A stretch of 64,000 bases of DNA from Candidatus Multivoradales bacterium. Lineage in GTDB: Bacteria; Acidobacteriota; Thermoanaerobaculia; Multivoradales; Multivoraceae. The notes under the pieces were generated by a model that was not told the DNA's origin, made no database searches, and saw only the letters and a program-made list of their open reading frames with translations. The translations under genes were made by a program, and so were the position numbers. Below are positions 1 through 64,000 of the stretch, piece by piece. The stretch's first letter is position 1; each line of letters begins with the position of its first letter. Where the stretch lies: contig CBDCWI010000002.1 in assembly GCA_965223325.1 (NCBI GenBank), positions 3,808,001 through 3,872,000 on the forward strand. The letters run 5' to 3'.

Positions 1-1
1 A

Positions 2-214
2 AGAGCTTCCGGCATCTCAAAGCGCGCAAGCTGCCACACCTTCCGACACTCCTTCGCCACCCATCTACTGGAGAGCGGCTACGACATCCGCACCATCCAA
101 GAGCTACTCGGCCACCGCAGCGTCAAGACAACCATGATCTACACCCACGTCCTGAACCGCGGCGGCCTCCCCGTCAGGAGCCCCCTCGACCTGATCCCCA
201 CGCAATCTGAGTAG
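2..214 (+). CDS. intI: Integron integrase, C-terminal part (truncated by window start)
   Basis: Manual translation: ...[54 protein letters not shown]. It has the tyrosine recombinase HxxR, H and Y residues and the IntI-typical tail, and an attC array follows. Confidence 0.95.
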
Positions 215-428
215 GGTTACACGGAACCCGTGTTCCCCATTCGCCCGATCACCCAATCAACAAAACGCCCAGAATCCCGTACCTTGCAGATTGGCTCGCT
301 CGAACAACACGGCACCCAAGTTCCACCTTTCAGACCTCCGCAGAGCAAAGGCCGACGAGATCGTCCACATTCCGAACATAGTGATTCTCAAACTCCGGCT
401 CCGAAGTGCAGTGCCTGCGGGTTCCCAA

Positions 429-458
429 TGGATCTGCGCGAGTTTCCAGCGGTACAAT
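429..458 (+). promoter_or_regulatory. Candidate cassette promoter Pc
   Basis: TACAAT at 453-458, ~50 nt upstream of the attI core. The -35 (TGGATC) is poor. Confidence 0.35.
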
Positions 459-489
459 TATGTGGACACGAGCGGCGGTGTTCGCTGTT

Positions 490-517
490 TTCGTTCCATT
501 GAATAACACTGTTGGGC
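490..517 (+). other. attI recombination site (core G/TTGGGC at 511-517)
   Basis: Identity with the duplicate cassette at 7571 starts at this GTT. There is no attC upstream. GTTGGGCGGC is complementary to GCCGCCCAAC at the cassette's own attC. Confidence 0.8.
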
Positions 518-538
518 GGCGACCCGGGGCAGGGACAG

Positions 539-964
539 TTGACTGAGAAGGAACAGCTTGCCACCTTCGTCGTGGTTGTAGCGGAGTTCATGGAACGGCA
601 AGCGCCGATCCCAGCCGAGCTAAGCATGGCCGAACACATGCGGCAACTCGATCCATGCAAAACACCGCTCGCCGGCTGGCGAGACGCTTCTCGCGACATG
701 GTCGAGTGGGCAGTCGACCTCACGCCCGCCGAGGTGTTCGAAGTTGACGCGCTCTTGAGCGCTCGGAACGTACCCACTCTGACCGCCATGAGAAATCGGC
801 GCTACCGTTCGCTGTTGAAGGTCCTGGCCCGTGGGGTGAAATCTGCCGGCGACTACCGCCTCTTAGAGGCCTTCCTCGCTGACACCGCCGATACAATTCT
901 GAGCGTCAAAGAACGAACACTTGCCGGGAGACGCGTTGAAGAGTACGACGCCAAGAACACCTGA
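539..964 (+). CDS. Hypothetical protein, cassette 1
   Basis: ORF fills the cassette. TTG start after AGGGA; alternative start at 512. Confidence 0.75.
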   Translation: MTEKEQLATFVVVVAEFMERQAPIPAELSMAEHMRQLDPCKTPLAGWRDASRDMVEWAVDLTPAEVFEVDALLSARNVPTLTAMRNRRYRSLLKVLARGVKSAGDYRLLEAFLADTADTILSVKERTLAGRRVEEYDAKNT

Positions 965-969
965 GCGCC

Positions 970-1056
970 GCCCAACAAACCGCATGCACGTGGACGCAAA
1001 CCCCGGGCTCGCTGCGCTCGCTCGGGCTTCACGCCAGTGATGCTTGTCCGTTCGGC
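970..1056 (+). repeat. attC site
   Basis: GCCCAAC...GTTCGGC with internal dyad symmetry. Confidence 0.9.
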
Positions 1057-1067
1057 GGACTAACGCA

Positions 1068-1700
1068 GTGTCAAGAGGCGAAAGATGGCGAGCGTTTGGA
1101 TACGCACTCCGCTCATCATTGACGGCAAGAGTCGGACTCGTTCTCTTCGTCGTCGGCCTAGTTGTGGCGAAAGCCATCCCGCTCATCTTCGCTGGCGAAT
1201 CTTTCGAAGCTCAGCTGATAGCTGGCGGTGGATGGACGGCCGTGGCGTTCGGCGCGATGCTCATGTTGTTGTCTCTCTCGAGGGCGGATCGGGAGCACCT
1301 GCCGCCGGTCGTCGACCCTCTGAAACCTCGGCCACTGGTGTGGGCAGTACCAGCCCTAGCACTCTTGGTCGCCAACTTGGGCCTCGGTTTTGCGGCGGGT
1401 CCTGGTTCCATCGACACGTCCATCGGGGAGCACCTTCTCTTCCCCTTGCTAGCCGGCGGGTTCTTCGCGATCCCGAAGAGCCCCTATCGCTGGGTTAGGT
1501 TCTGGAAGGTCATCGCGATCATCTCCCTCCTGGCACTACCCCGAAGCCTGACTAGCATGCGCCAGCCGAGCGAGGCCGGGTTTCACCTACCCGCCGCCGA
1601 ACAACAGCATCGAGCCGACGTGAACCCGCAGCCGCTTCGCGTCTTCGGCTTCCCGCGGCTCATGCAAGTCCGTTGTACTGCGCAGGCACCGCCTGGGTAG
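1068..1700 (+). CDS. Hypothetical membrane protein, cassette 2 (reads through attC)
   Basis: Several hydrophobic helices; start uncertain. Confidence 0.65.
   Translation: MSRGERWRAFGYALRSSLTARVGLVLFVVGLVVAKAIPLIFAGESFEAQLIAGGGWTAVAFGAMLMLLSLSRADREHLPPVVDPLKPRPLVWAVPALALLVANLGLGFAAGPGSIDTSIGEHLLFPLLAGGFFAIPKSPYRWVRFWKVIAIISLLALPRSLTSMRQPSEAGFHLPAAEQQHRADVNPQPLRVFGFPRLMQVRCTAQAPPG
1596..1678 (+). repeat. attC site
   Basis: GCCGAAC...GTTGTAC. Confidence 0.9.
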
Positions 1701-2053
1701 CGGGCAGGGCGTCGCGAGCTCAGAACGTCACGAGATCGTCGCAGCCGGTTCTGCCGGGCCGTTCGCTTGTGCCGGCCGCGACGTTCCCGCGGGAACGTCC
1801 CAGCGTTGCCCACCGCCCTGCGGTGCAGCTCGGCCGCTCCGGCGTGCTCGTCGGTCAGGGCCAGGCGGGCACCGTGTTCTTCTCGCAGTCGCTCGGCGGT
1901 GCAAGAATGGGGCGGAACCTGCGCCGTGCAGCTCTCGTCTCTCACCCAGTCGGCGCTACGAAGGCCGGGTCGTTTCGTGGCTCGAGCCTTCTCGTTGAAG
2001 AACGCCGCGAGGATCGAAAGCTAACGTCAGCCATGGCATCCGAAGAGAGCGCA

Positions 2054-2136
2054 GTACAACAACCCGGTCGAGCTGACGAGAACCTGCGTTCGCTTCGCTC
2101 ACTACGGTTCTCGCAGCTCACCGTTGTCCGTTCGGC
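2054..2136 (+). repeat. attC site
   Basis: GTACAAC...GTTCGGC. Confidence 0.9.
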
Positions 2137-2139
2137 GGC

Positions 2140-2610
2140 ATGAATACAGTTCTCGCAGTCTGGCTGGTTCTATGCCATGGACTGGTCGCGCCAGCGAGCG
2201 TAGTCCAAGAGGCAACAGACGGCGTCGAAATATACGTTCGCGATGCCCAAGAAGTAGCGATTGAGGGAGTTACGGTCGAGCTTTGGCATCGTCTGGATGC
2301 AGGCTCGGAGTGGTCGCGGGCGCAGGTGCGTTTCACGAACCACCTTGGCTGGGTCTATGTCGACCTGAAAGGCGACGGGGAGTACCGCATTGAGCTCCAA
2401 CTCGACGGTTATATGAACGCTAGGCTTGGGCCGTTCCGAATCTCAAGGTCGGAGTCGATTCCTTCGAAACTCGAGGCTGTTATGAACATCACGATCCAAG
2501 CGAGGCAAACCGTGCCGCCGAACAATCGGAATGCACAAGGACGCCAACCTGTGCTCGCTTCGCTCGCGGCGGTTGGCGCCTGTGATTCCGGGTGCCGTTG
2601 TGCAGCCTAA
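2140..2610 (+). CDS. Secreted protein, carboxypeptidase-regulatory-like beta-sandwich, cassette 4
   Basis: Signal peptide; IEGVTVEL...TNHLG...GEYRIELQLDGY pattern. Confidence 0.6.
   Translation: MNTVLAVWLVLCHGLVAPASVVQEATDGVEIYVRDAQEVAIEGVTVELWHRLDAGSEWSRAQVRFTNHLGWVYVDLKGDGEYRIELQLDGYMNARLGPFRISRSESIPSKLEAVMNITIQARQTVPPNNRNAQGRQPVLASLAAVGACDSGCRCAA
2517..2603 (+). repeat. attC site
   Basis: GCCGAAC...GTTGTGC. Confidence 0.9.
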
Positions 2611-3220
2611 GGGTCTCATGGTCGTGCTTCTCGCTTCGTCCGCGGTTGCTGGCACCTCTGGCAATTGGCGTTTCGACGCGGGGTTGGAGGAGTGGCACTG
2701 CGAGGCCGGGTTCTGTCATTGGGATCCGGCAGGCGTTGACGCTAACGGTGGCGCACTGCTGATCCAGCCGTTCATCGACCCACACTTGGCTACGGCGGTT
2801 GGGAGCGCGTTATCACCCTGCGTGGATCTGGCAGATGGCGTACCGCGCGCCGCCTTCTCGTCCATGATTGATGCACGCCTCGGCAACGGCCGTGCCGAAA
2901 TCGGAGTGCTCTTCTTTGAAGACCGAGCATGCGGCAACCTCCTTGGCCATCACGTCAGCAATGTCGATACTGTTATCGGCTGGACCACACATTCAGGCAC
3001 GACTTCTATTCAGAACGGAGCTGCCTCCGCCCGGCTTCGGATTCACTTCGAAACAACTGACCTCGATTCTCTGGTAAAGGTAGATTCGGCATCACTGTCG
3101 GCAGCGCTACTAGTTCCGACGCTCGATGTGCTCGGTGGCGGCGTGCTGTTACTGATTCTCGGATGGGTCGCCTCGAAGCGCGTGCGGCGGCTGCACAACA
3201 ACCCGGTCAACTCGACATGA
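2600..3220 (+). CDS. Secreted Cys-containing protein with IPTL-CTERM-like tail, cassette 5
   Basis: Signal peptide; C-terminal VPTL + TM helix + KRVRR; paralog of 6893-7561. Confidence 0.7.
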   Translation: MQPKGLMVVLLASSAVAGTSGNWRFDAGLEEWHCEAGFCHWDPAGVDANGGALLIQPFIDPHLATAVGSALSPCVDLADGVPRAAFSSMIDARLGNGRAEIGVLFFEDRACGNLLGHHVSNVDTVIGWTTHSGTTSIQNGAASARLRIHFETTDLDSLVKVDSASLSAALLVPTLDVLGGGVLLLILGWVASKRVRRLHNNPVNST

Positions 3221-3275
3221 ACCCGCGTCCGCTTCGCTCCCGCGTGCCCATGCGAGTTACCGTCGTCCGTTGGGC
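3193..3275 (+). repeat. attC site
   Basis: GCACAAC...GTTGGGC. Confidence 0.9.
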
Positions 3276-3857
3276 GCCTTTGCCGTGATCGCCGGTACTG
3301 ATCGAATTCTTCGGTACAACGAGTGGCAAGTCTTTGCGGTCTTGGCCACGACGGCTCTTCTTGCGTTCGGCCTTGTGGCCGCATCCGTTCCTTTCGGCAG
3401 TCGCGTACCTGCCGAGGTCGCTGGTCTCTCGTTCGCTGCCTTCGAGCTTGCGTACTTTGGCTGGCTCCTGTGCATCGGTACGTCAATGTGGGCACGGGTC
3501 CGACCGGCCTCTCCAATGCGGTTCCCATTCCTCGCTGGTCTTCTTCTCGCAGCGGTCCTGTATGTTGCGTTTGCGGTGCCCATCCTTCTTCAGGGCTCTG
3601 AGGTGGCGTTCACAGCACTCTTGGCGGTCCTCCATGTTGGCGCCATGGCTCTCAACTTCTATCTTCTTTGGTACGCGAGTCGTGGCCTCGCCTCGGCGGA
3701 GGTTGGCGAGGTGGCGTCGCTCGATCACACCATCGGGCTGTTCGTGGCGCTGTGGCTCACTGCTTTCCTTCCCGCGGGCGCTTGGTGGGCTCACAAGCGA
3801 GCCCGCCAGGTGGCCGGCATAGGTGCGGCGCCCAACACACAGGTCGAGCTGACGTGA
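3270..3857 (+). CDS. Hypothetical integral membrane protein, cassette 6
   Basis: About five TM segments; start uncertain. Confidence 0.7.
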   Translation: MGAFAVIAGTDRILRYNEWQVFAVLATTALLAFGLVAASVPFGSRVPAEVAGLSFAAFELAYFGWLLCIGTSMWARVRPASPMRFPFLAGLLLAAVLYVAFAVPILLQGSEVAFTALLAVLHVGAMALNFYLLWYASRGLASAEVGEVASLDHTIGLFVALWLTAFLPAGAWWAHKRARQVAGIGAAPNTQVELT

Positions 3858-3878
3858 ACCCGTGCTCGCTTCGCTCGC
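3830..3878 (+). repeat. Truncated attC (left arm only)
   Basis: GCCCAAC and loop are present; the right arm is missing. Confidence 0.75.
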
Positions 3879-4063
3879 CGGCGACCAGTTTCTGCTGAGG
3901 CAAGGTCGCGTCTTGCGTCTGTTTGCTGAGTCAGGAGAGGTTGAAGATCTCGCTGAATCTTGGGATCGTTCTTGAAGAGCGCGGCGGAAGATCCTCTTGC
4001 CTTGTGCTGCGTTCTGGAGAACGTCATGAAGAGACGAATCGCCTATCGAAACCGAAGCCGGCC

Positions 4064-4096
4064 AGCTAACAACTGGGTCAACTCCGTCCGTTGTGC
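4064..4096 (+). repeat. Internally deleted attC remnant
   Basis: AGCTAAC-AACTGGGTCAACTC joined directly to CGTCCGTTGTGC. Confidence 0.6.
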
Positions 4097-4114
4097 TGCG
4101 TTCTGGAGAACGTC

Positions 4115-4555
4115 ATGAAGAGACGAATCGCCTATTCCGCCGTTGTCTTTCTAGCGGGAGCGGTAGTGGGAGGAGCCGCGGCCGGCTACTACGCCTACCG
4201 GAGCTTCCAGAACCTCTTCGCTCACATGTACACGGTGGGAGTGACCGGCCAGGTCTTCATGGCCGGCGAGATTCGTGCTGGCCGAACTGACGGCCTCGTG
4301 GAACATTTCGAGGCGTCCATCCCGGATTATGCCCGAGGTGTCCAGATGTTTTCAGAATCGGATCAAACGCTCTGGGCGCTCTCCTCGCTCAAGGAGTACA
4401 GCCTTCGGAACAAGCTTCCATTGCCCACCGAACTGGAGGACGTCGAAGTGATCCCGGGATCATGTGACGTCCCCGAACGCCACGCAGCACAACAACCAGC
4501 TTCACAACGACCGGAACCCTCAGCCGCTTCGCGGCCTCCGGGTTCCGGCGTGTGA
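4115..4555 (+). CDS. Hypothetical protein with N-terminal TM/signal, cassette 7
   Basis: GGAGA RBS + ATG; stop codon inside attC. Confidence 0.75.
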   Translation: MKRRIAYSAVVFLAGAVVGGAAAGYYAYRSFQNLFAHMYTVGVTGQVFMAGEIRAGRTDGLVEHFEASIPDYARGVQMFSESDQTLWALSSLKEYSLRNKLPLPTELEDVEVIPGSCDVPERHAAQQPASQRPEPSAASRPPGSGV

Positions 4556-4571
4556 GCTTCGTCCGTTAGGT
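4487..4571 (+). repeat. attC site
   Basis: GCACAAC...GTTAGGT. Confidence 0.9.
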
Positions 4572-4576
4572 GCCTC

Positions 4577-5071
4577 GTGTCTCGACTATCAAAGGGCTCG
4601 ACTTCAGATCCGTCGGTTCGAAGAGCTTCGAAGAAGGACATCAAGGCGCTCGTCGAGCTAATGTCCGCCTTCTATGCAGAGTCTAATTTCCGTCTCGACG
4701 TCGACTGGGCCGAGGCCGCCTTTAGGAGGTTGTTCGAAGACGCTGCGCTTGGCTGCGTCTGGATCGCCGAACGAAGCGAGACACCCGTCGGGCATGTCGT
4801 ACTGACTCTCCGCTATGCCATGGAGCATGGTGCGCTCTGTGGCCACATCGACGACTTGTACGTCAAGCCGGAGTCTCGTCGTCAAGGCGTTGCTCGAACA
4901 CTGGTGAGTGAGTTAGTCCGTGAGTGCGAGAAGAGGAACTGCAAGGCACTCTTCGTCGAAGTCGGTGAGGAGAACACACCAGCTCTTCGTCTATACCGCG
5001 AGTTCGGTATCGTGCCCTTCGAAGACGGTCGAACACTCCTTGCCGGTGGGATTCGCTGTGCCGGCACCTAA
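4577..5071 (+). CDS. GNAT family N-acetyltransferase
   Basis: IDDLYVKPESRRQGVA acetyl-CoA motif; NTPALRLYREFG. Confidence 0.92.
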   Translation: MSRLSKGSTSDPSVRRASKKDIKALVELMSAFYAESNFRLDVDWAEAAFRRLFEDAALGCVWIAERSETPVGHVVLTLRYAMEHGALCGHIDDLYVKPESRRQGVARTLVSELVRECEKRNCKALFVEVGEENTPALRLYREFGIVPFEDGRTLLAGGIRCAGT

Positions 5072-5150
5072 CAACCGCATGCAGCCCGACTCGTACCCGT
5101 GCTCGCTGCGCTCGCTCGGGTACGAGCGGCTGATGCTCGTTCCGTTCGGC
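5066..5150 (+). repeat. attC site
   Basis: ACCTAAC...GTTCGGC. Confidence 0.9.
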
Positions 5151-5193
5151 GGCCTGTAGGCCAATTCTGTAGCGAGGTAGGGATGAACGGATC

Positions 5194-5808
5194 TTGATTG
5201 CGCGCCGTCGTCGCGCGTTGGTGTTCGTTTCGGTGGGGACCGTGCTTGTGTTGGCCGCCGCTGCGATCCTCTACTGGGCATTCTGGCAGTGGCGCTTTAG
5301 CGAACTTGTAGAGGCACGTGATCTGGCCGCTGCGCTTGGGACGGAAGATGGCGAGAGGTTCTGGAGAGAGGTGGTGCGGGACGAACTAGAATTTCCACCA
5401 TGGGTGGAAACTCGCCACGATGCGATCGAACACCTTCTCACTAACGTTGCGAACGGCTGGCCAGCGGGCTTCGACTCGGAGCTCTACTGGCTCGCCGTTC
5501 ACTTCCTCGCCATCGACTGCGCAAAGTCACGCCACTATCTCGATGAGTACATTGAAAGAAGTCCAGACGGTCCCGGAGGGCTCCGTACTGAAGATGCGGT
5601 ACTCCTTAGGGCCACAATCGAACGTCAGGGCTGCGCCGCCGCGAGTCGGAAACTCGAACGCACAGGTGGGAGCCTGCGCGCCGTGAACGGGACAGCCACC
5701 GCGAGGTCGGCCGTCGAACAATCGGCTGCACTGGACGCAAACCCGCGCTCGCTTCACTCGCCCGGGTTCGCGCCAGTGAGCCTTGTCCGTTCGACGGCTA
5801 GCGAGTGA
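5194..5808 (+). CDS. Hypothetical protein with N-terminal TM (reads through attC)
   Basis: Longest ORF in the cassette; basic N-terminus followed by a hydrophobic helix. Confidence 0.65.
   Translation: MIARRRRALVFVSVGTVLVLAAAAILYWAFWQWRFSELVEARDLAAALGTEDGERFWREVVRDELEFPPWVETRHDAIEHLLTNVANGWPAGFDSELYWLAVHFLAIDCAKSRHYLDEYIERSPDGPGGLRTEDAVLLRATIERQGCAAASRKLERTGGSLRAVNGTATARSAVEQSAALDANPRSLHSPGFAPVSLVRSTASE
5713..5795 (+). repeat. attC site
   Basis: GTCGAAC...GTTCGAC. Confidence 0.9.
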
Positions 5809-6293
5809 CACGTCACGAGATAGAAGCAGCACTCCAGCGACTCGGGCTGGAAGGCCACGTGACCGAGTCGACCGAGGGATCGGTGAGCCACTTCTCGCTT
5901 CCCGTTCCAGCCGGCGCCGAGTTCTCGATTGTCTGCTCCGTTGACGAAGACGGCGAGCCGCAGGTCGGAGCGAACCTTCTCGCTGCCCCTCAGGGAACGT
6001 ACTTCTGGTACTGCCCGCTCGAGAATTCGGATTTCGAGTCAGAGGAGGCGCGAGCGCACGAACTTGAGCGGGTCGTCGCGGCCTTCGTCGAGCACCCGAC
6101 GACTATCGTTCAGCGGAAAGGCCTACTCTTCTGGCACTTCACCGCCGTCGCGAACTCACCGGATGGGAATGTCGAGTTTCAAGGCGCTTCGTGCCTTAGG
6201 CCAGCGTTTCAAGTACCCTCGATTCGTGGAAAGGAAAAGCGCTACGAGTCTCCAGCAATCGCACCACGCCGTCGAACAATCGGGTCGAGCTGA
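5805..6293 (+). CDS. Hypothetical protein, cassette 10
   Basis: ORF fills the cassette. Confidence 0.7.
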   Translation: MTRHEIEAALQRLGLEGHVTESTEGSVSHFSLPVPAGAEFSIVCSVDEDGEPQVGANLLAAPQGTYFWYCPLENSDFESEEARAHELERVVAAFVEHPTTIVQRKGLLFWHFTAVANSPDGNVEFQGASCLRPAFQVPSIRGKEKRYESPAIAPRRRTIGSS

Positions 6294-6353
6294 CGTGAAC
6301 CCGCGCTCGCTTCGCTCGCTCGGGTTCCCGCAGCTCACCCTTGTCCGTTAGAC
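6271..6353 (+). repeat. attC site
   Basis: GTCGAAC...GTTAGAC. Confidence 0.9.
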
Positions 6354-6365
6354 GACTCTGCGAGC

Positions 6366-6818
6366 ATGGAGCATTCTCCCTACAACGATGAGTGGGCAAC
6401 CTGCGCGAAGACCTTCGCGACTCTTCGGATCTACTCAGCGGAAGCGAGCCCGGAAGAGGTCACTCGCCTTCTCAACGTGCGACCGACAACAACCCGGAGA
6501 AGGGGCGAACTACGCGGTGACTTCAAGCTCCCACACAACTGCTGGCTCCTATGCTCCGACGGCTTCGTCGAGTCGAAGGATGTGCGCCGCCACATCGACT
6601 GGGTTCTCGACCGGATCGAGCCCGCATCATCGGCGCTTGCTTCTCTCGTGAACTCCGGTGCTCGAGCGGACGTCTCCTGCTACTGGCATTCAAAGTCAAA
6701 CCAAGGCGGCCCAACGATCTCTCCTCGGCAAGCACGCAGGCTTGCTGAGCTTGAACTCGAATGTGGGTTCGACATCTACCCTGCCGATGATGATGAAGTC
6801 ATCGAGATCGTCGTCTAA
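6366..6818 (+). CDS. DUF4279-like protein
   Basis: PEEVTRLLNVRPT...W...HIDWVLD...LAELELECGFDIY resembles DUF4279; stop codon in R''. Confidence 0.75.
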   Translation: MEHSPYNDEWATCAKTFATLRIYSAEASPEEVTRLLNVRPTTTRRRGELRGDFKLPHNCWLLCSDGFVESKDVRRHIDWVLDRIEPASSALASLVNSGARADVSCYWHSKSNQGGPTISPRQARRLAELELECGFDIYPADDDEVIEIVV

Positions 6819-6896
6819 CCAAGAGATGGAGCGGACAAGAACCCGTAGTCGCTACGCTCCTTCGGGTTCCCGCCGCTCATCTCAGGTCCGTTGTGT
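6813..6896 (+). repeat. attC site
   Basis: GTCTAAC...GTTGTGT. Confidence 0.9.
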
Positions 6897-7561
6897 GGCC
6901 TCTAGTGCGTAGTCTGACTCTTCTGGCACTGTTCTCAGCGATTGCGGGCCCCGCCCTTGGCGCGACTGCGTGGTCGTTCGACACGGGAACCGAAGGCTGG
7001 AACTGCATTCGCGGCACTTGCTCCTGGTCGGATTCAGGCGTATTGGAAGGCTCTGGGTCTTTGCTCCTTGAAGCAGAGTGCATCAACCAGCCCGAATCAT
7101 GCGATGCACATGCGGAATCCCCCTGCGTCGCCGTTTCGGGAGCCGAGATCACCTACGGCGCCAACATCGAGGCTAACCTCCCTGAAGGGTTCGGTTTTCT
7201 TGAAGTTCAGGTCTTCAGCGATGAACTGTGCCAAAACATAGTTTTCGGCTTCCCTGCGCTTCCGGAGATGGGAACGGGCTGGAATCGTCACGAACGTACC
7301 GTGCCGCTCCCGCTTGGCTCCCGCAGCGCCAAGCTACACGCGTCGTTCTGGGTTTCACTTGTTCCAGCATCGACGATCCGAGTCGATCAAGCTCAGATCA
7401 CGGTGGCTCAGCCAATTCCCGCGCTTAACTGGCAGGGTGCAGTGGTTCTCGGGGCTCTGGCTCTCGGTATCGGCTACCACCGCGTGGGTCGGCCACACAA
7501 CAACCCGATGCACTCGACTCGTACCCGTGCTCGCTTCGCTCGCCCGGGCACGAGCGAGTGA
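6893..7561 (+). CDS. Secreted Cys-containing protein with IPTL-CTERM-like tail, cassette 12
   Basis: Signal peptide; C-terminal IPALNWQG + TM helix + basic residues. Confidence 0.75.
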   Translation: MWPLVRSLTLLALFSAIAGPALGATAWSFDTGTEGWNCIRGTCSWSDSGVLEGSGSLLLEAECINQPESCDAHAESPCVAVSGAEITYGANIEANLPEGFGFLEVQVFSDELCQNIVFGFPALPEMGTGWNRHERTVPLPLGSRSAKLHASFWVSLVPASTIRVDQAQITVAQPIPALNWQGAVVLGALALGIGYHRVGRPHNNPMHSTRTRARFARPGTSE

Positions 7562-7577
7562 TCGTCGTCCGTTGGGC
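7495..7577 (+). repeat. attC site
   Basis: ACACAAC...GTTGGGC. Confidence 0.9.
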
Positions 7578-8112
7578 GGCGACCCGGGGCAGGGACAGTT
7601 GACTGAGAAGGAACAGCTTGCCACCTTCGTCGTGGTTGTAGCGGAGTTCATGGAACGGCAAGCGCCGATCCCAGCCGAGCTAAGCATGGCCGAACACATG
7701 CGGCAACTCGATCCATGCAAAACACCGCTCGCCGGCTGGCGAGACGCTTCTCGCGACATGGTCGAGTGGGCAGTCGACCTCACGCCCGCCGAGGTGTTCG
7801 AAGTTGACGCGCTCTTGAGCGCTCGGAACGTACCCACTCTGACCGCCATGAGAAATCGGCGCTACCGTTCGCTGTTGAAGGTCCTGGCCCGTGGGGTGAA
7901 ATCTGCCGGCGACTACCGCCTCTTAGAGGCCTTCCTCGCTGACACCGCCGATACAATTCTGAGCGTCAAAGAACGAACACTTGCCGGGAGACGCGTTGAA
8001 GAGTACGACGCCAAGAACACCTGAGCGCCGCCCAACAAACCGCATGCACGTGGACGCAAACCCCGGGCTCGCTGCGCTCGCTCGGGCTTCACGCCAGTGA
8101 TGCTTGTCCGTT
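7571..8112 (+). repeat. Exact duplicate of cassette 1 (511-1052), including attC 8030-8116
   Basis: Line-by-line identity at an offset of 7060. Confidence 0.95.
7599..8024 (+). CDS. Hypothetical protein identical to the cassette 1 product
   Basis: Identical translation. Confidence 0.75.
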   Translation: MTEKEQLATFVVVVAEFMERQAPIPAELSMAEHMRQLDPCKTPLAGWRDASRDMVEWAVDLTPAEVFEVDALLSARNVPTLTAMRNRRYRSLLKVLARGVKSAGDYRLLEAFLADTADTILSVKERTLAGRRVEEYDAKNT

Positions 8113-8125
8113 GTGCGGCCTATCG

Positions 8126-8887
8126 ATGAATGTGACGACTGAATCTGAACAAGAGGTGGGTGCGGAACTGTCTGCGGGTTTCCGCGATCTTGGCAGCCGT
8201 CTCGGTAGGCTTCTTACCAGCCTCGCTGGCTGCTCCGCCATCGCGTTCGTGATGGGTTGGGTGTACTACCGCACCTACTTCTCCATGTTCGGCTGGTCCT
8301 GGCTCGTATCGGAAGTGCGCACCGGAGAGCTGTTGGCGGCGGCTCTGTTTCCGGCTGGAATCTTGGGCGTCTGCGCTGCAATCTCGTTCAGAGACGCGAC
8401 CCGAAGCGTCGATTGGCGTCGGCAATCAGCCGGTGAGATTAGGTTCTTTGTTGTGGCCTTCGTCGCGCTCGGGATCGCTGCTTTGATCGCTGCGTCGAAG
8501 CGCTACCTCGGTTTGGCAGAGATCCTCAATGGGGCAACCTACATGCCAATTGGCTACGTCTTCGGGAATCTCATCGTTGACTTGGCGCGGGAGGGGACTT
8601 CGCGACAGCCCCGCCACTGGGTATGGCTTCCGCTGACTCTGATTATGGTCCTCGGGGCGGCCACCTACTACCTCCCATCCCAGGCGGGCCGCGTGGCTGG
8701 GGTTAAGGCCCTTCAAAGGCCCGAGCGCTTGCCGAGAGTTGTATTTGGCGACTCGACAGACCAGGAGTGGCGTAGGCTTCACTCGGTCGGCGACCTGTTC
8801 TTTCTGGTGCGGGTCGACGGTGGCGGGGTTGCCACCCAGCGCCGGATTGTCCCGATCGGCGATGCATATGCGGAGCTTGATCCATGA
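8126..8887 (+). CDS. Hypothetical multi-pass membrane protein, cassette 14
   Basis: About five TM helices; fills the cassette. Confidence 0.75.
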   Translation: MNVTTESEQEVGAELSAGFRDLGSRLGRLLTSLAGCSAIAFVMGWVYYRTYFSMFGWSWLVSEVRTGELLAAALFPAGILGVCAAISFRDATRSVDWRRQSAGEIRFFVVAFVALGIAALIAASKRYLGLAEILNGATYMPIGYVFGNLIVDLAREGTSRQPRHWVWLPLTLIMVLGAATYYLPSQAGRVAGVKALQRPERLPRVVFGDSTDQEWRRLHSVGDLFFLVRVDGGGVATQRRIVPIGDAYAELDP

Positions 8888-8895
8888 GGGCGGCC

Positions 8896-8978
8896 GCACA
8901 ACAATCGAATGCACTGGATGGGAACCCGCGCTCGCTTCGCTCGCTCGGGCTCCCACCAGTGATTCTTGTCCGTTATGC
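8896..8978 (+). repeat. attC site
   Basis: GCACAAC...GTTATGC. Confidence 0.9.
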
Positions 8979-8981
8979 AGC

Positions 8982-9011
8982 TTGACGGAGCCATGTCAAA
9001 TTTGACATAGT
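8982..9011 (+). promoter_or_regulatory. TA cassette promoter with palindromic operator
   Basis: TTGACG-N18-CATAGT overlapping the perfect palindrome ATGTCAAATTTGACAT (8993-9008). Confidence 0.75.
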
Positions 9012-9017
9012 TGCTGG

Positions 9018-9356
9018 GTGGCTGCGTCAGACAAGCCGCTCGTGTGGCTTCACGCCGAGGTCAAGACCCCACCGTTTTCAGCTGCTGCAAGGCTCGAGGC
9101 CGGGGTTCTTCTCCGGCGCCTTCAGAAGGGCGAGAGCATCGGCATGCCCCATTCGCGGCCGATGCCCAGCATCGGGAAGCGCTGCCACGAGCTACGCATC
9201 AACGACGGCGAGAACACCTGGCGGATCGTCCACCGCCGCGATCCGGACGCAATCGTGATCGTTGAGGTCTTCGCGAAGAAGACCCAGAAGACACCGAAGT
9301 CGGTCATCGAAGCCAGCAAAGATCGTCTGCGGCGATACGACGAAGCATCGAGGTAA
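9018..9356 (+). CDS. RelE/HigB-like (Gp49-type) toxin
   Basis: MPHSRPMPSIGKRCHELRI...FAKKTQKTP; lies upstream of an HTH antitoxin. Confidence 0.9.
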   Translation: MAASDKPLVWLHAEVKTPPFSAAARLEAGVLLRRLQKGESIGMPHSRPMPSIGKRCHELRINDGENTWRIVHRRDPDAIVIVEVFAKKTQKTPKSVIEASKDRLRRYDEASR

Positions 9357-9363
9357 CGCAACC

Positions 9364-9684
9364 ATGAAGAAGAGCAAAGAGAAGAAGCTGAAGAGGGCGG
9401 GCTGGAAGGTTGGTTCCACCAAGGACTTCCTCGAGCTCACTCCCGAAGAGGAAGCCCTTGTCGAGATCCGACTTCGGCTTGCCCAGTGCGTTCGCGAGTT
9501 GCGCCGGGATATGAACCTTACTCAGCAGTCGGTTGCGAATCTCATCGGTTCGAGCCAGTCCAGGGTCGCGAAGATGGAAAAGGCCGACCCCTCGGTGAGC
9601 CTCGACCTGATGGTTCGGTCGCTTGTGGCTCTCGGGAAGTCTCGCAAGGACGTTGGGCGTGTCATTGCTGCAGACGCTGCATAA
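9364..9684 (+). CDS. XRE-family HTH antitoxin (HigA-like)
   Basis: LTQQSVANLIGSSQSRVAKME HTH. Confidence 0.9.
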   Translation: MKKSKEKKLKRAGWKVGSTKDFLELTPEEEALVEIRLRLAQCVRELRRDMNLTQQSVANLIGSSQSRVAKMEKADPSVSLDLMVRSLVALGKSRKDVGRVIAADAA

Positions 9685-9764
9685 CAACACGTTGCAGCAG
9701 ACGCGAACCCTCTCACTCGCTGCGCTCGCTCCGGGTTCGCGCAGCTGAACTTAATCCGTTCGGC
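9679..9764 (+). repeat. attC site
   Basis: GCATAAC...GTTCGGC. Confidence 0.9.
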
Positions 9765-9803
9765 TACATGTCGCGAGCACAGACTCTTCGGTAGAATCGG
9801 ATG

Positions 9804-10019
9804 ATGAAGATCGTCAAAGGAACCGTCGTTGATGGCCGGGTCGAGGTTGTAGGCGAACGGCTCGAAGATGGGCAGTCGGTGACCGTCCTGGTCGGCCAAG
9901 GCGAGGAATCGTTCACGTTGCCCGCCCACCAGGTCGCCGAGCTGCAAGCCGCGCTCGACGAATCAGCTCGAGGCGAGGTCGTAGACGGCTGGGAGCTTCT
10001 CGAAGATCTGCGGGCCTGA
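9804..10019 (+). CDS. Putative antitoxin
   Basis: Small acidic protein upstream of a ParE toxin; paralog of 15315-15539. Confidence 0.75.
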   Translation: MKIVKGTVVDGRVEVVGERLEDGQSVTVLVGQGEESFTLPAHQVAELQAALDESARGEVVDGWELLEDLRA

Positions 10020-10022
10020 GTC

Positions 10023-10319
10023 TTGCGGCTGGTCGTCCTTCGGTCTGCCGAGACGCAGATCCGTGAGGCGAGTGAGTGGTGGTACGAGAATCGGGAAGGT
10101 GCCGATGGAGTCTTTCGCAGCGAACTGTCGCGGGCGTTCCGTCTCGTTCTCCGCTTCCCACGCTCGGGCGCGCTGGCCACTCATGCCGAGCTCCCTGGTG
10201 TTCGCCGAATCCTCATGCCTCGAACGAGCTACTACCTCTACTACCACCTTGTTGATGAGCACACCGTCGAAGTCCTCGCTCTCTGGCACACGAGCCGCGG
10301 AGAAGAGGCTCCAGTGTGA
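10023..10319 (+). CDS. RelE/ParE family toxin
   Basis: FPRSG...VRRILM...YYLYY...VEVLALWHTSR. Confidence 0.88.
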   Translation: MRLVVLRSAETQIREASEWWYENREGADGVFRSELSRAFRLVLRFPRSGALATHAELPGVRRILMPRTSYYLYYHLVDEHTVEVLALWHTSRGEEAPV

Positions 10320-10324
10320 GGGCA

Positions 10325-10409
10325 GCCGAACAACTGGCCGCAGCAGACACGAACCCTGGGCTCGCTGCACTCGCTCAGGCTTCGTGCAGCTGAGCCTTGT
10401 CCGTTCGGC
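10325..10409 (+). repeat. attC site
   Basis: GCCGAAC...GTTCGGC. Confidence 0.9.
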
Positions 10410-10458
10410 GGCTCCTCGCGCGCCCGAGCTGCTTCTCGGCCGCTGCTAGAATCGAACG

Positions 10459-10733
10459 GTGAGGTTCCTTTGGGATCACGAGAAGGCGACATCCAACGCC
10501 GAGAAGCACGGAGTCACCTTCGCGGAGGCCTCGACCGTGTTCGGCGACTGTTGGCTTGGACGTTTCCCGACCCCGACCATTCCGAAGTCGAGCAGCGGTA
10601 CATCACGATTGGCGCGTCGGGAGCCGGCCGGCTCCTCGTCGTTTCCCACGTCGAACTCGAAGACGACGCTCTCCGCCTGATCAGTGCCCGGCAAACCACG
10701 CGTAAAGAACGAATGGACTATGAAGAAGGATAA
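10459..10733 (+). pseudogene. brnT: BrnT family toxin, frameshifted near 10548
   Basis: WDHEKATSNAEKHGVTF in one frame; DPDHS...RLISAR in another. Confidence 0.85.
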
Positions 10734-10950
10734 GGCAGAAGACATGCGAGCGGAGTACGACTTTTCCACGATGGCCGGCGGTGTTCGCGGAAAGTACCGG
10801 AAAGCCTTCCTAGAGGGTACGAACGTCGTGCTTCTTGAGCCCGACGTGGCCAAGGCCTTTCCAAGCGCTGCCGCCGTGAACGAGGCACTCCGGAAACTCA
10901 TCGCAAACACCGACGAGCCGTCGGTGCCTGCAAAGGCCGAGAAGAGCTGA
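10720..10950 (+). CDS. BrnA-like antitoxin
   Basis: MRAEYDFS...GVRGKY...VLLEPDVAKAFP...VNEALR; overlaps the brnT stop. Confidence 0.8.
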   Translation: MKKDKAEDMRAEYDFSTMAGGVRGKYRKAFLEGTNVVLLEPDVAKAFPSAAAVNEALRKLIANTDEPSVPAKAEKS

Positions 10951-10968
10951 CTCAGTCCGCATCCCGCC

Positions 10969-11053
10969 GCCGAACAAAACGTTCCAGCAGACACGAACCC
11001 CGGGCTCGCTGCGCTCGCTCGGGCTTCGTGCAGCTAAGCCTCGTCCGTTCTGC
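10969..11053 (+). repeat. attC site
   Basis: GCCGAAC...GTTCTGC. Confidence 0.9.
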
Positions 11054-11068
11054 GGCGTAGGATGAGGC

Positions 11069-11337
11069 ATGCCGGAGCTGTCCCGATTCTTCGGAATCAT
11101 CATTCGCATGTTCGCCGAAGCGGGCGAGTCGCACCACCTTCCGCACTTTCACGCTTACTACCAGATCATGCAGGCGTTTACGCGATCGGCGACATCGAGT
11201 GCATCGCCGGAGGCCTTCCACGCCGGCAAGACCGACTTGTGCTGGCATGGGCTGAGCTGCACCAGGAGGAACTGCAGGCGGCGTGGGAAGTGCTTCAGAC
11301 CGGCCGCGCACCGGGACGTATCGAGCCGCTAGAATAG
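11069..11337 (+). pseudogene. DUF4160 putative toxin, frameshifted near 11164
   Basis: MPELSRFFGIIIRM...HHLPHFHAYY, then WAELHQEEL...IEPLE in another frame. Confidence 0.85.
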
Positions 11338-11345
11338 AGAGTGCC

Positions 11346-11642
11346 ATGCAACACGAACTCCACAGGGTCACGTCCTTCGCGATCATCGGGGATACCTCTC
11401 TCCGTGTCGTCTTCGACGACGGCTCGGAGCAGGAGATCGAGTTCTCACCCGTGCTTCACGGCGAGATCTACGGGCCGCTCGCGGATCCAGCGTTCTTCGC
11501 GCAGGTCCGCCTGGACGAAGAGGTTCACACGCTCGTCTGGCCCAACGGCGCTGACTTCGACCCTGCGACACTTCACAACTGGCCAAGTGTCGCCGCAGCG
11601 ATGGCCGAACTGGCGGAGTCCTGGGTTGCCGTGCCCAGCTGA
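11346..11642 (+). CDS. DUF2442 putative antitoxin
   Basis: LRVVFDDG...FAQVRLD...TLVWPNGADFDP. Confidence 0.88.
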   Translation: MQHELHRVTSFAIIGDTSLRVVFDDGSEQEIEFSPVLHGEIYGPLADPAFFAQVRLDEEVHTLVWPNGADFDPATLHNWPSVAAAMAELAESWVAVPS

Positions 11643-11653
11643 GCCGACACGCC

Positions 11654-11738
11654 GCAGAACAATCGGCTCCAGCAGACACGAACCCTTGGCTCGCTGCGCT
11701 CGCCCAGGCTTCGTGCTGCTCACCCTTGTCCGTTCGGC
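11654..11738 (+). repeat. attC site
   Basis: GCAGAAC...GTTCGGC. Confidence 0.9.
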
Positions 11739-11766
11739 GGCACGGGCCGCGCCCTAGAATGTCGTC

Positions 11767-12001
11767 GTGTACTTCGAGATTCTCGGCGAGATCAGCGCGG
11801 TCGAAGTCATCGCGGTTGGCAACTCCATCCGCGAGCTCGAACGGCTCGTGGAGGCCCACGGCGATGGGCGTTGGCGCAAACTGAAAGGCGTCGTTAACAG
11901 TCCGCCTTCACGACGAGTCTGTGTGCACTGCTGAGATACACTGGTACGAGGCTCACGGCATTGGACGTCGTGAGTTCAAGCTCAAACGCATCCTCCGCTA
12001 G
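11767..12001 (+). pseudogene. Small basic protein of an unnamed TA-like pair, frameshifted near 11896
   Basis: Manual translation MYFEILGEISAVEVIAVGNSIRELERL...GRWRKLKG / TVRL...AEIHWYEAHGIGRREFKLKR; homologous to 17020-17223. Confidence 0.75.
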
Positions 12002-12004
12002 CCC

Positions 12005-12226
12005 ATGGAAACCGTCACCTACGTGCTCTGCGTGAACCGCGACGGCTACGAGGCGTCGCTAGAAACACGCAAGATCTACCGGTCCTTACCGGACCTTGAA
12101 GCGTCTCAGCGCTCGCTTATCAGGGTGATCGACGAGTCGGGTGAGGACTACCTTTTCCCGGTGAGCTTCTTCGTACCGATCGAGGTCCCCGAAGCCGCCC
12201 GGGAGGCCTTCGCAGAAGCGTCGTAG
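12005..12226 (+). CDS. Small acidic protein of an unnamed TA-like pair
   Basis: CVNRDGYEASLETRKIY...RVIDESGEDYLFP; paralog at 17228. Confidence 0.85.
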   Translation: METVTYVLCVNRDGYEASLETRKIYRSLPDLEASQRSLIRVIDESGEDYLFPVSFFVPIEVPEAAREAFAEAS

Positions 12227-12264
12227 GTGTGCCGCCGAACACCTATGAGGTCCCCTGACGTCAA

Positions 12265-12720
12265 GCGGCAAACGTCTCTTAGCGGACGCGGTCCGTAACG
12301 GTTTTCGATCAGGTTTCGATATCTGACTTTGGTTTCAGAGTGGGTGCGAGGCGAAGCCTCTGCACCAAACACCTATTGGGCCTCTGCCCTCGCTTTCGCG
12401 ACGACTGCTGGCCTAGGCCAGCGGACCAGAAACACATCGGTGCCCTCGTACCGTCCGATTCAAACCGTGCTGGTCACGCCCGGGAGCGCGCCGGAGTTGG
12501 TTGCCTGGCTCGGGTGAGGGGCAGAGGTCGAGATCGACCGAATGCTGGAAGGTGAGTGGGAAGCCCCGTCGATTCAACCGGTCTGGCTGCCGGCTCTTTG
12601 TGTCTCAGGGCGCGTTGGGTGTCGATGCACCAGGAGCGGGTACTCCGATGAAGCGCCAAGGATGAGATCGGGCCGTGTGGCTCCAGTTAGGCGGAGGGCT
12701 CGAGGCTTCCGACTCGGAGA
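12265..12720 (-). ncRNA. Candidate bridge RNA / seekRNA in the IS 3' non-coding end
   Basis: Non-coding and hairpin-rich; core nearly invariant between IS copies; contains a copy of the donor-end sequence. Boundaries unknown. Confidence 0.7.
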
Positions 12721-13761
12721 TCAGGCGTTCATGAAGGTCGGGAGGTGGAAGGCTTGGTTGTTCTTGAGCATGAAGTAGACGGCGCGGCCCAGCTTGTGGC
12801 GGAGTCACGGCGTAGGCCTTGGTCTTGCCGTGCTTGCGCTTGAGGCGCTCGAGGAGTTTCTTGCCGTGATCCTGGCGCTGGGCGAAGAGCACGGCGGCTT
12901 CGGAGAAGGCCCACTTGAGGTGATGGTTGCCGATCTTGTGGCGACCGCTTCAGGTCCGCTTGCCCGCGGACTCGCGCTGTGGGCGGATCAGCCGGGCATA
13001 GCAAAGTGCTGCACGGTCGGAAATCGCGAGATGTCTTCGATCTCGTACAGCATCGTCATGCCGAGGATGGGACCGACGCCGGGGATCGACGTGAGGCGCG
13101 AGAGCACGGTGGGATCGTGGTCTTTGGCGAGTTCGCGGAGGTACTTCTCGACATCGGAGATGACCTCGTCGAAGGCCGCAATGAGCCGCTGGTTGGCGTC
13201 GATACTTTTCTTCGCTGACGGATCATCGAAGTGATGGAGGAGATCCGTGCGGTCCGACGGCCTGGCGATCCTGCCGAGGGTGGCGTCGCAGTTGTACTGA
13301 GTGTTCGAGGTGCGGATGTGGACGAAGAGCTCGGCGCGCTTGCGTGTGAAGTACTGGCGCCTGCGCAGGAGATCTCTCGCGGCTCTCATCTTCTTGGGAT
13401 AGGTGTAGGCCATTGGAAAGGTCCCGCCTCGCAGGAGGGCGGCGAGCTTGTAGGAATCGACCTTGTCGTTCTTGGCCTTGGCGCCATGGATTGCGCTCAT
13501 ATAGAGGGCATGGCCGAGGACGAATTCGATTCCCTCCTCGGCGCAGAGGTCGGCGAGCCAGTACCAGGAGAACATGCACTCGACACCCACGACCAGATCG
13601 TCTCGGAAGGGTTCGATGGCCTCGAGGAAGGCATCAGGCCGAGCGGGGACGTTTCGGTGATAGATCTTCTCGCCGTCCTCGTCGAGGACGCAGAGGTACA
13701 TCTTGCGAGCATGCAGATCGACACCGCAGGTGTGGCGATGACGGCGGTTGTAGAATCGCAT
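12721..13761 (-). pseudogene. IS110 family transposase, frameshifted
   Basis: DEDD motifs GVDLH, VGVEC, KNDKVDS; frameshift near 13000 and further lesions relative to copy 2. Confidence 0.9.
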
Positions 13762-13843
13762 CGAGGTCTCCTTGAAAAGAGTTTCTGTTTTACCGCTCGG
13801 AAGCTACCGCGTGGGTAGCTCGCCAGGGGACCTCAATGATCTT

Positions 13844-13922
13844 CAACCAGCTCCACAACGACCGGAACCCTCAGCCGCTTCGCGGCCTCCGGGTTCCGGC
13901 GTGTGAGCTTCGTCCGTTCGAC
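13844..13922 (+). repeat. attC site, right part after IS copy 1
   Basis: Nearly identical to attC 4487-4571 from CAACCAGC onward. Confidence 0.9.
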
Positions 13923-13925
13923 AGC

Positions 13926-13954
13926 TTGAGGCGCCACTACAAAGTAGTTACAAT
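13926..13954 (+). promoter_or_regulatory. TA cassette promoter with operator dyads
   Basis: TTGAGG-N17-TACAAT; tandem dyads ACTACAAAGTAGT and TTACAATGTAG. Confidence 0.75.
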
Positions 13955-13960
13955 GTAGCT

Positions 13961-14257
13961 GTGGCTGAGCTTCGGTTCGAGTGGGATGAATCCAAGGCGT
14001 CCTCCGACCAGAGGAAGCACGGCGTCTCCTTCGATGAGGCGTCGACGGTGTTCTTCGATGAGCACGGCCTGTTCATGGCCGATCCGGCTCACTCGGAGGA
14101 GGAAGATCGCTTCTTCATCCTCGGTCTCAGCCAGTCCCTGAGGCTTCTCGTGGTCTGTCACTGCTACCGCGAGAGCGAAGATCTCATACGTCTCATCAGC
14201 GCCCGCAAGGCGGACCGGTCTGAACGGCGCCAGTACAACCAACGGCTACCCAGATGA
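13961..14257 (+). CDS. brnT: BrnT family toxin
   Basis: FEWDESK...KHGVSFDEA...HSEEEDRF...IRLISARKA. Confidence 0.92.
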   Translation: MAELRFEWDESKASSDQRKHGVSFDEASTVFFDEHGLFMADPAHSEEEDRFFILGLSQSLRLLVVCHCYRESEDLIRLISARKADRSERRQYNQRLPR

Positions 14258-14472
14258 AGAAGAACTACGACTTCTCCAAGGCCAAGAAGAACCCTTTCGC
14301 CAAACGCCTCAAGAGGCAGATCACGATTCGGATCGACGGTGGCACTCTCGAGTACTTCCGCCAGCTATCGGACGAGCTAGGTATTCCGTACCAGACCCTG
14401 ATCAACCTCTACCTCGGCGAATGTGCGAGGGACGAGAAGCGACCGTCGCTGAAGTGGGAAGCTACGGCGTGA
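14254..14472 (+). CDS. BrnA/CopG-like antitoxin
   Basis: YDFSKAKKNPFAKRLKRQITIRI...GIPYQTLINLYL; ATGA overlap. Confidence 0.9.
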   Translation: MKKNYDFSKAKKNPFAKRLKRQITIRIDGGTLEYFRQLSDELGIPYQTLINLYLGECARDEKRPSLKWEATA

Positions 14473-14479
14473 CCAGGCT

Positions 14480-14553
14480 GTCGAACAACCACGTGCACTG
14501 GACACGAACCCGCGCTCGCTCGGGTCCGTGCCAGTGAGGTTCGTCCGTTGGGC
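14480..14553 (+). repeat. attC site
   Basis: GTCGAAC...GTTGGGC. Confidence 0.88.
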
Positions 14554-14575
14554 AGCCGGAGTGGGCCACGCGCGC

Positions 14576-14613
14576 ATAAGCCGTTGACTTAGTAGGTCAT
14601 TGGCTTATATGAT
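14576..14613 (+). promoter_or_regulatory. TA cassette promoter with operator dyads
   Basis: TTGACT-N18-TATGAT; inverted repeat ATAAGCC...GGCTTAT. Confidence 0.7.
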
Positions 14614-14619
14614 CTTGGA

Positions 14620-14909
14620 GTGCTGTACGAGTGGGACGACGAGAAGAACCTCGCGAACCAGCGCTCGCACGGCATCTCGTTCGAGGAGGCCACAGACCTC
14701 TTCGAGTCAGGCGTCGAGTACCTCGTGATCTTCGACGCGGATCACTCGGTCGACGAGGATCGCTTCATCGCCATCGGCCCGATCCAGCGCGGCATCATCC
14801 TGGTCGTGTGGACGGAGCGTGACGAGGATGTGGTGAGAATCATCAGCGCCCGCCGGCAACCCGCCATGAGGCAGAGCGCTACCAGGAACGAATGCGAGAC
14901 GGGACATGA
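14620..14909 (+). pseudogene. brnT: BrnT family toxin, frameshifted near 14856
   Basis: YEWDDEKNLANQRSHGISFEEA...RIISARR. Adding one G restores ATRHEAERY and a stop overlapping the next ATG. Confidence 0.8.
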
Positions 14910-15193
14910 ACATCCAGGAACTCTCGGAGGCGCAGTTCAAGTCTGCGATCCCCGCTTCACAACGCCGACGACTCATGAAGGGCAAGTTCGAGAGCGGGGC
15001 CGACGTTTCAGCCCTTCGGCGTTTCGTGGGCCTTTCTCAGGTTCGCTTTTCTCGGGCCCTGGGCATCAGTGTGCACACGCTCCGCAACTGGGAACAGGAC
15101 CGGCGCAAACCAGAGGGCCCGGCGCTGGCCCTGCTTCGCATCGCCGCTCGTCATCCGAGAATCATTCGCGAGAACGTCGAAGAGGCAGCGTGA
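14906..15193 (+). CDS. XRE-family HTH antitoxin
   Basis: LSQVRFSRALGISVHTLRNWEQDRRKPEGPA. Confidence 0.9.
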   Translation: MNIQELSEAQFKSAIPASQRRRLMKGKFESGADVSALRRFVGLSQVRFSRALGISVHTLRNWEQDRRKPEGPALALLRIAARHPRIIRENVEEAA

Positions 15194-15201
15194 GGCCGGC
15201 T

Positions 15202-15284
15202 GCCCAACACGCGGCTCCACGCGACTCGTACCCGTGCTCGCTTCGCTCGCTCGGGAAGTCGCCTGTGATGAAAGTCCGTTCGGC
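15202..15284 (+). repeat. attC site
   Basis: GCCCAAC...GTTCGGC. Confidence 0.88.
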
Positions 15285-15314
15285 GGCATCCGGCCCTGCT
15301 GGTAGAATTGCGAC

Positions 15315-15539
15315 ATGAAGTTGGTCACCGGTACTGTCGTCGATGGCAAGGTCACCCTCCCTGAAGGCGTGTTCGAAGAAGGAAGCGCCGTCGCCGTACT
15401 CGGCGGCGATCCAGCTGAGTCTGTTCCGCTCACTGCAGCCGAGGAAGCAGGGCTCAGCGAGTCGCTAAAGGACATTCGCGAGGGGCGCTACGTCGAGGGT
15501 TCCGATCTCGTCGCTCGCCTCAAGTCTCGCGGTCGTTGA
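15315..15539 (+). CDS. Putative antitoxin
   Basis: Paralog of 9804-10019; overlaps the toxin start. Confidence 0.78.
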   Translation: MKLVTGTVVDGKVTLPEGVFEEGSAVAVLGGDPAESVPLTAAEEAGLSESLKDIREGRYVEGSDLVARLKSRGR

Positions 15540-15841
15540 GCTTCCGGCTCATCGTCGCAGCCCGAGCGGAAGCGCAGATCGAAGCTGCGGCCGAGTGGTG
15601 GTTCGAGAACCGTCCAGGTGCACCGGTCCTGCTCTCGGAAGAAGTGGAGCGAGCGTTCCTCACCATAAGTCGCTTCCCGAGTGCTGGCGAGGCGATAGGC
15701 CACCGGCGCATTGCCGGCCTTCACCGGATTCTTCTCTCTCGGATCTCGTATCACCTGTACTACTCAGTGAACGATGCCGAGGCCACCGTCGAAGTGCTTG
15801 CGATGTGGCACACCAGCAGACGGAGAGGCCCTGCGCTGTGA
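15536..15841 (+). CDS. RelE/ParE family toxin
   Basis: Paralog of 10023-10319; YHLYY...VEVLAMWHTSR. Confidence 0.88.
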   Translation: MSFRLIVAARAEAQIEAAAEWWFENRPGAPVLLSEEVERAFLTISRFPSAGEAIGHRRIAGLHRILLSRISYHLYYSVNDAEATVEVLAMWHTSRRRGPAL

Positions 15842-15847
15842 CACGCC

Positions 15848-15932
15848 GCCGAACAACGTGTTCCAGCAGAAGCGAACCCTGGGCTCGCTACGCTCGCTCA
15901 GGTCTCTCGCTGCTGCACTTGGTCCGTTATGC
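15848..15932 (+). repeat. attC site
   Basis: GCCGAAC...GTTATGC. Confidence 0.88.
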
Positions 15933-15959
15933 GGCTCGAGCGCCGATGGGGTACGACAA

Positions 15960-16934
15960 ATGATTGCGAATCTCGAGCACCGGCGGAAGCAGGTCTTAGA
16001 GACGGTACGAGCGCTGGTTATCACTAGCTGCGTTTGTTCGCTGACAGCGTTGCTTCTTGGTGCGCAGGCCTGCAAATCACAACCGGATCAGCGACCAAGG
16101 TCAGCCGAGTCGCCGCATGAACGGCAGGTCGATCTATTGAATGTTCGTTGGATGCACGGTGCTCAAGACTGTGACGCTGTACGGACAGATCCTGAATACA
16201 TTGAATGGCAGCAAGTTCGGTATCAGGTCAACACGTACATATTCCGTCAGAACAAGTGCTCAAACTACGAGGCGCCTTTCGTGTATCTACTCATAGGCAC
16301 AGATAGGGCACTGCTGATAGACACTGGCGCAACCATCGAAGGCGGTGCGAGTCTGCTCGGTACAGTCAGAGATGTTACCGACGCGCCGCTGATCGTCGCA
16401 CACTCTCATGGTCACGGGGATCATACGCAAGGTGACGGCGCCTTCTCGAGCGCAGAAAACGCCGCGGTCGTAGGCTTAGGGGCGGAGGCCGTGCAGGAGT
16501 TCTTCGGATTCGAGAATTGGCCAAATGATCCAGCTCATCTTGAGCTAGGCAATCGAAGGATAGAACTCTTGCCGATCCCTGGCCACAAAGATGATGACGT
16601 AGCCCTTTATGATCCGACATCGCTGTTCCTGATAACGGGCGACACGTTGTATCCAGGTCGATTGTACGTCGGCGACTGGGGGGACTTTCGTGCCAGCATC
16701 GCAAGGCTGAACGAGTGGATAGATAACAAACCCGTTGCGTACATCATGGGCACTCATATCGAGATGACTGCAACGCCAGACGTCGACTATCCAATTGGAA
16801 CCACTTATCAACCGAATGAGCGCCATTTACCCCTTTCGACTTCTGACATTGCGGTACTACATGAAACTCTCGTCACCATGGAAGTCCCCGAGAGGACATA
16901 TTTGGGCAGTTTCGTTCTCTGGCCTCGCCAATAG
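15960..16934 (+). CDS. MBL-fold metallo-hydrolase, possibly a lipoprotein
   Basis: LIDTG, HSHGHGDH, PGH and TGD motifs. Confidence 0.9.
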   Translation: MIANLEHRRKQVLETVRALVITSCVCSLTALLLGAQACKSQPDQRPRSAESPHERQVDLLNVRWMHGAQDCDAVRTDPEYIEWQQVRYQVNTYIFRQNKCSNYEAPFVYLLIGTDRALLIDTGATIEGGASLLGTVRDVTDAPLIVAHSHGHGDHTQGDGAFSSAENAAVVGLGAEAVQEFFGFENWPNDPAHLELGNRRIELLPIPGHKDDDVALYDPTSLFLITGDTLYPGRLYVGDWGDFRASIARLNEWIDNKPVAYIMGTHIEMTATPDVDYPIGTTYQPNERHLPLSTSDIAVLHETLVTMEVPERTYLGSFVLWPRQ

Positions 16935-16970
16935 ATGGCAGCAGGTTCGGAACCGGAACGTTGGAATATG

Positions 16971-17018
16971 TTCTCGCCGTCCTCGTCGAGGACGCAGAGG
17001 TACATCTTGCGAGTATGC
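16971..17018 (-). mobile_element. Short IS110 transposase fragment
   Basis: Matches 13667-13714 (encodes MYLCVLDEDGE). Confidence 0.85.
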
Positions 17019-17019
17019 T

Positions 17020-17223
17020 GGCGTAGAGGTGATAGCGATCGGCAACGCGATTCGCGAGTTGGAGCGTCTGGTCGAAGTGCACGGCGACGGTCGTTGGCGC
17101 AAGCTCAAGGGTGTAGCCAGCGTCAGGCTGCAAGATGATTCGATGTGCTCCGCTGAGATACACCGGTAGGAGGCTCACGGCATCGGCCGCCGCGAGTTCA
17201 AGCTGAAACGGCTCTTCGACTAA
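17020..17223 (+). pseudogene. Second copy of the unnamed basic protein, 5'-truncated with an internal stop
   Basis: VEVIAIGNAIRELERL...RWRKLKG...AEIHR*EAHGIGRREFKLKR. Confidence 0.75.
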
Positions 17224-17227
17224 ACCT

Positions 17228-17509
17228 ATGGAACAAGCCACCTTCGTCCTCTGCGTCAACCGCGATGGCTACGAGACCTCACTAGAGATCAGGAGGATCT
17301 ACCGGTCCCTCGCTGATCCCGCTGCCGCTGAGAGATCACTCATCCGTGTCGTCGATGAGACCGGCGAGGACTACCTCTTTCCCGCCGACTTCTTCGTTCC
17401 GATCGAGGTTCCACCGCCGCTCAACATCTGGCTGCACTGGATGAGAACCCGCGCTCGCTTCACTCGCTCAGGTCTCGTGCAGCTGAGCTTCGACCATTGT
17501 GTGTCGTAG
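17228..17509 (+). CDS. Second copy of the unnamed acidic protein; native C-terminus lost, runs through attC
   Basis: Homologous to 12005-12226 up to VPIEVP. Confidence 0.75.
   Translation: MEQATFVLCVNRDGYETSLEIRRIYRSLADPAAAERSLIRVVDETGEDYLFPADFFVPIEVPPPLNIWLHWMRTRARFTRSGLVQLSFDHCVS
17419..17502 (+). repeat. Degenerate attC (core GTT changed to ATT)
   Basis: GCTCAAC...ATTGTGT. Confidence 0.75.
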
Positions 17510-17515
17510 AAAAGG

Positions 17516-17941
17516 ATGAGGCTTCTCTTGCGTGGCGCGTCTCTTGGCCTGTTGGCGTTTATCGCGGTGGTTTATTCGCTTGGCGCTGTTGCAGTCGGGC
17601 TGGCACCGATATTCGAATTCGGTGCCGCCAAGGTTCGTGCGGAGCCGATGACCGCGATTTTCCTCGCGATCGTGAACGCCTCGGTGGCGACCGTTGCTGG
17701 AGTAATGTTCGCATCGCTGTTTCGCCGCAACCTGTGGGAGTTCATCGTCTTGTACTGGTCCTCAGGGGCGCTGATGCTTTGGTTTGTCGCGCCAGGGGTA
17801 TCAGCTTCGACCGTCGTCGCCTTGGCCCTTTCGCTCGCCCTAGGTGGCTGGCTGCTTCACAGGGAGCCGCACTGGCTCGGGTTCGACGCCGTGGGAACGC
17901 AGGAACGACACGCGCCACACAACACCTATGAGGTCCCCTGA
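17516..17941 (+). CDS. Hypothetical 4-TM membrane protein
   Basis: AAGGA RBS-like sequence; hydrophobic; stop codon lies within the IS end. Confidence 0.7.
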   Translation: MRLLLRGASLGLLAFIAVVYSLGAVAVGLAPIFEFGAAKVRAEPMTAIFLAIVNASVATVAGVMFASLFRRNLWEFIVLYWSSGALMLWFVAPGVSASTVVALALSLALGGWLLHREPHWLGFDAVGTQERHAPHNTYEVP

Positions 17942-17947
17942 CGTCAA

Positions 17948-18400
17948 GAGGCAAACGTCTCCTAGCGGACGAGGTCCGTGGCGGTTTTCGATCAGTCTCG
18001 AATTCTGACTTTGGTTTCAGAGTGGGTGCGAGGCGAAGCCTCTGCACCAAACACCTATTGGGCCTCTGTCCTCGCTATCGCGACGACTGCTGGCCTAGGC
18101 CAGCGGACCAGAAACACATCGGTGCCCTCGTACCGTCCGATTCAAACCGTGCTGGTCACGCCCGGGAGCGCGCCGGAGTTGGTTGCCTGGCTCGGGTGAG
18201 GGGCAGAGGTCGAGATCGACCGAATGCTGGAAGGTGAGTGGGAAGCCTCGTCCATTCAAACGCTGTGGCTGCCGGCGCTGTGTCCCAGGGCGCGTTGGGT
18301 GTCGATGCACCAGGAGCCGGTGCTCCGATGAAGCGCCAAGGATGGGATCTGGCCGTGTGGCTCCAGTTAGGCGGAGGGCTCGAGGCTTTCCGACTCGAGA
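17948..18400 (-). ncRNA. Candidate bridge RNA / seekRNA, copy 2
   Basis: Two differences from copy 1 over ~240 nt of core. Confidence 0.7.
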
Positions 18401-19357
18401 TCAGGCGTTTATGAATGTCGGGAGGTGGAAGGCTTCGTTGTTCTTCAGCATGAAGTAAACGGCGCGGCCGAGCTTGTGACGCAGAACAGCGTAGGCCTTG
18501 GTCTTGCCGTGCTTGCGCTTGAGGCGATCGAGCAGCTTCTTGCCGTGAGCCTGGCGCTGAGCGAAGAGCACGGCGGCCTCAGAGAAGGCCCACTTGAGAT
18601 GGTGGTTGCCGATCTTGTGGCCGCCGCTGCCGGTTCGCTTGCCTGCGGACTCATGCTGCGGACGAATCAGCCGGGCGTAGGAGGCGAATTGCTGCACGGT
18701 GGGAAACCTCGAGATGTCTTCGATCTCGTAGAGCATCGTCATGCCGAGGATAGGATCGACGCCGGGAATCGAAGTGAGGCGCGACAGTACGCTGGGATCG
18801 TGATCCTTGGCCAGAGCGAAGAGATGCCTCTCGACATCCGAGATCACCTCGTCGAAGGCCGCGATGAGTCGCTGGTTGGCGTCGATGCTCTTCCTAGCCG
18901 AGGGGTCGTCGAAGTGATGGAGAAGATCTGTGCGGTCCGACGGTCTGGCGATCCTGCCGAGCGACGTGTCGCAGTTGTACTGGGTGTTCGACGTACGGAT
19001 GTGGACGAAGAGCTGGGCGCGCTGGCGAGTGAAGTACTGGCGCCTGCGCAGCAGATCCCGCGCTGCACGCATCTTCTTAGGGTAGGTGTAGGCCATAGGA
19101 AAGGTGCCACCTCGCAGCAGCGCTGCCAGCTTGTAGGAATCGACCTTGTCGTTCTTGGCCTTGGCTCCGTGGATCGCGCTCATGTACAAGGCATGGCCGA
19201 GAACGAATTCGATTCCCTCTTCGGCGCAGAGGTCGGCGAGCCAATACCAGGAAAACATGCACTCGACGCCCACGACCAGATCGTTTCGGAAGGATTCGAT
19301 GGCCTCGAGGAAGGCATCAGGCCGAGCGGGGATGTTTCGGTGGTAGATCTTCTCGCC
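18401..19357 (-). pseudogene. IS110 transposase lacking the N-terminal ~29 codons
   Basis: Open frame with KNDKVDS and QHESAGK, but no start codon or first catalytic Asp. Confidence 0.88.
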
Positions 19358-19364
19358 TGATCTT

Positions 19365-19441
19365 CAACCGGGTGAACTCGACATGAACACGCGTCCGCTT
19401 TGCTCCCGCGCGTCCATGCGGGTTACCCTTGTCCGTTCGGC
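19365..19441 (+). repeat. attC site, right part after IS copy 2 (R'' at 17917-17923)
   Basis: Similar to attC 3193-3275. Confidence 0.85.
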
Positions 19442-19463
19442 GGCGAGAACTAGGCCCCAGACG

Positions 19464-19778
19464 ATGTACTACTACACGATAGAAAGCCCGGCCTTCGAGC
19501 CTCATGAGGTAGTCGAGGCCTGCATCGAGTCCGGCGCGACATCCGTTCTTCTTTCTGAGGCCGCCTCGGCCGGAGATTTCATGAAGCTGGAAACGGGTGT
19601 TGCCGGCGAACTGCTGCACAAGCTCTCGGTCTACGGGATTCGCCTGGCCGGCGTCGTTAGCGCCGCGGGGCCTCATCCTCCTCACTTCGAGGAGTTCGTC
19701 CGGGAAGCCAACCGCGGCGAACAGTGGCGATTCTTCTCCAACAGAAGCGATGCTGTGGCATGGCTCGAAAGCGAGTAG
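19464..19778 (+). CDS. DUF4180 family protein
   Basis: DFMKLETGVAGELLHKLSVY...FVREANRG. Confidence 0.85.
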   Translation: MYYYTIESPAFEPHEVVEACIESGATSVLLSEAASAGDFMKLETGVAGELLHKLSVYGIRLAGVVSAAGPHPPHFEEFVREANRGEQWRFFSNRSDAVAWLESE

Positions 19779-19792
19779 CGCGTGCCCTCGCC

Positions 19793-19876
19793 GCCGAACA
19801 ACTGGCTCCAGGCCGGCTCGCACCCGCGCTCGCTTCGCTCGCTCGGGCACGAGCGGCTCACCCTTGTCTGTCGTAT
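19793..19876 (+). repeat. Degenerate attC (core GTT changed to GTC)
   Basis: GCCGAAC...GTCGTAT. Confidence 0.78.
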
Positions 19877-19891
19877 CGCCAGGAGGTACAG

Positions 19892-20206
19892 GTGATCGAT
19901 ACCGAAGCGATGGAGTGGCTCCAGCCATGGGAGAAGGTCGAGGGTTCGGCTGCAAACCTAGAGCGTCAGTTGAATCGCGAGGTCACCGAGGGCCATCCGC
20001 TCTTCGGCCTCAGCGTCACCGCTCTTGCCCGACGCCGCGACACTGACGATGTCGTCTTTGCTGTCGGTGTGCCGACGAGGCGCTTGGCTGCTGTCCACCT
20101 AACGTGGGCCGGTCGCCAAGAGCCGCCCTTTCCAGAGACCGATCTGTTCGAAACGTTCGAGGCGTTCCGAGCCGCTGTCATGGAGCCAGGTCATGCGGAG
20201 GCCTAG
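19892..20206 (+). CDS. Hypothetical protein
   Basis: AGGAGG RBS + GTG; fills the cassette. Confidence 0.78.
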   Translation: MIDTEAMEWLQPWEKVEGSAANLERQLNREVTEGHPLFGLSVTALARRRDTDDVVFAVGVPTRRLAAVHLTWAGRQEPPFPETDLFETFEAFRAAVMEPGHAEA

Positions 20207-20213
20207 CATGGCG

Positions 20214-20296
20214 GTACAACAACCACACTCACTGGACGAGAACCTGCGGCCGCTCCGCGGCCACCGGCCCTCGCCAGTGATGTTCGTCCGTTGGGT
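20214..20296 (+). repeat. attC site
   Basis: GTACAAC...GTTGGGT. Confidence 0.88.
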
Positions 20297-20825
20297 GCCT
20301 AAGGCCCTCTCACTCCTCGTCGTCGTTCTGGCGTTCTTGTTGTCTTGCTCGGTCGTGGAGCGCCCATCCCCGCTCTTCGAGGGCCCACTGTTGACGCTGA
20401 GTCACTATCCGGGAATGGGGCACACGGTGGGGCGTTGGTACAAGCTCTTCCACCCGCGATCGAGAATGCCAGAGGACTGGAGCTTCCAGCTCTATCCGGA
20501 CGCCCGGGTCGAGATGTCTAGGCGTACCTGCAAACATGAGCATGTCTGGAGCGAAGCCCATCGGCTGTCGAGCAAGGACTTCGAAAGGCTCCTGGCACTC
20601 GTTGAGCCACTTCGTGAGCTCGAGCCCGAGACTTATCGAATCTGCTGCGACGATGTTCCCGGAGATATCGTGAAGTTGCATGACATGGGCGCACCCTTCG
20701 AGGTCCAGTTGGAGTACCAGGCGGGCCATCCGGCAGCGGGTAGCGGGCAGCGGGCGATTGCCGACGTCTTCGCCTTTGTAAGATCAAGGTATGAACCCCC
20801 TACGTGGCCAATCTGCCGTTGGTAG
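20295..20825 (+). CDS. Putative lipoprotein
   Basis: Hydrophobic signal ending LLSC. Confidence 0.65.
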   Translation: MPKALSLLVVVLAFLLSCSVVERPSPLFEGPLLTLSHYPGMGHTVGRWYKLFHPRSRMPEDWSFQLYPDARVEMSRRTCKHEHVWSEAHRLSSKDFERLLALVEPLRELEPETYRICCDDVPGDIVKLHDMGAPFEVQLEYQAGHPAAGSGQRAIADVFAFVRSRYEPPTWPICRW

Positions 20826-20832
20826 CGCGGCT

Positions 20833-20917
20833 CCACAACAACCAGCTTCACAACGACCAGAACCCTCAGCCGCTGCGCGGCCTCCGGGTTTCGGCGTGTG
20901 AGGTTCGTCCGTAGGGT
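20833..20917 (+). repeat. Degenerate attC (core GTT changed to GTA)
   Basis: CCACAAC...GTAGGGT; same subtype as 4487. Confidence 0.78.
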
Positions 20918-21557
20918 GGCCAAGGGCGCGTCGCCCGACGTGCATGTCTTTCGCAAAGAAGAGACGGTCAGGATGTACTTCCATTGCCCTGTCTACAGCG
21001 GTGGTCCCGTCAACAGTATCGGGAGCTACAGGCAGGCAACCTTCGCGGCAACATCTAGGGATGGGCTGACCTTCGAGGCGAACCCGGAGGTGTTGGGTAA
21101 CTCGTACTTTCGAGTCTGGCAGCACGACAAGTTCTTCTACGCCGTCGGCATGCCTGGGGTGCTGTATCGATCTCGAGATGGCCTAACCGACTTCGAGGAG
21201 GGGCCCACGCTTTTTGACAAGAGAATGAGGCACTCCGCCGTTATGAAGAAGGGTCAGAAGCTGCTGATCTTCTACTCGAACAAGGGCGACAACCCTGAGG
21301 CCATTTTGTTGTCTACGATCGATCTGCGTGGTGATTGGTCAGAGTGGGTTGCTACGAGCCCGCAGACGCTTCTTCAGCCCGAGCTTCCGTGGGAGGGAGC
21401 GCACCTCCCTCTGATTGCTTCCTCTGACGGAGCGGCGAAGGGGTCCGTGAATCAGCTGCGAGATCCTGCCATCTTCGTTGAAGATGCTCGCTCCTACTTG
21501 CTCTACTCAGTCGCTGGGGAACGGGGAATCGCGATAGCAGAACTTGTATGGGACTAG
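20916..21557 (+). CDS. Beta-propeller glycoside-hydrolase-like protein, probably N-terminally truncated
   Basis: ASPDVH, Asp-box SRDGLTF/SRDGLTDF, LRDPAIF; start uncertain. Confidence 0.6.
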   Translation: MAKGASPDVHVFRKEETVRMYFHCPVYSGGPVNSIGSYRQATFAATSRDGLTFEANPEVLGNSYFRVWQHDKFFYAVGMPGVLYRSRDGLTDFEEGPTLFDKRMRHSAVMKKGQKLLIFYSNKGDNPEAILLSTIDLRGDWSEWVATSPQTLLQPELPWEGAHLPLIASSDGAAKGSVNQLRDPAIFVEDARSYLLYSVAGERGIAIAELVWD

Positions 21558-21573
21558 AACTGACAGCAAGGTC

Positions 21574-21658
21574 GCCCAACAAGGCCGATGAACGCGGGCA
21601 TCAACACGTGCTCGTTCGTTCGCCCGTTTGCTGCCGGTTGTCGGCAGATTCGTTGTGC
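21574..21658 (+). repeat. attC site (divergent)
   Basis: GCCCAAC...GTTGTGC. Confidence 0.7.
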
Positions 21659-21804
21659 GGCTACTGCAGGGGCGTCGTTTGCGCTCTCGGTTGATCTTCT
21701 TGAGGTCCTGGCGCAGAACTTGGGCGACGAGCCTCCCGCTCTGTCTTCGCTTCGCCTTTGGGTCGGCGGGCGAAGGCCGGTGATCCATGAAGCGCCGCCG
21801 AACC

Positions 21805-21986
21805 CCTATGAGGTCCCTGACGTCAAGCGGCAGACGTCCTCCTAGCGGACGCGGTCCGTAGGGTTTTCGATCAGTCTCGAGTCTCCGACTCTGGTTTCAG
21901 AGTGGGTGCGAGGCGAAGCCTCTGCACCCAACACCTATTGGGCCTCGGCCCTCGCTTTCGCGACGACTGCTGGCTTGGGCCAGCGG
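21805..21986 (-). mobile_element. IS110 right-end remnant, copy 3, inserted after R'' GCCGAAC (21797-21803)
   Basis: Homologous to 12242-12424; marks the end of the array. Confidence 0.88.
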
Positions 21987-22107
21987 GCTGGGTTTGATCC
22001 CGCCTGGTGAAGCGGCGCCGAAGGTACTGGGAGCAGACGAATCCAGGGGCGGTTGCCAGGTCGCTCTTGAGGGAAGCGCCTCCTAAACCGTAGGTTCGCA
22101 GGACTCG

Positions 22108-23331
22108 CTAGCCAAACGGGAACGTCGGAAGCGTCAGGACCTCGCAGTCGCCGGCGGTTTGTGGAGCGGCGTGTGCCCTCACCCGCACGATGGCGTTGCC
22201 GCGGCCGTAGGCGCGCAGGTCGTGGGAACCGGCGGGTCTGTGTGGCGTGACCTCGAGGACACCTGCATTGGCCTCGGCGGTTGCGGATAGGAAGCGGTCG
22301 CGGTCGCGTGCGCCGGGGAGCTTCGTCCCTTCGGCGAGAACCCCTCCGAGGGCGCCCTGCCAGAAGCTGTCGGTAAGACCCTGCAGTTGGTTGAGGGCGG
22401 GGCGGACGAAGAGCCAGAAGGTGATCATCGCCGAGGCTGGGTTGCCCGGGAGGCCAAAGACCCAGCCGCCGGCGTGAGTCGCCGCGACGAGTGGCTTCCC
22501 GGGTTGGATGGCGACTGCGTCGAAGAGAACCTCGCAACCGCATCCGCTGAGGACGTCTTCAACCAGGTCGTAGTCGCCCGCTGAGACGCCGCCGGTGAGC
22601 AGAAGAACGTCGCTTTCGAGCCCGGTTTCGATTCGCGCCTTCAGATCAGCGAGATCGTCGCGTGCGATGCCGAGCAGCTCGACGGATTCCGCGTAGCGGC
22701 CGGCAGCGGTCTCGAAGAAGGCGCTGTGGGAGTCGCGCAGCTGGCCCGGGCCGGGTTCCTCGTCGGCCGCTACGACTTCATCGCCGGTGGTCAACATCGC
22801 GACCTTTGGCCTCCGGGTGACGTCTACTTCGGCGATGCCCTGCGACGCGAGCACTCCCAACGCCGCGTCGGTGAGGAGCGTTCCGGGTTCGAACAGGGGT
22901 CCGCCAGCGGCAACCACTTCGGCCCGTCGGCGAATGTGTGAGCCGGCCGTCTCCACAGCATCGAAGCGCACGCGCTCCTGGCCGGCGTCGGTGAGCTCGA
23001 AGGGCACGACGCGATCGGCGGTTTCGGGGACTGGGGCGCCGGTCATGATGCGAACTGCGCTCCCGGGCGCCATTGCGTACCCTGGTGGGTCACCGGCAGC
23101 GATCACGGCGTCCACCGTTCGCACCTCTCCGGCTGCCGGTTCACCCTTGTCCTGGGCCAGCGCGAGTGCGTAGCCATCCATCGCCGAGACGTCGTGGTGG
23201 GGCACGTCGGTGGTCGCGGCGACGGCTTGCGCGGTCACCCTCCCGGCGGCGTCCCGACGCCGGACGGTTTCGGCGGCAAGCGGTTCAAGGTGCTCGGCGA
23301 GGCGATTCCAGGCTTCACGAGGGTGGAACAT
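22108..23331 (-). CDS. moeA: Molybdopterin molybdotransferase
   Basis: SAMDGYA, IMTGAPVP, TGDE, TGGVSAG, QPGKP, GLPGNP. Confidence 0.95.
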   Translation of the reverse strand: MFHPREAWNRLAEHLEPLAAETVRRRDAAGRVTAQAVAATTDVPHHDVSAMDGYALALAQDKGEPAAGEVRTVDAVIAAGDPPGYAMAPGSAVRIMTGAPVPETADRVVPFELTDAGQERVRFDAVETAGSHIRRRAEVVAAGGPLFEPGTLLTDAALGVLASQGIAEVDVTRRPKVAMLTTGDEVVAADEEPGPGQLRDSHSAFFETAAGRYAESVELLGIARDDLADLKARIETGLESDVLLLTGGVSAGDYDLVEDVLSGCGCEVLFDAVAIQPGKPLVAATHAGGWVFGLPGNPASAMITFWLFVRPALNQLQGLTDSFWQGALGGVLAEGTKLPGARDRDRFLSATAEANAGVLEVTPHRPAGSHDLRAYGRGNAIVRVRAHAAPQTAGDCEVLTLPTFPFG

Positions 23332-23456
23332 CGCCCCGATTCTTACCACGCTCGGTCGATTCAGCCCCGCCCCTGCTTTGTTGGGAAGAATGCGCAAGTG
23401 CGCATGGGTACCCCGTGCTGGTTGTCGACTCTTGCGGTCGATAGACTCCAGGCAGT

Positions 23457-24335
23457 GTGATTTCAGATCAAGCCCGAAACAAGAACCTGTCGACTGGTCC
23501 CACCCCCCCTCGAGGTGTGCGGCGGGCGCGTCAGCGCTATCAGTACCGCGCCGAACTCGGTGAGCTGGGCCTGGCCAAGATCCTCTACACGATCCACCAG
23601 CACGACGTGCCTGGGGTCGTGCGCGTCGTTCATGACGGGGCGGTTCGGCAGATCTACGTCCGCAATGGCGAGATCGTGCATGCCGCATCCTCGGAGCTCT
23701 CCGACTCGCTTGGCTCCTGGCTGATAGAGGCTGGTCTGATCTCCAGCGACGAATACCAGCAGGTCAGGCGCCAGGGTCGCTCGACGAGTCGTCCGATGGG
23801 CCAGCGCCTGATCGACCGGGGTTTGCTTTCGCCGTCGGTCGTTGGTTCGGCCCTCAAGCGTCATGTCGAGGCAATCGTCTGGCGGACGTTCGCCTGGGAA
23901 CGCGGCGAGGTCACCTTCATGATCGGCGAATTCGATGAGCCGGTCCCGAGCACGATCCGGCTGCCCGTGCGGCTGGCCATCAAGTTGGGAATTCGACAGT
24001 TCGCACGCCCGTTGGAGCTGGTGGCCAAGCTGGGCCCGGACAGTCGCTACGCACTGCGTGCCGATGTCGAGGACCTGATTGCGCTCGAGTTCGACAGTGT
24101 CGAGATGGGGCTGATCAAGAGAATCGACGGCAGGGCGAGGGTTCGGGATCTGTGCTCTTCGAAAGAGCTATCCCCGGTCGACAGCGCTAGAATCCTCTAC
24201 GCGCTGCGGGTGCTCAACCTCTTGCGTACGGAGAGAGAGGCCTCGGCAGATGGCGCGGCCCGCAGTCCCGGTTCCCGGAGGCCCGGCTCTCAGAGTTCAG
24301 GGTCGGGGGGGATCAGGATCCGGCTGTCGACCTAA
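23457..24335 (+). CDS. DUF4388-domain protein
   Basis: IYVRNGEIVHAAS...LGSWLIEAGLIS...FAWERGEVTF. Confidence 0.75.
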   Translation: MISDQARNKNLSTGPTPPRGVRRARQRYQYRAELGELGLAKILYTIHQHDVPGVVRVVHDGAVRQIYVRNGEIVHAASSELSDSLGSWLIEAGLISSDEYQQVRRQGRSTSRPMGQRLIDRGLLSPSVVGSALKRHVEAIVWRTFAWERGEVTFMIGEFDEPVPSTIRLPVRLAIKLGIRQFARPLELVAKLGPDSRYALRADVEDLIALEFDSVEMGLIKRIDGRARVRDLCSSKELSPVDSARILYALRVLNLLRTEREASADGAARSPGSRRPGSQSSGSGGIRIRLST

Positions 24336-24479
24336 GGGCTGCCGGTTGCGTCCGCTGCCGGACGTCACGAACCGCAGCGAAAAGGCGTGCTTCGGCCCTA
24401 CGCGAAACGTCGGGTAGGAGGCACAGGTAGTGTTTGGCTGCTGGATACGTGTCCACCAGCTTTCAGGAGACGATAGAGA

Positions 24480-24821
24480 ATGCCTCTTTACGAATACCAA
24501 TGTGGAAAGTGTGGGACCTCGGTCGAGGTGATCCACGGCGTGAGTGAGAAGGGCCCGGCGACCTGTAAGGAAAAGGGCTGCCGCGGTCGCATGCAGCGCC
24601 AGATTTCTGCGCCCGCGTTCCAGTTCAAAGGCTCAGGCTGGTACGTCACCGACTACGGCAAGGGCGGTAGTGGTGGAGGCAAAACGGAAAAGTCCTCGGA
24701 CTCTGAGAGTTCGTCGGCGAGCGAGAGTTCGTCTTCTGAGAAGAGCGGAAGCGACAGCAAAGCCAAGGACGACAAGAAGTCGTCGAAGAAGGAAAAGAAG
24801 GACAAGAAGGCCACCGGCTAG
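24480..24821 (+). CDS. FmdB family zinc-ribbon protein
   Basis: MPLYEYQCGKCG...FKGSGWYVTDY with a Ser/Lys-rich tail. Confidence 0.92.
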   Translation: MPLYEYQCGKCGTSVEVIHGVSEKGPATCKEKGCRGRMQRQISAPAFQFKGSGWYVTDYGKGGSGGGKTEKSSDSESSSASESSSSEKSGSDSKAKDDKKSSKKEKKDKKATG

Positions 24822-24871
24822 TACGAGGGCGAGGACCGCTCAGACGCGGTGCGGTTCACTGGTACGGGGTA

Positions 24872-26317
24872 CTAGCGGCTATTGGCCGCCGACCAAACCT
24901 CTTCGTCGACGGAACTGTTCTTCTCGTTGTCTTTGCCGTTTCCCTTGCGACCGGTAAGACCCGCCTTCTTGGCGTAGTAGCGAAACGACCGGAAGCTCAT
25001 CCCGAGTAGCTCGGCGGCCTGCGTCTGAACGTTGTCGGTGCGCTCTAGAGCTTCGCTCATCAATCGTGCGCGAATCCCTTCGAGGTAGTCCTCGAGGTTC
25101 AGGCCGTCGTCGGGCAGGCTGATCGTGTCGGAAGGGTCGCTCGCCTGCTGGCTCAAGTGAGAGGGCAGGTCGCTGGTTTCGATGGAGTCGGAGGAGGCCA
25201 GGGCCAGACAGCGCTCGACCAGGTTCTCGAGCTCGCGCACGTTACCGGGCCAAGGGTAGTTCTCGAGCACGCGAATGGCTTCCATCGAGAAGCGTGCCGG
25301 CTCGGTTCCCATCTGTTCTCCGAACTTGCGCAAGAAGTGGTCGGTGAGAAGAGAGATATCTTCGCGACGCTCGCGAAGTGGCGGTAGCTCAATCGGGATG
25401 ACGTTGATGCGGTAGAAGAGGTCTTCGCGAAACTCGCCCGACTCGATCAGGCCGGCAAGGTCGCGGTTGGTCGCCGCGATGATGCGCACGTCAACGGGTT
25501 CTTCACGGTTGCCACCGACTTTGCGTACGGTCTTCTCCTGGAGCGCGCGCAGTAGCTTGACCTGCATCGGTGGGGTCATCTCGCCGATCTCGTCGAGGAA
25601 CAGGGTTCCGTTGCTGGCCTCCTGGAAGAGACCCTTCTTCTCGCGCACCGCGCCGGTGAAGGCTCCCTTCTCATGGCCAAAGAGTTCGCTTTCGAGCAGG
25701 TTCTCAGGCAGTGCCCCACAGTTGATCGACAGGAAGCGCGAGTTGGAGCGTGGGCTGTTGTAGTGCACGGCGCGGGCGATGAGCTCCTTGCCCGTGCCGC
25801 TCTCGCCGCGCACCATCACGGTCGAGTTGGTGCGTGCGACCTTCTCGATGAGCTCGAAGATCGCCTGCATCTTGCGACTTCGGCCGATGATGTTGGAGAA
25901 CGTGTACTTCTGCTCGAGCTCGCGCCGCAAGTAAACGTTCTCTTCGACCAGTTCGGTGCGCTCGAGTGCCTTCTCGACCAGGACCTTCAGCTCCTCGACA
26001 TCGAAGGGCTTCGAGACGTAGTCATAGGCCCCGAGTCGCATCGCCTCGATAGCTGACTTGGTCGATGTGTAGGCGGTCATGACGATCACCGTCGTCTTGT
26101 CGTCGTTCTCTTTGATCTCCTTGAGAACATCGAGCCCACTGCCGTCGGGCATCATGAGGTCGCAGAGGACGAGATCGAAGGTGGTCTCCGAAAGGCAGCG
26201 ACGCGCGTCGGCAACCGACTCGGCCGTGCTGACCTGGAAACCGTCTTCCTCGAACAGGAGGCGAATGAACTCGAGAAGACTGATCTCGTCGTCGACGACA
26301 AGAATTCGTGCGCTCAT
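24872..26317 (-). CDS. pilR: Sigma-54-dependent response regulator (PilR-like)
   Basis: REC domain, GESGTGKE, GAFTGA, Fis-type HTH; lies in a pil cluster. Confidence 0.88.
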   Translation of the reverse strand: MSARILVVDDEISLLEFIRLLFEEDGFQVSTAESVADARRCLSETTFDLVLCDLMMPDGSGLDVLKEIKENDDKTTVIVMTAYTSTKSAIEAMRLGAYDYVSKPFDVEELKVLVEKALERTELVEENVYLRRELEQKYTFSNIIGRSRKMQAIFELIEKVARTNSTVMVRGESGTGKELIARAVHYNSPRSNSRFLSINCGALPENLLESELFGHEKGAFTGAVREKKGLFQEASNGTLFLDEIGEMTPPMQVKLLRALQEKTVRKVGGNREEPVDVRIIAATNRDLAGLIESGEFREDLFYRINVIPIELPPLRERREDISLLTDHFLRKFGEQMGTEPARFSMEAIRVLENYPWPGNVRELENLVERCLALASSDSIETSDLPSHLSQQASDPSDTISLPDDGLNLEDYLEGIRARLMSEALERTDNVQTQAAELLGMSFRSFRYYAKKAGLTGRKGNGKDNEKNSSVDEEVWSAANSR

Positions 26318-28008
26318 GAGACGGAGACCTCGGCATAGGGAAGTGCCTGCGGAGCGACCGGAGATGGCAGTGCGACCTCGACCACGGTGCCGGACCCCTG
26401 TTCGCTCCTGACGGATATTCGACCCCCGTGTTCTTCAACGATGCGGTAGACGATAGCCATTCCAATTCCAGTGCCGCCGTCGAAGAAGGTGCGGAACGGG
26501 TGAAAGAGGTTGCTTCGCTCCTTCTCGGACATGCCGCGGCCGTCGTCGCGAAAACGGATGATGTAGTCGCCGTCGTCGAGCGTTCCCTCGACCTCGAGCG
26601 TTCCTCCGTTGGGCATCGCACGGATCGAGTTGCGGGTCAGGTTCCAGAAGATCTGTGTGATCTGGTCTGGATCACCGACCACGTGGGCGCTCGGCGTGTC
26701 CAGCGTGATCGTGATGGCGTGCCGGTCGGTGACCTCTTCGCTGTTCTTGAGCAGGGTGACGTTCTCGGTGAGCAACTTGGCGATGTCGAATTGCACAGCC
26801 GAGCGGTCTTTGGGGCGCGCGAACTGCAAGAAGCCCTTGATCGTGCGGTCGAGACGGCGGCTCTCCTGGAGGATGATGTCGAGCAGTTTGGCGTCGGAGC
26901 CGTCGTTGCGGTTGCTGCTCTGGCGACGGTTGAGCATCTGCACCGAGCCCGAGATTGCCGCTAAGGGGTTGCCGATCTCGTGTGCGATGCCAGCGGCCAG
27001 CTCACCGACTGCCGCCATTCGGTCCTTCATCTGGACCTCCTCCTGCAGCTCGCGCCAGCTGGTCAGGTCCTGGAAGATGACGATGGTTCCGCGCCGTTCG
27101 CCGGCGGGGTTGAGCAGGTCGTTGACCGAGTAGCCGACCCATAGCGAGTCGTTCTCGCGCTCGACCAGCCCTTCGTCGCGCACTCGTTCTTGACGGTTGG
27201 AGGTCAGGTGCTCCCAACGTTCGCGCGACATGAGGCCGGAGTCTTCGACGCGCAGGCCAACCAGGGTCGCCTCGTTGCGCCCCAGGATCTCAGCGGCCGC
27301 TCGATTGGCGCTCACGATCGTGCCTTCGAGATCTGTGGTGAGGATGCCGCTGGCGATCGATTCGATGACGTCGCGGTGAAGCACCTCGAGCTGCTCGAGG
27401 TGAGTCGCCGTTTGCACCAGCTCTTCGCGCACCCGGGTGATGTCGCGCGCCAGGTGCGACGTGAGGACCGCCACGCCGGCAAAGCCCAGGAGGTGTGAGA
27501 AGAGGTTGTAGACCAGCAGGTTGAACGGTGTTGGTTCGGCGGTGGCGCCGAGTGGCCCAGGTGGCGGCGGGATGAGCCCGTAGAAAAGGCCGACCAGCAG
27601 TCCTGCGTAGAGCAGCCAGGCGATGAGCGCGATATCCATTGCCGCACGCCGGCGCAAGAGCGATGCGGCGACACTGATGACGACCAGATAGAGGATCGAG
27701 AATGGACTCGACACCCCGCCCTCGGCCCACACCAGTCCGGTGATGAACAAGAGGTCACCGAGAAACTGAATGTAGGCCTGGAGCTTGAGTCGGTCATCGA
27801 GGACTTTTAGAAGAGCAACATAGAGAAGGGACGCGCCGTAGACTCCTGCCGCCAAGGGGTAGAACAGCGGCATGCTCACTTCCGACTCCTCCGAGAGCCG
27901 GATGACCTGCAATAGGAAGTACAGCAGGAAGCCGCTCGTCACCACCGCAAGGCGGATCCCGATGAGCCACTTGAGCTGGCTGGCGAGTGGGTTCAAGCGT
28001 TGCTGCAT
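26314..28008 (-). CDS. pilS: PAS sensor histidine kinase (PilS-like)
   Basis: TM N-terminus, PAS, AHEIGNPL H-box, GTGIG. Confidence 0.85.
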   Translation of the reverse strand: MQQRLNPLASQLKWLIGIRLAVVTSGFLLYFLLQVIRLSEESEVSMPLFYPLAAGVYGASLLYVALLKVLDDRLKLQAYIQFLGDLLFITGLVWAEGGVSSPFSILYLVVISVAASLLRRRAAMDIALIAWLLYAGLLVGLFYGLIPPPPGPLGATAEPTPFNLLVYNLFSHLLGFAGVAVLTSHLARDITRVREELVQTATHLEQLEVLHRDVIESIASGILTTDLEGTIVSANRAAAEILGRNEATLVGLRVEDSGLMSRERWEHLTSNRQERVRDEGLVERENDSLWVGYSVNDLLNPAGERRGTIVIFQDLTSWRELQEEVQMKDRMAAVGELAAGIAHEIGNPLAAISGSVQMLNRRQSSNRNDGSDAKLLDIILQESRRLDRTIKGFLQFARPKDRSAVQFDIAKLLTENVTLLKNSEEVTDRHAITITLDTPSAHVVGDPDQITQIFWNLTRNSIRAMPNGGTLEVEGTLDDGDYIIRFRDDGRGMSEKERSNLFHPFRTFFDGGTGIGMAIVYRIVEEHGGRISVRSEQGSGTVVEVALPSPVAPQALPYAEVSVS

Positions 28009-28073
28009 TGCACCCTTTGTACGGTTGCGACGGACCCCGAGGCCGGTTGGCCTCGGGATCGAAAGCGGGGGGC

Positions 28074-29279
28074 CTAACCGATCTTCTGGAGAATCGAGTA
28101 CATGGGCATGTACATCGCGGTAACGATCGTGCCGATGACTCCACCGAGCACGGTGATCATGATCGGTTCGAGTAGTTTCATCAGACCGTCGACGGCGGTG
28201 TCGACTTCGTCTTCGTAGAAGTCGGCGATCTTCGAGAGCATGGCGTCGAGCGCACCGGTCTGCTCACCGACGTTGATCATCTGGCAGACCATCGGTGGAA
28301 AGATGCCGCTCTCGGCCAGCGGATCACTGATCGTCTTACCTTCTTCGACCTGTTTGCGAACACCCATGATGGCGTCTTCGACGACCTTGTTACCGGAGGT
28401 CTTGGCGGTGATCTCGAGGCCATCGAGGATCGGAACACCGGAAGACGTGAGCGTCGCGAGCGTGCGGCAGAAACGAGCCACCGCGATCTTGAGCAGCAGC
28501 ATGCCGATGACTGGCACCTTGAGCAGAAGCGTGTCGGTGATCTTGCGACCCGAGTCCGTAGTCCGCCACTGCTTGATACCGAAGATGATGCCGCCGATAG
28601 CGAGGAACATCCAAATCGCGTAGCGACCGAGGAAGTTGCTCGCTCCGATGACCATACGGGTCAAGAACGGCAACTCACCGCCCAGGCCAGAGAACATCGA
28701 GGCGAAGACCGGAATGACCTTCCACAGGATGATGAAGACAACGCCACTCGCGATGACGATGATCGCGACCGGATACATCATGGCCGACTGGACCTGGTTG
28801 CGCAGTTTGACGACCTTTTCGATGTAGGTCGACAGGCGCTGCAGGATGACGTCGAGGATACCGCCGGCCTCACCGGCGGCGATCATGTTGACGTACAGGT
28901 TGTCGAACGCCTTGGGGTACTTCTTCATTGCGTCGGCAAGCGAAAGGCCCTGTTCAACCTCGCCCCGCACGCCGGTGATGATCTCGGAGAACGCCTTGTT
29001 CTCGCCGGAGTTGCCGAGGATCTCGAGGCACTGGACGAGGGGTAGACCCGCGTCGAGCATGACCGAGAACTGGCGCGTGAAGACCGCCAGGTCCTTCTGT
29101 GAGACCCTGCGTGGCATGCGCGGCATGAGCTTGATCTCGCCGCCTTGCTTCTTGACCGACGAGACTTGAATCTGCTGGCGCTTCAAAGCCGCGATCGCGG
29201 CGTCGCGATTGTCCGCGGTCAGAACACCTTCCTGGACCTGGCCAGTGCGGTTCTTTCCCTTCCAAGTAAAACTGGGCAT
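28074..29279 (-). CDS. pilC: Type IV pilus inner-membrane platform protein
   Basis: FTRQFSVMLDAGLPL, AGEAGG, GEQTGAL. Confidence 0.95.
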   Translation of the reverse strand: MPSFTWKGKNRTGQVQEGVLTADNRDAAIAALKRQQIQVSSVKKQGGEIKLMPRMPRRVSQKDLAVFTRQFSVMLDAGLPLVQCLEILGNSGENKAFSEIITGVRGEVEQGLSLADAMKKYPKAFDNLYVNMIAAGEAGGILDVILQRLSTYIEKVVKLRNQVQSAMMYPVAIIVIASGVVFIILWKVIPVFASMFSGLGGELPFLTRMVIGASNFLGRYAIWMFLAIGGIIFGIKQWRTTDSGRKITDTLLLKVPVIGMLLLKIAVARFCRTLATLTSSGVPILDGLEITAKTSGNKVVEDAIMGVRKQVEEGKTISDPLAESGIFPPMVCQMINVGEQTGALDAMLSKIADFYEDEVDTAVDGLMKLLEPIMITVLGGVIGTIVTAMYMPMYSILQKIG

Positions 29280-29285
29280 CTGTTT

Positions 29286-30395
29286 CTACCTCCGGGCTGC
29301 CGCTTCGGGCGACATACCGATTGCCGCGGGACCGCGACTGATGATTTCCTGAAGTTCGTCGGGCATAGAAGAACGCGCCACCGCCATCTGCAAGGTGATC
29401 TGGCGCTTGAAATAGAGAGTCGCGAGCGACTGGTTGAAAGTGATCATTCCGTGCTTCGCCTGACCCGACTGCATCATGCCGTAGATCTGGTGCACCTTGT
29501 CCTCGCGGATGAGGTTGCGAATCGCCGAGTTCGGGATCAGAACCTCCATTGCCATGGCGCGACCCTTACCGCTCGCTTTGGGCAGCAGGCTCTGACAGAC
29601 GATGCCTTCGAGAACGAAGGAGAGCTGGGTGCGGACCTGCGACTGTTGATGAGCAGGGAAAACGTCGATGATGCGGTTGATCGACTGGGCGGCCGAGTTC
29701 GTGTGCAGGGTGGCGAAGGTGAGATGGCCGGTTTCGGCAATGCGCAGTGCGGACTCGACGGTTTCGTAGTCGCGCAGCTCACCGATGAGAACGACGTCGG
29801 GATCCTGGCGCAGAGCTGAACGCAGGGCATTGGCGAAACCGTGAGTGTCGGCTCCGAGCTCGCGCTGGTTGATCAGGCACGCCTTGTGGTCGTGCAGGTA
29901 CTCAACCGGATCTTCGATGGTGATGATGTGCTCGTTGCGTTCGCGGTTGATCTTGTCGACCATGGCCGCGAGAGTCGTCGACTTACCCGAACCAGTCGGG
30001 CCACACACCAGGACGAGGCCGCGCGGCTTCTCGCAGATCTTCTCGATGACCGCCGGCAGACCGAGCTGGTTGAAGCTCAGGATCTCGTACGGAATCTGTC
30101 GGAAGACAGCAGCGATCGCGCCACGTTGGTGGAACACGTTGGCACGGAAGCGCGCCATGCCCCGAATCCCGAACGAGAAGTCGATCTCGAGGTCTTCCTC
30201 GAGACGATGCTTCTGGTTGTCGGTCAGGATCGAGTAAGCGATCTGCTTGGTCTCAGTCGGCGTCAGCGGCGGCACGTTGAGAGCGCGCAACTTGCCGTCG
30301 ACCCGGATCTGGGGAGCGGAGTTGATGGTCAAGTGAAGGTCAGAACCCTTCTGCTCGACCATGGTCTTCAGTAGTGCATTTAGACTCGGCGGCAT
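29286..30395 (-). CDS. pilT: Type IV pilus retraction ATPase
   Basis: GPTGSGKSTT, TIEDPVE, LRQDPD, AIRNLIRE. Confidence 0.96.
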   Translation of the reverse strand: MPPSLNALLKTMVEQKGSDLHLTINSAPQIRVDGKLRALNVPPLTPTETKQIAYSILTDNQKHRLEEDLEIDFSFGIRGMARFRANVFHQRGAIAAVFRQIPYEILSFNQLGLPAVIEKICEKPRGLVLVCGPTGSGKSTTLAAMVDKINRERNEHIITIEDPVEYLHDHKACLINQRELGADTHGFANALRSALRQDPDVVLIGELRDYETVESALRIAETGHLTFATLHTNSAAQSINRIIDVFPAHQQSQVRTQLSFVLEGIVCQSLLPKASGKGRAMAMEVLIPNSAIRNLIREDKVHQIYGMMQSGQAKHGMITFNQSLATLYFKRQITLQMAVARSSMPDELQEIISRGPAAIGMSPEAAARR

Positions 30396-30615
30396 ATGGA
30401 ACCTCTCCTTGAGACCTGGCCTGGTCTGTTCTCGAGGCGTCGGCGAGTCTACCGGAAGAAAGCGCCTATGAAAAGTGGTGAAGCTAGCAAATCGTTGCTA
30501 ATTGTTGGTTCCGGCTGACGCAAAACGTCAAGGATGACAGGCGGTGTCAGCGTTCTGTACCGGCCAATGTGCGGCTAAATGCTGCCAACCCTTGGGGTTT
30601 CGGGGTTGGCCCGTG

Positions 30616-31236
30616 CTAGCCCTCGGCGGCCTGGGGCGCCCCGTCGATGGCCCCCGACGTCTCGATTCGCGCCATCACGTCCAGCAGTTCGGTGACGCGT
30701 GCGGACGAGTCGTCACCCGCCGGGTAGCGGTAGCTGAGAACCAGCTGGCGGTTGTCGGCTGGGTGAATCGCAAAGATCCGAGTCTCTTCCACCCGCTGGC
30801 CGTCGAGGTCGTACTGCCCACGCCCGTAGGCGGCTTCGCCGAGGTGGGCGATCAGCTTGTTGGCGCCCGAGAAGGAGCCACCGGGTTCGGCGAGAAAGAG
30901 ATCCTTCTGAGCATTGGCCAGCGCGACGACGTCGATTCCGAACTCGGAGGGTTCGCCGACTTCGAACCACAGTCGACCGGAACGCTCGTCGGCCGGGGCG
31001 AGGACCAGCTCGCTTCCCTGATTGGTTTCGACACGCAGGGTTTCGGGGACCGAGGCGAGATGAAGATTGAGAGCCTGGTTGACCAGCACCTCTTCGGCCG
31101 CCGGCTCTCGTCCGTCGCCCGGCTGGCAGGCCGCCAGGAGGAGCAATGTCAAAGCGAGCGGTGCCAAAACGAGAGCAGCCGAGGCGGTAGGTGGCTCGGT
31201 CGAACGAAACGTCGGGCCAACTGAGAAGAACGACAT
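30616..31236 (-). CDS. Putative lipoprotein
   Basis: LLLLAAC lipobox; start uncertain. Confidence 0.65.
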   Translation of the reverse strand: MSFFSVGPTFRSTEPPTASAALVLAPLALTLLLLAACQPGDGREPAAEEVLVNQALNLHLASVPETLRVETNQGSELVLAPADERSGRLWFEVGEPSEFGIDVVALANAQKDLFLAEPGGSFSGANKLIAHLGEAAYGRGQYDLDGQRVEETRIFAIHPADNRQLVLSYRYPAGDDSSARVTELLDVMARIETSGAIDGAPQAAEG

Positions 31237-31464
31237 GCAAGGACCTCCTGACGACGGTACCTCGAAGCAGTGAACTCCAGGTCGCGACACATCACCGGTT
31301 CGAGGGCTGGGTGAGGTAGCTTTCGAACTCGTGGCGTGGACCAGGAAACGCGGAACGTTGCCCAACTATAATCACCGTTCTCTTTCTTCGTCCCGCGGTG
31401 CACATTGAGAGACGGACGGTCCGAAACCGCTCTCGCTGAGCGCCGTACGAACCGGAGGTCCAGC

Positions 31465-32886
31465 ATGACCACGATTCCCGTCGATCGCACTCCTCTCCAC
31501 CGATCTGGTCTGAACCGATCTGGCGCAAAGCGCGCCGTCCAGCACCACGTCGCAAGGGTGCTGAACCTCGTCCCTGACTCTGCCCAGGATCTGATCGGCA
31601 CATCGGTCGACGAGGCGCGCGAGATCTTGCGGCGCTCATGGCTGGGTGATCCCAAGGAGCCGATGGCCCTGCACGGTTCCTTTGCCTTGGTCGCAGAGGT
31701 GCGCGAGAAGGTTCTCCTGGCGCGCTCGCTCGATCGCCCGCTGCGCTACTTCCTGGCCAAAGAAGCGGACGGTCCGCTGTTGATCGTCGCCGAGCGCATC
31801 GCCGACATCGAGCGCGCCCTGGCGGAGCATGGCTACCAGGACCAGTTTCACCCGTCGTACACCCGCATGGTGCCGGCGCACCACACGACGGTTCTGCGGC
31901 TGATCGGTTGTCCCGACCCGCAGCCCCTCGCCCGTCGCTTCTTCGACCCACCGATGGCCGTCCTGCCGCCCGACCTCGACCTCATCGGCGAGCGCTACGT
32001 TCGTGCGCTCTGCGCTGTCACCCGAGAGTGGTTGGCGGCCCAGGACGAAGTACAGCCCATTGGTGTTTGTTTTTCGGGCGGCATCGACAGCGGTGCGGTC
32101 CTCATGGCGCTCCATCACGAACTCTTGGAGAGCGGGCAGACCGCGCAACGCCTCAAGGCCTTCACGCTGCGGGTACATGGCGAAGACGGCACTGCCGGCA
32201 CCGACGCGGAACAGGCGCTCGCGTTCCTCCGCCACGTCGATCTCGAGATGCTCGCCGAGGTGATCGATGTCGATGCCGCGACCCTTGACCCCTACCGCGC
32301 GATCGATGTGATCGAAGACTACAAACCGCTCGATGTCGAGTGCGCCACCGTGTCGATGGCGCTGCTCGAAGAGATCCGCAACCGTTATCCCGAATGGCGC
32401 CTACTGGTCGACGGCGACGGGGGTGACGAGAACCTCAAGGACTACCCCATCGAAGAAAACTCGGAGCTCACTATTCGGTCGGTGGTCGGCAACCGCATGC
32501 TCTACCAGGAAGGGTGGGGGGTCGAAGCGGTGAAACACTCCTTGACGTATTCAGGCGGCATGAGTCGCGGCATGGTGCGCACCTGGGGCCCCCAACGCCA
32601 CTTCGGCTTCCGTGGCTTCAGTCCCTTCACTCGGCCGCAGGTCATCGAAGTGGCCGAGGCGATTCCCTTCGATGCGCTCTCTGAGGGCTCGCACGAGCGT
32701 CTCTACGCCCTCAAAGGTGAAGTCATCCGTCGCGGCATGAAACGAGTTCTGGAGGTGGACTTTCCGGTCTACGAGAAGCGCCGCTTTCAACACGGTGCCC
32801 CCTCCGAGGGCGTGTTCGCCGAGGTGTTCGACGTCCCGCCCGAGACCTACCGGCGCTACTGGTTAGACGCGAAGCGTCCGGCTTGA
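31465..32886 (+). CDS. Asparagine-synthase-like ATP pyrophosphatase
   Basis: GGAGG RBS; FSGGIDS PP-loop; DGDGGDE; no N-terminal Cys. Confidence 0.85.
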   Translation: MTTIPVDRTPLHRSGLNRSGAKRAVQHHVARVLNLVPDSAQDLIGTSVDEAREILRRSWLGDPKEPMALHGSFALVAEVREKVLLARSLDRPLRYFLAKEADGPLLIVAERIADIERALAEHGYQDQFHPSYTRMVPAHHTTVLRLIGCPDPQPLARRFFDPPMAVLPPDLDLIGERYVRALCAVTREWLAAQDEVQPIGVCFSGGIDSGAVLMALHHELLESGQTAQRLKAFTLRVHGEDGTAGTDAEQALAFLRHVDLEMLAEVIDVDAATLDPYRAIDVIEDYKPLDVECATVSMALLEEIRNRYPEWRLLVDGDGGDENLKDYPIEENSELTIRSVVGNRMLYQEGWGVEAVKHSLTYSGGMSRGMVRTWGPQRHFGFRGFSPFTRPQVIEVAEAIPFDALSEGSHERLYALKGEVIRRGMKRVLEVDFPVYEKRRFQHGAPSEGVFAEVFDVPPETYRRYWLDAKRPA

Positions 32887-33743
32887 CCACCGCCGAGCCA
32901 GGCAAGGTGGGCCGGCAAGCGCCCCTCGACGTCAAGTTCGAGTTCGAGAGGCAGCCGGAGGGAGCCGGCGAGGCGCCGGTGATGACGGTTTTCCTTGCCG
33001 GCGCGCGCTGCCCGCTGGCTTGCACCTACTGCGACCTCGAGCAGTACACGGTTGACCGGCCGACACCGCGGGGCTCGCTGCCGGCGCAGCTCGAGAACGC
33101 TTTGAGTCTCCACCGTGCCCGCCAGAGCTCCTTTGGTCTGCCGGCCGATACAGCAGTCAAGCTCTACAACGCCAGCAACTTCTTCGAGGCGCGGGCCGTG
33201 CCGGCGGGCGATGACGAAGAAATGCTGCGTCAGCTCGAGGGCTATCGACAGGCGATCGTCGAGTGCCATCCGAAGATGATTGGCGAGCGGGCGATCTCGG
33301 TGATCGCGGGTTCGCCGGTTCCGGTGCAGGTTGCGATGGGTCTCGAAACGAGTGATGCCGACCTTCTCCGCCGGCTCGACAAACGTGCCCGCCCCGAGGA
33401 CTTCAGAGCGGCAGCTGAACACCTTCACGCTGCGGGTGCCTCGCTGCGCGTGTTTCTCCTGGTAGGGCTGCCGGCCGCTTCGCGCGAGGAGATGACCGCA
33501 GGAGTGATGCGCTCGGTCGACTACGCGCTCGATCTCGGTGCCGAGGTAATTTCGTTGATTCCCTTACGGCCAACGACCGAAGCCATGCGTGCTGCGAGAA
33601 GAGCGGGTGAATTGCCACCGGTTGATCGGGGGCTACTCGACGAGCTCAGTGAGCAGGCCGCGGGGCGGGCCAAGGCGACGGGCGCGGTGGTGCTGGTCGA
33701 TCCCTGGGATCTCGATGAGGCGGCCGAAGGCGCCGATGCCTGA
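32883..33743 (+). CDS. Radical SAM protein (RaSEA/Elp3-like)
   Basis: CPLACTYC, KLYNASNFF, VAMGLET. Confidence 0.88.
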   Translation: MTTAEPGKVGRQAPLDVKFEFERQPEGAGEAPVMTVFLAGARCPLACTYCDLEQYTVDRPTPRGSLPAQLENALSLHRARQSSFGLPADTAVKLYNASNFFEARAVPAGDDEEMLRQLEGYRQAIVECHPKMIGERAISVIAGSPVPVQVAMGLETSDADLLRRLDKRARPEDFRAAAEHLHAAGASLRVFLLVGLPAASREEMTAGVMRSVDYALDLGAEVISLIPLRPTTEAMRAARRAGELPPVDRGLLDELSEQAAGRAKATGAVVLVDPWDLDEAAEGADA

Positions 33744-33751
33744 AGAAGCGC

Positions 33752-35365
33752 ATGCCCAAAGAGAAACAATGTGACGTAGCGATCGTGGGGGCCGGCTTCG
33801 CCGGGTCGCTCTTGGCGCGCCTGCTCGCGATCCAGGGGCGTGCTGTGGTGCTCATCGACTCCTCTACCACGATCTCTTCGGGCTTGAAGCTCGCTCTCGG
33901 TGAGTCGACGACTCCGCTCGCCAACCTGGCGCTCGAACGGCTCGCGCGGCGCTATGGCCAGGAAGACCTCTGGGACCTGGCAACCTACGGGCGGTGGAAG
34001 AAGCGACTGGCCCATCTCGGGGTTGGGCGCAAGCGCGGCTTCACCTTCTATTCGCACCGCGCCCAAGAGGACTGGCGCGCGGGTGTCGATGGGCGGTTGC
34101 TGGTTGCCGCGTCACCTGACGACGAGTCGTCAGATACCCAGTGGTGGAGGGCTGACGTCGACCGACACCTCTTCGAGCAGGCAGTCATCGCTGGAGTGCA
34201 CTCGATTGAGGGCACTCGCCTGCACTCGATCGAACCCTCGAAGTCTCGAGGCGAGGTCGCTAGTTCGCGGCTTATCCTCGAACGCGACGGGAGGGCGGTT
34301 CCGCCGGTTGCAGCACGGATCGTTGTCGATGCGAGCGGTGGTTCCGCTGCAGTCGCACGTCGCCTGGGAGCGGCGAGCCGAAACGTCGCCTCGCCGCCAA
34401 CCCGCCTCCATGCTGGCTGGTTCGAAGGAGTCTTGCCGTTCGAAGAGGCAGTTGCGACCGGTCGCCTGCCGACAGACCCTTACCGTGAAAGCGAAGCCGC
34501 GGTCCATCATCTGACGCCGATGGGTTGGTGCTACAGCTTGCGCTTCGATCACGGCGTCACCAGTGCCGGGTTCGTTGCGCGCTCGCCGGCCGCAGAGACT
34601 GCGGCTGCCAATGCATCTGCTTCGAGCGGGGTCGAGGAGTTCACGCGGAACCTGAGCCCCTACCCGTCCCTTCGTTCTTGTTTCCAGGGCGCGCGCGCGC
34701 TGGCGCCCCTCGTCTTGAGCAATGCTGTACCGCGACGCTTGGACCGCGTGGCGGGTGCCGGCTGGGTCGCCCTGCCGCACGTCTATGCATTCTTCGATCC
34801 GCTCTATTCAACCGGCATCGCATGGAGCCTGCGCGCCGTCGAGCGGCTTGCGTCTCTGCTGGGTGCGGGCGAGCTGTCGACAGACCCGTGTACGTTTGGT
34901 GCGTACGCGCGGTTGCTCGCATGCGAAGCCGACCACCTCGACGAGCTCAACGCCGGTGCGTGGAAGGTGCAGGGTGACTTTGCGCGGTTCGAGCATCACG
35001 CCCTGCTCTACTTCGCGGCCGCCAGCTTCTGTGAGAGCCGCGAACGCCTCGTCGATTTTCGCGGCGCCCAGGGCTGGGCGAAGCGCGGGTTCCTGGGAGC
35101 CGACGACACAGCGATTCGGTTGGCCGTCCGCGAGATGTTCACCGACCCACCGAGAGAGGCACAGGCCTACCGGGAGCGCATCAAGCAGTTGATCGAGCCC
35201 TTCGACGTCGTCGGGTGGCTTGATGCCGACCATCGTCGAGAGGTCTATCCGGCGCTGTTGGAGGCGGTGTTGGAACGCGCCGCGAAGCTCGGCCTGTCGC
35301 CGTCGGAGGCAGCGGCGCGTCGTGGCCGCATGGTGAGTGGTGACCTGATGCTTGAGGCAGAATGA
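33752..35365 (+). CDS. FAD-dependent oxidoreductase, tryptophan-halogenase superfamily
   Basis: GAGFAG, GESTTP, DASG, FFDPLYSTG. Confidence 0.85.
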   Translation: MPKEKQCDVAIVGAGFAGSLLARLLAIQGRAVVLIDSSTTISSGLKLALGESTTPLANLALERLARRYGQEDLWDLATYGRWKKRLAHLGVGRKRGFTFYSHRAQEDWRAGVDGRLLVAASPDDESSDTQWWRADVDRHLFEQAVIAGVHSIEGTRLHSIEPSKSRGEVASSRLILERDGRAVPPVAARIVVDASGGSAAVARRLGAASRNVASPPTRLHAGWFEGVLPFEEAVATGRLPTDPYRESEAAVHHLTPMGWCYSLRFDHGVTSAGFVARSPAAETAAANASASSGVEEFTRNLSPYPSLRSCFQGARALAPLVLSNAVPRRLDRVAGAGWVALPHVYAFFDPLYSTGIAWSLRAVERLASLLGAGELSTDPCTFGAYARLLACEADHLDELNAGAWKVQGDFARFEHHALLYFAAASFCESRERLVDFRGAQGWAKRGFLGADDTAIRLAVREMFTDPPREAQAYRERIKQLIEPFDVVGWLDADHRREVYPALLEAVLERAAKLGLSPSEAAARRGRMVSGDLMLEAE

Positions 35366-36186
35366 GCACCATGCAGAAGAGAAAGTGCCCGGTCCTTCTT
35401 GGACTCTTGGCGCTTCAACTCGTAGCGCTCGCGGTCTCAGGTTGCGGCCCTGGCGACGATTCCACGAGTCCTCTGCCTGAGTTGAGGATCCTGGCGGCTG
35501 CTTCTCTCGCCGACGTCGTGGGCGATCTGGTGGCGGCCTTCGAGTTGGAAAGCGAACGCTTTGCGGCGGAGGTGTCTTTTGCGGGCTCGAATTCTCTTGC
35601 CAGGCAGATCGTGGCCGGAGTTCCGGCCGACGTTTTCCTCTCGGCTGATGAGTTCTGGGCGCAGCACGTTGTCGCCGAAGGAGTCGCCGATTCCACCTCG
35701 CTCGAGCGCTTTGCGGGCAACCGATTGGTGGTCATCACGCCAGCCGAACAGCAGCTCGCCCATGAAGGCTGGCCCGAAGCCCTGCTCGAGGTCGAGCGCC
35801 TGGCACTGGCCGATCCCGAAGGTGTGCCCGCCGGTCGCTACGCACGCGCTTGGCTCGAGTCGCGAGGGCTCTGGGAACAGCTCGCTGAACGGGTCGTGCC
35901 CACGCTCGATGTTCGGGCGGCTCTCTACAGCGTCGCAAGCGGCAGTGTCGACGCCGGTCTTGTCTATGCCACCTCGGTGCGTACGGCTGGCATGTCGACA
36001 GATCGTGTGGCGGTTGTCTATGAGGTCACCGGTGACGCCGTTCCTGAGATCGGCTACTGGAGTGTGTTGGTTGCTGCATCCGGAGCGGGCAGCGACCAAC
36101 GCACGGCGCGGGCCTTTCAGCGCTTTCTCACCTCTCCAACCGGCCGCGACATCTTGAAGCGCCACGGCTTCGAGGGCGGTGTCTAG
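35362..36186 (+). CDS. modA: Molybdate ABC transporter substrate-binding protein
   Basis: AAASL, SFAGS..LARQI, VPAGRYA. Confidence 0.93.
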   Translation: MSTMQKRKCPVLLGLLALQLVALAVSGCGPGDDSTSPLPELRILAAASLADVVGDLVAAFELESERFAAEVSFAGSNSLARQIVAGVPADVFLSADEFWAQHVVAEGVADSTSLERFAGNRLVVITPAEQQLAHEGWPEALLEVERLALADPEGVPAGRYARAWLESRGLWEQLAERVVPTLDVRAALYSVASGSVDAGLVYATSVRTAGMSTDRVAVVYEVTGDAVPEIGYWSVLVAASGAGSDQRTARAFQRFLTSPTGRDILKRHGFEGGV

Positions 36187-36918
36187 GTGGAAGGTACGTC
36201 ACTGCCCGGGTTTTGGCCGGTCCTTGTGCTCACCCTTCAAGTGGCGGCGCTGGCGACCGTGTTGGTTCTGGTGCCGGGCACCGCGCTGGCGTTCGCGCTC
36301 GCCCGTCGTGGTTGGCGAGGTCGCTCAGTGATCGAAGCCCTGGTGAATCTGCCCCTCGTCCTCCCACCGACGGCAACCGGCCTGGCGCTTCTCCTGTTGT
36401 TTTCTCGCCGTGGTCCGTTGGGGAGTTTCCTGCACGGGACTCTGGGGATCGACATCGCGTTCACTTTCTGGGCGGCCGTCCTGGCGGCGGCTGTGGTTGG
36501 GCTGCCACTCTACGTACGTTCCGTGAGAGGTGCGCTCGAGGAGCTCGATCCACGACTGGTGGGGATGGCGCGCTCGCTTGGCCACACACGTCGCTCGGCG
36601 CTCCTTCACGTTGAGCTGCCGCTGGCCTGGCGCGGTCTGGTGGCGGGATCGCTCATCACGTTCACGCGCGCTCTCGGTGAGTTCGGTGCGACGGTCTTGT
36701 TTGCGGGCAACATTCCAGGTCGCACACAGACGATTGCGTTGGCCCTCTTTCAACGCGTCCAGGTTGGTCGGGACCGTGAGGCGCTCATGCTCGCCGGCGT
36801 GGCGGCGCTCGTCGCGTTCGTCGTTCTGCTTATCGCGGAGCGCTTCGAACGCCGCCGCCTGGAGGGGCTCGACGACGGTGCGATCGTCTTTTCTAACCCT
36901 GTGGGAGAGCGGCGATGA
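36187..36918 (+). CDS. modB: Molybdate ABC permease
   Basis: LPLVLPP, RALGEFGAT, GNIPGRTQT. Confidence 0.94.
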   Translation: MEGTSLPGFWPVLVLTLQVAALATVLVLVPGTALAFALARRGWRGRSVIEALVNLPLVLPPTATGLALLLLFSRRGPLGSFLHGTLGIDIAFTFWAAVLAAAVVGLPLYVRSVRGALEELDPRLVGMARSLGHTRRSALLHVELPLAWRGLVAGSLITFTRALGEFGATVLFAGNIPGRTQTIALALFQRVQVGRDREALMLAGVAALVAFVVLLIAERFERRRLEGLDDGAIVFSNPVGERR

Positions 36919-38006
36919 GCGCCGGACCCGCGCATGAGCCCACTCCGGGGACGCTCGAGATCAACCTCAGCCTGCCCCTCGATCGCTTCGATCTCACTGT
37001 CGACGAGACCTTTTGTGGTGCCGCCGCCATTCTCGGGCCGAGCGGCGCCGGCAAGACCTCGTTACTCGAAGCGCTTGCCGGCCTGCGACGAGCGTCGGGC
37101 CGGGTCGCCTTTGCCGGCCAGGAGTGGCAGAACGACTCGATGTTTCTGGCTCCCGAACGGCGGTCGGTCGGCTACGTGCCACAAGACGCCCTCTTGATGC
37201 CGCACCTCTCCGTGCGCGCCAACCTCGGGTTCGCACAACCGGTCCGAGAAGTGACCGACGGGGGGTCTCTTGCCGACGTCGTCAGGCACCTGGGCCTCGA
37301 GCCACTGCTTGACCGTTCGCCTCGGCATCTCTCGGGAGGAGAACGCCGCCGCGTGGCCCTGGTGCGCGCTCTCGGGCGCCGCGCCTCGCTGCTCCTGCTC
37401 GACGAACCCACCGAAGGCCTCGACCCGGTCATGTCACGGCTGGTCGTTGGCGTTCTGCGCCGTCTGGCGCGTAGCGGGCAGGCGATGGTGGTCGTCACCC
37501 ATCGCCAAGACGTTGCCGAGGCCGTCACCGAACGCATCCTCAGGCTCGATCGCGGCCGCGTTGTCACCGACTCCGAAGCAACAGGTCTGCGTGGCGACGA
37601 GGTCCTGCTCCCCGGTCGTGTCGAGGCGCACGAACAAGACGACGGAATCACCCGGATCGCCCTCGAGCCCGCCGGCGGTAGCGAACCCCAAGAGGTCCGG
37701 ATTCCGCTCCATTCAGATCTAGAGCCCGGAGACGAAGTCGTGATCGCGATTCCCGCCCGCGACCTGATGGTCTCGATCGTAGAACCCAGTGGCCTTTCCG
37801 CCCGCAACGTCCAGCCAGCCGTCGTCGATGCCCTGGTGCCGAACGCCGCCAGCGACGAAGGCGCCGGATCACCAGCCGTCGACCTTACAGCCGGCCACTG
37901 GCGCGCCCGGCTGACCCACTCCGCGGTGCGCGAACTCGACCTCGCTCCAGGTAGAGAAGTCTGGTTGGTGAGCAAGAGCCATTCGTGGAGGGTGGTTTCG
38001 TCGTGA
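36915..38006 (+). CDS. modC: Molybdate ABC ATPase with TOBE domain
   Basis: GPSGAGKT, LSGGE, LLLDEP, GLSARN. Confidence 0.92.
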   Translation: MSAGPAHEPTPGTLEINLSLPLDRFDLTVDETFCGAAAILGPSGAGKTSLLEALAGLRRASGRVAFAGQEWQNDSMFLAPERRSVGYVPQDALLMPHLSVRANLGFAQPVREVTDGGSLADVVRHLGLEPLLDRSPRHLSGGERRRVALVRALGRRASLLLLDEPTEGLDPVMSRLVVGVLRRLARSGQAMVVVTHRQDVAEAVTERILRLDRGRVVTDSEATGLRGDEVLLPGRVEAHEQDDGITRIALEPAGGSEPQEVRIPLHSDLEPGDEVVIAIPARDLMVSIVEPSGLSARNVQPAVVDALVPNAASDEGAGSPAVDLTAGHWRARLTHSAVRELDLAPGREVWLVSKSHSWRVVSS

Positions 38007-38149
38007 TGTTGTATGTGCTGGTCGCACCTCGTGTCAGAGGGCAGTATTCTCAGACCGCCTTCCCTCAATCGAGCCGACAAGAGACCGGAAGACTCATGGT
38101 GACGAAAAGCCGACAAGACATCGCTTCGCCTAGGGCCGGGTCTCGGATG

Positions 38150-38470
38150 AAACCACGCTTTGTCACCTTCGAGGGCATCGGCGGTTTCGATATCTCGACG
38201 CCGAGCCGCCCCTCCAAAGCGCGACCCGCAGGTGCATGGTCGTGAGAAAACCACGCTTTGTCACCTTCGAGGGCATCGGCGGTTTCGATATCTCGACGCC
38301 GAGCCGCCCCTCCAAAGCGCGACCCGCAGGTGCATGGTCGTGAGAAAACCACGCTTTGTCACCTTCGAGGGCATCGGCGGTTTCGATATCTCGACGCCGA
38401 GCCGCCCCTCCAAAGCGCGACCCGCAGGTGCATGGTCGTGAGAAAACCACGCTTTGTCACCTTCGAGGGC
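38150..38470 (+). repeat. 98-bp tandem repeat x3 plus a fourth 27-bp part
   Basis: Units start at 38150, 38248, 38346 and 38444. Confidence 0.95.
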
Positions 38471-39118
38471 CTCGATGGGAGCGGCAAGTCGACGCATTTG
38501 CGGCGTGTTCTCGAACGACTGCAAGCTGCCGGCGAGGCGGTGGTGGCGACGCAGGAACCGGGCGGTACGCCGTTGGGTGAAGGCATTCGGAGTCTTTTCT
38601 TGGATCGCAACCTCGGTGAGATCGATGGTCGAGTCGAGTTGATGCTGGTGTTTGCGAGCCGGCGGCAGCACATTGCCGAGGTCATCGAGCCGGCGCTGGC
38701 GGCCGGTCAGCATGTTCTCTGTGATCGCTTCACCGATTCGACGACGGCCTACCAGGGCTACGGGCGTGAGGTGCCGCTTGTGGACATCCGAACGATCGAT
38801 CAGATCGCCACCGGCGGCCGGGTGCCGGACCGAACGATCTTCTTCGATGTTCCGGCCACCACCGCGCGAGAACGCGGACAGTCGAAGGCGCGGCGCGCCG
38901 GGAAAGACGGTGGTGTCGACCGGATCGACGCCGAGGCACTCCAGTTCTACGAGAAGGTGCGTCGGGGGTATCTCGAGATCGCAGAGCGCAACGCGCACCG
39001 CTTTCGGCGGGTCGACTCGACCACCAGGCACGAGCGCACCGAGCGCGCGGTCGCCGAGGCGTTGGTCGACCTGTTTCCGTCGCTCGAACCATTCGCCCAA
39101 CCGGCGAGTCGTCGATGA
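38432..39118 (+). CDS. tmk: Thymidylate kinase
   Basis: FVTFEGLDGSGKST, EPGGT, CDRF..ST.AYQGYGR. Confidence 0.95.
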   Translation: MVVRKPRFVTFEGLDGSGKSTHLRRVLERLQAAGEAVVATQEPGGTPLGEGIRSLFLDRNLGEIDGRVELMLVFASRRQHIAEVIEPALAAGQHVLCDRFTDSTTAYQGYGREVPLVDIRTIDQIATGGRVPDRTIFFDVPATTARERGQSKARRAGKDGGVDRIDAEALQFYEKVRRGYLEIAERNAHRFRRVDSTTRHERTERAVAEALVDLFPSLEPFAQPASRR

Positions 39119-39987
39119 GCGAGTCGCGAGAAGACGGCGGTGCCCTCGCTCGCGTGTTGGACCAGACGCGCGCGGGGCGGCTGTACCCCGGTGTGATCCT
39201 GCACGGGGCTGACGATGAACGGCGGCTCGAGGCGGCGCGCGAGATCGCGCGCACCCTGCTTTGTGAAGTTGAGCCGAGCGAGCGCCCCTGCGGTGCCTGT
39301 CGCCAGTGCCGGCGGATCGTCCTGCCGAGCGATGACGACGACCGTTTCCATCCAGACTTCGTGGTTCTAGAGCGCGACCTGCGCACCTCCACCTCTGCCG
39401 ATGCGGTTCGCCGAATGCTGCGGGCGGTGCAACTCCGTCCGTTCGAGGGCCGGGGCCAGGTCTTCGTCGTGGCGAGCGCCGAAACGCTCACCGGTGGCGC
39501 CGCCAACGCCTTGCTGAAGAACCTCGAAGAGCCACCAACCACGGCGCCGCGCCACTTTCTCCTCTGTGCGCCCTCGGCCGTCGAACTCTTGCCGACCTTG
39601 CGCAGCCGCTCTTTGTCTGTTTACCTGGGCGGTGCCGATCGCGCTCTCGAAGAAGATGCCGTCGCCAGCCTCGTCTGGGAGCTGGCGACCTGTATCGACG
39701 GGTACGCTTCTACTGGCTCGGCGAGCTATCTCTTGGCCATGTCGCGCGCCGCGCACTCTGCGACGCGTTGGGACGATCCGCGCGCGATGGCGCCCTGGAA
39801 TCTGGTCGCTGCGGCGGTTCTTCGTCTCGGCCGCGATCAGAATCGATCGCCGGCCCTGCGCCGCGCCCTGCTCGAGCTTTCCGAGGCGCTGCTCGAAGCG
39901 ATCGATCAAAGGGTGCGTGGAGTTCCGGCGCAGCGGATCCTCGATGGTGCGATCAGTCGCTGTCTCTCGCCGGTTCGACCTGCTTGA
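39115..39987 (+). CDS. holB: DNA polymerase III delta-prime subunit
   Basis: PCGACRQC, HPDF, ANALLKNLEEP, LLPTLRSR; follows tmk. Confidence 0.88.
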   Translation: MSESREDGGALARVLDQTRAGRLYPGVILHGADDERRLEAAREIARTLLCEVEPSERPCGACRQCRRIVLPSDDDDRFHPDFVVLERDLRTSTSADAVRRMLRAVQLRPFEGRGQVFVVASAETLTGGAANALLKNLEEPPTTAPRHFLLCAPSAVELLPTLRSRSLSVYLGGADRALEEDAVASLVWELATCIDGYASTGSASYLLAMSRAAHSATRWDDPRAMAPWNLVAAAVLRLGRDQNRSPALRRALLELSEALLEAIDQRVRGVPAQRILDGAISRCLSPVRPA

Positions 39988-40231
39988 GTGGCACTGCTGG
40001 GCGTCAAGATCCCTTTCTGTTGGAACAATCGCGGTGATCTGTAGTTGATACGATCGCGAACCGCGGCTCAGAGTCCCCTGCTCGGGCTCCGGCGCGCCTC
40101 CCCAGCCGCACCAGTGCGGTTGGCGTGATGCCAGCCCGGTGAAAGTCGCCCCACCTTTACGAGTCCCCAATCAAGACAGGACCGGGCCGTTGATTCGATG
40201 CCCGCTTTCCGTTTCTCTCAGGAGTTTCTTC

Positions 40232-41299
40232 ATGACCTATCGAGCCAAAGGTTCAGAGCGTCTCTTCTTGTTCGTCCCGGTCGCACTAGCAGGGGTCCTG
40301 CTCGCCTGCGGCAACACGGTTACCGCTCAGGATTCGAGTGAACAGTCGTCCGATGAGGTCGTGCTCAAAGTGCAGGGCAAAGACTTCACCCTGGCGGATG
40401 TCGAGGCCAAGGCCTCCGACACCCTCGATCAGGTAGCCGCCGCTCGTCAGGCATGCGAGATGGAGGCCGACAAGAACCGCCACACGGTCCTGGCGAACAC
40501 TGCCGAGCAGATGGTGCGCGAACTTCTGATCGAAGAGCAGGCTGAGAAGGCAGGTGAAGACCCGAAGGTCTGGCTGGCCGCCGAGAAGGCCCGCCAGATG
40601 GCCGCCGTGTCAGACGAACATGTCGATAGCTGGTACACCGCCAACCAGGCGCGCCTCCGCGGTCGTGCCAAGGAAGAGATTGCCGAGCAGATCAGGGACC
40701 TCCTGGCGACGGAGAACCTACACTCGTCTTTGCGCGAAGCCGCCAGCGTTGACGTCAACCTCGATCCCTACCGCCTCGAAGTCGCCGCGGTCGATGCGCC
40801 GTCGAAGGGCGCTGCCGATCCCAAGATCACGCTGATCGAGTTCTCCGACTTTGAATGCCCCTTCTGCGGTCGCGTCAACCCGTCGCTGGCACAGGTGATG
40901 GAAACCTATGGCGATAGCGTTCAGGTCGTCTTCCGTCAGTTTCCACTCGAGTCGATTCACCCGAACGCCCGTAAGGCCGCAGAAGCAGCCCTCTGCGCGG
41001 AAGAGCAGGGCAAGTTCTGGGAGATGCACGATCTGCTCTTTGCCGAGCAGAAGGAGCTCGGTGTCGATCAGCTCAAAGACAAGGCAGTGCGGCTCGAGCT
41101 CGACACTGAGGCCTTCAACGCCTGCCTCGACAGCGGCCGCAAGACCGAGATCGTCGACCGCGACCTGCAGGCCGGTTCGGCTGTCGGGGTGACCGGAACG
41201 CCGGCGATGTTCATCAACGGGCGTCCCCTGGTGGGTGCGGTGTCGTTCGAAGACCTCGCCAAGGTCATCGACGACGAGCTCGAGCGGGTCGCGCCCTAG
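40232..41299 (+). CDS. DsbA-family thioredoxin-fold lipoprotein
   Basis: LLAC lipobox, FSDFECPFC, GTP. Confidence 0.9.
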   Translation: MTYRAKGSERLFLFVPVALAGVLLACGNTVTAQDSSEQSSDEVVLKVQGKDFTLADVEAKASDTLDQVAAARQACEMEADKNRHTVLANTAEQMVRELLIEEQAEKAGEDPKVWLAAEKARQMAAVSDEHVDSWYTANQARLRGRAKEEIAEQIRDLLATENLHSSLREAASVDVNLDPYRLEVAAVDAPSKGAADPKITLIEFSDFECPFCGRVNPSLAQVMETYGDSVQVVFRQFPLESIHPNARKAAEAALCAEEQGKFWEMHDLLFAEQKELGVDQLKDKAVRLELDTEAFNACLDSGRKTEIVDRDLQAGSAVGVTGTPAMFINGRPLVGAVSFEDLAKVIDDELERVAP

Positions 41300-41345
41300 C
41301 AGGCGGCTTCGCACCCCGAGCAGCTCCGTGCTGTAGGTTCGACCC

Positions 41346-42839
41346 ATGAGTGACGGGTCCTCCGAGCCAGCAAGGTTCAACAGTCGGCCCGATCGAGGAG
41401 ACATCCCGGACGATGAGTTCCGGGAGGCCCTCGATCGTGTCGCTGAGATCGCTGCGTCTTACCTTGCCTCCGTCGAGCGGTTCGACGTTCTTCCGGCGAT
41501 CTCGCCAGGAGATGTCGCAGCGCAGATCCCGTCGGCTCCACCGGAAACGGGCGAGCCCTTGGAACGCTTGATCGACGACTACAAGGCCTTCATCGAACCC
41601 AACGTCACTCACTGGAACCACCCGGGGTTCATGGCCTACTTCGGGATCACCGGTTCGCGACCGGGTCTGCTTGGTGAGACGTTGGCGGCCTCCTTGAACG
41701 TCAACGCGATGTTGTGGCGTTCGTCACCGGCTGCAACCGAGCTCGAAGAGCGGGCAACGGATTGGCTGCGCCAGCTGGTGGGTCTGCCCGAGGGGTTCGT
41801 GGGCCACATCAACGACACGGCCTCGATTTCGACCATGTTGGCGCTTGCGGCGGCGCGCGAAGGCCTCGGTTTCGATGTTCGCGAGAAGGGGCTCGCCGGG
41901 CGCTCCGATGTGCCGCCTCTCGTGACCTACACCAGTGAGGAGGCGCACTCCTCGGTCGACAAGGCTGCCATGACGCTCGGACTGGGTCATGCCAACGTTC
42001 GCCGCATCGGTACCGACGAGGGTTTCGCACTTGATCCCGATGCCCTGCTAGCGGCGATCGAGGCCGACCTCGCCGCCGGCAGGAAGCCGTTGGCGCTCGT
42101 GGCGACCGTCGGCACGACATCGACGACGAGCGTTGACCCGGTCGCGGCTCTTGTGCCGATCTGTCGGCAATTCGGGATGTGGCTGCACGTCGACGCGGCC
42201 TATGCCGGCTCAGCTGCGGTTTGTCCCGAGCTACGCCGTCATTTCGACGGTTGGCAGGAGGCCGACTCGGTGGTGATCAACCCCCACAAGTGGTTGTTTA
42301 CCCAGGTCGATTGCTCGGTGCTGTTTCTCCAGGACCCGACGCTTCTCAAAGCCGCCTTTTCGCTCGTGCCGGCCTATCTCGAAGACGATGATGGGGCAAC
42401 CAACCTGATGGACTACGGCCCGCAGCTCGGTCGTCGCTTCCGGTCGCTGAAGCTGTGGTTCGTCATGCGGGCCTTCGGCGCGGAGGGCTTGCGCTCGAGA
42501 ATCCGTGGCCACTGCGAGTTGGCCCGCGAGCTCGGGTCGTGGGTCGAGAGCGATCCTCGTTTCGAGATGCTTGCGCCCGCACCTTTCAGTACGGTGTGTT
42601 TCCGGGCAGTCGCTCGAGGGTGCACCCCGGAGGAACTCGATGTGTTCAACCGTGCCCTTCAGAACGCGGTCCACGAAAGCGGTGCGGCGTTCATCTCCCA
42701 AACCCAGGTTGAAGGTCGGTTTGCCTTGCGCTGCGCGATCGGCAATATCAAGACCGAGCGCCGACACGTCGAGCGCCTGTGGAAGTTCCTGGGCGAGAGC
42801 TACGACCAGCTGGCGGCGAGCAACCCGGTCGAGAGGTAA
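41346..42839 (+). CDS. PLP-dependent aromatic-L-amino-acid decarboxylase family
   Basis: THWNHPGFMAYF, SPAATELE, HVDAAYAG, NPHKW. Confidence 0.93.
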   Translation: MSDGSSEPARFNSRPDRGDIPDDEFREALDRVAEIAASYLASVERFDVLPAISPGDVAAQIPSAPPETGEPLERLIDDYKAFIEPNVTHWNHPGFMAYFGITGSRPGLLGETLAASLNVNAMLWRSSPAATELEERATDWLRQLVGLPEGFVGHINDTASISTMLALAAAREGLGFDVREKGLAGRSDVPPLVTYTSEEAHSSVDKAAMTLGLGHANVRRIGTDEGFALDPDALLAAIEADLAAGRKPLALVATVGTTSTTSVDPVAALVPICRQFGMWLHVDAAYAGSAAVCPELRRHFDGWQEADSVVINPHKWLFTQVDCSVLFLQDPTLLKAAFSLVPAYLEDDDGATNLMDYGPQLGRRFRSLKLWFVMRAFGAEGLRSRIRGHCELARELGSWVESDPRFEMLAPAPFSTVCFRAVARGCTPEELDVFNRALQNAVHESGAAFISQTQVEGRFALRCAIGNIKTERRHVERLWKFLGESYDQLAASNPVER

Positions 42840-42845
42840 CGCTTC

Positions 42846-43550
42846 GTGAGTGGAAAGTTCAAGGACTATTCTTTCGAACGCCTCGATGCAGCAGAGATGG
42901 AGTCGCGGGCCCAGCTCTTTTTCGAGGAAATGGATGCACGTCGTAGTGTGCGCGACTTCTCGTCCGATCCCGTGCCGCGTGAGCTGATCGAAACCGCCAT
43001 TCGGGCAGCATCCACGGCTCCGTCGGGCGCTCACCGCCAGCCCTGGCGTTTTGTCGCGGTCTCTGATCCCGAGATCAAGCGCCGCATTCGTGAGGCGGCG
43101 GAGCACGAGGAGTACATTTCCTACGAAGGTGGGCGGATGCCCGAGGAGTGGCTCGAGGCGTTGGCTCCTCTCGGAACCGACTGGCGAAAGCCCTTCCTCG
43201 AGACTTGCCCGTGGATCGTGGTGGTCTTCGCCGAGCTCTGGGGCTACGGCGAGAGCGGAGCACGCCGCAAGAACTACTACGTCAAGGAAAGCGTTGGGCT
43301 GGCGTGTGGACTCTTCATCGCGGCGCTTCATCGCATGGGCCTGGCCACCCTCACCCATACCCCGAGTCCGATGGCGTTCCTGTCCGAGATTCTTGGCCGC
43401 CCAAGAAACGAGAAGCCGTTCATTCTTTTCCCGATCGGCTATCCCGCGGACGACTGCCAGGTGCCGGACATTACCCGCAAGGATCTTTCGGAGGTGGCCA
43501 TCTGGGACCCACAGGTGACCGTGCCGTCGCCGTCTGACGATGACGGTTAG
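42846..43550 (+). CDS. Nitroreductase, iodotyrosine-deiodinase-like
   Basis: RRSVRDFS, TAPSGAHRQPW, YYVKESVG, LTHTPSPM. Confidence 0.88.
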   Translation: MSGKFKDYSFERLDAAEMESRAQLFFEEMDARRSVRDFSSDPVPRELIETAIRAASTAPSGAHRQPWRFVAVSDPEIKRRIREAAEHEEYISYEGGRMPEEWLEALAPLGTDWRKPFLETCPWIVVVFAELWGYGESGARRKNYYVKESVGLACGLFIAALHRMGLATLTHTPSPMAFLSEILGRPRNEKPFILFPIGYPADDCQVPDITRKDLSEVAIWDPQVTVPSPSDDDG

Positions 43551-43586
43551 CGGCGCGGCGACCTGGCGCTCCAAGAGCCCAGATCG

Positions 43587-45110
43587 ATGACGTGCGGAGA
43601 ACGTACAGGAGCGTCGTCAAGGGCTCTGTTGGCCGCCCTGGCGCTCCTGGTCGCTTTCGCGCTTCTTCGTTTCGTTGGGCTCGAGGCAGACTTTCCGGTT
43701 GGACTGACGCATTCGTTCGGTCCGCTCACCGATGAGGGCTACTACGCCGCACCCGCGGTGCGTTCGGCCGCCGGTCAGCCCGCCCATCAACCGGGTGGAT
43801 TCAACTCGCAGATCCTGACGCCAGTCTCGCCGTTCTTGCAGTCGCTGATGTTCGAGAGCGTCGGTGTTTCGCTCGGCACGGCGCGACTACCCAGCGTGGT
43901 TCTTTCGTTGGCTCTGTTCGCACTCCTGGTGACGGTCGTCTGGCGTCGAGTAGGTCCCTGGCCGGCAGTTGTTCTGGGAGCAGTTCTCACCTCTCACTGG
44001 CAGACTTTCGTCTACAGCCGCGTGGCGCTGCTCGATCTGCCGGTGCTCTTCTTTTCCGTCTTGGCAATGGTGCTGATGAACCGAGCCCTCGAGCGCTCGG
44101 GCGGAGGCACCGAGAGGGATGCGATCCTGGCCGGTTTCGTGCTTGCTGTAGCGGCACTTTGCAAGCTCACCGCGGTGACCGTCGTCCCGGCGCTCCTCTT
44201 CGTTGGCTGGCGCGGTGGGAAGAGTCGACTTCGGGTGCTTTCCCTGGTCGGTGGCACGTGTGCGGCGGTGCTGTCCGCCTGGTTCGCGGGCGTGGCGCTT
44301 CCCTATCGTGACGATGTGATGCTCTTTCTGTCGGTCAACGCGCGATCGACCTGGATCGGTTGGTTCGATGAGTTCCACTTGCTCGTGGGCTTCGCAAAGA
44401 GTCTCGCTGCAATCGATCCGCTCGCGGTGGTGGCCGTTGCCCTGGCGCTGCCCTGGGGTGTTCGCTACATCAGCGCCGGCCTACAGGGCCAACGTGTGGG
44501 CGGCGGTCTGTACGGGGGCTTCTGGGTGTTCTGGGCGTCCTACCTGCTCTTCCTCGTCTACTCCGACTACCGCCCGGTGCGGTACCTGACCCCGTGGCTT
44601 CTTCTTTCGGTGGTGCTGGCGACCTGGACGGCCACGCTTGCCCTCCGTAGTACGCGTTCCGAAGCGTTGGCGGGCAGGATCCTGGTGGGCGTTCTCTGCC
44701 TCCAGGTGGTGCTTGGCGTCGCCCGTCAGGGACGCGAACTCTCACGGCTCGAGTATGGTTTTCGGGATGCTGCTCGGGAGATCACGCTCATCGCCGGCGA
44801 CGACGCGGTCCTTTACGGTCGCGCTGTTCAACAAGTGCTGCTCGCGGTCGGTGGCCCTGCCGGGGCGACCGCGGTCACCGAGGACTTCGGAACCTGGTCG
44901 GTCGAACGCCGCATAGAGAGCTACCGGCCGACTCACTACATGCAGTTCGGGCCAGCCACGTCGGCGAGTCGCGATGCCTTGCGTCCGCTCGGTGAGCTGG
45001 TCCTGCTGCAGCGCTTCCCGTTTCTTGCGAAGTATGGATACGACGGCGTCGATGCCGTTTATCTCTATCGCGTCGAGGCGCCGCTACCGCTTGCTGCCTC
45101 AGGCCGATAG
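43587..45110 (+). CDS. ArnT/PMT-like membrane glycosyltransferase
   Basis: TDEGYY loop followed by many TM helices. Confidence 0.75.
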   Translation: MTCGERTGASSRALLAALALLVAFALLRFVGLEADFPVGLTHSFGPLTDEGYYAAPAVRSAAGQPAHQPGGFNSQILTPVSPFLQSLMFESVGVSLGTARLPSVVLSLALFALLVTVVWRRVGPWPAVVLGAVLTSHWQTFVYSRVALLDLPVLFFSVLAMVLMNRALERSGGGTERDAILAGFVLAVAALCKLTAVTVVPALLFVGWRGGKSRLRVLSLVGGTCAAVLSAWFAGVALPYRDDVMLFLSVNARSTWIGWFDEFHLLVGFAKSLAAIDPLAVVAVALALPWGVRYISAGLQGQRVGGGLYGGFWVFWASYLLFLVYSDYRPVRYLTPWLLLSVVLATWTATLALRSTRSEALAGRILVGVLCLQVVLGVARQGRELSRLEYGFRDAAREITLIAGDDAVLYGRAVQQVLLAVGGPAGATAVTEDFGTWSVERRIESYRPTHYMQFGPATSASRDALRPLGELVLLQRFPFLAKYGYDGVDAVYLYRVEAPLPLAASGR

Positions 45111-45122
45111 CATCCCGGCGCC

Positions 45123-46181
45123 ATGCAGATTCATGCCCTCATTCTCGCCGGCGGCAGCGGCACCCGTTTCTGGCCGTCCTCTCGCCGTTCCCGTCCCAAG
45201 CAACTCCTCCCGCTCGGCGGCGACGACAGTCTTCTCCATCGCACCGTGAAACGAATCTCCGCCTCGGTCCCCGCCACCAACGTCTGGGTGTGCACCACCG
45301 AAGCTCTTGCCGACGATGTCGCCGTCGACCTGCCGATGGTGCCCAGGGAGCAGATTCTCGCTGAGCCCGAGGGGCGCAACACGGCGGCCGCGATTGGGTG
45401 GGCGGTGGCGATGATGCCCGAGGAGGTCCGGAGAGGTGTGATCGCGATGCTGCCGGCGGATCATCATGTCGAGGACCCGCCGGCGTTCTGTGCTGCGCTC
45501 GAGAGTGCGGCGGAGATTGCCGCTGCCGGGAAACAGGTTCTGACCCTCGGGGTACGACCGACGCGAGTGGAAACCGGCTATGGCTACCTGGAGCTCGAGC
45601 GTCTGCCCACGGGTGGTCTCGACGCGGTGACGGTTGCTCGCTTCACCGAGAAGCCAGATCTAGCGACGGCGGAGGAGTTCGTCAGCGGTGGTCGGCACCT
45701 GTGGAACGCCGGTATTTTCGTCTTCAGCGGCAGTTTGATGCTCGACCTGCTGACGCGCCTCCAGCCTGAGCTCGCGCGTGGCATCGAGAGCGTCACGGCG
45801 GCTGTCGATACCAAAGAAGCCAGTTCCCTCTATGCAGAGCTCGAGTCGATCTCGATCGACTACGCCGTCATGGAACGTCTGGACGATCTGCTCACGATTC
45901 CACTCGATTGTGGCTGGACGGATCTCGGTTCCTGGGAGGCAATCGCCGAGCTCCTCGCTGGCGACGCGGGCGACAATCGAGAGCGCGGCGACGTGATCGC
46001 GATCGACGCGACCGACAACCTGCTGTGGGCAGACGAGGGCACGGTAGCGGTGGTCGGTATCGAAGGGCTCGTCGTCGTGCGCACCGGTGACTCCGTCCTC
46101 GTGATTCCCCGTGAGCGGGCGCAGGATGTCCGCTTGATTGTCGAACGCTTGCGCGCCGATGATCGCTCCGATCTTCTCTGA
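45123..46181 (+). CDS. manC: Mannose-1-phosphate guanylyltransferase
   Basis: ILAGGSGTRFWPSSR..PKQ, EPEGRNTA, WNAGIF, SIDYAVME. Confidence 0.93.
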   Translation: MQIHALILAGGSGTRFWPSSRRSRPKQLLPLGGDDSLLHRTVKRISASVPATNVWVCTTEALADDVAVDLPMVPREQILAEPEGRNTAAAIGWAVAMMPEEVRRGVIAMLPADHHVEDPPAFCAALESAAEIAAAGKQVLTLGVRPTRVETGYGYLELERLPTGGLDAVTVARFTEKPDLATAEEFVSGGRHLWNAGIFVFSGSLMLDLLTRLQPELARGIESVTAAVDTKEASSLYAELESISIDYAVMERLDDLLTIPLDCGWTDLGSWEAIAELLAGDAGDNRERGDVIAIDATDNLLWADEGTVAVVGIEGLVVVRTGDSVLVIPRERAQDVRLIVERLRADDRSDLL

Positions 46182-46196
46182 GTCGCCGGCCGCTCG

Positions 46197-46964
46197 ATGT
46201 CTGTTCAACGAGGAAACCGACAGCCAGCCTTGATCGCTGGAGGCACGATCGGTCCCGGGGAGGAGCACGTCGTCGAGCGCTACGACTTGCCACTCGATCT
46301 CGACGCGCTGGTCGAAGAACCGGAACCTGGTTCAGCGCCTCGACCCTGGGAAGTCGAGATCGGCTTCGGCAAGGGCCGGCACCTCGTCTCGCGCGCAGCG
46401 TCTGACCCCGAACGCAACTTTCTCGGTATCGAGATCACCAGTCGCTACTTTCGGATGTGCGCCGAGCGTGGGCGGAAGCGAGGTCTCTTGAACCTGCTCG
46501 CCATTCGAGGGGAGGCGCGCTATCTCCTGGCGACCTGCCTGCCGCGCGGTTTTGCCGAGGTGGTGCACGTCTACTTCCCCGACCCGTGGCCGAAGGCCAA
46601 GCATCACAAGCGACGTCTCTTCGACCCTGAGTCCGTCGATCTGCTACTCGATCTCCTGACCCCCAGTGGTTGCCTGGAGTTCGCTACGGATCACCTCGAG
46701 TATGGCGGCCTGGTCGAGGAGATTCTCCGTGCCCACCCCGGCCTGCGCCTGGAGACCCTGGAGAGTTGGCCAGGCGGCCCGCGGACCAACTACGAGGCCA
46801 AATACGTGCGCGAGGGGCGCCCGATCCGTCGGTTGATCGCCCACCTCGAGGGCGGCGAGCAGCTGGGACCGGGGTCGCGCGTGCACCCGCTCGGGGAGCA
46901 GGCGCTCTACGTAGCGGCCCTGGGCGACAAGGCAGCGGCGAGCTCGGAGGAGACCTCGGCCTGA
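46197..46964 (+). CDS. trmB: tRNA (guanine-N7)-methyltransferase
   Basis: EIGFGKG, FPDPWPKAKHHKRR, ATD, TNYE. Confidence 0.93.
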   Translation: MSVQRGNRQPALIAGGTIGPGEEHVVERYDLPLDLDALVEEPEPGSAPRPWEVEIGFGKGRHLVSRAASDPERNFLGIEITSRYFRMCAERGRKRGLLNLLAIRGEARYLLATCLPRGFAEVVHVYFPDPWPKAKHHKRRLFDPESVDLLLDLLTPSGCLEFATDHLEYGGLVEEILRAHPGLRLETLESWPGGPRTNYEAKYVREGRPIRRLIAHLEGGEQLGPGSRVHPLGEQALYVAALGDKAAASSEETSA

Positions 46965-48121
46965 ATTTCGGGCTTCGAGTAGACGCGGTAGCAATCGATC
47001 CTCGACAGAGCGCCGATGAAGTGACTCGCTTCTTCTAACGGCTCGAGGCTGCCGTTCCAGTTTCTGACCAGAACGCGACTTCGCGACAGGCGGTGGGGGT
47101 CCTTGGCGGCGTTCGAGATCAAGAGGTCGGAGCCGTGTTGGTGCCGCAGAGGCTCGAGGGCACGCTCGAAGGCGGTCTTCGATGCGGCGTCGAGATGCTC
47201 GTTGGTTTCCCACGCCAGCACGTAGCGTTGGCGATCGACCAGGGCCCGGGCGTGCGGGCTCTTGGAGGGCCGAAGTCGAGACATCACCCAGACATCGTCC
47301 TGTTCGAGAAAGATGGCCGGATCGTTCGACCAGAGGATGCCTTCCTCGCGCAGCCACTCATTGAGGTGCAGTTCGAGCACCTTGCCGGTGACGTTGAAGT
47401 AGACCTGCGTGAACATGTAGTAGCGAGCCAGGAGGAGCGCTTCGATGGCATGTACGCCGCCCGCCTCGACGCCAATCCCGATGCTGCCGGTCTCGGGGTC
47501 CTCCAGCGGTACGACGGTTTGCAGGACGCGCTCGAGGTCGAAGGTTCCATAGTGAACGCCGCAGAAGAGGCTGTCGCGTAAGAGATAGTCCATCTTGTCG
47601 ACGTCGAGCTCTCCTGAGATGACTCGATGGAGAAGCGCATCGGTGGGGCTGAGGGGATCTGCACCCTCCTGTGGTCCGCGCAAGAGGCGCAGGACACGTT
47701 CGAGGTCGATGCCGTGAGTACTGAGCAGTTCCGAGATCTCTGAGCTGGCGATCAGCCGACGGGTCATCTCCTCGTGATCGATGTCGCCCTCGAACAGGTC
47801 CTCGGCACTGTGAGAGAAGGGTGCATGGCCAATGTCGTGGAGGAGGCAGGCGGCGCGTAGAGCTCTTCGGTCTGGCGATCTGGGATCGGGGTCGAGATGG
47901 TCACCGCTCCTGGCCAGGGTGTCGTACATGCGGCCGGCCAGGTGCATGACGCCGAGAGCGTGGCTGAAGCGACTGTGCTCGGCGCCCGGAAAGACCAGGT
48001 TGGCCAACGCCAGCTGACGTACGCGGCGCAAGCGCTGCATCGGCCGACTCTCGACCAGGGCCGCTTCACAGGCGTCCGCGTGCACGAAGCCATGAACAGG
48101 GTCACGAACCGTGAAGCTCAC
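46907..48121 (-). CDS. HD-domain phosphohydrolase (dNTPase-like)
   Basis: RDPVHG, HSRFSHALG, LLHDIGHAPFSH, DKMDYL. Confidence 0.92.
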   Translation of the reverse strand: MSFTVRDPVHGFVHADACEAALVESRPMQRLRRVRQLALANLVFPGAEHSRFSHALGVMHLAGRMYDTLARSGDHLDPDPRSPDRRALRAACLLHDIGHAPFSHSAEDLFEGDIDHEEMTRRLIASSEISELLSTHGIDLERVLRLLRGPQEGADPLSPTDALLHRVISGELDVDKMDYLLRDSLFCGVHYGTFDLERVLQTVVPLEDPETGSIGIGVEAGGVHAIEALLLARYYMFTQVYFNVTGKVLELHLNEWLREEGILWSNDPAIFLEQDDVWVMSRLRPSKSPHARALVDRQRYVLAWETNEHLDAASKTAFERALEPLRHQHGSDLLISNAAKDPHRLSRSRVLVRNWNGSLEPLEEASHFIGALSRIDCYRVYSKPEIQAEVSSELAAALSPRAAT

Positions 48122-48122
48122 C

Positions 48123-48662
48123 TCAGTTCTCCTCGGGCTTCCCGGCCAGGGCCCGGTAGGGCCGCAGGAGGTCGAGAACCCGCTCGCCTTCGCGCAGGAG
48201 GGCCAGGAGGGTGGCGCCGCGTTGCGACAGCGGGCTCTGGAGCTGCTCGAGCTTTCGTTGGACCGGCAGGTCGAGTCCCGCTCCCAGCGTATTCACCAGC
48301 ACCTCGAGGTGGCCGCCCTCGGCAAGCAGAATCGCCTGCTCCGGAGTCAGCGGAAAGCCGGCCCTCACTTGCGCGCCAACCTGCGCACTCGTCCTTTTCA
48401 ACTTCCGGAAGAAGCGCCCCTCGGGCAGCGGTTCGATCTCGGTCAACCGGCCCGCCGTGCCGGTGGGAAACACCGACGGGCCTCCGTTTCGCGCGCCCTG
48501 CGCCGCAGGAACCACCATTCCCAGACGCCGATCCGGTTCGGGCAGCTGTTCCAGGTCTCTGATGAGTTGGCGATCGCGCGGCTCGGAGATATGCAGCCGC
48601 AGTTCCGTGGCGGGAAAATGCACCTCTCCGGCGAGAGGGAGAATGGGGATGTCGAAGACCAC
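48123..48662 (-). CDS. LON peptidase N-terminal-domain protein
   Basis: IPILPL..VHFP..LRLHISEPR resembles Lon-N; shorter than usual. Confidence 0.65.
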   Translation of the reverse strand: MVFDIPILPLAGEVHFPATELRLHISEPRDRQLIRDLEQLPEPDRRLGMVVPAAQGARNGGPSVFPTGTAGRLTEIEPLPEGRFFRKLKRTSAQVGAQVRAGFPLTPEQAILLAEGGHLEVLVNTLGAGLDLPVQRKLEQLQSPLSQRGATLLALLREGERVLDLLRPYRALAGKPEEN

Positions 48663-48894
48663 GCCGGGATGATAGCCAGTTGAGGCTGCTTGATGTCTCT
48701 GCGCGGCTCTGAAGGAGACTTGAAGCAGCTCCCGAGTGGAAAGAGTGACACCGACCTGCTGGCTCGTTCGAGGGTGTGGACCACACAGAGTTCAGAGGCA
48801 GTTCAGGTCATTTGCCTTTACAAATCTCCGTTGCCCCCGGTACTCATTGGAGCGCTCCACGTCCCCACCGCCGAAGAGAAGAAGGAGATACAGC

Positions 48895-49341
48895 ATGCAG
48901 CGATCCGACCTGGTCGGCAGCGTAGAGCGCCACGATCGAACCAACGAGACCAGTGACGGGATCCTCCTACACCGTCGGCTCGCCTGGCCGATCGTGGTGC
49001 TCGGGCTCATCACTCTCTCGCGGGTCCTGCCAGCCGGTGCTCAGCCTCCCGCTGTCGAGCCATCGCCCGAACTCGAGCGACTGCACTTCCAACTCGGCTC
49101 GTGGTCGGTCGAGACGCGCGCCTTCGACCCTGGTCGTGCCGAGGTCACGCTGAAGCATCGGGGGCCAGAGCTAGCCTTCGTTTCTGCAGAACCACAGGCC
49201 TGTCAGGCTGGAGTACCGAGGAACTGGCGCAAGATCTACTCCGATATCAGCGAAGACTCCTACCTGCCGCGGTGGCACGATTGCGAGCACGGTGAGCCCT
49301 GGGTGTTGATCTTCGAGTCGACCCTCGAGCGGTCGAAGTGA
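48895..49341 (+). CDS. Secreted DUF1579-like protein, possibly internally deleted
   Basis: AAGGAG RBS; PELERLHFQLGSW is shared with the next gene. Confidence 0.55.
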   Translation: MQRSDLVGSVERHDRTNETSDGILLHRRLAWPIVVLGLITLSRVLPAGAQPPAVEPSPELERLHFQLGSWSVETRAFDPGRAEVTLKHRGPELAFVSAEPQACQAGVPRNWRKIYSDISEDSYLPRWHDCEHGEPWVLIFESTLERSK

Positions 49342-50456
49342 GCGTCTTCTGGAGGGCCGGAGGCGGCGCGCTACACACCTGTCGGGATCGCCTGAACGGA
49401 GCGGCGGCAGTTGCCTGCACTGCCCTCCTCTTCGTTGCTGCGGGCCTGGGCGCTCAGGTAACGGTCATGTCACGTTCCCCCGAGCTCGATCGGCTGCAGT
49501 TCATGGTCGGCGAATGGGAAACAACGACCAAGGTGCAGTTGGGAGGAAAGGAACTCGACGTCGTGGGTTCGTCGGTTGCCTCCTGGAACCCGCGACACAC
49601 CTGGCTCGAGATTCGCAGTGAGATGCACTTTCCTGGGATGGAATTGCCTCTGCGCGTCGTCGAGCACGTCGCCTGGAGCTCCGAGCGAGAACGTTATGAG
49701 TGGGTCGGAGTCGACGACCAGTCCGCCCTCGTCCACCGCGGCACCGCATCGTGGAACGACGCGGGTGCGTGGGTCATGAAGGGGCACCCATTCCAGTGGC
49801 AGGACGGCAGTACCTACCGAAGCCGACGCACAATCACCAGGCAGGAAGATGGCAGCCTCCGCGAGGTCGGCGAGATGGCGGTCGACGACCGCGACTTCAT
49901 CACCAATGGGGTCACGACCAGGAGACCGCGCACGGAAGCGACGAGCGGAGTACCCGCAGAGTCTCCGGAAGTGCCAAGCGATGCGCTCGACGAGAGCCCG
50001 CTCCGGGTGCTCGACTTCTACGTCGGTCGCATCGTTCCCGCAACGCCCGATCAAGCGGGCTTCGGTAGCAACGTGATCCTCGAGCGCTCGGTGGGCGGCC
50101 GATCGATTCGCTTCCAGGGCCGCTGGGACCGCGAGGGCTTCCCGAAAGAGTTCGTCGAGGGATGGATGGCCTGGGACCCGGTCGCCGCGGTCATCAAGAT
50201 CGGCGCCGTCTTCTTCCACGGCGCCACCTTCGAGGGCTCGGTCGAAGTCCTCGATGCTGCCAAGCACGTCGTTGAACGTCGTTGGACCGGCCATTACCCG
50301 GACGGGCGCGAGGTGCGCTACCGCGAGCGCTGGACTCCCGTTTCTGCCGACGAGTTCGTATGGAAGATCGACTACTTCGAGGACGGCGAATGGCGCCATC
50401 ACCTACCCCCCGGCGCCACCACGGCTGCCATCCACCGCGTCATACGCTCGGAGTGA
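49338..50456 (+). CDS. Secreted protein with tandem DUF1579-like beta-barrel domains
   Basis: PELDRLQFMVGEW and PLRVLDFYVG repeats. Confidence 0.65.
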   Translation: MSVFWRAGGGALHTCRDRLNGAAAVACTALLFVAAGLGAQVTVMSRSPELDRLQFMVGEWETTTKVQLGGKELDVVGSSVASWNPRHTWLEIRSEMHFPGMELPLRVVEHVAWSSERERYEWVGVDDQSALVHRGTASWNDAGAWVMKGHPFQWQDGSTYRSRRTITRQEDGSLREVGEMAVDDRDFITNGVTTRRPRTEATSGVPAESPEVPSDALDESPLRVLDFYVGRIVPATPDQAGFGSNVILERSVGGRSIRFQGRWDREGFPKEFVEGWMAWDPVAAVIKIGAVFFHGATFEGSVEVLDAAKHVVERRWTGHYPDGREVRYRERWTPVSADEFVWKIDYFEDGEWRHHLPPGATTAAIHRVIRSE

Positions 50457-50562
50457 GGACCGGGACTACGGACTGAACGGCACAGTGCAGCGGAAGGAGC
50501 GACCGGAAGAATCGACTGGCTTGCTACGCTAAGAGGCAACAGCCTCATTGCGGAGACTCTAG

Positions 50563-52212
50563 ATGGTCGACGAAAGCGGAGCGCGCTTCCTACGATCCGG
50601 CGAATTCGTCGTAGACCGCCGGGCGCGCGAACTCCACCGGGGTGAAGACCGCGTGGCGATTCAGAACAAGCCGCTGTGCGTTCTAGAGGCACTGCTTGTC
50701 GCCGGCAACGACGTCGTGACACGTAGCGAATTGGCTGCCGTGCTGTGGCCCGGGGTGGACTATGTCGATTCTGAGAACGGTATCAACACAGCGGTGCGCA
50801 AACTGCGCGATGCCCTCGGGGATGCCGCCGACGCACCGCGATTCGTCGAGACCGTGCCACGAGTCGGCTATCGCTGGCTGGGCGCCGTAGAGGAGTCGTC
50901 TCTCGCTACCGTCTGCAGGGAGGTCACTCAAACACCGCAGGGCGTCGAGTTCCCGGTTCGGCAGTTGGCGGCCGGGTGGCGTGGCGCTGTGGCGGTTGCA
51001 GCCGTGGTTGCCGTCATGGGTCTCGTTCTGGCGTTGGCCTATGGCGGCGACGAGGCATCTCCGACGCTTCCTGAGAGCCAGGAGGCCAGGGATGCTTGGC
51101 GCGAAGCACGCTTCCTGCTCGAGGGCCCGGCGCTTGGTTCCCTACCAGCCCAGGTCGATCGTCTCGCCGAAGCCACCCGGTTACTCGAACGCGTTGTCTC
51201 GTACGACCCTGGTTTTGGCCCGGCGCACGGCCATCTCGCCCAGACCCTCGTCTTCCGTCTCTTCTCGCGGCGAGAGTGCGAGGACTGCGAGAGCAGAGTA
51301 CGGGAGGCGGTTGCGAGAACGCTCGCTCTTGATCCCGAACAACTCGAGGCCAACCTGGCCGCGGCGCAGATCGCGTTGGTGCTCGACTGGGACGCCGCGA
51401 CGGCGAGCAAGCACATCGACCTCGCACAGAGCGTCGCACCTGAGTCGGGAGAGGCATGGTTGGTACGGGCCAGCTGGCTCGCCGCCGTCGGACGGTCCCC
51501 GGAAGCCGTCGTCGCCGTCGAGCGCGCCATAGACTCTGATCCCGGCTCGAACCTGATCAGGGGCGACCTCGGCTTCTTTCTGCTGGCAGCAGACCGTCCG
51601 CAGGAAGCCCGCGTTGTGTGCGAGCGCCTTGGCGAGCTCGAGCCCTCCTTCCAGCCAGGCCTGCGCTGTCGATTGCTGGCGCATCTGGCGCTCGATCAAG
51701 ACAGCGAGGCCGAGCGGGTTGCTGCACAACTGCTGTCGAGCCTGGCCGGAGCCTCTGTGGAAAGCGAGGACGAGCACCTGGCACCACCGACAGCGCAACA
51801 GGTGCCAGCCCTCGAGCTCTACCTCGAACGCAATCTCGCGCGCGCCGAGAGCTCTGGCCGCGCACTTTCGATTGCCGGAGCTCTCGCCCTGATGGAGCGT
51901 AGAGACGAAGCGCTCGATGCCCTCGAGGAAGCCGTCGCCAATCGTGAGCTCATGCTGGCGATGCTCCCGCTCTTCGCAGAGTTTCGAACTCTGCGCTACG
52001 AACCGCGATTCCTCCGTTTGATGGATCAGATCGGCATCGTCGAGACCGCCCCGCCAGGAAAGGGCAAACGGAGCGCGGTTGACCAGAAGCACGTCGCTAG
52101 CTGGCACAGTTTGCGCCCGAGGCGGCATCGCGCCATCCTCTACCCTTGGCCCGCTGCCTCTCCATCTTCGTCGTGGACGGGAATAGAGAGTGAGCGGCTC
52201 CTCCAGATGTAG
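50563..52212 (+). CDS. CadC-like winged-helix + TM + TPR regulator
   Basis: VTRSEL..LWP...VRKLRDALGD...FVETVPRVGYR, then a TM helix and TPR-like repeats. Confidence 0.88.
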   Translation: MVDESGARFLRSGEFVVDRRARELHRGEDRVAIQNKPLCVLEALLVAGNDVVTRSELAAVLWPGVDYVDSENGINTAVRKLRDALGDAADAPRFVETVPRVGYRWLGAVEESSLATVCREVTQTPQGVEFPVRQLAAGWRGAVAVAAVVAVMGLVLALAYGGDEASPTLPESQEARDAWREARFLLEGPALGSLPAQVDRLAEATRLLERVVSYDPGFGPAHGHLAQTLVFRLFSRRECEDCESRVREAVARTLALDPEQLEANLAAAQIALVLDWDAATASKHIDLAQSVAPESGEAWLVRASWLAAVGRSPEAVVAVERAIDSDPGSNLIRGDLGFFLLAADRPQEARVVCERLGELEPSFQPGLRCRLLAHLALDQDSEAERVAAQLLSSLAGASVESEDEHLAPPTAQQVPALELYLERNLARAESSGRALSIAGALALMERRDEALDALEEAVANRELMLAMLPLFAEFRTLRYEPRFLRLMDQIGIVETAPPGKGKRSAVDQKHVASWHSLRPRRHRAILYPWPAASPSSSWTGIESERLLQM

Positions 52213-55200
52213 TAGATCGTTGGTAGGAGCAGCAAGGCTCCCAAGAATGCTGTCATCACCCCACCCACCATCGGCGCCGCGATCCGGCGCATCACGTCAG
52301 CACCAGTGCCTGTCGCCCAGAGGATCGGCAAGAGCGAACAAAACGTTGCGACCACGGTCATTGTGAGCGGCCGAACACGCCGCACGGCACCTTCGTGCAC
52401 CGCCTCGCGGAGGTGTTCCGTTGAACTCATCCGACCACGCTCTTGCCACTCCTCGTAGGCGAGGTCGAGATAGAGCAGCATCACCACGGTGCTCTCGACC
52501 GCCAGACCGGCCAGCGCGATGATGCCCACGGCAACGGCAACCGACATGTTGTATCCCAGCCACCAGAGGAGCCAGATCGAGCCGACGAGCGCAACCGGGA
52601 TGGCGCATAGGACCATCAGGGTCTTGGCCAGGGAGTGGGTGTGCAGGTAGAGGATCAACACGATGAGTCCGAGGGTCAACGGGATAATCAAGAGCAAACG
52701 CGCTCGGGCTCGCGCCAGGGATTCGAACTGGCCAGACCAATAGATCGTGTAGCCTTCTGGCAACTCGATCGCCTCGCCCACCTCCTCCTGGGCGCGGCGA
52801 ACCCAACCGCCGACATCGACCGTTGAGTCGAGATCGACGTAGACCCAGGCGTTGGGACGCGCCCCCTCAGACTTGATTCCCGGCGGCCCCTCCCGCAGTT
52901 CGAGTCGCGCCACCTGGCGAAGCGGGATCTGTCCACCTCCCGGCGTGGGCACGAGAATCTCCTGCAGTGCTGCCGGATTGTCCCGAAGCTCGCGCGGATA
53001 GCGCACGTTGATCGGATAGCGCTCCAGCCCTTCGACGGTAAAGGAGACGTTCATGCCACCCACTGCGGAACGAATCACGTCCTGAATCTCGCCCACGCCG
53101 AGACCAAACCGCGCGGCAGCTTCACGATCGACGTCGAAATCTAGATAGCTGCCTCCCATGACGCGTTCGGCGTAGGCCGAGCGAGTTCCCGGAAGCGATT
53201 TTACCGTCGCCTCGACGCCTTCAGCGAGTTGCTCGAGCAGCTCGAGATCAGGCCCGCCGATCTTGATCCCCACCGGGGTCTTGATTCCGGTCGAGAGCAT
53301 GTCGAGGCGCGTCTTGATGGGCATGGTCCAGGCATTGGTGAGGCCAGGAATCTGAATGGCTCGATCAAACTCTTGAACCAGTTTCTCGCGTGTCATCCCG
53401 GTTCGCCACTCTGATGGATCGCGCAGAACAACTGTGGTCTCGATCATCGACAGTGGCGCCGGGTCGGTTGCGGTTTCCGCTCGCCCGACCTTGCCGAAGA
53501 CGGACTCGACCTCCGGGAAGGAGCTCAAGATCTTGTCGGTCTGCTGCAGAATCTCTCTGGCTTTGGTGATCGATAGGCCGGGGAAGGTCGTGGGCATGTA
53601 CAGCACGTCACCCTCCCAAAGTGGAGGCATGAACTCGGAGCCCAGCTGGTGATAGGGCACCAGGGTCACGAGCAGTGCCGCGATCACCAGAAAGATCGCC
53701 AACCAGCGAAAACGAAGCGTCAGGGTGAGCAACGGTGTATAGAGCCAGCGCAGGACTTTCGAGATGGGATTCTCGTCCTCGCTGCGGATGTGGCCACGAA
53801 CGAACACCAGCATGAGGACAGGCACCACCGTCACTGCCAGAACCGCCGCGGCAGCCATCGCCCAGGTCTTGGTGAACGCGAGCGGGCGAAAGAGCCGCCC
53901 CTCCTGGGCTTCGAGTGTGAACACCGGAACAAAGGAGAGTGTGATGATGAGGAGGCTGAAAAACAGGGTCGGGCCGACTTCCTGAGCTGAACGCGCGATG
54001 ATCTCGCGACGGGAAGCCTGGGGACGAGAAGCGAGATGCTTGTGAGCGTTCTCGAGCATGATGATCGCCGCATCGACCAGGACACCGATCGAAATCGCAA
54101 TACCGCCGAGCGACATGATGTTGGCGCCGAGCCCCTGGGCGCGCATGATGATGAGCGCCGACAGGATGGACAACGGAATCGAGAGAATCGCCACCAGGGC
54201 TGAGCGCACGTGCAACAGGAAGACGATGCAGACGATCGACACCACCAGCATCTCTTCGAGAAGTGTGTCTGTGAGAGTGCGGACTGATCGTTCGATCAGA
54301 GTCGAGCGATCGTAGGCCACAGAGACCTCGATATCGTCAGGCAGCCCTTCCTGAAGCTCGGCGAGGCGTCGTTTGACCCCCTGGATCGTGCGACGGGTAT
54401 CGGCACCGGCGCGCACGACCACGATGCCGCCAACGGTTTCTCCTTCCCCGTTCCAGTCGGCCAAGCCGCGGCGCAACTCCGGCCCGATCGCTACGTGCGC
54501 TACGTGTTCGAGAAGGACCGGTACGCCTCCAGGCCCGGTGTCGAGCACGATCTTCTGCAGGTCCTCAATGGTCTTCACATAGCCACGACCGCGCACCATG
54601 AACTCGCGCTCGGCGATCTCCACCAAGCGACCACCAACATCGATGTTCGAACCCTGAATCGCCCGCTTGATCGTCTGCAACGTGACGCCGTAGGCGCGCA
54701 TGCGCACCGGATCGACCTCGACCTGATACTGCCGCACGAAACCGCCGATCGAGGCGACCTCAGAAACCCCCTCGACTTCGGAAAGGCCGAAGCGTAGGTA
54801 CCAGTCCTGGTAGCTGCGCAGCTCAGCGAGTGACCGCTGCTCTGAATTGAGGACATACATGAACGCCCAGCCAACGCCGGTGGCATCCGGCCCCAGCTGT
54901 GGCGTGACGCCTTCGGGCAGGCGATCGGCCAGGCCCGAGAGATACTCGAGGACCCGCGAGCGGGCCCAGTAGAGATCGGTGCCGTCCTCGAAGATGACGT
55001 ACACGAACGAGTAGCCGAAGAACGAGTATCCGCGCACCACCTTGGCAAATGGCACGGAGAGCATCTTGGAAGTGATCGGATAGGTGACCTGATCTTCGAT
55101 GACCTGCGGTGCCTGCCCGGGGAACTCGGTATAGAGAATGACCTGGGCATCCGAGAGATCGGGAATTGCATCGACGCTGGTTTCTGCGATCGAGTACACC

Positions 55201-55280
55201 CCCAGGGCGACTAGCACAACCGTGCCCAGAATCACCAACAGCGGGTTGTCGAGCGACCACCGTATGACTGCTCTTAGCAC
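52140..55280 (-). CDS. cusA: CusA/CzcA heavy-metal RND permease
   Basis: DAIPDLSD, LGPDATGVGW, DPAPLSMIET, RIAAPMVGG. Confidence 0.94.
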   Translation of the reverse strand: MLRAVIRWSLDNPLLVILGTVVLVALGVYSIAETSVDAIPDLSDAQVILYTEFPGQAPQVIEDQVTYPITSKMLSVPFAKVVRGYSFFGYSFVYVIFEDGTDLYWARSRVLEYLSGLADRLPEGVTPQLGPDATGVGWAFMYVLNSEQRSLAELRSYQDWYLRFGLSEVEGVSEVASIGGFVRQYQVEVDPVRMRAYGVTLQTIKRAIQGSNIDVGGRLVEIAEREFMVRGRGYVKTIEDLQKIVLDTGPGGVPVLLEHVAHVAIGPELRRGLADWNGEGETVGGIVVVRAGADTRRTIQGVKRRLAELQEGLPDDIEVSVAYDRSTLIERSVRTLTDTLLEEMLVVSIVCIVFLLHVRSALVAILSIPLSILSALIIMRAQGLGANIMSLGGIAISIGVLVDAAIIMLENAHKHLASRPQASRREIIARSAQEVGPTLFFSLLIITLSFVPVFTLEAQEGRLFRPLAFTKTWAMAAAAVLAVTVVPVLMLVFVRGHIRSEDENPISKVLRWLYTPLLTLTLRFRWLAIFLVIAALLVTLVPYHQLGSEFMPPLWEGDVLYMPTTFPGLSITKAREILQQTDKILSSFPEVESVFGKVGRAETATDPAPLSMIETTVVLRDPSEWRTGMTREKLVQEFDRAIQIPGLTNAWTMPIKTRLDMLSTGIKTPVGIKIGGPDLELLEQLAEGVEATVKSLPGTRSAYAERVMGGSYLDFDVDREAAARFGLGVGEIQDVIRSAVGGMNVSFTVEGLERYPINVRYPRELRDNPAALQEILVPTPGGGQIPLRQVARLELREGPPGIKSEGARPNAWVYVDLDSTVDVGGWVRRAQEEVGEAIELPEGYTIYWSGQFESLARARARLLLIIPLTLGLIVLILYLHTHSLAKTLMVLCAIPVALVGSIWLLWWLGYNMSVAVAVGIIALAGLAVESTVVMLLYLDLAYEEWQERGRMSSTEHLREAVHEGAVRRVRPLTMTVVATFCSLLPILWATGTGADVMRRIAAPMVGGVMTAFLGALLLLPTIYYIWRSRSLSIPVHDEDGEAAGQG

Positions 55281-55294
55281 TCCGTTCTCCGGTC

Positions 55295-56725
55295 TCAGTG
55301 CTGATGACCGCTGTGATCGGTCATCGATTCCATGTCGGCCGCTTCACCGTCTGCCGCACCTTCACCCACCAGCGTCTGGATCGCAGCGCGCAGCGTCGAC
55401 TCCGAATCGAGCAGGAACTGAGACGAGGTCACTACCTCCTCCCCGCCTTCGAGTCCCGAGAGCACTTCGGTGTACTCCCCGATCTCCTGGCCGAGCACAA
55501 CCTCGCGTGGCACGAAGCCGCCGTTTCCCAGCGCCAGCACGACAACATTGCGGTGTCCCGTGCGCAGTACCGCCTGCCTGGGGACGGTGAGCGCATCCGG
55601 GATCTGGACCGGTAGGAACTCGACCGTCGCGTACATGCCCTTGCGCAGGCGAGCGCCCCGATTTGCCACTTCGATCTTGGCGCGCATCGTCCGGGTGCGC
55701 TCCGAGAGCTCGGGCTCGAGGAAGCGTACGGTGCCTTCGAAGGATTCGCCCGGGAAATAGGAAAGCGAAATCGAAGCGGGCGTTCCTTCCTTGACCCAGG
55801 CGAGCTGGTCCTCGAACAACTCAACCGACACCCACAGCCGATTGAGGTCGGCGATATGGAAGAGTTCGACGCCCGGGCTCACTGCCATTCCTTCGAGGCC
55901 CGGAGTGCGTTTCATGACCAGGCCGCTCGCAGGAGCACGCACTGTGCGGCTGCGAAACACCTGGCCGGTTCGTTCGAGCTCTTCGATCTGCTCGGCCGAG
56001 ATGTCCCAGTAGCCGAGTCGCGTGCGGGCCGACTCGACCATCGACTCGGCCCGCCGCCTGGCGTCTTCGGGCGCGCCCGCCATCTCGCGTGCGAACTCGA
56101 GGGCCGAGAGGAGCTCCTGCTCGGTCTGCACGAGCTCGGGTGAGTAGATCTCGAACAGCGGCTGGTCGCGTCGCACTTCTTCACCGACGTAGTTCACATA
56201 CACCTTCTCGACCCAGCCTGAAAACTTGGTGGTCACAGTCACCATGCGTTGCTGGTCATACTCGAGGTAGCCGACCGTCTTGATCTGGCGACTGAGATCT
56301 CTGCGACTCACGACCTCGGTGCGCACATTCAGGTTCTGCACCACGGCCGGATCGACGTGCACGACCGAGTGGTCGCCAGCCATTTCCTCTTCGGCCGAGA
56401 AGGCCGAATCCTTCTTGTTGACGTTTGCGGTGACGGGCACAAGATCCATCGAACAGATCGGACAAGTCCCGGGCTCCCGTTCGAGAATCTCCGGATGCAT
56501 GCTGCATGTGTAGAGATCGGCGGTCTCGTTGTGTTCGATGTCGAGCACAGAAGGGTCGTGGCCCGACTCTTCTTTTTCGCCACCGGGCTGAAACCCTGGC
56601 AAGAGCTGTGCGAGAAGCACGCCGGCGATCAGTCCCACCACGAGCAGCAACGCCACTACACCGAACGGAACACTGCCATTCTCGGTGGGTCTGGGGCCCG
56701 GCGAGTCGAAAAGCACGCGGTTCAT
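55295..56725 (-). CDS. cusB: CusB-like RND periplasmic adaptor with heavy-metal-binding domain
   Basis: YTCSMHP..PGTCPICSMDL, YSPEL, QFLLDSES. Confidence 0.92.
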   Translation of the reverse strand: MNRVLFDSPGPRPTENGSVPFGVVALLLVVGLIAGVLLAQLLPGFQPGGEKEESGHDPSVLDIEHNETADLYTCSMHPEILEREPGTCPICSMDLVPVTANVNKKDSAFSAEEEMAGDHSVVHVDPAVVQNLNVRTEVVSRRDLSRQIKTVGYLEYDQQRMVTVTTKFSGWVEKVYVNYVGEEVRRDQPLFEIYSPELVQTEQELLSALEFAREMAGAPEDARRRAESMVESARTRLGYWDISAEQIEELERTGQVFRSRTVRAPASGLVMKRTPGLEGMAVSPGVELFHIADLNRLWVSVELFEDQLAWVKEGTPASISLSYFPGESFEGTVRFLEPELSERTRTMRAKIEVANRGARLRKGMYATVEFLPVQIPDALTVPRQAVLRTGHRNVVVLALGNGGFVPREVVLGQEIGEYTEVLSGLEGGEEVVTSSQFLLDSESTLRAAIQTLVGEGAADGEAADMESMTDHSGHQH

Positions 56726-58107
56726 TGCGGTCCTCCTTCGTGCAGGGGATTGCCCGGCGATCCACCGATTGGTTCGCGGGCCTCGATGATGGGTGCGTTG
56801 TCACCGAGGTCGCGGGCAAGGTAACGGTCGAGGTGGGCGTGCACACGAGCCAGATCGGCCTGGGTGCGAGCGATCTGAATATTGACCTCGAAAAGGACCA
56901 CTTCGGCGTCGAGCAGATCGACGGCGTTGAGTTGCCCGGTTCCATAGGCGGTCTCTGCCGAACGTAGCGCTTCGGTTGCCTGCGGTCTGAGCACCGACAG
57001 CAGTAGGCGGTAGTGCTCGCGGAGCAACGGCAGGCGAGCGTGCAGATCGCCTACCGCCGAGCGAATCTGTGTCTCTTTCAATCGCCGCTCACTCTCGACC
57101 CTTGCCATCGTGGCCCGGATCTCATCTTCATTTGCAGCAAACCTTTCCTTGCGCAGGTAGAGCGGCATCGAGACCGTGAGCGCCAGGATGTCGTCACCGT
57201 TGCCTTCGGGCGGCATCAGACGTGCGGGTGCGTCGCCACGCTTCTCGACCATCGTGTAGGCGAGGCCCATGGTCATGTCCGGCCGGCGTGCCCGTTCTTC
57301 GAGCTCGAGGGCCGACCCCAGCGCGGTGAGCTCTGCATCGAGCGCCAGGAGGTCGGGACTCCGCTCGAGCGCCGTGGCGAGTCGTTGCTGGAGCGTCGGC
57401 TCCTCCGGTGCCATGTCTTCCTTCTCTATCGGAGTCGGGAGCTCGAGCCCCTCGATCGCTGCGACGGGGGCGCGATCGCGCAGCGCGTTCAGTTCGGCGA
57501 CCAGGGTCGCACTACGCTCGGTGATCTCGAGCAGGTTCGTATCGAGCCTGGTGATCTGTGCCTGGATGCGTACGATCTCCTGCTGCATCCCACGGCCGGA
57601 GGCGTAGCGCGCCTGGGCTGCAGATTCGTAGCGCTCGAGAACACGGCGCTCGCTACGCAGGAGAAGGGCGTGCCTTTCGAGAAAGGCCAGCTCGTAGAAG
57701 AGAAGACGGGTTTCTTCGATCAGGTCGAGCAAGACGGCTCGCGCCCGCTCTTTCGCCGGCTCGACCATGAGCCTGGCCGTTCGTTCGCTTAGTTCGAGTT
57801 TGCCTCCGAGGGGGAAGCGCTGCTCGACTCTTGCCTGCAGGCGTTGTGGTCCGACCCGGGTCTCGACTGGGAGTGCGAACCAGGTCGCCGACAGGGTGGG
57901 GTTTGGCCACTCGCGGGTTCCACGGGTGCGGGATTCGAGAACTGTAATGTGGCGCCGAGCATGCTCGAGCTGCAACGCGCGTTCGCGTACTTCGGCGAGG
58001 ATGCGAGTAAGCGCCGGAGGATCATCGGAGATGGGTTCGGCAGGTTCACCAGGCGCGGCGAGGGCAGCCTGGACCAGAAATAGCAAAGAGAGAATGTGAG
58101 GAGCCAT
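56722..58107 (-). CDS. TolC-family outer membrane efflux protein
   Basis: Signal peptide, PNP...EQRFP..GK, helical repeats; lies in the cus operon. Confidence 0.88.
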   Translation of the reverse strand: MAPHILSLLFLVQAALAAPGEPAEPISDDPPALTRILAEVRERALQLEHARRHITVLESRTRGTREWPNPTLSATWFALPVETRVGPQRLQARVEQRFPLGGKLELSERTARLMVEPAKERARAVLLDLIEETRLLFYELAFLERHALLLRSERRVLERYESAAQARYASGRGMQQEIVRIQAQITRLDTNLLEITERSATLVAELNALRDRAPVAAIEGLELPTPIEKEDMAPEEPTLQQRLATALERSPDLLALDAELTALGSALELEERARRPDMTMGLAYTMVEKRGDAPARLMPPEGNGDDILALTVSMPLYLRKERFAANEDEIRATMARVESERRLKETQIRSAVGDLHARLPLLREHYRLLLSVLRPQATEALRSAETAYGTGQLNAVDLLDAEVVLFEVNIQIARTQADLARVHAHLDRYLARDLGDNAPIIEAREPIGGSPGNPLHEGGPQ

Positions 58108-58312
58108 GAGAGTGTCCGTTCCATGGTGTTCACGGGAGTCGTTCTCTCGCATTCGCGACTGCGAATGCGCTAGCGTCTGAAGCGTTGGCACCGGTGGACC
58201 ACGCTTTCAAGACTCAAGCGAACACGGGTGGATCTCGCGCTAGAAACGCGTAAGAGGTGTGTCGGCGTCTTACGGAGGAGAAGAGGGCACAAGCCCTAAG
58301 CGCAGCGCAGGC

Positions 58313-58786
58313 TCAAATCAAGAGCAACTGATGGCGGGCAAGGCGCAGGCGGCCGCTCTCGACGTACGGTGCACTCCGGATGCCGAAGGGGGGTGAGAGA
58401 ACACTTGGCGGATTGTGGGTGAGCGGCGTTGGCGATGTTTGCAGTGCATGAACCATGGCGCCCGGGGCGGGGCGGAGGATCGGCATCTGCAGAGAGGCAT
58501 CGTTGACACTTTCCTCGCAACAGCCCGGCAACCACACCACCGTCGCTCCCGCACGAGCCGGCTGCGCGGCTTGCGCGCTCTCGGCTGGCGTTTGCGCGTG
58601 GCAGCTCGGCCCTTCGAGGGCCGGTGTGTCACCGGCAGCCAGGGATCGGTTCTCATCGACCTGCCAACCACAATGTCCGCAAAACAGCGCTGCCGCCGGC
58701 ACGACCGTAAGCACGGCGCCGAGCGTCAGGGCGAGGACGTGATCGCCGAGGTCGCGCAGCCTGAGGTTGAGAGGCGAAACGCTCAT
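58313..58786 (-). CDS. Cys/His-rich exported hypothetical protein upstream of the efflux operon
   Basis: CGHC, SCH, GCC motifs and a Pro-rich tail. Confidence 0.6.
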   Translation of the reverse strand: MSVSPLNLRLRDLGDHVLALTLGAVLTVVPAAALFCGHCGWQVDENRSLAAGDTPALEGPSCHAQTPAESAQAAQPARAGATVVWLPGCCEESVNDASLQMPILRPAPGAMVHALQTSPTPLTHNPPSVLSPPFGIRSAPYVESGRLRLARHQLLLI

Positions 58787-59011
58787 CGCGAGAACGACTA
58801 TATCAACAGCTATATCAACAGCGCCCACGCTCGGCACAACGTGCCTCGGCTTTGGGGGGGTCGGAGCGACCATGCGGCCAGCGCTCGCTCGGCGGTGCGC
58901 AGGCTAGCTCGAGCAGCGTGGAGCGCCATCTAGCGGATAAGCGCGCGCGGCTCTCCAGGGGTCCTCGCGTGCCGCGATCGACATGGGTGACGACGAGAAC
59001 TGCCTAGCAGC

Positions 59012-59884
59012 TCAAGTGGCGAGCGACGAGAGAAGTTGAGATGCCCGGGTGAGGGCCAGTGCTGCGAATGCGGTTGCTGCGAGGAGTCCCAGGTGTGAGA
59101 CTCGGCCGGGTAGAAAACTTGCCAGGCCGTAGAGCGCAGCCGCTGAGACGAAGGTCAGGACGTCGAGCTGGGCGATCAGCGAGTCGCGCAGGTAAGCTGG
59201 CAGCAGGACGAACCAGATGAGGACCCCGGCGGCGGCGGCGAAGCCGAGGAGCTTATCGCTCGTCGACGGCTGTTTCCCCGGCCACATGAGCGCCAGTGCC
59301 AGGCCCCCTGAGGCCAGGGCCGCTGGCAGTAGGGCGGCGGTGCGGGCTGCGGAAAGGGATGGCGCGGGGCCCTTGGGCGCCTCGCTGTGGACCACCAGTT
59401 CACTATTCGAGAGGGTCGTCGTTGCGTTCTCGTCGGTCGGCGGGCGCAGCGCCAGATCGTTCCAGGCGTAGCCGGCGACCAGGACGGCGAGGAGCCCGAA
59501 GGCGATCAACACCCGGTACTCGGCGCGGGCTAGTTTCCTCCACGTCATCAGGCCGAAGAGGTCGGCCATGGTCAGCGCCGCCAGGACAACGCCGAGTGCC
59601 AGCGCCGCGGGTGGCAGCTGCAGGAGACCGAGCCCCCGAAACTGGGTCGAACCGCTGATGGTACGCGGGACCGCGAGGAGCGGAAAGAGCGCCGCCAGGC
59701 CGGTCAAGGCCATCAGTAGAGTGCCAAGGACTGCCCAGGTTCGCTGCGCTTCCTGAGTGCCTTTCGGGACTTCCGTGGGGTCGGCACTGCCGGTCGGGCC
59801 GGTTCGGTGCGAGAGCGCCCACGGCGCGCAAAGGTGCGCACCGAGGGCAATCAGGCCGAGCAGCACGATGGGGGCCAGGAGCAC
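59012..59884 (-). CDS. Hypothetical membrane protein
   Basis: Multiple TM helices. Confidence 0.7.
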   Translation of the reverse strand: MLLAPIVLLGLIALGAHLCAPWALSHRTGPTGSADPTEVPKGTQEAQRTWAVLGTLLMALTGLAALFPLLAVPRTISGSTQFRGLGLLQLPPAALALGVVLAALTMADLFGLMTWRKLARAEYRVLIAFGLLAVLVAGYAWNDLALRPPTDENATTTLSNSELVVHSEAPKGPAPSLSAARTAALLPAALASGGLALALMWPGKQPSTSDKLLGFAAAAGVLIWFVLLPAYLRDSLIAQLDVLTFVSAAALYGLASFLPGRVSHLGLLAATAFAALALTRASQLLSSLAT

Positions 59885-59929
59885 CTGCCTATCCCCTCCG
59901 CTGGACCACGCGGAGTGCCACTCGGGCGG

Positions 59930-60085
59930 TCATTTCTTCTTGTCGTTCTCTTCTTCGGGCTCGGGCGGTTCGTTCTCTTTTGCCTGGTCGGCTCCGCACT
60001 TGGGGCATACGACGGGATCTCGGCCCAGATCGTAGAACTTCGTCGAGCAAGACCAACAGTCCCACTTGGCTCCAAGTTCGACCAT
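59930..60085 (-). CDS. FYDLN-acid family zinc-ribbon protein (not in the ORF track)
   Basis: Manual translation [51 protein letters not shown]. Confidence 0.88.
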
Positions 60086-60396
60086 ACTTTCGCCTGAGTT
60101 TTCGGCCACGACCTATGCCCTCCAGGGGTTCAGAATTCGAACCAGCGGCGCGGAAGGTAGCACCCAGGCTCCAATGGAGTCAAACCGGGTGTCAGCGGTT
60201 CTTGGGCCTCAGGGGTCGCGTTCCGTCGAGCTGCAGGCGTATCATCACGGGTCCGGGGCGAACACCCGGTGGCCGGGTTCGGGCCCACTGCCGCCGGAGA
60301 GTGGGAATCCGGCGCGGTCTCAGCCTGTTTGGGATCCTGCGAATCCAGGCCCCTACGGTCCGGCTGCCACCCACGTTGGCAGCGGTGGAGATAACA

Positions 60397-61203
60397 ATGT
60401 TTCAGACCTCTCGTTTCGGTGTTGCTCGACGCGTGGCGACGGCTTTCCCAAGGGCTGAGGCCGTGGGCAGGAGACCAGGTGGCTGGTCGTGGCTGGCGCT
60501 GGTCGTGTCGCTGGCGCTCCTCGTCTCGGGAGCGGTTTCGCCGCTCGCTGCCGACGAGGAGCAAAGGGATGATCCTGTGCATCCACTCGCGGACGGTCTC
60601 ACTTCGCGCCAGCGACTCGATGCCCTGGTCGAACAGGTCAAGAGAGCGCAGCAGGCCATGAACTCGATGGTCGCCGAGTTCGAACAAACCAAACAGTCTT
60701 CGCTGTTGCTCGAGGCCGAGACCTCGACCGGCGAGTTCTCCTATCTGGCACCCGACCAGATCCGTTGGGAGTACGAAGAGCCGCGGCCGATCGTGATGGT
60801 GATCGACAAAGAGGAGATGACCACCTGGTATCCGGACCTCGAGCAAGCTGAGCGTCGTGAGGTCAAGCGTACGTCGGCGCAGGTTTTCAAGTACCTTGGT
60901 GCCGGCGGTTCTCTAGAGACCATGACCCGCTACTTCGCACTGACGGCGAGCTTTCCGAAGTCTCCAGAGAACCCCTATCGCCTCACTCTCAGCCCCCGCT
61001 ACCAGCGGGTCGCCAGGCGTCTTGCCGGCATGGAAATGCACATCGACCAGAAGACGTTCCTGCCGATCTACCTGCGGTACGAAGAGCCCAATGGCGATTG
61101 GACGGAGTATCGCTTTGTCGACACAGAACTCAACGCGCCGGTGTCACCCGAGACGTTCGAGCTCGAGATCCCGGCGAGCGTTCAGATCAAGAGCGGCGGG
61201 TGA
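60397..61203 (+). CDS. lolA: LolA-like outer membrane lipoprotein carrier
   Basis: AEFEQ, PDQIRWEYEEP, TWYPDLEQ. Confidence 0.8.
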   Translation: MFQTSRFGVARRVATAFPRAEAVGRRPGGWSWLALVVSLALLVSGAVSPLAADEEQRDDPVHPLADGLTSRQRLDALVEQVKRAQQAMNSMVAEFEQTKQSSLLLEAETSTGEFSYLAPDQIRWEYEEPRPIVMVIDKEEMTTWYPDLEQAERREVKRTSAQVFKYLGAGGSLETMTRYFALTASFPKSPENPYRLTLSPRYQRVARRLAGMEMHIDQKTFLPIYLRYEEPNGDWTEYRFVDTELNAPVSPETFELEIPASVQIKSGG

Positions 61204-62324
61204 CCCTTCCACATGGCACCTCTCGGCTTGCGCCACACTTTGAAGTCGGTGTCGAGCGGGGCCAGGCGCGGACCGGTCGTCTGGTCACACGTCATGGAGT
61301 GATCGAAACGCCGGCGTTCATGCCGGTGGGGACGCTGGGAGCGGTCAAGGGCCTCGGCCCCCGAGATCTCGAGGCGCAAGCTGCGCAGATCATGCTGAGC
61401 AACCTCTACCACTTGGTGGTGCGACCGGGGATCGACCGGGTCGTTGCCCTGGGTGGTCTCGAGGGTTTCAGCGGTTGGAGTGGGCCGACGTTGACCGACA
61501 GCGGCGGTTACCAGATCTTCAGTCTCGACGGTCTCCGCAAGGTCGAGGAGGGCGGAGTGACTTTCCGCAGCCATCACGACGGTTCACCGTTTCGTTTCAC
61601 TCCCGAGAACGTCGTCGAGTGGCAAGAGGCCATCGGCGTCGATCTGGCGATGATGCTCGATGAGTGCCCGCCTTGGCCGGTCGAGCGTCGGGTGGCGGAA
61701 CGGGCGCTCGAGCGCACCAACCGCTGGGCGGAGCGCGCCAGGGAGCGCTGGAGCGAGGGGCAGACGGCCCTGTTCGGCATCGTCCAGGGGAGCTTTTTCC
61801 CACAGTTGCGAGAACGCGCCACCGAGGCGATCGTCGATCTCGACTTTGCCGGCTATGCCATTGGTGGTGTCAGTGTCGGCGAGGCCACGACCCTTGGTCG
61901 GGACGTCGTCCGACAGGTCGTCCCTGGACTGCCCCCACACAAGCCGCGCTACCTGATGGGCCTGGGCACTCCGGAAGACATTCTGTTTGCCGTATCAGAG
62001 GGGGTCGACCTCTTCGACTGCGTCCTTCCCACGCGCAACGCAAGGCACGGCTACCTCTTCACCCGCGAGGGTACCTTGCGGATCAAGAATGCATGCTTCA
62101 AGGACGATCCTCGCCCGATTGACCCACAAGCTCCAGAACGCGACCGAACAGGTGTCAGCCGGGCCTTCCTCCACCATCTGTTCAGGGCGGGAGAGGTCAC
62201 GGGCAAGGTTCTAGCGACGGTCCACAACCTGGGGTTCTATCTTGACTTCATGACCGATCTTCGTCAGTCTTTGCGATCGGGCACCTTTGATGATCAGTTG
62301 CGGGCCTTCGGGCTCGAATCCTGA
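61200..62324 (+). CDS. tgt: tRNA-guanine transglycosylase
   Basis: TPAFMPVGT, TDSGGYQ, DEC, PRYLMG, FDCVLPTRNAR. Confidence 0.95.
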   Translation: MTLPHGTSRLAPHFEVGVERGQARTGRLVTRHGVIETPAFMPVGTLGAVKGLGPRDLEAQAAQIMLSNLYHLVVRPGIDRVVALGGLEGFSGWSGPTLTDSGGYQIFSLDGLRKVEEGGVTFRSHHDGSPFRFTPENVVEWQEAIGVDLAMMLDECPPWPVERRVAERALERTNRWAERARERWSEGQTALFGIVQGSFFPQLRERATEAIVDLDFAGYAIGGVSVGEATTLGRDVVRQVVPGLPPHKPRYLMGLGTPEDILFAVSEGVDLFDCVLPTRNARHGYLFTREGTLRIKNACFKDDPRPIDPQAPERDRTGVSRAFLHHLFRAGEVTGKVLATVHNLGFYLDFMTDLRQSLRSGTFDDQLRAFGLES

Positions 62325-62592
62325 AGTTCTCTGGCCTGGCAACCGCGAGCGGGCTAGTCACAGGTACCTTGTTGCGGCTGGGATCGTTCAATCGCGATCA
62401 CACGAATGCGATCGATCGGCCCTACGAGTGCCCACCGGATCAAGCGACCCAGCCAGACTCCCGGCGAGTCGATGCTTCAACAGCATGGCCGCCTGGCCTC
62501 TGACATGAGGTCGATTCTCAGCTGAACCTCAGGGCCGAACCTCTCGCGAAAAGCTCCCGAAAAGCGATCCCCGAACAGACCTGGAAGACGTC

Positions 62593-62907
62593 TTGACACC
62601 CATGCTCAGCCTCATTCTGCAGTCGCCCCAGGGCTCGATGATTTCGACCTTCGCGCCCCTGGTGTTGGTTTTCGGGATCTTCTGGTTCCTGGTGATCTGG
62701 CCGGAGTCGAAGCGGCGTCGTGAGCTGCAGCAGCAGATCGAGGCGTTGGCCAAGGGCGACAAGGTGGTGACCCAGGGCGGCCTGTTCGGAGAGGTGGTTA
62801 CCGTCGAGGCCGGATCAGTGCTTCTCAAGGTGGCTGACGGGGTACGGGTTCGGGTGACCAAATCCGGAATCGCGGGCCTCGCCGAGCCGCCGCAGGCGGC
62901 AAAGTAA
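62593..62907 (+). CDS. yajC: Preprotein translocase subunit YajC
   Basis: TM helix + GDKVVTQGGLFG; tgt-yajC-secD synteny. Confidence 0.93.
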   Translation: MTPMLSLILQSPQGSMISTFAPLVLVFGIFWFLVIWPESKRRRELQQQIEALAKGDKVVTQGGLFGEVVTVEAGSVLLKVADGVRVRVTKSGIAGLAEPPQAAK

Positions 62908-62996
62908 CAGCCGGCTACGGGTCGACCGGGCGAAGGCTTCTCTCCCAGACAGATGACCGAAACCGTGCCCACTGGGCCCGGAGATAGCGAAAGACC

Positions 62997-64000
62997 ATGA
63001 ACAATTCCCTCCTTTGGCGCGGCCTTCTCATTCTCGCGATCGTGGCTGGCGCCGCTCTCGTAGCCTTCCCGCTCGACGAGAAGGTCAACCTTGGGCTCGA
63101 TCTGCGAGGCGGCATGCATCTCGTTCTGTCTGTGAAGACTGAGGATGCTCTACGCTCCGAGACCGACAAGGACATGGAGGCGTTGATCTCGAGTCTCGAG
63201 GATGAAGACATCACCGGTGTCGAGGGTCTGCAAACCGCCGACAACAAGTTCACCTTGACCGGCGTCAGCTCCGATTCCGACGACGTGGTGCGCAAGACGG
63301 TTCGTGACCGCTACACAGGTTGGAGCGTGCGCCGTGTGGGTGAGCAGCTCGAACTAACGCGGGGCGAAGCCGGCAACGCCCAGATCGTCGACGGTGCGAT
63401 TCGGCAGGCGGAGAACACGATTCGGAATCGCATCGACCAGTTCGGTGTTGCCGAACCGGTGATTCACCGCGAGCTGGGAAGCAACCGAATCGTCGTGCAG
63501 CTACCCGGTGTCGATGACCCGGAGCGCGTCAAAGAGGTCATCGGCAAGACTGCGTTCCTCGAGTTCCGTCTCGCGGATTGGCCTACCGAAGGCTTCGGTG
63601 CGGCGAGTCGCGAAGAAGTCCTGGCGCACTACGGCGGTCGCCTTCCCGATCGCGTTGAACTCTTCGAACAGGACATCCGCGACGAAGAGGGGCAGCTCGT
63701 CGAGACCCGCTACTGGGGCCTCGAGGCTCAGCGGGTGATTACCGGGCGAGATCTGCGTGATGCGCGACCGAGCCGCGGACAATTCCAGGAGGCGGTTGTC
63801 GCCTTCACCCTCAAGGCCGATGCTGCCAAACGCTTCGGTGAAATCACTGGCGCCAACGTTGGCCGCAGTCTTGCCATCGTGCTCGACGGCAAGCTGCAGT
63901 CAGCACCGACGATCAACGACCGCATCAGTGATTCGGGCATTATCCAGGGTCGCTATACCTCTGAAGAAGTGCAAGACCTGGTGACCACGCTCAAGAGTGG
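62997..64000 (+). CDS. secD: Protein translocase subunit SecD (partial)
   Basis: Manual translation NLGLDLRGGMHLVL, RNRIDQFGVAEP, LAIVLDG. Confidence 0.95.
   Translation, partial: MNNSLLWRGLLILAIVAGAALVAFPLDEKVNLGLDLRGGMHLVLSVKTEDALRSETDKDMEALISSLEDEDITGVEGLQTADNKFTLTGVSSDSDDVVRKTVRDRYTGWSVRRVGEQLELTRGEAGNAQIVDGAIRQAENTIRNRIDQFGVAEPVIHRELGSNRIVVQLPGVDDPERVKEVIGKTAFLEFRLADWPTEGFGAASREEVLAHYGGRLPDRVELFEQDIRDEEGQLVETRYWGLEAQRVITGRDLRDARPSRGQFQEAVVAFTLKADAAKRFGEITGANVGRSLAIVLDGKLQSAPTINDRISDSGIIQGRYTSEEVQDLVTTLKS

Follow-up and report, generated by a model that had tools for sequence, protein, structure and literature searches.

Fossil insertions at one nucleotide of attC sites in a chromosomal integron, left by what is very probably a decayed IS1111-type lineage, and guide-like segments in the 3' region of the element

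Why has one insertion sequence (IS) come to rest again and again at the same position of the attC sites of a cassette array, and what could have read that position? The window analyzed here, a stretch of 64,000 nucleotides, opens with a chromosomal integron whose array (1..21804, plus strand) is made of cassettes each terminated by an attC. Positions 1-190 carry the 3' end of intI, which is on the same strand as the cassettes and is separated from the first of them by an attI-like region (~190-515). The intI gene has an open 400-aa frame and matches TIGR02249 with 422.7 bits (cut-off 265) at C2:3807261-3808190 on the plus strand, and downstream of it an nhmmer attC profile, trained on 19 attCs from the same window, yields 27 matches at C2:3808963-3828920. 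An integron integrase adjoining an attC array, which is what defines an integron, is therefore present. At their R' end, these attCs read CG-TT, not TG-TT.

Three IS copies lie in the window, all antisense to the array, with a minus-strand transposase against plus-strand cassettes and attCs. Copy 1 (12242..13845, minus strand) is full length, 1,604 bp with one CA core, but its transposase gene (12721..13761, minus strand), which encodes a DEDD domain and a Transposase_20 domain, is disrupted by small indels and in-frame TGA codons (two TGAs inside). It divides an attC into the R'' box GCCGAAC plus A (12234..12241, plus strand) on the left and a remainder (13846..13925, plus strand) that carries R' GTCCGTT at 13912-13918 and matches positions 19-98 of the profile (C2:3821844-3821925). 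At one junction GCCGAAC-A(12241) meets CCTATG, and at the other GATCTT-CA(13844-13845) meets ACCAGC, with the CA at 12240-12241 being the core common to attC and element. Excising 12242-13845 in silico gives GCCGAACAACCAGCTCCACAACGACC, which matches two attCs that are intact, with ends at 4561 and 20907. Part of the sequence of the cassette to the left of copy 1 is repeated at 17020-17440. Copy 2 (17925..19366, minus strand) has an internal deletion of ~160 bp that took the left inverted repeat and leader along with the first ~55 codons; its leftover 290-codon frame (18401-19273) is open, but the transposase lacks its N terminus. Its junctions join CACAAC-A(17924) to CCTATG and TGATCTT-CA(19365-19366) to ACCGGG, the rest of the divided attC follows at 19367..19444 on the plus strand (profile match C2:3827365-3827444), and removal of the copy restores an attC resembling the one ending at 3265. 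Copy 3 (21805..21986, minus strand) is a right end only, the last ~182 nt with the segment termed B2 below, and its similarity to copy 1 ends at 21986. Here AAC (21801-21803) is followed by C (21804) and then CCTATG, so that the base adjoining the element is C, not A. Non-array DNA comes after copy 3, where a moeA-like gene occupies 22108-23688 (minus strand). Reading of the junctions thus bears out the original prediction, which had placed three antisense insertions directly after the R'' AAC (12241, 17924 and 21804), with CA flanking copies 1 and 2 at each end and a normal attC regained once the IS and one CA are removed. A 51-bp remnant of the transposase 5' region (16968..17018, minus strand, 96% identity), missed in the first reading, marks a fourth, almost erased insertion in the window.

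Four further copies or fragments are found beyond the window. Genome-wide, there are seven insertions, all at the R'' end of an attC and in one orientation. The right-end junction falls at AAC followed by A in an attC in 7/7 (with AAC followed by C in copy 3), the left-end junction runs on into the remaining attC in 4/4, and the element is antisense to the cassette array in 7/7. Copies outside attC clusters, sought across the genome and named by the original prediction as the case that would speak against repeated targeting of this position, are absent (all seven junctions are inside). Copies 1 and 2 and two other full copies each have CA at both junctions, there is no target duplication beyond the core, and taking away the element with one core restores an empty attC that matches intact ones. 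Seven independent junctions at the same attC nucleotide and in one orientation cannot be chance. The transposase gene is retained in four copies and broken in every one of them, and the element is therefore extinct in this genome, its insertions being fossils that split attC sites. The copies are 4-10% diverged from copy 1. As regards location, four of the seven insertions are in the last attC of a cluster.

The identity of the element follows from several features. PF01548 (DEDD, RuvC-like) is matched with E=2e-14 in a 257-aa piece of copy 1 and partially in copy 2, PF02371 (Transposase_20, C-terminal) with E=5.7e-19 in copy 2, and NF033542, "IS110 family RNA-guided transposase," with 168.7 bits against a cut-off of 140. 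Copy 1 has subterminal inverted repeats of 12 bp at its right end (12246..12257, TGAGGTCCCCTG) and left end (13824..13835, complement of TGAGGTCCCCTG), inset from the core by 4 and 8 nt, respectively, as is characteristic of the IS1111 group (7-17 bp). Non-coding sequence amounts to 479 nt downstream of the transposase gene versus ~82 nt upstream, and this 3' region (12242..12720, minus strand) is the presumed source of a seekRNA or bridge RNA; it has no match among Rfam families, even at E<=1. A -35-like hexamer, TTGACG (12259..12264, minus strand), lies 17 nt from the right-end core and is directed outward, and TTGAC occurs at the equivalent place in 17/17 aligned elements. This is consistent with a promoter that would form at the circle junction, although the candidate -10 in the left end of copy 1 is weak by eye. 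The family assignment, the repeats and the outward hexamer, all of which had been proposed from the window's letters, therefore hold.

The element also has a great many relatives. At least 7,897 related proteins are found at E<=1e-20, and the 80 loci that we analyzed, with 43-73% amino-acid identity, come from many phyla. They have a common geometry (core, 8 nt, repeat ... repeat, 4 nt, core), retain the architecture of the 3' region and, according to per-position counts over 45 insertions, share the target R-Y-Y-Y-AAC. A tblastn search of 72,556 plasmids with this protein and a Vibrio relative as queries brought up no element of more than 34% identity from Pseudomonas or Klebsiella, and the clade may therefore be a separate lineage. 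We are confident, if short of certain, that this is a decayed IS1111-type (IS110 family, DEDD) lineage within a large clade of environmental elements that insert into attC at its R'' end.

What the targets have in common is mainly to the left of the insertion point, contrary to the original view that they share little beyond AACAACC. The shared part, CCGCCNAAC at 6-9 of 9 positions, consists of the R'' box and its G+C-rich flank. A candidate target guide, T1 (CCGCCUAAC, 12686..12694, minus strand), is an RNA-sense copy of the R'' box that matches the seven targets at 6-9 of 9 positions, counted by hand from the flanks. T1 and the R'' box agree in sense, so that T1 can pair with the strand that is continuous with the sense strand of the element. 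Over this genome and relatives together, 176/405 variable positions of T1 match the target versus 148 when shuffled (0/10,000 shuffles reach 176), and without this genome the figures are 139/342 versus 120 (32/10,000 reach 139), in both cases with the base composition common to host and element uncontrolled. Per position, the co-variation is modest (at best 15/25 versus 11.8 expected). It is illustrated by the relatives L069, in which T1 is UUCAAAAC and the target TTCAAAAC, and L046, in which both are CCAAC. A second candidate guide, B2 (AAUAGG-UG-UUUGG, 12365..12377, minus strand), is a repeat of the terminal bases of the right end together with the core and the TT.G of the target. It is identical to the right-end junction at 11/13 positions, which 1/2000 shuffles reach, and it co-varies with the right end among relatives of 45-73% identity. 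For 15 elements with ends fixed without B2 (13 by repeat geometry and 2 by hand, with two mis-registered rows counted as misses), 62/75 pre-core positions of B2 equal the right end, compared with a mean of 50.6 for shuffled pairings (9/10,000 reach 62). L069, the sole element with a GG core at both ends, carries GG in its B2. Two further motifs have unexplained roles. T2 (12493..12503, minus strand), a second ..CCAAC-U.. motif, matches the right flank of copy 1 at 10/11 positions, a weak result that 52/2000 shuffles equal, and B1 (12426..12438, minus strand), a second ..UG-UUUCUGG motif, has GUUUCUAG kept in relatives. A guide for the left target flank or left end did not turn up. In a column scan the only prominent signal is that between B2 and the right end, which is partly circular because those right ends were placed using B2. 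The co-variation of the guide-like segments is thus strong with the right end and moderate with the target.

These features can be assembled into a working model. The element would leave as a circle, whose joined ends would create a promoter with a -35 from the right end, and transcription would cross the transposase gene and reach the 479-nt 3' region. By analogy with seekRNA and bridge-RNA systems, an RNA of this region would be made, bound by the transposase and used as a guide to base-pair with DNA. In such an RNA, T1, as a copy of the R'' box (RYYYAAC), would pair with one strand of the target, and B2 (AAUAGG-UG-UU..) with the other strand over right end, core and target. Recombination at the shared CA/TG core would leave CA on either side and fix the orientation, and the R' end would be spared, with CG-TT there rather than TG-TT. 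Because T1 carries the shared target sequence, the R'' box could be read by RNA pairing, as the seekRNA report describes for ISKpn4 and ISPst6 (PMC11187229). The guide-like T1 and B2 fit that published mechanism, so that sequence, rather than structure, can suffice to read the R'' box.

T1 pairing alone under-predicts insertion specificity. At least 7/9 T1 matches plus A are present at 28 sites in or near attC and at 1,085 sites flagged outside; three of the latter are the occupied junctions themselves and the other ~1,080 are empty, and T1-type matches are ~40 times commoner outside attC than inside. The missing specificity may come from attC structure, another guide contact or selection. The alternative that survives best is that the folded or single-stranded attC is the main or an added determinant, in which case the hairpin would be recognized and base pairing would set only the exact point. 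The ~1,080 unoccupied non-attC sites speak for it, as do the three of seven targets that match T1 at only 6-7 of 9 positions and a two-flank motif, fitted post hoc (T1 at least 6/9 plus AACAANCRG), which occurs in 6 free and 4 occupied attCs versus 40 free sites elsewhere. Moreover, the T1 sequence would be that of the arm pairing with R'' in the folded site, and other IS1111 members are described as residing in hairpin-forming repeats (REP, attC) that are "potentially folded" (PMC11187229). However, the same report takes the match of the ISKpn4/ISPst6 seekRNA to both target strands as explaining target choice, and describes reprogramming of seekRNAs for other IS1111 members (PMC11187229). Purging of genic insertions would inflate the apparent specificity, and the left-flank guide that we did not find could provide the missing information. 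In addition, only 12/25 rebuilt empty sites of relatives fold so that a GTTNNNN block pairs with an AAC block 40-140 nt off, in a crude test that misses one of three true attCs here. On balance, we consider a role of the fold, as main or added determinant, unlikely.

Far less probable is that the copies spread by duplication of cassettes, or by integrase-mediated movement of IS-carrying cassettes, instead of repeated targeted transposition. Copy 1 and the copy at C2:4398883-4400496 are in near-identical attC types, and the partial repeat of the left cassette of copy 1 (17020-17440) could be read in the same way, but the left flanks, which are cassette ends, are different in 7/7, four right flanks diverge past R', the copies are 4-10% apart from copy 1, and the same junction recurs in unrelated sites of relatives from many phyla. 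Site-unspecific insertion with survival in attC only, where non-coding DNA probably makes it cheap for the host, has almost nothing left to recommend it given an identical nucleotide and orientation in 7/7, one target heptamer across 45 insertions of relatives, and a family that is described as site-specific (PMC11187229).

That each insertion blocks excision at its attC is a reasonable inference. A more speculative scenario, which we think will probably not hold, is that guide pairing is necessary but not sufficient, and that the attC, when folded or single-stranded, is recognized by displacing the partner arm of R''. If true, this would account for the ~1,080 equally matched sites elsewhere being empty, and because the last attC of an array lacks a downstream partner, an element inserted there could not be removed by the integrase. 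The ends of arrays would then become graveyards of these elements, marking where arrays stop. More generally, elements that split attC sites may freeze cassette arrays, including those of clinical integrons, and IS1111 elements hunting attC are common in environmental bacteria of many phyla, beyond class 1 integrons. The lineage is also a natural set of guide/target variants with which to ask how degenerate, hairpin-forming sites are read by an RNA-guided recombinase. The practical import for this genome is small, with the dead copies marking old events in the history of the array.

The closest known systems are the IS1111-attC elements ISPa21, ISPst6, ISKpn4 and ISPa25, a group defined as monophyletic and reportedly described by Tetu and Holmes in 2008 and by Post and Hall in 2009. 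By their published descriptions, the likeness to these four elements lies in the IS1111-type organization and in antisense insertion near the R'' (5') end of attC (PMC3001079), and in a 3' region whose seekRNA is described as matching both target strands (PMC11187229), for which we have only candidate segments. The present host differs in carrying, instead of a clinical class 1 integron, a large chromosomal one whose intI and cassettes share a strand, and all copies in it are dead. The idea that such insertions freeze cassette arrays or block excision has been put forward as a hypothesis (PMC11616780). SeekRNAs matching both target strands, with the top-strand match 5' of the bottom-strand match, are described not only for the attC-targeting ISKpn4 and ISPst6 but also for ISEc11 and ISPa11 (PMC11187229). 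The latter two likewise combine a DEDD transposase (~340 aa) with subterminal repeats and a non-coding 3' region (PMC11187229), and the order of their matches is that of T1 and B2 here, T1 being 5' of B2. The flanking target that their excision is described as requiring (PMC11187229) fits a B2-type guide spanning right end and target. Unlike here, their targets are different and their active RNAs are 70-100 nt, whereas our candidates are ~310 nt apart in 479 nt and the region has two T-like and two B-like motifs. IS621 of the IS110 group is also an RNA-guided DEDD recombinase with a shared core dinucleotide and guides for both strands (PMC11208160). However, as that report describes it, its RNA is in the left end, upstream of the gene, with two simple internal loops and subterminal repeats of only 2-3 bp, in contrast to our downstream candidate region and 12-bp repeats; for IS1111 elements, the same report predicts bridge RNAs in the right end (PMC11208160). 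Group IIC-attC introns, too, are described as inserting near the 5' end of attC, antisense and often in the last attC (PMC3001079), but they are retroelements with a very different mechanism, and the element here has no reverse transcriptase. Among these systems, the element is a neat but unremarkable representative of a known class, the attC-targeting IS1111 elements, whose seekRNA mechanism is already published.

This analysis found attC sites of the chromosomal integron to be broken by three stretches of one repeated element, all antisense to the cassette array. Copy 1 (12242-13845) is full length, with 1,604 bp including one CA; copy 2 (17925-19366) lacks ~160 bp near its left end; and copy 3 (21805-21986) retains nothing but the terminal ~182 nt of the right end. 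CA lies on either side of copies 1 and 2, and the flank base of copy 3 is C, not A. Excising the element plus one CA from copies 1 and 2 leaves an attC matching the intact neighbours, which bears out the original prediction on the flanks and the regenerated site; the positions of the 12-bp subterminal repeats and of the minus-strand TTGACG that it reported also hold. Its identification of an IS110/IS1111-type element was right. The protein pieces match PF01548 (DEDD), PF02371 and the NCBIfam entry "IS110 family RNA-guided transposase", and the element falls in the IS1111 group, as defined in PMC11187229 and PMC11208160, because it has subterminal repeats and a 479-nt non-coding region downstream of the transposase gene (vs ~82 nt upstream).

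The array that hosts these insertions spans positions 1 to ~21,800 of the window on the plus strand, as defined by an integrase match and attC sites. The integrase gene, which ends at about 190 and shares its strand with the cassettes, scores 422.7 bits against TIGR02249 (cut-off 265), and downstream of it lie ~22 plus-strand attC sites whose R' end is GTCCGTT (R'' and R' being the outer arms of attC). Cassettes in the window hold GNAT, DUF and toxin-antitoxin genes and one MBL-fold gene (toxin-antitoxin and MBL-fold genes at 13961-14472, 14906-15193, 15536-15841 and 15774-16934); those adjoining insertions include BrnT/BrnA-like, MqsA-like and ParE-like toxin-antitoxin genes and a predicted MBL-fold hydrolase gene (PF00753, E=1e-11). 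A search of the 6.69-Mb, two-contig genome with a profile made from 19 window attCs found 52 attC sites: 27 in the window array, 14 in a cluster without integrase at 4.160-4.170 Mb of C2 (the contig that carries the window), 3 at C2:4.399-4.402 Mb, 2 at 2.123 Mb of the other contig, C1, and six elsewhere. The 335 bp after intI (190-520) are 77% identical to C2:4159234-4159564, just ahead of the integrase-less cluster at 4.16 Mb, and both stretches terminate in TTGAATAACACTGTT followed by (G/C)GGCGG; it looks as if an attI-like site and crossover point are apparently present in two places of the genome, one of them without an integrase.

A DNA search of the genome extends this picture to seven insertions. 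It retrieved two more full-length copies (C2:4398883-4400496 and C2:4167703-4169310) and two right-end fragments (C2:4171119-4171601 and C1:2124996-2125287), and copy 1 shares 90-96% identity with the others. All insertions are antisense to their own array. The seven right-end junctions without exception read YYNAAC followed by A (by C once), immediately 3' of a cassette stop codon, and all four left-end junctions continue into the rest of an attC. Copies in non-attC sites, the case that would have spoken against attC targeting, were sought genome-wide and none was found. Since the seven left flanks are all unlike one another, these are separate insertion events. A diverged IS110-family gene remnant at C2:980938-981182, with 53-59% amino-acid identity across ~85 residues, is close to more attC matches, at C2:982435-982741.

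The last detectable attC of a cluster is occupied in 4/7 insertions (copy 3, 4.171 Mb, C1:2.125 Mb and 4.399 Mb). All three fragments reduced to a right end lie in such terminal sites, and the DNA beyond them is unrelated, with moeA-like, GNAT/DUF3604 and Y1-transposase-like genes. Under random choice of attCs inside each cluster, the cluster sizes put the probability of an occupied final site in all four at ~0.002. On one reading, a terminal attC lacks a partner site further downstream, so that the integrase would be unable to remove an element sitting in it; on another, arrays would have been trimmed by deletions beginning in the element.

None of the four gene-bearing copies retains an intact transposase gene. 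Small indels and in-frame TGA codons disrupt that of copy 1, that of copy 2 lacks its first ~55 codons, and those at 4.399 Mb and 4.168 Mb carry a one-base insertion and a single TAG, respectively. A protein search of the genome revealed no more genes of the lineage beyond the short diverged remnant at C2:980938-981182, and by this gene inventory the lineage has died out in this genome. The original prediction overlooked a 51-bp remnant, from the 5' region of the transposase gene (16968-17018), that occupies the place expected for the attC of the MBL-fold cassette and looks like a fourth insertion nearly erased by deletions. It is flanked by the MBL-fold gene (stop at 16934), whose cassette lacks its own attC, and by a partial cassette copy at 17020-17440 that resembles 11800-12226, the cassette preceding copy 1. 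Contigs of four sequencing runs over 11900-14100 are short unitigs that branch to paralogous attCs and other copies only, with joints matching the deletion of copy 2 and the 51-bp remnant; the empty-site form of copy 1 is absent from these short unitigs, which are uninformative on excision either way.

Relatives of the element are widespread. In MAGs whose labels include Acidobacteriota, Desulfobacterota, Planctomycetota and Gammaproteobacteria, we found 80 loci with 43-73% identity. Plasmids of Vibrio, Alteromonas, Pseudoalteromonas and Ca. Manganitrophus also carry copies, and there are at least 7,897 protein matches at E<=1e-20, typically of 347 aa. One same-genus genome has a copy at 75% DNA identity, and 27 of the 30 other relatives' genomes searched have none. 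Relatives share the geometry of the ends (core, 8 nt, repeat ... repeat, 4 nt, core, the core being the CA/TG common to element and target), and TTGAC lies 17 nt from the right-end core in 17/17 aligned elements. Over the 45 insertions compared, the target sequence to the left of the core has the form R-Y-Y-Y-A-A-C, that of the canonical R'' box. A GTTNNNN block folds onto the AAC block 40-140 nt away in 12/25 rebuilt empty sites by a crude test that misses one of the three true attCs used as positives, and 8-nt R''/R' complementarity reaches 7/8 in 2/16 relatives by an over-strict measure on which the true attC of copy 1 scores 6/8. The element, extinct in this genome, belongs to a large environmental clade of IS1111-type elements.

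The 479-nt 3' region holds candidate guides. For IS1111 members, among them ISKpn4 and ISPst6, which target attC, RNA derived from the 3' region is reported to co-purify with the transposase, to place the top-strand match 5' of the bottom-strand match, and to be required for both excision and insertion (PMC11187229). The mechanism here is most likely this RNA-guided one, and the 3' region would supply two candidate guide segments of the published seekRNA kind, T1 and B2. T1 (CCGCCUAAC, 12686-12694), ~35 nt past the stop codon, repeats the R'' box and flank in sense orientation and matches the seven targets at 9, 8, 8, 8, 7, 7 and 6 of 9 positions. Its consensus among relatives is G-Y-C-U-A-A-C, and it tracks unusual targets (UUCAAAAC for TTCAAAAC in locus L069, CCAAC for CCAAC in L046). 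Over 45 insertions T1 and target agree at 176/405 variable positions vs 148 when shuffled (0/10,000 reach 176), and at 139/342 vs 120 (32/10,000) when this genome is left out; we rate this apparent co-variation as moderate evidence because the shuffles leave shared base composition in place.

B2 (AAUAGG-UG-UUUGG, 12365-12377) corresponds to the right end's five terminal bases followed by the core and TT, and is identical to the copy 1 junction at 11/13 positions, which 1/2000 shuffles reach. With the ends of 15 elements set without B2, and two mis-registered rows entered as misses, 62/75 pre-core positions agree between B2 and right end vs 50.6 when shuffled (9/10,000 reach 62); the variants ATATG, ATAAG, ATAGG and ATAGA are each found in both, and the sole element with GG cores also has GG in B2 (L069). 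A guide lying across right end and target would fit the published need for a correct flank in excision. Sequence accounts for the insertion orientation: the R' ends of these attCs read CCG-TT, and the TG core is therefore missing there. The right-end core is GG, not TG, in copy 3 (21804) and in 10/43 relatives (L021, L030, L040, L042, L043, L050, L051, L069, L070 and L080, L040 and L043 being two samples of a single insertion). Among these, B2 departs from UG in L069 only, and the left end, where placed, has TG in L021, L030 and L040/L043 and GG in L069 and L070; a mismatch at the first core base seems to be tolerated, making the two junctions unlike.

Other parts of the 3' region are conserved in relatives as well, namely a second T-like motif, T2 (12493-12503), the second B-like motif B1 (12426-12438) 55 nt from it, and a UUGAAUCG-type motif present twice (~12446-12456 and ~12575-12585), and the region may be built of two related modules. 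T2 was rejected as right-flank guide of copy 1, its 10/11 match being also reached by 52/2000 shuffles. Neither inspection by eye nor a column scan (five anchors, 25 elements) gave a guide for the left flank or left end, only B2-right end rising above noise. No Rfam family reached its gathering score anywhere in the window, and within 12200-13900 none matched at E<=1. Around B2, RNAalifold gave, from a poor alignment, only a 5-pair hairpin with compensatory changes in 3 pairs, and the whole 491-nt region folds with an uninformative z = -1.73.

T1-type pairing cannot be the whole basis of specificity. AAC-A sites with at least 7/9 T1 matches number 28 in or adjoining attC and 1,085 flagged outside; three of the latter are occupied junctions, and those apart, none is occupied. 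A post hoc motif on both flanks retains 6 free and 4 occupied attCs vs 40 free sites elsewhere. The gap between T1 matches and occupancy could reflect purging of insertions in genes, or a guide beyond those found. The original prediction suggested recognition of the folded attC, which could account for the empty T1-matching sites outside attC; R'' reading, for which T1 offers a sense copy, needs no attC structure, and although those empty sites leave room for such recognition, we consider it unlikely.

How, then, does the element compare with known systems? T1 and B2 are ~310 nt apart here vs the 70-100 nt of published RNAs. Plasmids searched by tblastn yielded no named IS1111-attC element, and no relative exceeding 34% identity in either Pseudomonas or Klebsiella. 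Two matches were discarded as IS1111-attC elements, one on a Klebsiella plasmid (22% identity) outside any integron, the other in P. aeruginosa (34%) with flanks that read as non-attC-like. That such insertions possibly immobilise cassettes has already been published (PMC11616780). Published work gives insertion close to the 5' end of attC, in antisense orientation relative to the array, as the hallmark of the IS1111-attC group (PMC3001079), which includes ISPst6, ISKpn4 and ISPa21, and the insertions found here have this hallmark.

Follow-up and report, generated by a model that had tools for sequence, protein, structure and literature searches.

An IS1111-type insertion sequence in a chromosomal integron and its probable bridge RNA (seekRNA)

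What is encoded by the long non-coding region that lies downstream of a transposase gene near the start of the window, by which we mean the whole 64,000-nucleotide stretch of DNA that was analysed? An earlier note, made from the sequence alone, had proposed a large structured RNA of the bridge RNA or seekRNA kind. We consider it very probable that an IS1111-family insertion sequence (IS) has its right, non-coding end at positions 12242-12720 (minus strand), and that a bridge RNA (seekRNA) of ~380 nt is encoded there, with which the DEDD transposase would choose its insertion site. Systems of this kind were already described in 2024, and the locus is a further example of them; the known principle of RNA-guided IS insertion is unchanged by our findings.

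The window opens with ~21.8 kb that make up the cassette array of a chromosomal integron. Its integrase gene, which scores 422.7 bits with TIGR02249 (cut-off 265), has its end at window base 190; after it come numerous attC repeats of families D1-D4 and D12, along with small cassette ORFs. The cassette ORFs include a BrnT toxin, DUF4160 and DUF2442. Three IS copies are found inside the array, all of them on the minus strand, opposite to the attC sites and the ORFs of the cassettes, which lie on the plus strand. The copies and their landmarks are as follows, M2 and M3 being RNA modules described below.

12242..13843, minus strand: IS copy 1, full length, 1602 bp between two core TG dinucleotides; IS1111-type, inside an attC site
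12721..13761, minus strand: transposase gene of copy 1, with PF01548 and PF02371; frame changes near 12990 and 12800
13823..13845, minus strand: left end of copy 1, core TG and then AAGATCATTGAGGTCCCCTGG with the subterminal repeat
12242..12264, minus strand: right end of copy 1, with TTGACG (a -35-like hexamer), the subterminal repeat and the terminal ATAGG
12231..12241, plus strand: 5' (R'') end of the attC site at copy 1, GCCGCCGAAC plus A; interrupted by the IS, with the remaining attC at 13844-13939
17925..19364, minus strand: IS copy 2, 5' part deleted; RNA region at ~18390-18013, M2 at 18208-18108, donor guide at 18058-18047
21805..~21990, minus strand: IS copy 3 (L007), a 185-nt relic consisting of M3 and the right end only

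The whole genome holds seven copies of the IS: three full-length ones, one truncated at its 5' end, and three solo right-end fragments (L002, L006 and L007) with lengths of about 480, 290 and 185 nt. In copy 2, seven left-end bases remain, and the sequence then resumes ~50 codons into the transposase gene. The IS ends were set by comparing the four left and seven right junctions in this genome with an uninterrupted attC site of like type (window 4480-4505). The resulting scheme reads left flank ending in T, core TG, the IS (AAGATCATTGAGG ... CCTCATAGG), core TG, and then TTNNGNGG. For copy 1 the core dinucleotide lies at 13845-13844 and 12241-12240, and the subterminal inverted repeats are TGAGGTCCCCTG and CAGGGGACCTCA. 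All four left junctions in the genome read ...T-TG-AAGATCA; all seven right ends carry ATAGG (ATCGG in L002), then TG or GG, then TT, with the right flank GTTNNGNGG. The first base of the core is T or G in relatives and may differ between the two junctions of one insertion, and such unequal core bases would fit heteroduplex formation across the two-base exchange region. A 60-nt repeat at 16959-17018 also resembles the 5' region of the transposase gene; it was rejected as a further IS copy, being an isolated fragment with no IS end beside it. Copy 3 adjoins a MoeA-family gene where the cassette array ends.

In cassette orientation, the insertion point is just past the R'' box (GCCGCCGAAC-A), and the IS position is fixed at this 5' end of the attC site, with a two-base core of TG, sometimes GG, on both sides; the transposase gene runs antisense to the cassettes. 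The R' side of attC, which had earlier been suggested as the target, is thus to be replaced by the R'' (5') end. Insertion near the attC 5' end, antisense to cassette transcription, is the pattern described for the IS1111-attC subgroup (PMC3001079), and members such as ISPa21 and ISPst6 share with our element the IS1111 family, the site and the orientation (PMC3001079, PMC11187229). The transposases of that subgroup form a monophyletic clade. The subgroup is from Pseudomonas, whereas here the elements are hosted by an Acidobacteriota-like genome and by metagenome-assembled genomes (MAGs) of many phyla.

Copies 1 and 2 carry a DEDD (RuvC-like) N-terminal domain (PF01548) and a C-terminal Transposase_20 domain (PF02371, both Pfam), and the transposase scores 168.7 bits against the NCBIfam model NF033542, 'IS110 family RNA-guided transposase' (cut-off 140). 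Copy 1 has 479 nt of non-coding sequence (12720-12242) downstream of the stop codon compared with ~80 nt upstream of the ATG. A long downstream non-coding region together with subterminal inverted repeats is the IS1111 layout, as given in PMC11187229 and PMC11208160, and in these respects, as in having a DEDD transposase of ~340 aa, the element resembles the IS1111 seekRNA elements ISEc11, ISPa11, ISKpn4 and ISPst6 (PMC11187229). A scan of the whole window with Rfam 15 gave no matches at the gathering threshold.

Relatives were collected by a scan of one genome per species, which yielded 80 loci with transposases 43-73% identical to ours, from Acidobacteriota, Desulfobacterota, Planctomycetota, Gammaproteobacteria and others, MAGs included. 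The best plasmid matches, in Vibrio campbellii, Alteromonas and Pseudoalteromonas, are 46-52% identical, whereas the IS110-family genes on Klebsiella plasmids reach only 22%; the transposase is thus distant from those enterobacterial plasmid genes. The downstream non-coding region can be recognised by sequence in most of the 80 loci, and three RNA modules (M1, M2 and M3) are seen across them. Compensatory changes maintain each module across relatives from many phyla. Together with the two Pfam domains and the NF033542 score above cut-off, these changes in a conserved structure support the bridge RNA or seekRNA reading. The modules and the segments assigned to them are listed below.

12559..12710, minus strand: RNA module M1, a predicted target-binding loop; closing stem GGAAGCCUCG (12710-12701) / CGGGGCUUCC (~12568-12559) around a long variable insert
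12686..12694, minus strand: M1 right-target guide CCGCCUAAC (DNA CCGCCTAAC), complementary to the right flank GTTAGGCGG, the attC R'' end
12573..12581, minus strand: M1 left-target guide CCGGUUGAA (within DNA CCGGTTGAA), reading in the sense of CCGGT (left flank), TG (core) and AA (first two bases of the IS)
12426..12527, minus strand: RNA module M2; stem P1 around CCAAC (12500-12496), H1 (12494-12472) and GGUUUGAAU (12466-12458)
12331..12440, minus strand: RNA module M3, a predicted multi-branch donor-binding region with helices P2 and P3 and hairpins H2, H3 and H4
12422-12407, 12400-12391 and 12366-12343, minus strand: hairpins H2, H3 and H4 of M3
12365..12376, minus strand: left-donor guide AUAGG, core UG and UUUGG, same sense as IS right end, core and start of the right flank

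Helices P0, P1, P2 and P3 were defined on an alignment of 32 relatives, in which 86.2% of cells are paired compared with 33-52% when the partners are slid, and both-side changes occur in 87 cells compared with 14-35 (0 of 500 shuffles reach the observed values). M2 is the most conserved module: among 56 distinct sequences 94% of cells pair and 10 of 10 pairs show both-side changes, again with none of 500 shuffles reaching this. A covariance model built from M2 alone (R1) scores 83 bits on 12426-12526 (E = 3.4e-21) and gives 63 matches in 79 sources, including both window copies that retain the module and a Vibrio plasmid element outside the seed (E = 1.4e-6); it gave no match in copy 3, in a Pseudomonas aeruginosa plasmid IS (L096, transposase 34% identical) or in a Klebsiella plasmid IS (L097, 22%). 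The segment CGGACG, once proposed to contact the target or junction, turned out to belong to stem P1, where its CGG pairs with CCG, and is no guide.

The closing stem of M1 is present in both the MFE and the centroid fold. Its sequence is wholly different between lineages while complementarity is kept: the duplex energy of the two arms averages -24.5 kcal/mol within a locus compared with -14.1 kcal/mol for arms taken from different loci, and in 34 of 41 loci the locus's own arms beat at least 90% of foreign partners, most of the failures being mis-anchored by the search pattern. M2 is laid out like M1 with much shorter segments. This resemblance is one of layout alone, because R1 gives only 1.6 bits on M1 (E = 3, filters off).

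In M3, helices P3 (GUUUC, 12433-12429, with GAAAC, 12336-12332) and P2 (GGUC, 12427-12424, with GGCC, 12381-12378) close the multi-branch loop and both covary in the 32 relatives. The three hairpins that had been described here were all recovered. GCTGGC-CTAG-GCCAGC (H2, 12422-12407) keeps its stem across the genome copies and varies in its loop (CTAG, CCAG, TCT, ACT and, in copy 3, CCAA), and CGC-GAAA-GCG (H3, 12400-12391) does likewise (GAAA, TTCG and, in copy 2, GATA), including a tetraloop swap of GAAA to UUCG. H4, formed by GGTGCAGAGGC and GCCTCGCACC at 12366-12343 on the minus strand, is 68% paired with some covariation, which gives it moderate support. A long-range stem had also been drawn between CCTCTGCCC (12527-12519) and GGGCAGAGG (12389-12381). 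Its positions are right and it appears in the single-sequence MFE fold; however, relatives pair there in 50% of cells, which does not exceed the slid controls, and the stem was rejected. The 5' CCTCTGC covaries instead with a second GCAGAGG (12363-12357), directly after the donor guide, and in the RNA this CCUCUGC/GCAGAGG pairing is P0. Both P0 and H4 show covariation, yet they share the GCAG bases and are mutually exclusive. The folding energy of the single sequences does not stand out (z = -1.63 at 12325-12530, z = -2.40 at 12550-12716).

Conservation of the region is also seen between the copies in this genome. It had been noted that 12323-12565 and 18005-18247 differ at two positions while the transposase genes differ at many synonymous sites, and this holds: there are two differences in 243 positions (12387 C/T and 12395 T/A), whereas the transposase regions of copies 1 and 2 align with 835 matches, 109 mismatches and 28 gap columns (88.5% identity) and have 54 synonymous and 12 non-synonymous differences in 197 comparable codons. 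The non-coding stretches on both sides of the 243-base block are 89-93% identical, with 11 mismatches and 4 gaps over ~157 nt by the stop codon and 8 mismatches and 1 gap over 76 nt by the right end. Likewise, L001, L004 and L005 differ by 0-2 per 200 bases in the M2 and M3 block, and their transposase genes are ~10% apart. The pattern is beyond chance, because relatives in other phyla show this arrangement again, with covariation.

Near-identity of this kind may have a second source. The region may hold real bridge RNA or seekRNA genes that are fossils in this genome, the 243-nt block owing its near-identity to recent gene conversion or mosaic recombination and not to ongoing selection. None of the four transposase-bearing copies in the genome has an intact transposase, the three further copies are solo RNA-end fragments, and the copies are mosaics, as L004 and L005 are identical in the M2 and M3 block and in right-end variants and L001 has the block without those variants. 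L003 and L005 have breaks as well; for copy 1 the frame breaks are not assembly errors, because short-read contigs spanning 12878-13056 and 12690-12847 reproduce them and cover them without gaps. As all four transposase-bearing copies are defective, the RNA genes in this genome may currently be idle. Against fossils, however, the transposase divergence is mostly synonymous (54 compared with 12), so the copies diverged while functional; moreover, the few differences in the RNA block sit in loops or preserve pairing, as selection predicts, and an intact copy in other strains could act in trans. We therefore regard a purely fossil origin of the near-identity as possible but rather unlikely.

If the region encodes a bridge RNA, part of it should correspond to the IS end and part to the target. 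The segment ATAGGTG (12376-12370), singled out in the earlier note as a donor guide, does repeat the IS end, which reads ...CTCATAGG followed by TG at 12246-12240. To keep the two independent, the right end of each relative was defined without the guide, as TTGAC, 11-14 nt, a 5-mer and KGTT (the spacer being 12 or 13 nt in 32 loci), and could be so defined in 51 of 60 R1-positive loci. An internal copy of the locus's own terminal 5-mer followed by KGTT was found inside M3 in 44 of these 51 loci (48 of 51 for a 4-mer), whereas foreign 5-mers were found in 20 of 2102 control trials. Eight different terminal 5-mers occur among the relatives (ATAGG, ATATG, ATAGA, ATAAG, ACATG, AGGAG, AGAGA and CTAAG). 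The three donor-guide misses are an internally deleted element, the mutated solo copy L002 of this genome and one mutated relative. Thus, the donor segment of M3 changes together with the IS end, and the donor-guide assignment is upheld. A right-donor guide, sought in the non-coding region as a reverse complement of the left end, gave only the subterminal repeat and scattered matches of 6-8 nt. CCGAUG (12440-12435) is able to pair with CATTG of the left end, with few compensating cases (L055 and L042) in a small sample, and could be a right-donor guide. How the IS ends are recognised is stated as open for IS1111 in PMC11187229; the subterminal repeats may serve left-end recognition in place of a guide.

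On the target side, the earlier note had found segments that might make contact without being able to identify the guide unambiguously. The contact it proposed for GGTTGAA (12579-12573, inside CCGGTTGAA) agrees with a same-sense match to left flank, core and IS left end, and the right-target guide can now be assigned to CCGCCTAAC (12694-12686), complementary to GTTAGGCGG. Both lie in M1. The right guide matches the right flank at 9 of 9 positions in L005 and at 8 of 9 in L001, L003 and L007; the left guide matches the left junction at 9 of 9 positions at copy 2 (CACCCGGTTGAAG) and 7 of 9 at copy 1. Over 40 insertions the right guide has a mean of 4.0 matches in 9 positions compared with 3.35 +/- 0.17 when the pairings are shuffled (reached by 1 of 5000 shuffles), and over 26 insertions the left guide has a mean of 3.0 in 6 compared with 2.04 +/- 0.20 (0 of 5000), but these results need to be read with caution, as the elements and their hosts are related, while the shuffles count them as independent, which overstates significance. 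The clearest right-guide cases, counted with the anchoring AAC, are L022 (11 of 12) and L063 (10 of 12), with 8 of 9 and 7 of 9 in the guide positions alone. L063 and its close relative L062 provide a case of natural retargeting: the two M1 guides of L063 are unlike those of L062 and match another flank (M1 reads TTCAAAAC with flank GTTTTGAA, and the left guide GGUCGGAU with junction GGCCGGAT), and M2 is unchanged, CTAAC being kept. This parallels the published pair ISEc11 and ISXne4 (PMC11187229).

Short guide-like segments of M2 (CCAAC/CUAAC and UUUGA) show weak tracking of the flanks too (17 of 5000 and 2 of 5000 shuffles, with the same overstatement), and M2 resembles another target-type loop, one that is shorter and is fixed on the generic attC core (T-TG-TTRG). 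This raises an alternative in which the guide RNA comprises M2 and M3 only, equivalent to the published short and long seekRNA, M1 is an unrelated structured 3'-UTR element (acting, for example, in processing or stability) and its flank matches are incidental. M2 is indeed far better conserved than M1, is about the size of the 70-100 nt seekRNA reported in PMC11187229 and has segments that track the flanks, and R1 does not recognise M1 (1.6 bits, E = 3). On the other hand, the flank matches of M1 are longer than those of M2 (9 of 9 in L005, 8 of 9 in L022 and 7 of 9 in L063), in the retargeted L063 it is only M1 that changed with the flank while M2 kept CTAAC, and variable guide-bearing strands are what is expected of a programmable loop. 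A guide RNA without M1 is therefore improbable in our view. That the conservation reflects a function of the DNA (transposase-binding sites or single-stranded DNA hairpins) or a small ORF is highly improbable: ORFs of 61-74 aa do overlap the region on both strands and IS ends do carry protein-binding DNA, but both-side stem changes include G-U pairs, which work only as RNA on the minus strand, hairpin inserts vary in length by non-multiples of three, and the family is annotated as RNA-guided, the RNA of the region co-purifying with the transposase in family relatives (PMC11187229).

Under the bridge RNA reading with all three modules, insertion may proceed as follows. The RNA would be cut from the transposase transcript, going by ISEc11 and IS621, and after circle formation this transcript would probably be boosted by a junction promoter formed from the joined ends. 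On the minus strand of the integrated copy, neither a sigma-70-like promoter nor a terminator was found, and among the sequencing runs listed for this sequence none is recorded as RNA. TTGAC is conserved in the right end, and most relatives have TGT and then GATACT at the left end, the GAAGAT found here being weaker; by analogy with ISEc11 (PMC11187229), the right-end TTGACG may be one half of such a promoter. The RNA would then bind the transposase, as suggested by IS621 and ISEc11, M1 would base-pair with the two strands of its attC target, M3 would do so with the right end of the IS, and strand exchange would take place at the TG core, in both insertion and excision.

How M1 and M2 would share the work is a more speculative matter. 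We put forward, as a tentative and somewhat doubtful idea, a two-tier bridge RNA, in which a near-invariant M2 reading the generic attC core is joined to the donor-end guide and an upstream, freely programmable M1 (with guides of up to ~13 nt) picks the individual site; or else the two loops divide the labour, one reading the sequences that flank the resident copy, for excision, and the other a new target, for insertion. Two target-type loops in tandem, if true, would depart from the published scheme of one target loop and one donor loop. The tandem pair is the only feature of the locus that may be unusual, having no counterpart in the texts of the published accounts compared here.

The remaining features can be compared with described systems. 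Siddiquee et al. (2024) reported seekRNAs for the attC-targeting ISKpn4 and ISPst6, and the element here is like these in that its target is one end of attC sites; as in the IS1111 seekRNAs generally, there is one match per target strand, the top-strand match lies 5' of the bottom-strand match, and the two overlap at the insertion point (PMC11187229). The minimal seekRNA described there is a single module of 70-100 nt, whereas here a 479-nt region holds two target-type modules and an IS-end module. For 93% of IS1111 elements a right-end bridge RNA was predicted by Durrant et al. (2024), who noted donor-binding bases in a multi-loop that M3 resembles (PMC11208160). As in the IS110/IS621 bridge RNA, there is a target-binding loop as well as a donor-binding region, and each of the two reads both partners around a core dinucleotide common to them (PMC11208160), and as in the handshake guides of IS621, the same-sense guides run past the core into the partner DNA (AA and UUUGG here; PMC13626964, Hiraizumi et al. 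2026). In contrast to IS621 as it has been described, the RNA is in the right and not the left end, the order of guide strands is reversed, the subterminal repeats are long, there is an extra conserved loop (M2), and a right-donor guide was not found by the reverse-complement search of the left end.

IS110/IS1111 RNA-guided recombinases are under development as programmable DNA-insertion tools, and the IS1111 branch is much less known than IS621. The locus and about 60 relatives form a natural data set in which target guides, donor-end guide, core and helices can be read by covariation and which includes a natural retargeting. Such elements colonise chromosomal integron arrays well beyond Proteobacteria; in these arrays their insertion splits attC sites and may keep cassettes from being excised.

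Solo downstream RNA modules are a further point of likeness to a known element. They have been described for ISPpu9 and its RNA Ssr9 (Pares-Guillen et al. 2025, PMC12288879), and three of the seven copies in this genome (L002, L006 and L007) are of this type. Ssr9 is reported there not to be required for ISPpu9 transposition, whereas the module here carries guides that track both the target and the IS end.

Three of the seven IS copies in this genome (L002, L006 and L007) are solo RNA-end fragments, which lack a transposase gene. In this they resemble the solo ssr9 modules of ISPpu9. Two of them lie as follows:

C1:2124998-2125287, L006, solo RNA-end fragment
window 21805-21990, L007, solo RNA-end fragment

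In four relatives (L016, L039, L042 and L057), the RNA region recurs as a partial second copy directly downstream of the first right end, the IS end on the non-coding RNA side. In all four, this second copy starts exactly past the internal donor guide, the RNA segment in module M3 that copies the IS right end and core. It looks as if the guide-encoding DNA itself served as a recombination site in these relatives; recombination there could yield solo right-end fragments such as those found in the present genome.

The conserved RNA block (window 12322-12548) is represented among short-read contigs by a separate contig of 212-233 nt, with a depth several-fold above that of its flanks (1032 versus 180 in X3), as is expected where a multi-copy repeat collapses in assembly. 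Away from the IS copies, 60 nt at window 16959-17018 share 90% identity with a portion of the 5' region of the copy 1 transposase gene; on inspection of the flanks, no IS end was found to adjoin this fragment, and the flanking sequence is unrelated.

The surrounding array and the repeats in the window include the following:

window 1-190 and upstream (G000:C2:3807261-3808190), cassette strand, integron integrase gene (L098), TIGR02249 above cut-off
window 10470-11642 and 15774-16934, cassette ORFs: BrnT-type toxin domain, DUF4160/DUF2442 pair, metallo-beta-lactamase-fold protein
window 38150-38495, tandem array of three units (family D6), spacing 98 nt, identity 93-100%

The integrase gene shares its strand with the cassettes and the attC sites; it is co-oriented with the array rather than divergent from it. 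The ORFs listed are typical of chromosomal integron cassettes. Within the array, window 511-810 is duplicated exactly at 7571-7870 (family D5; 300 nt, 7060 bp apart), and this is probably a duplicated cassette.
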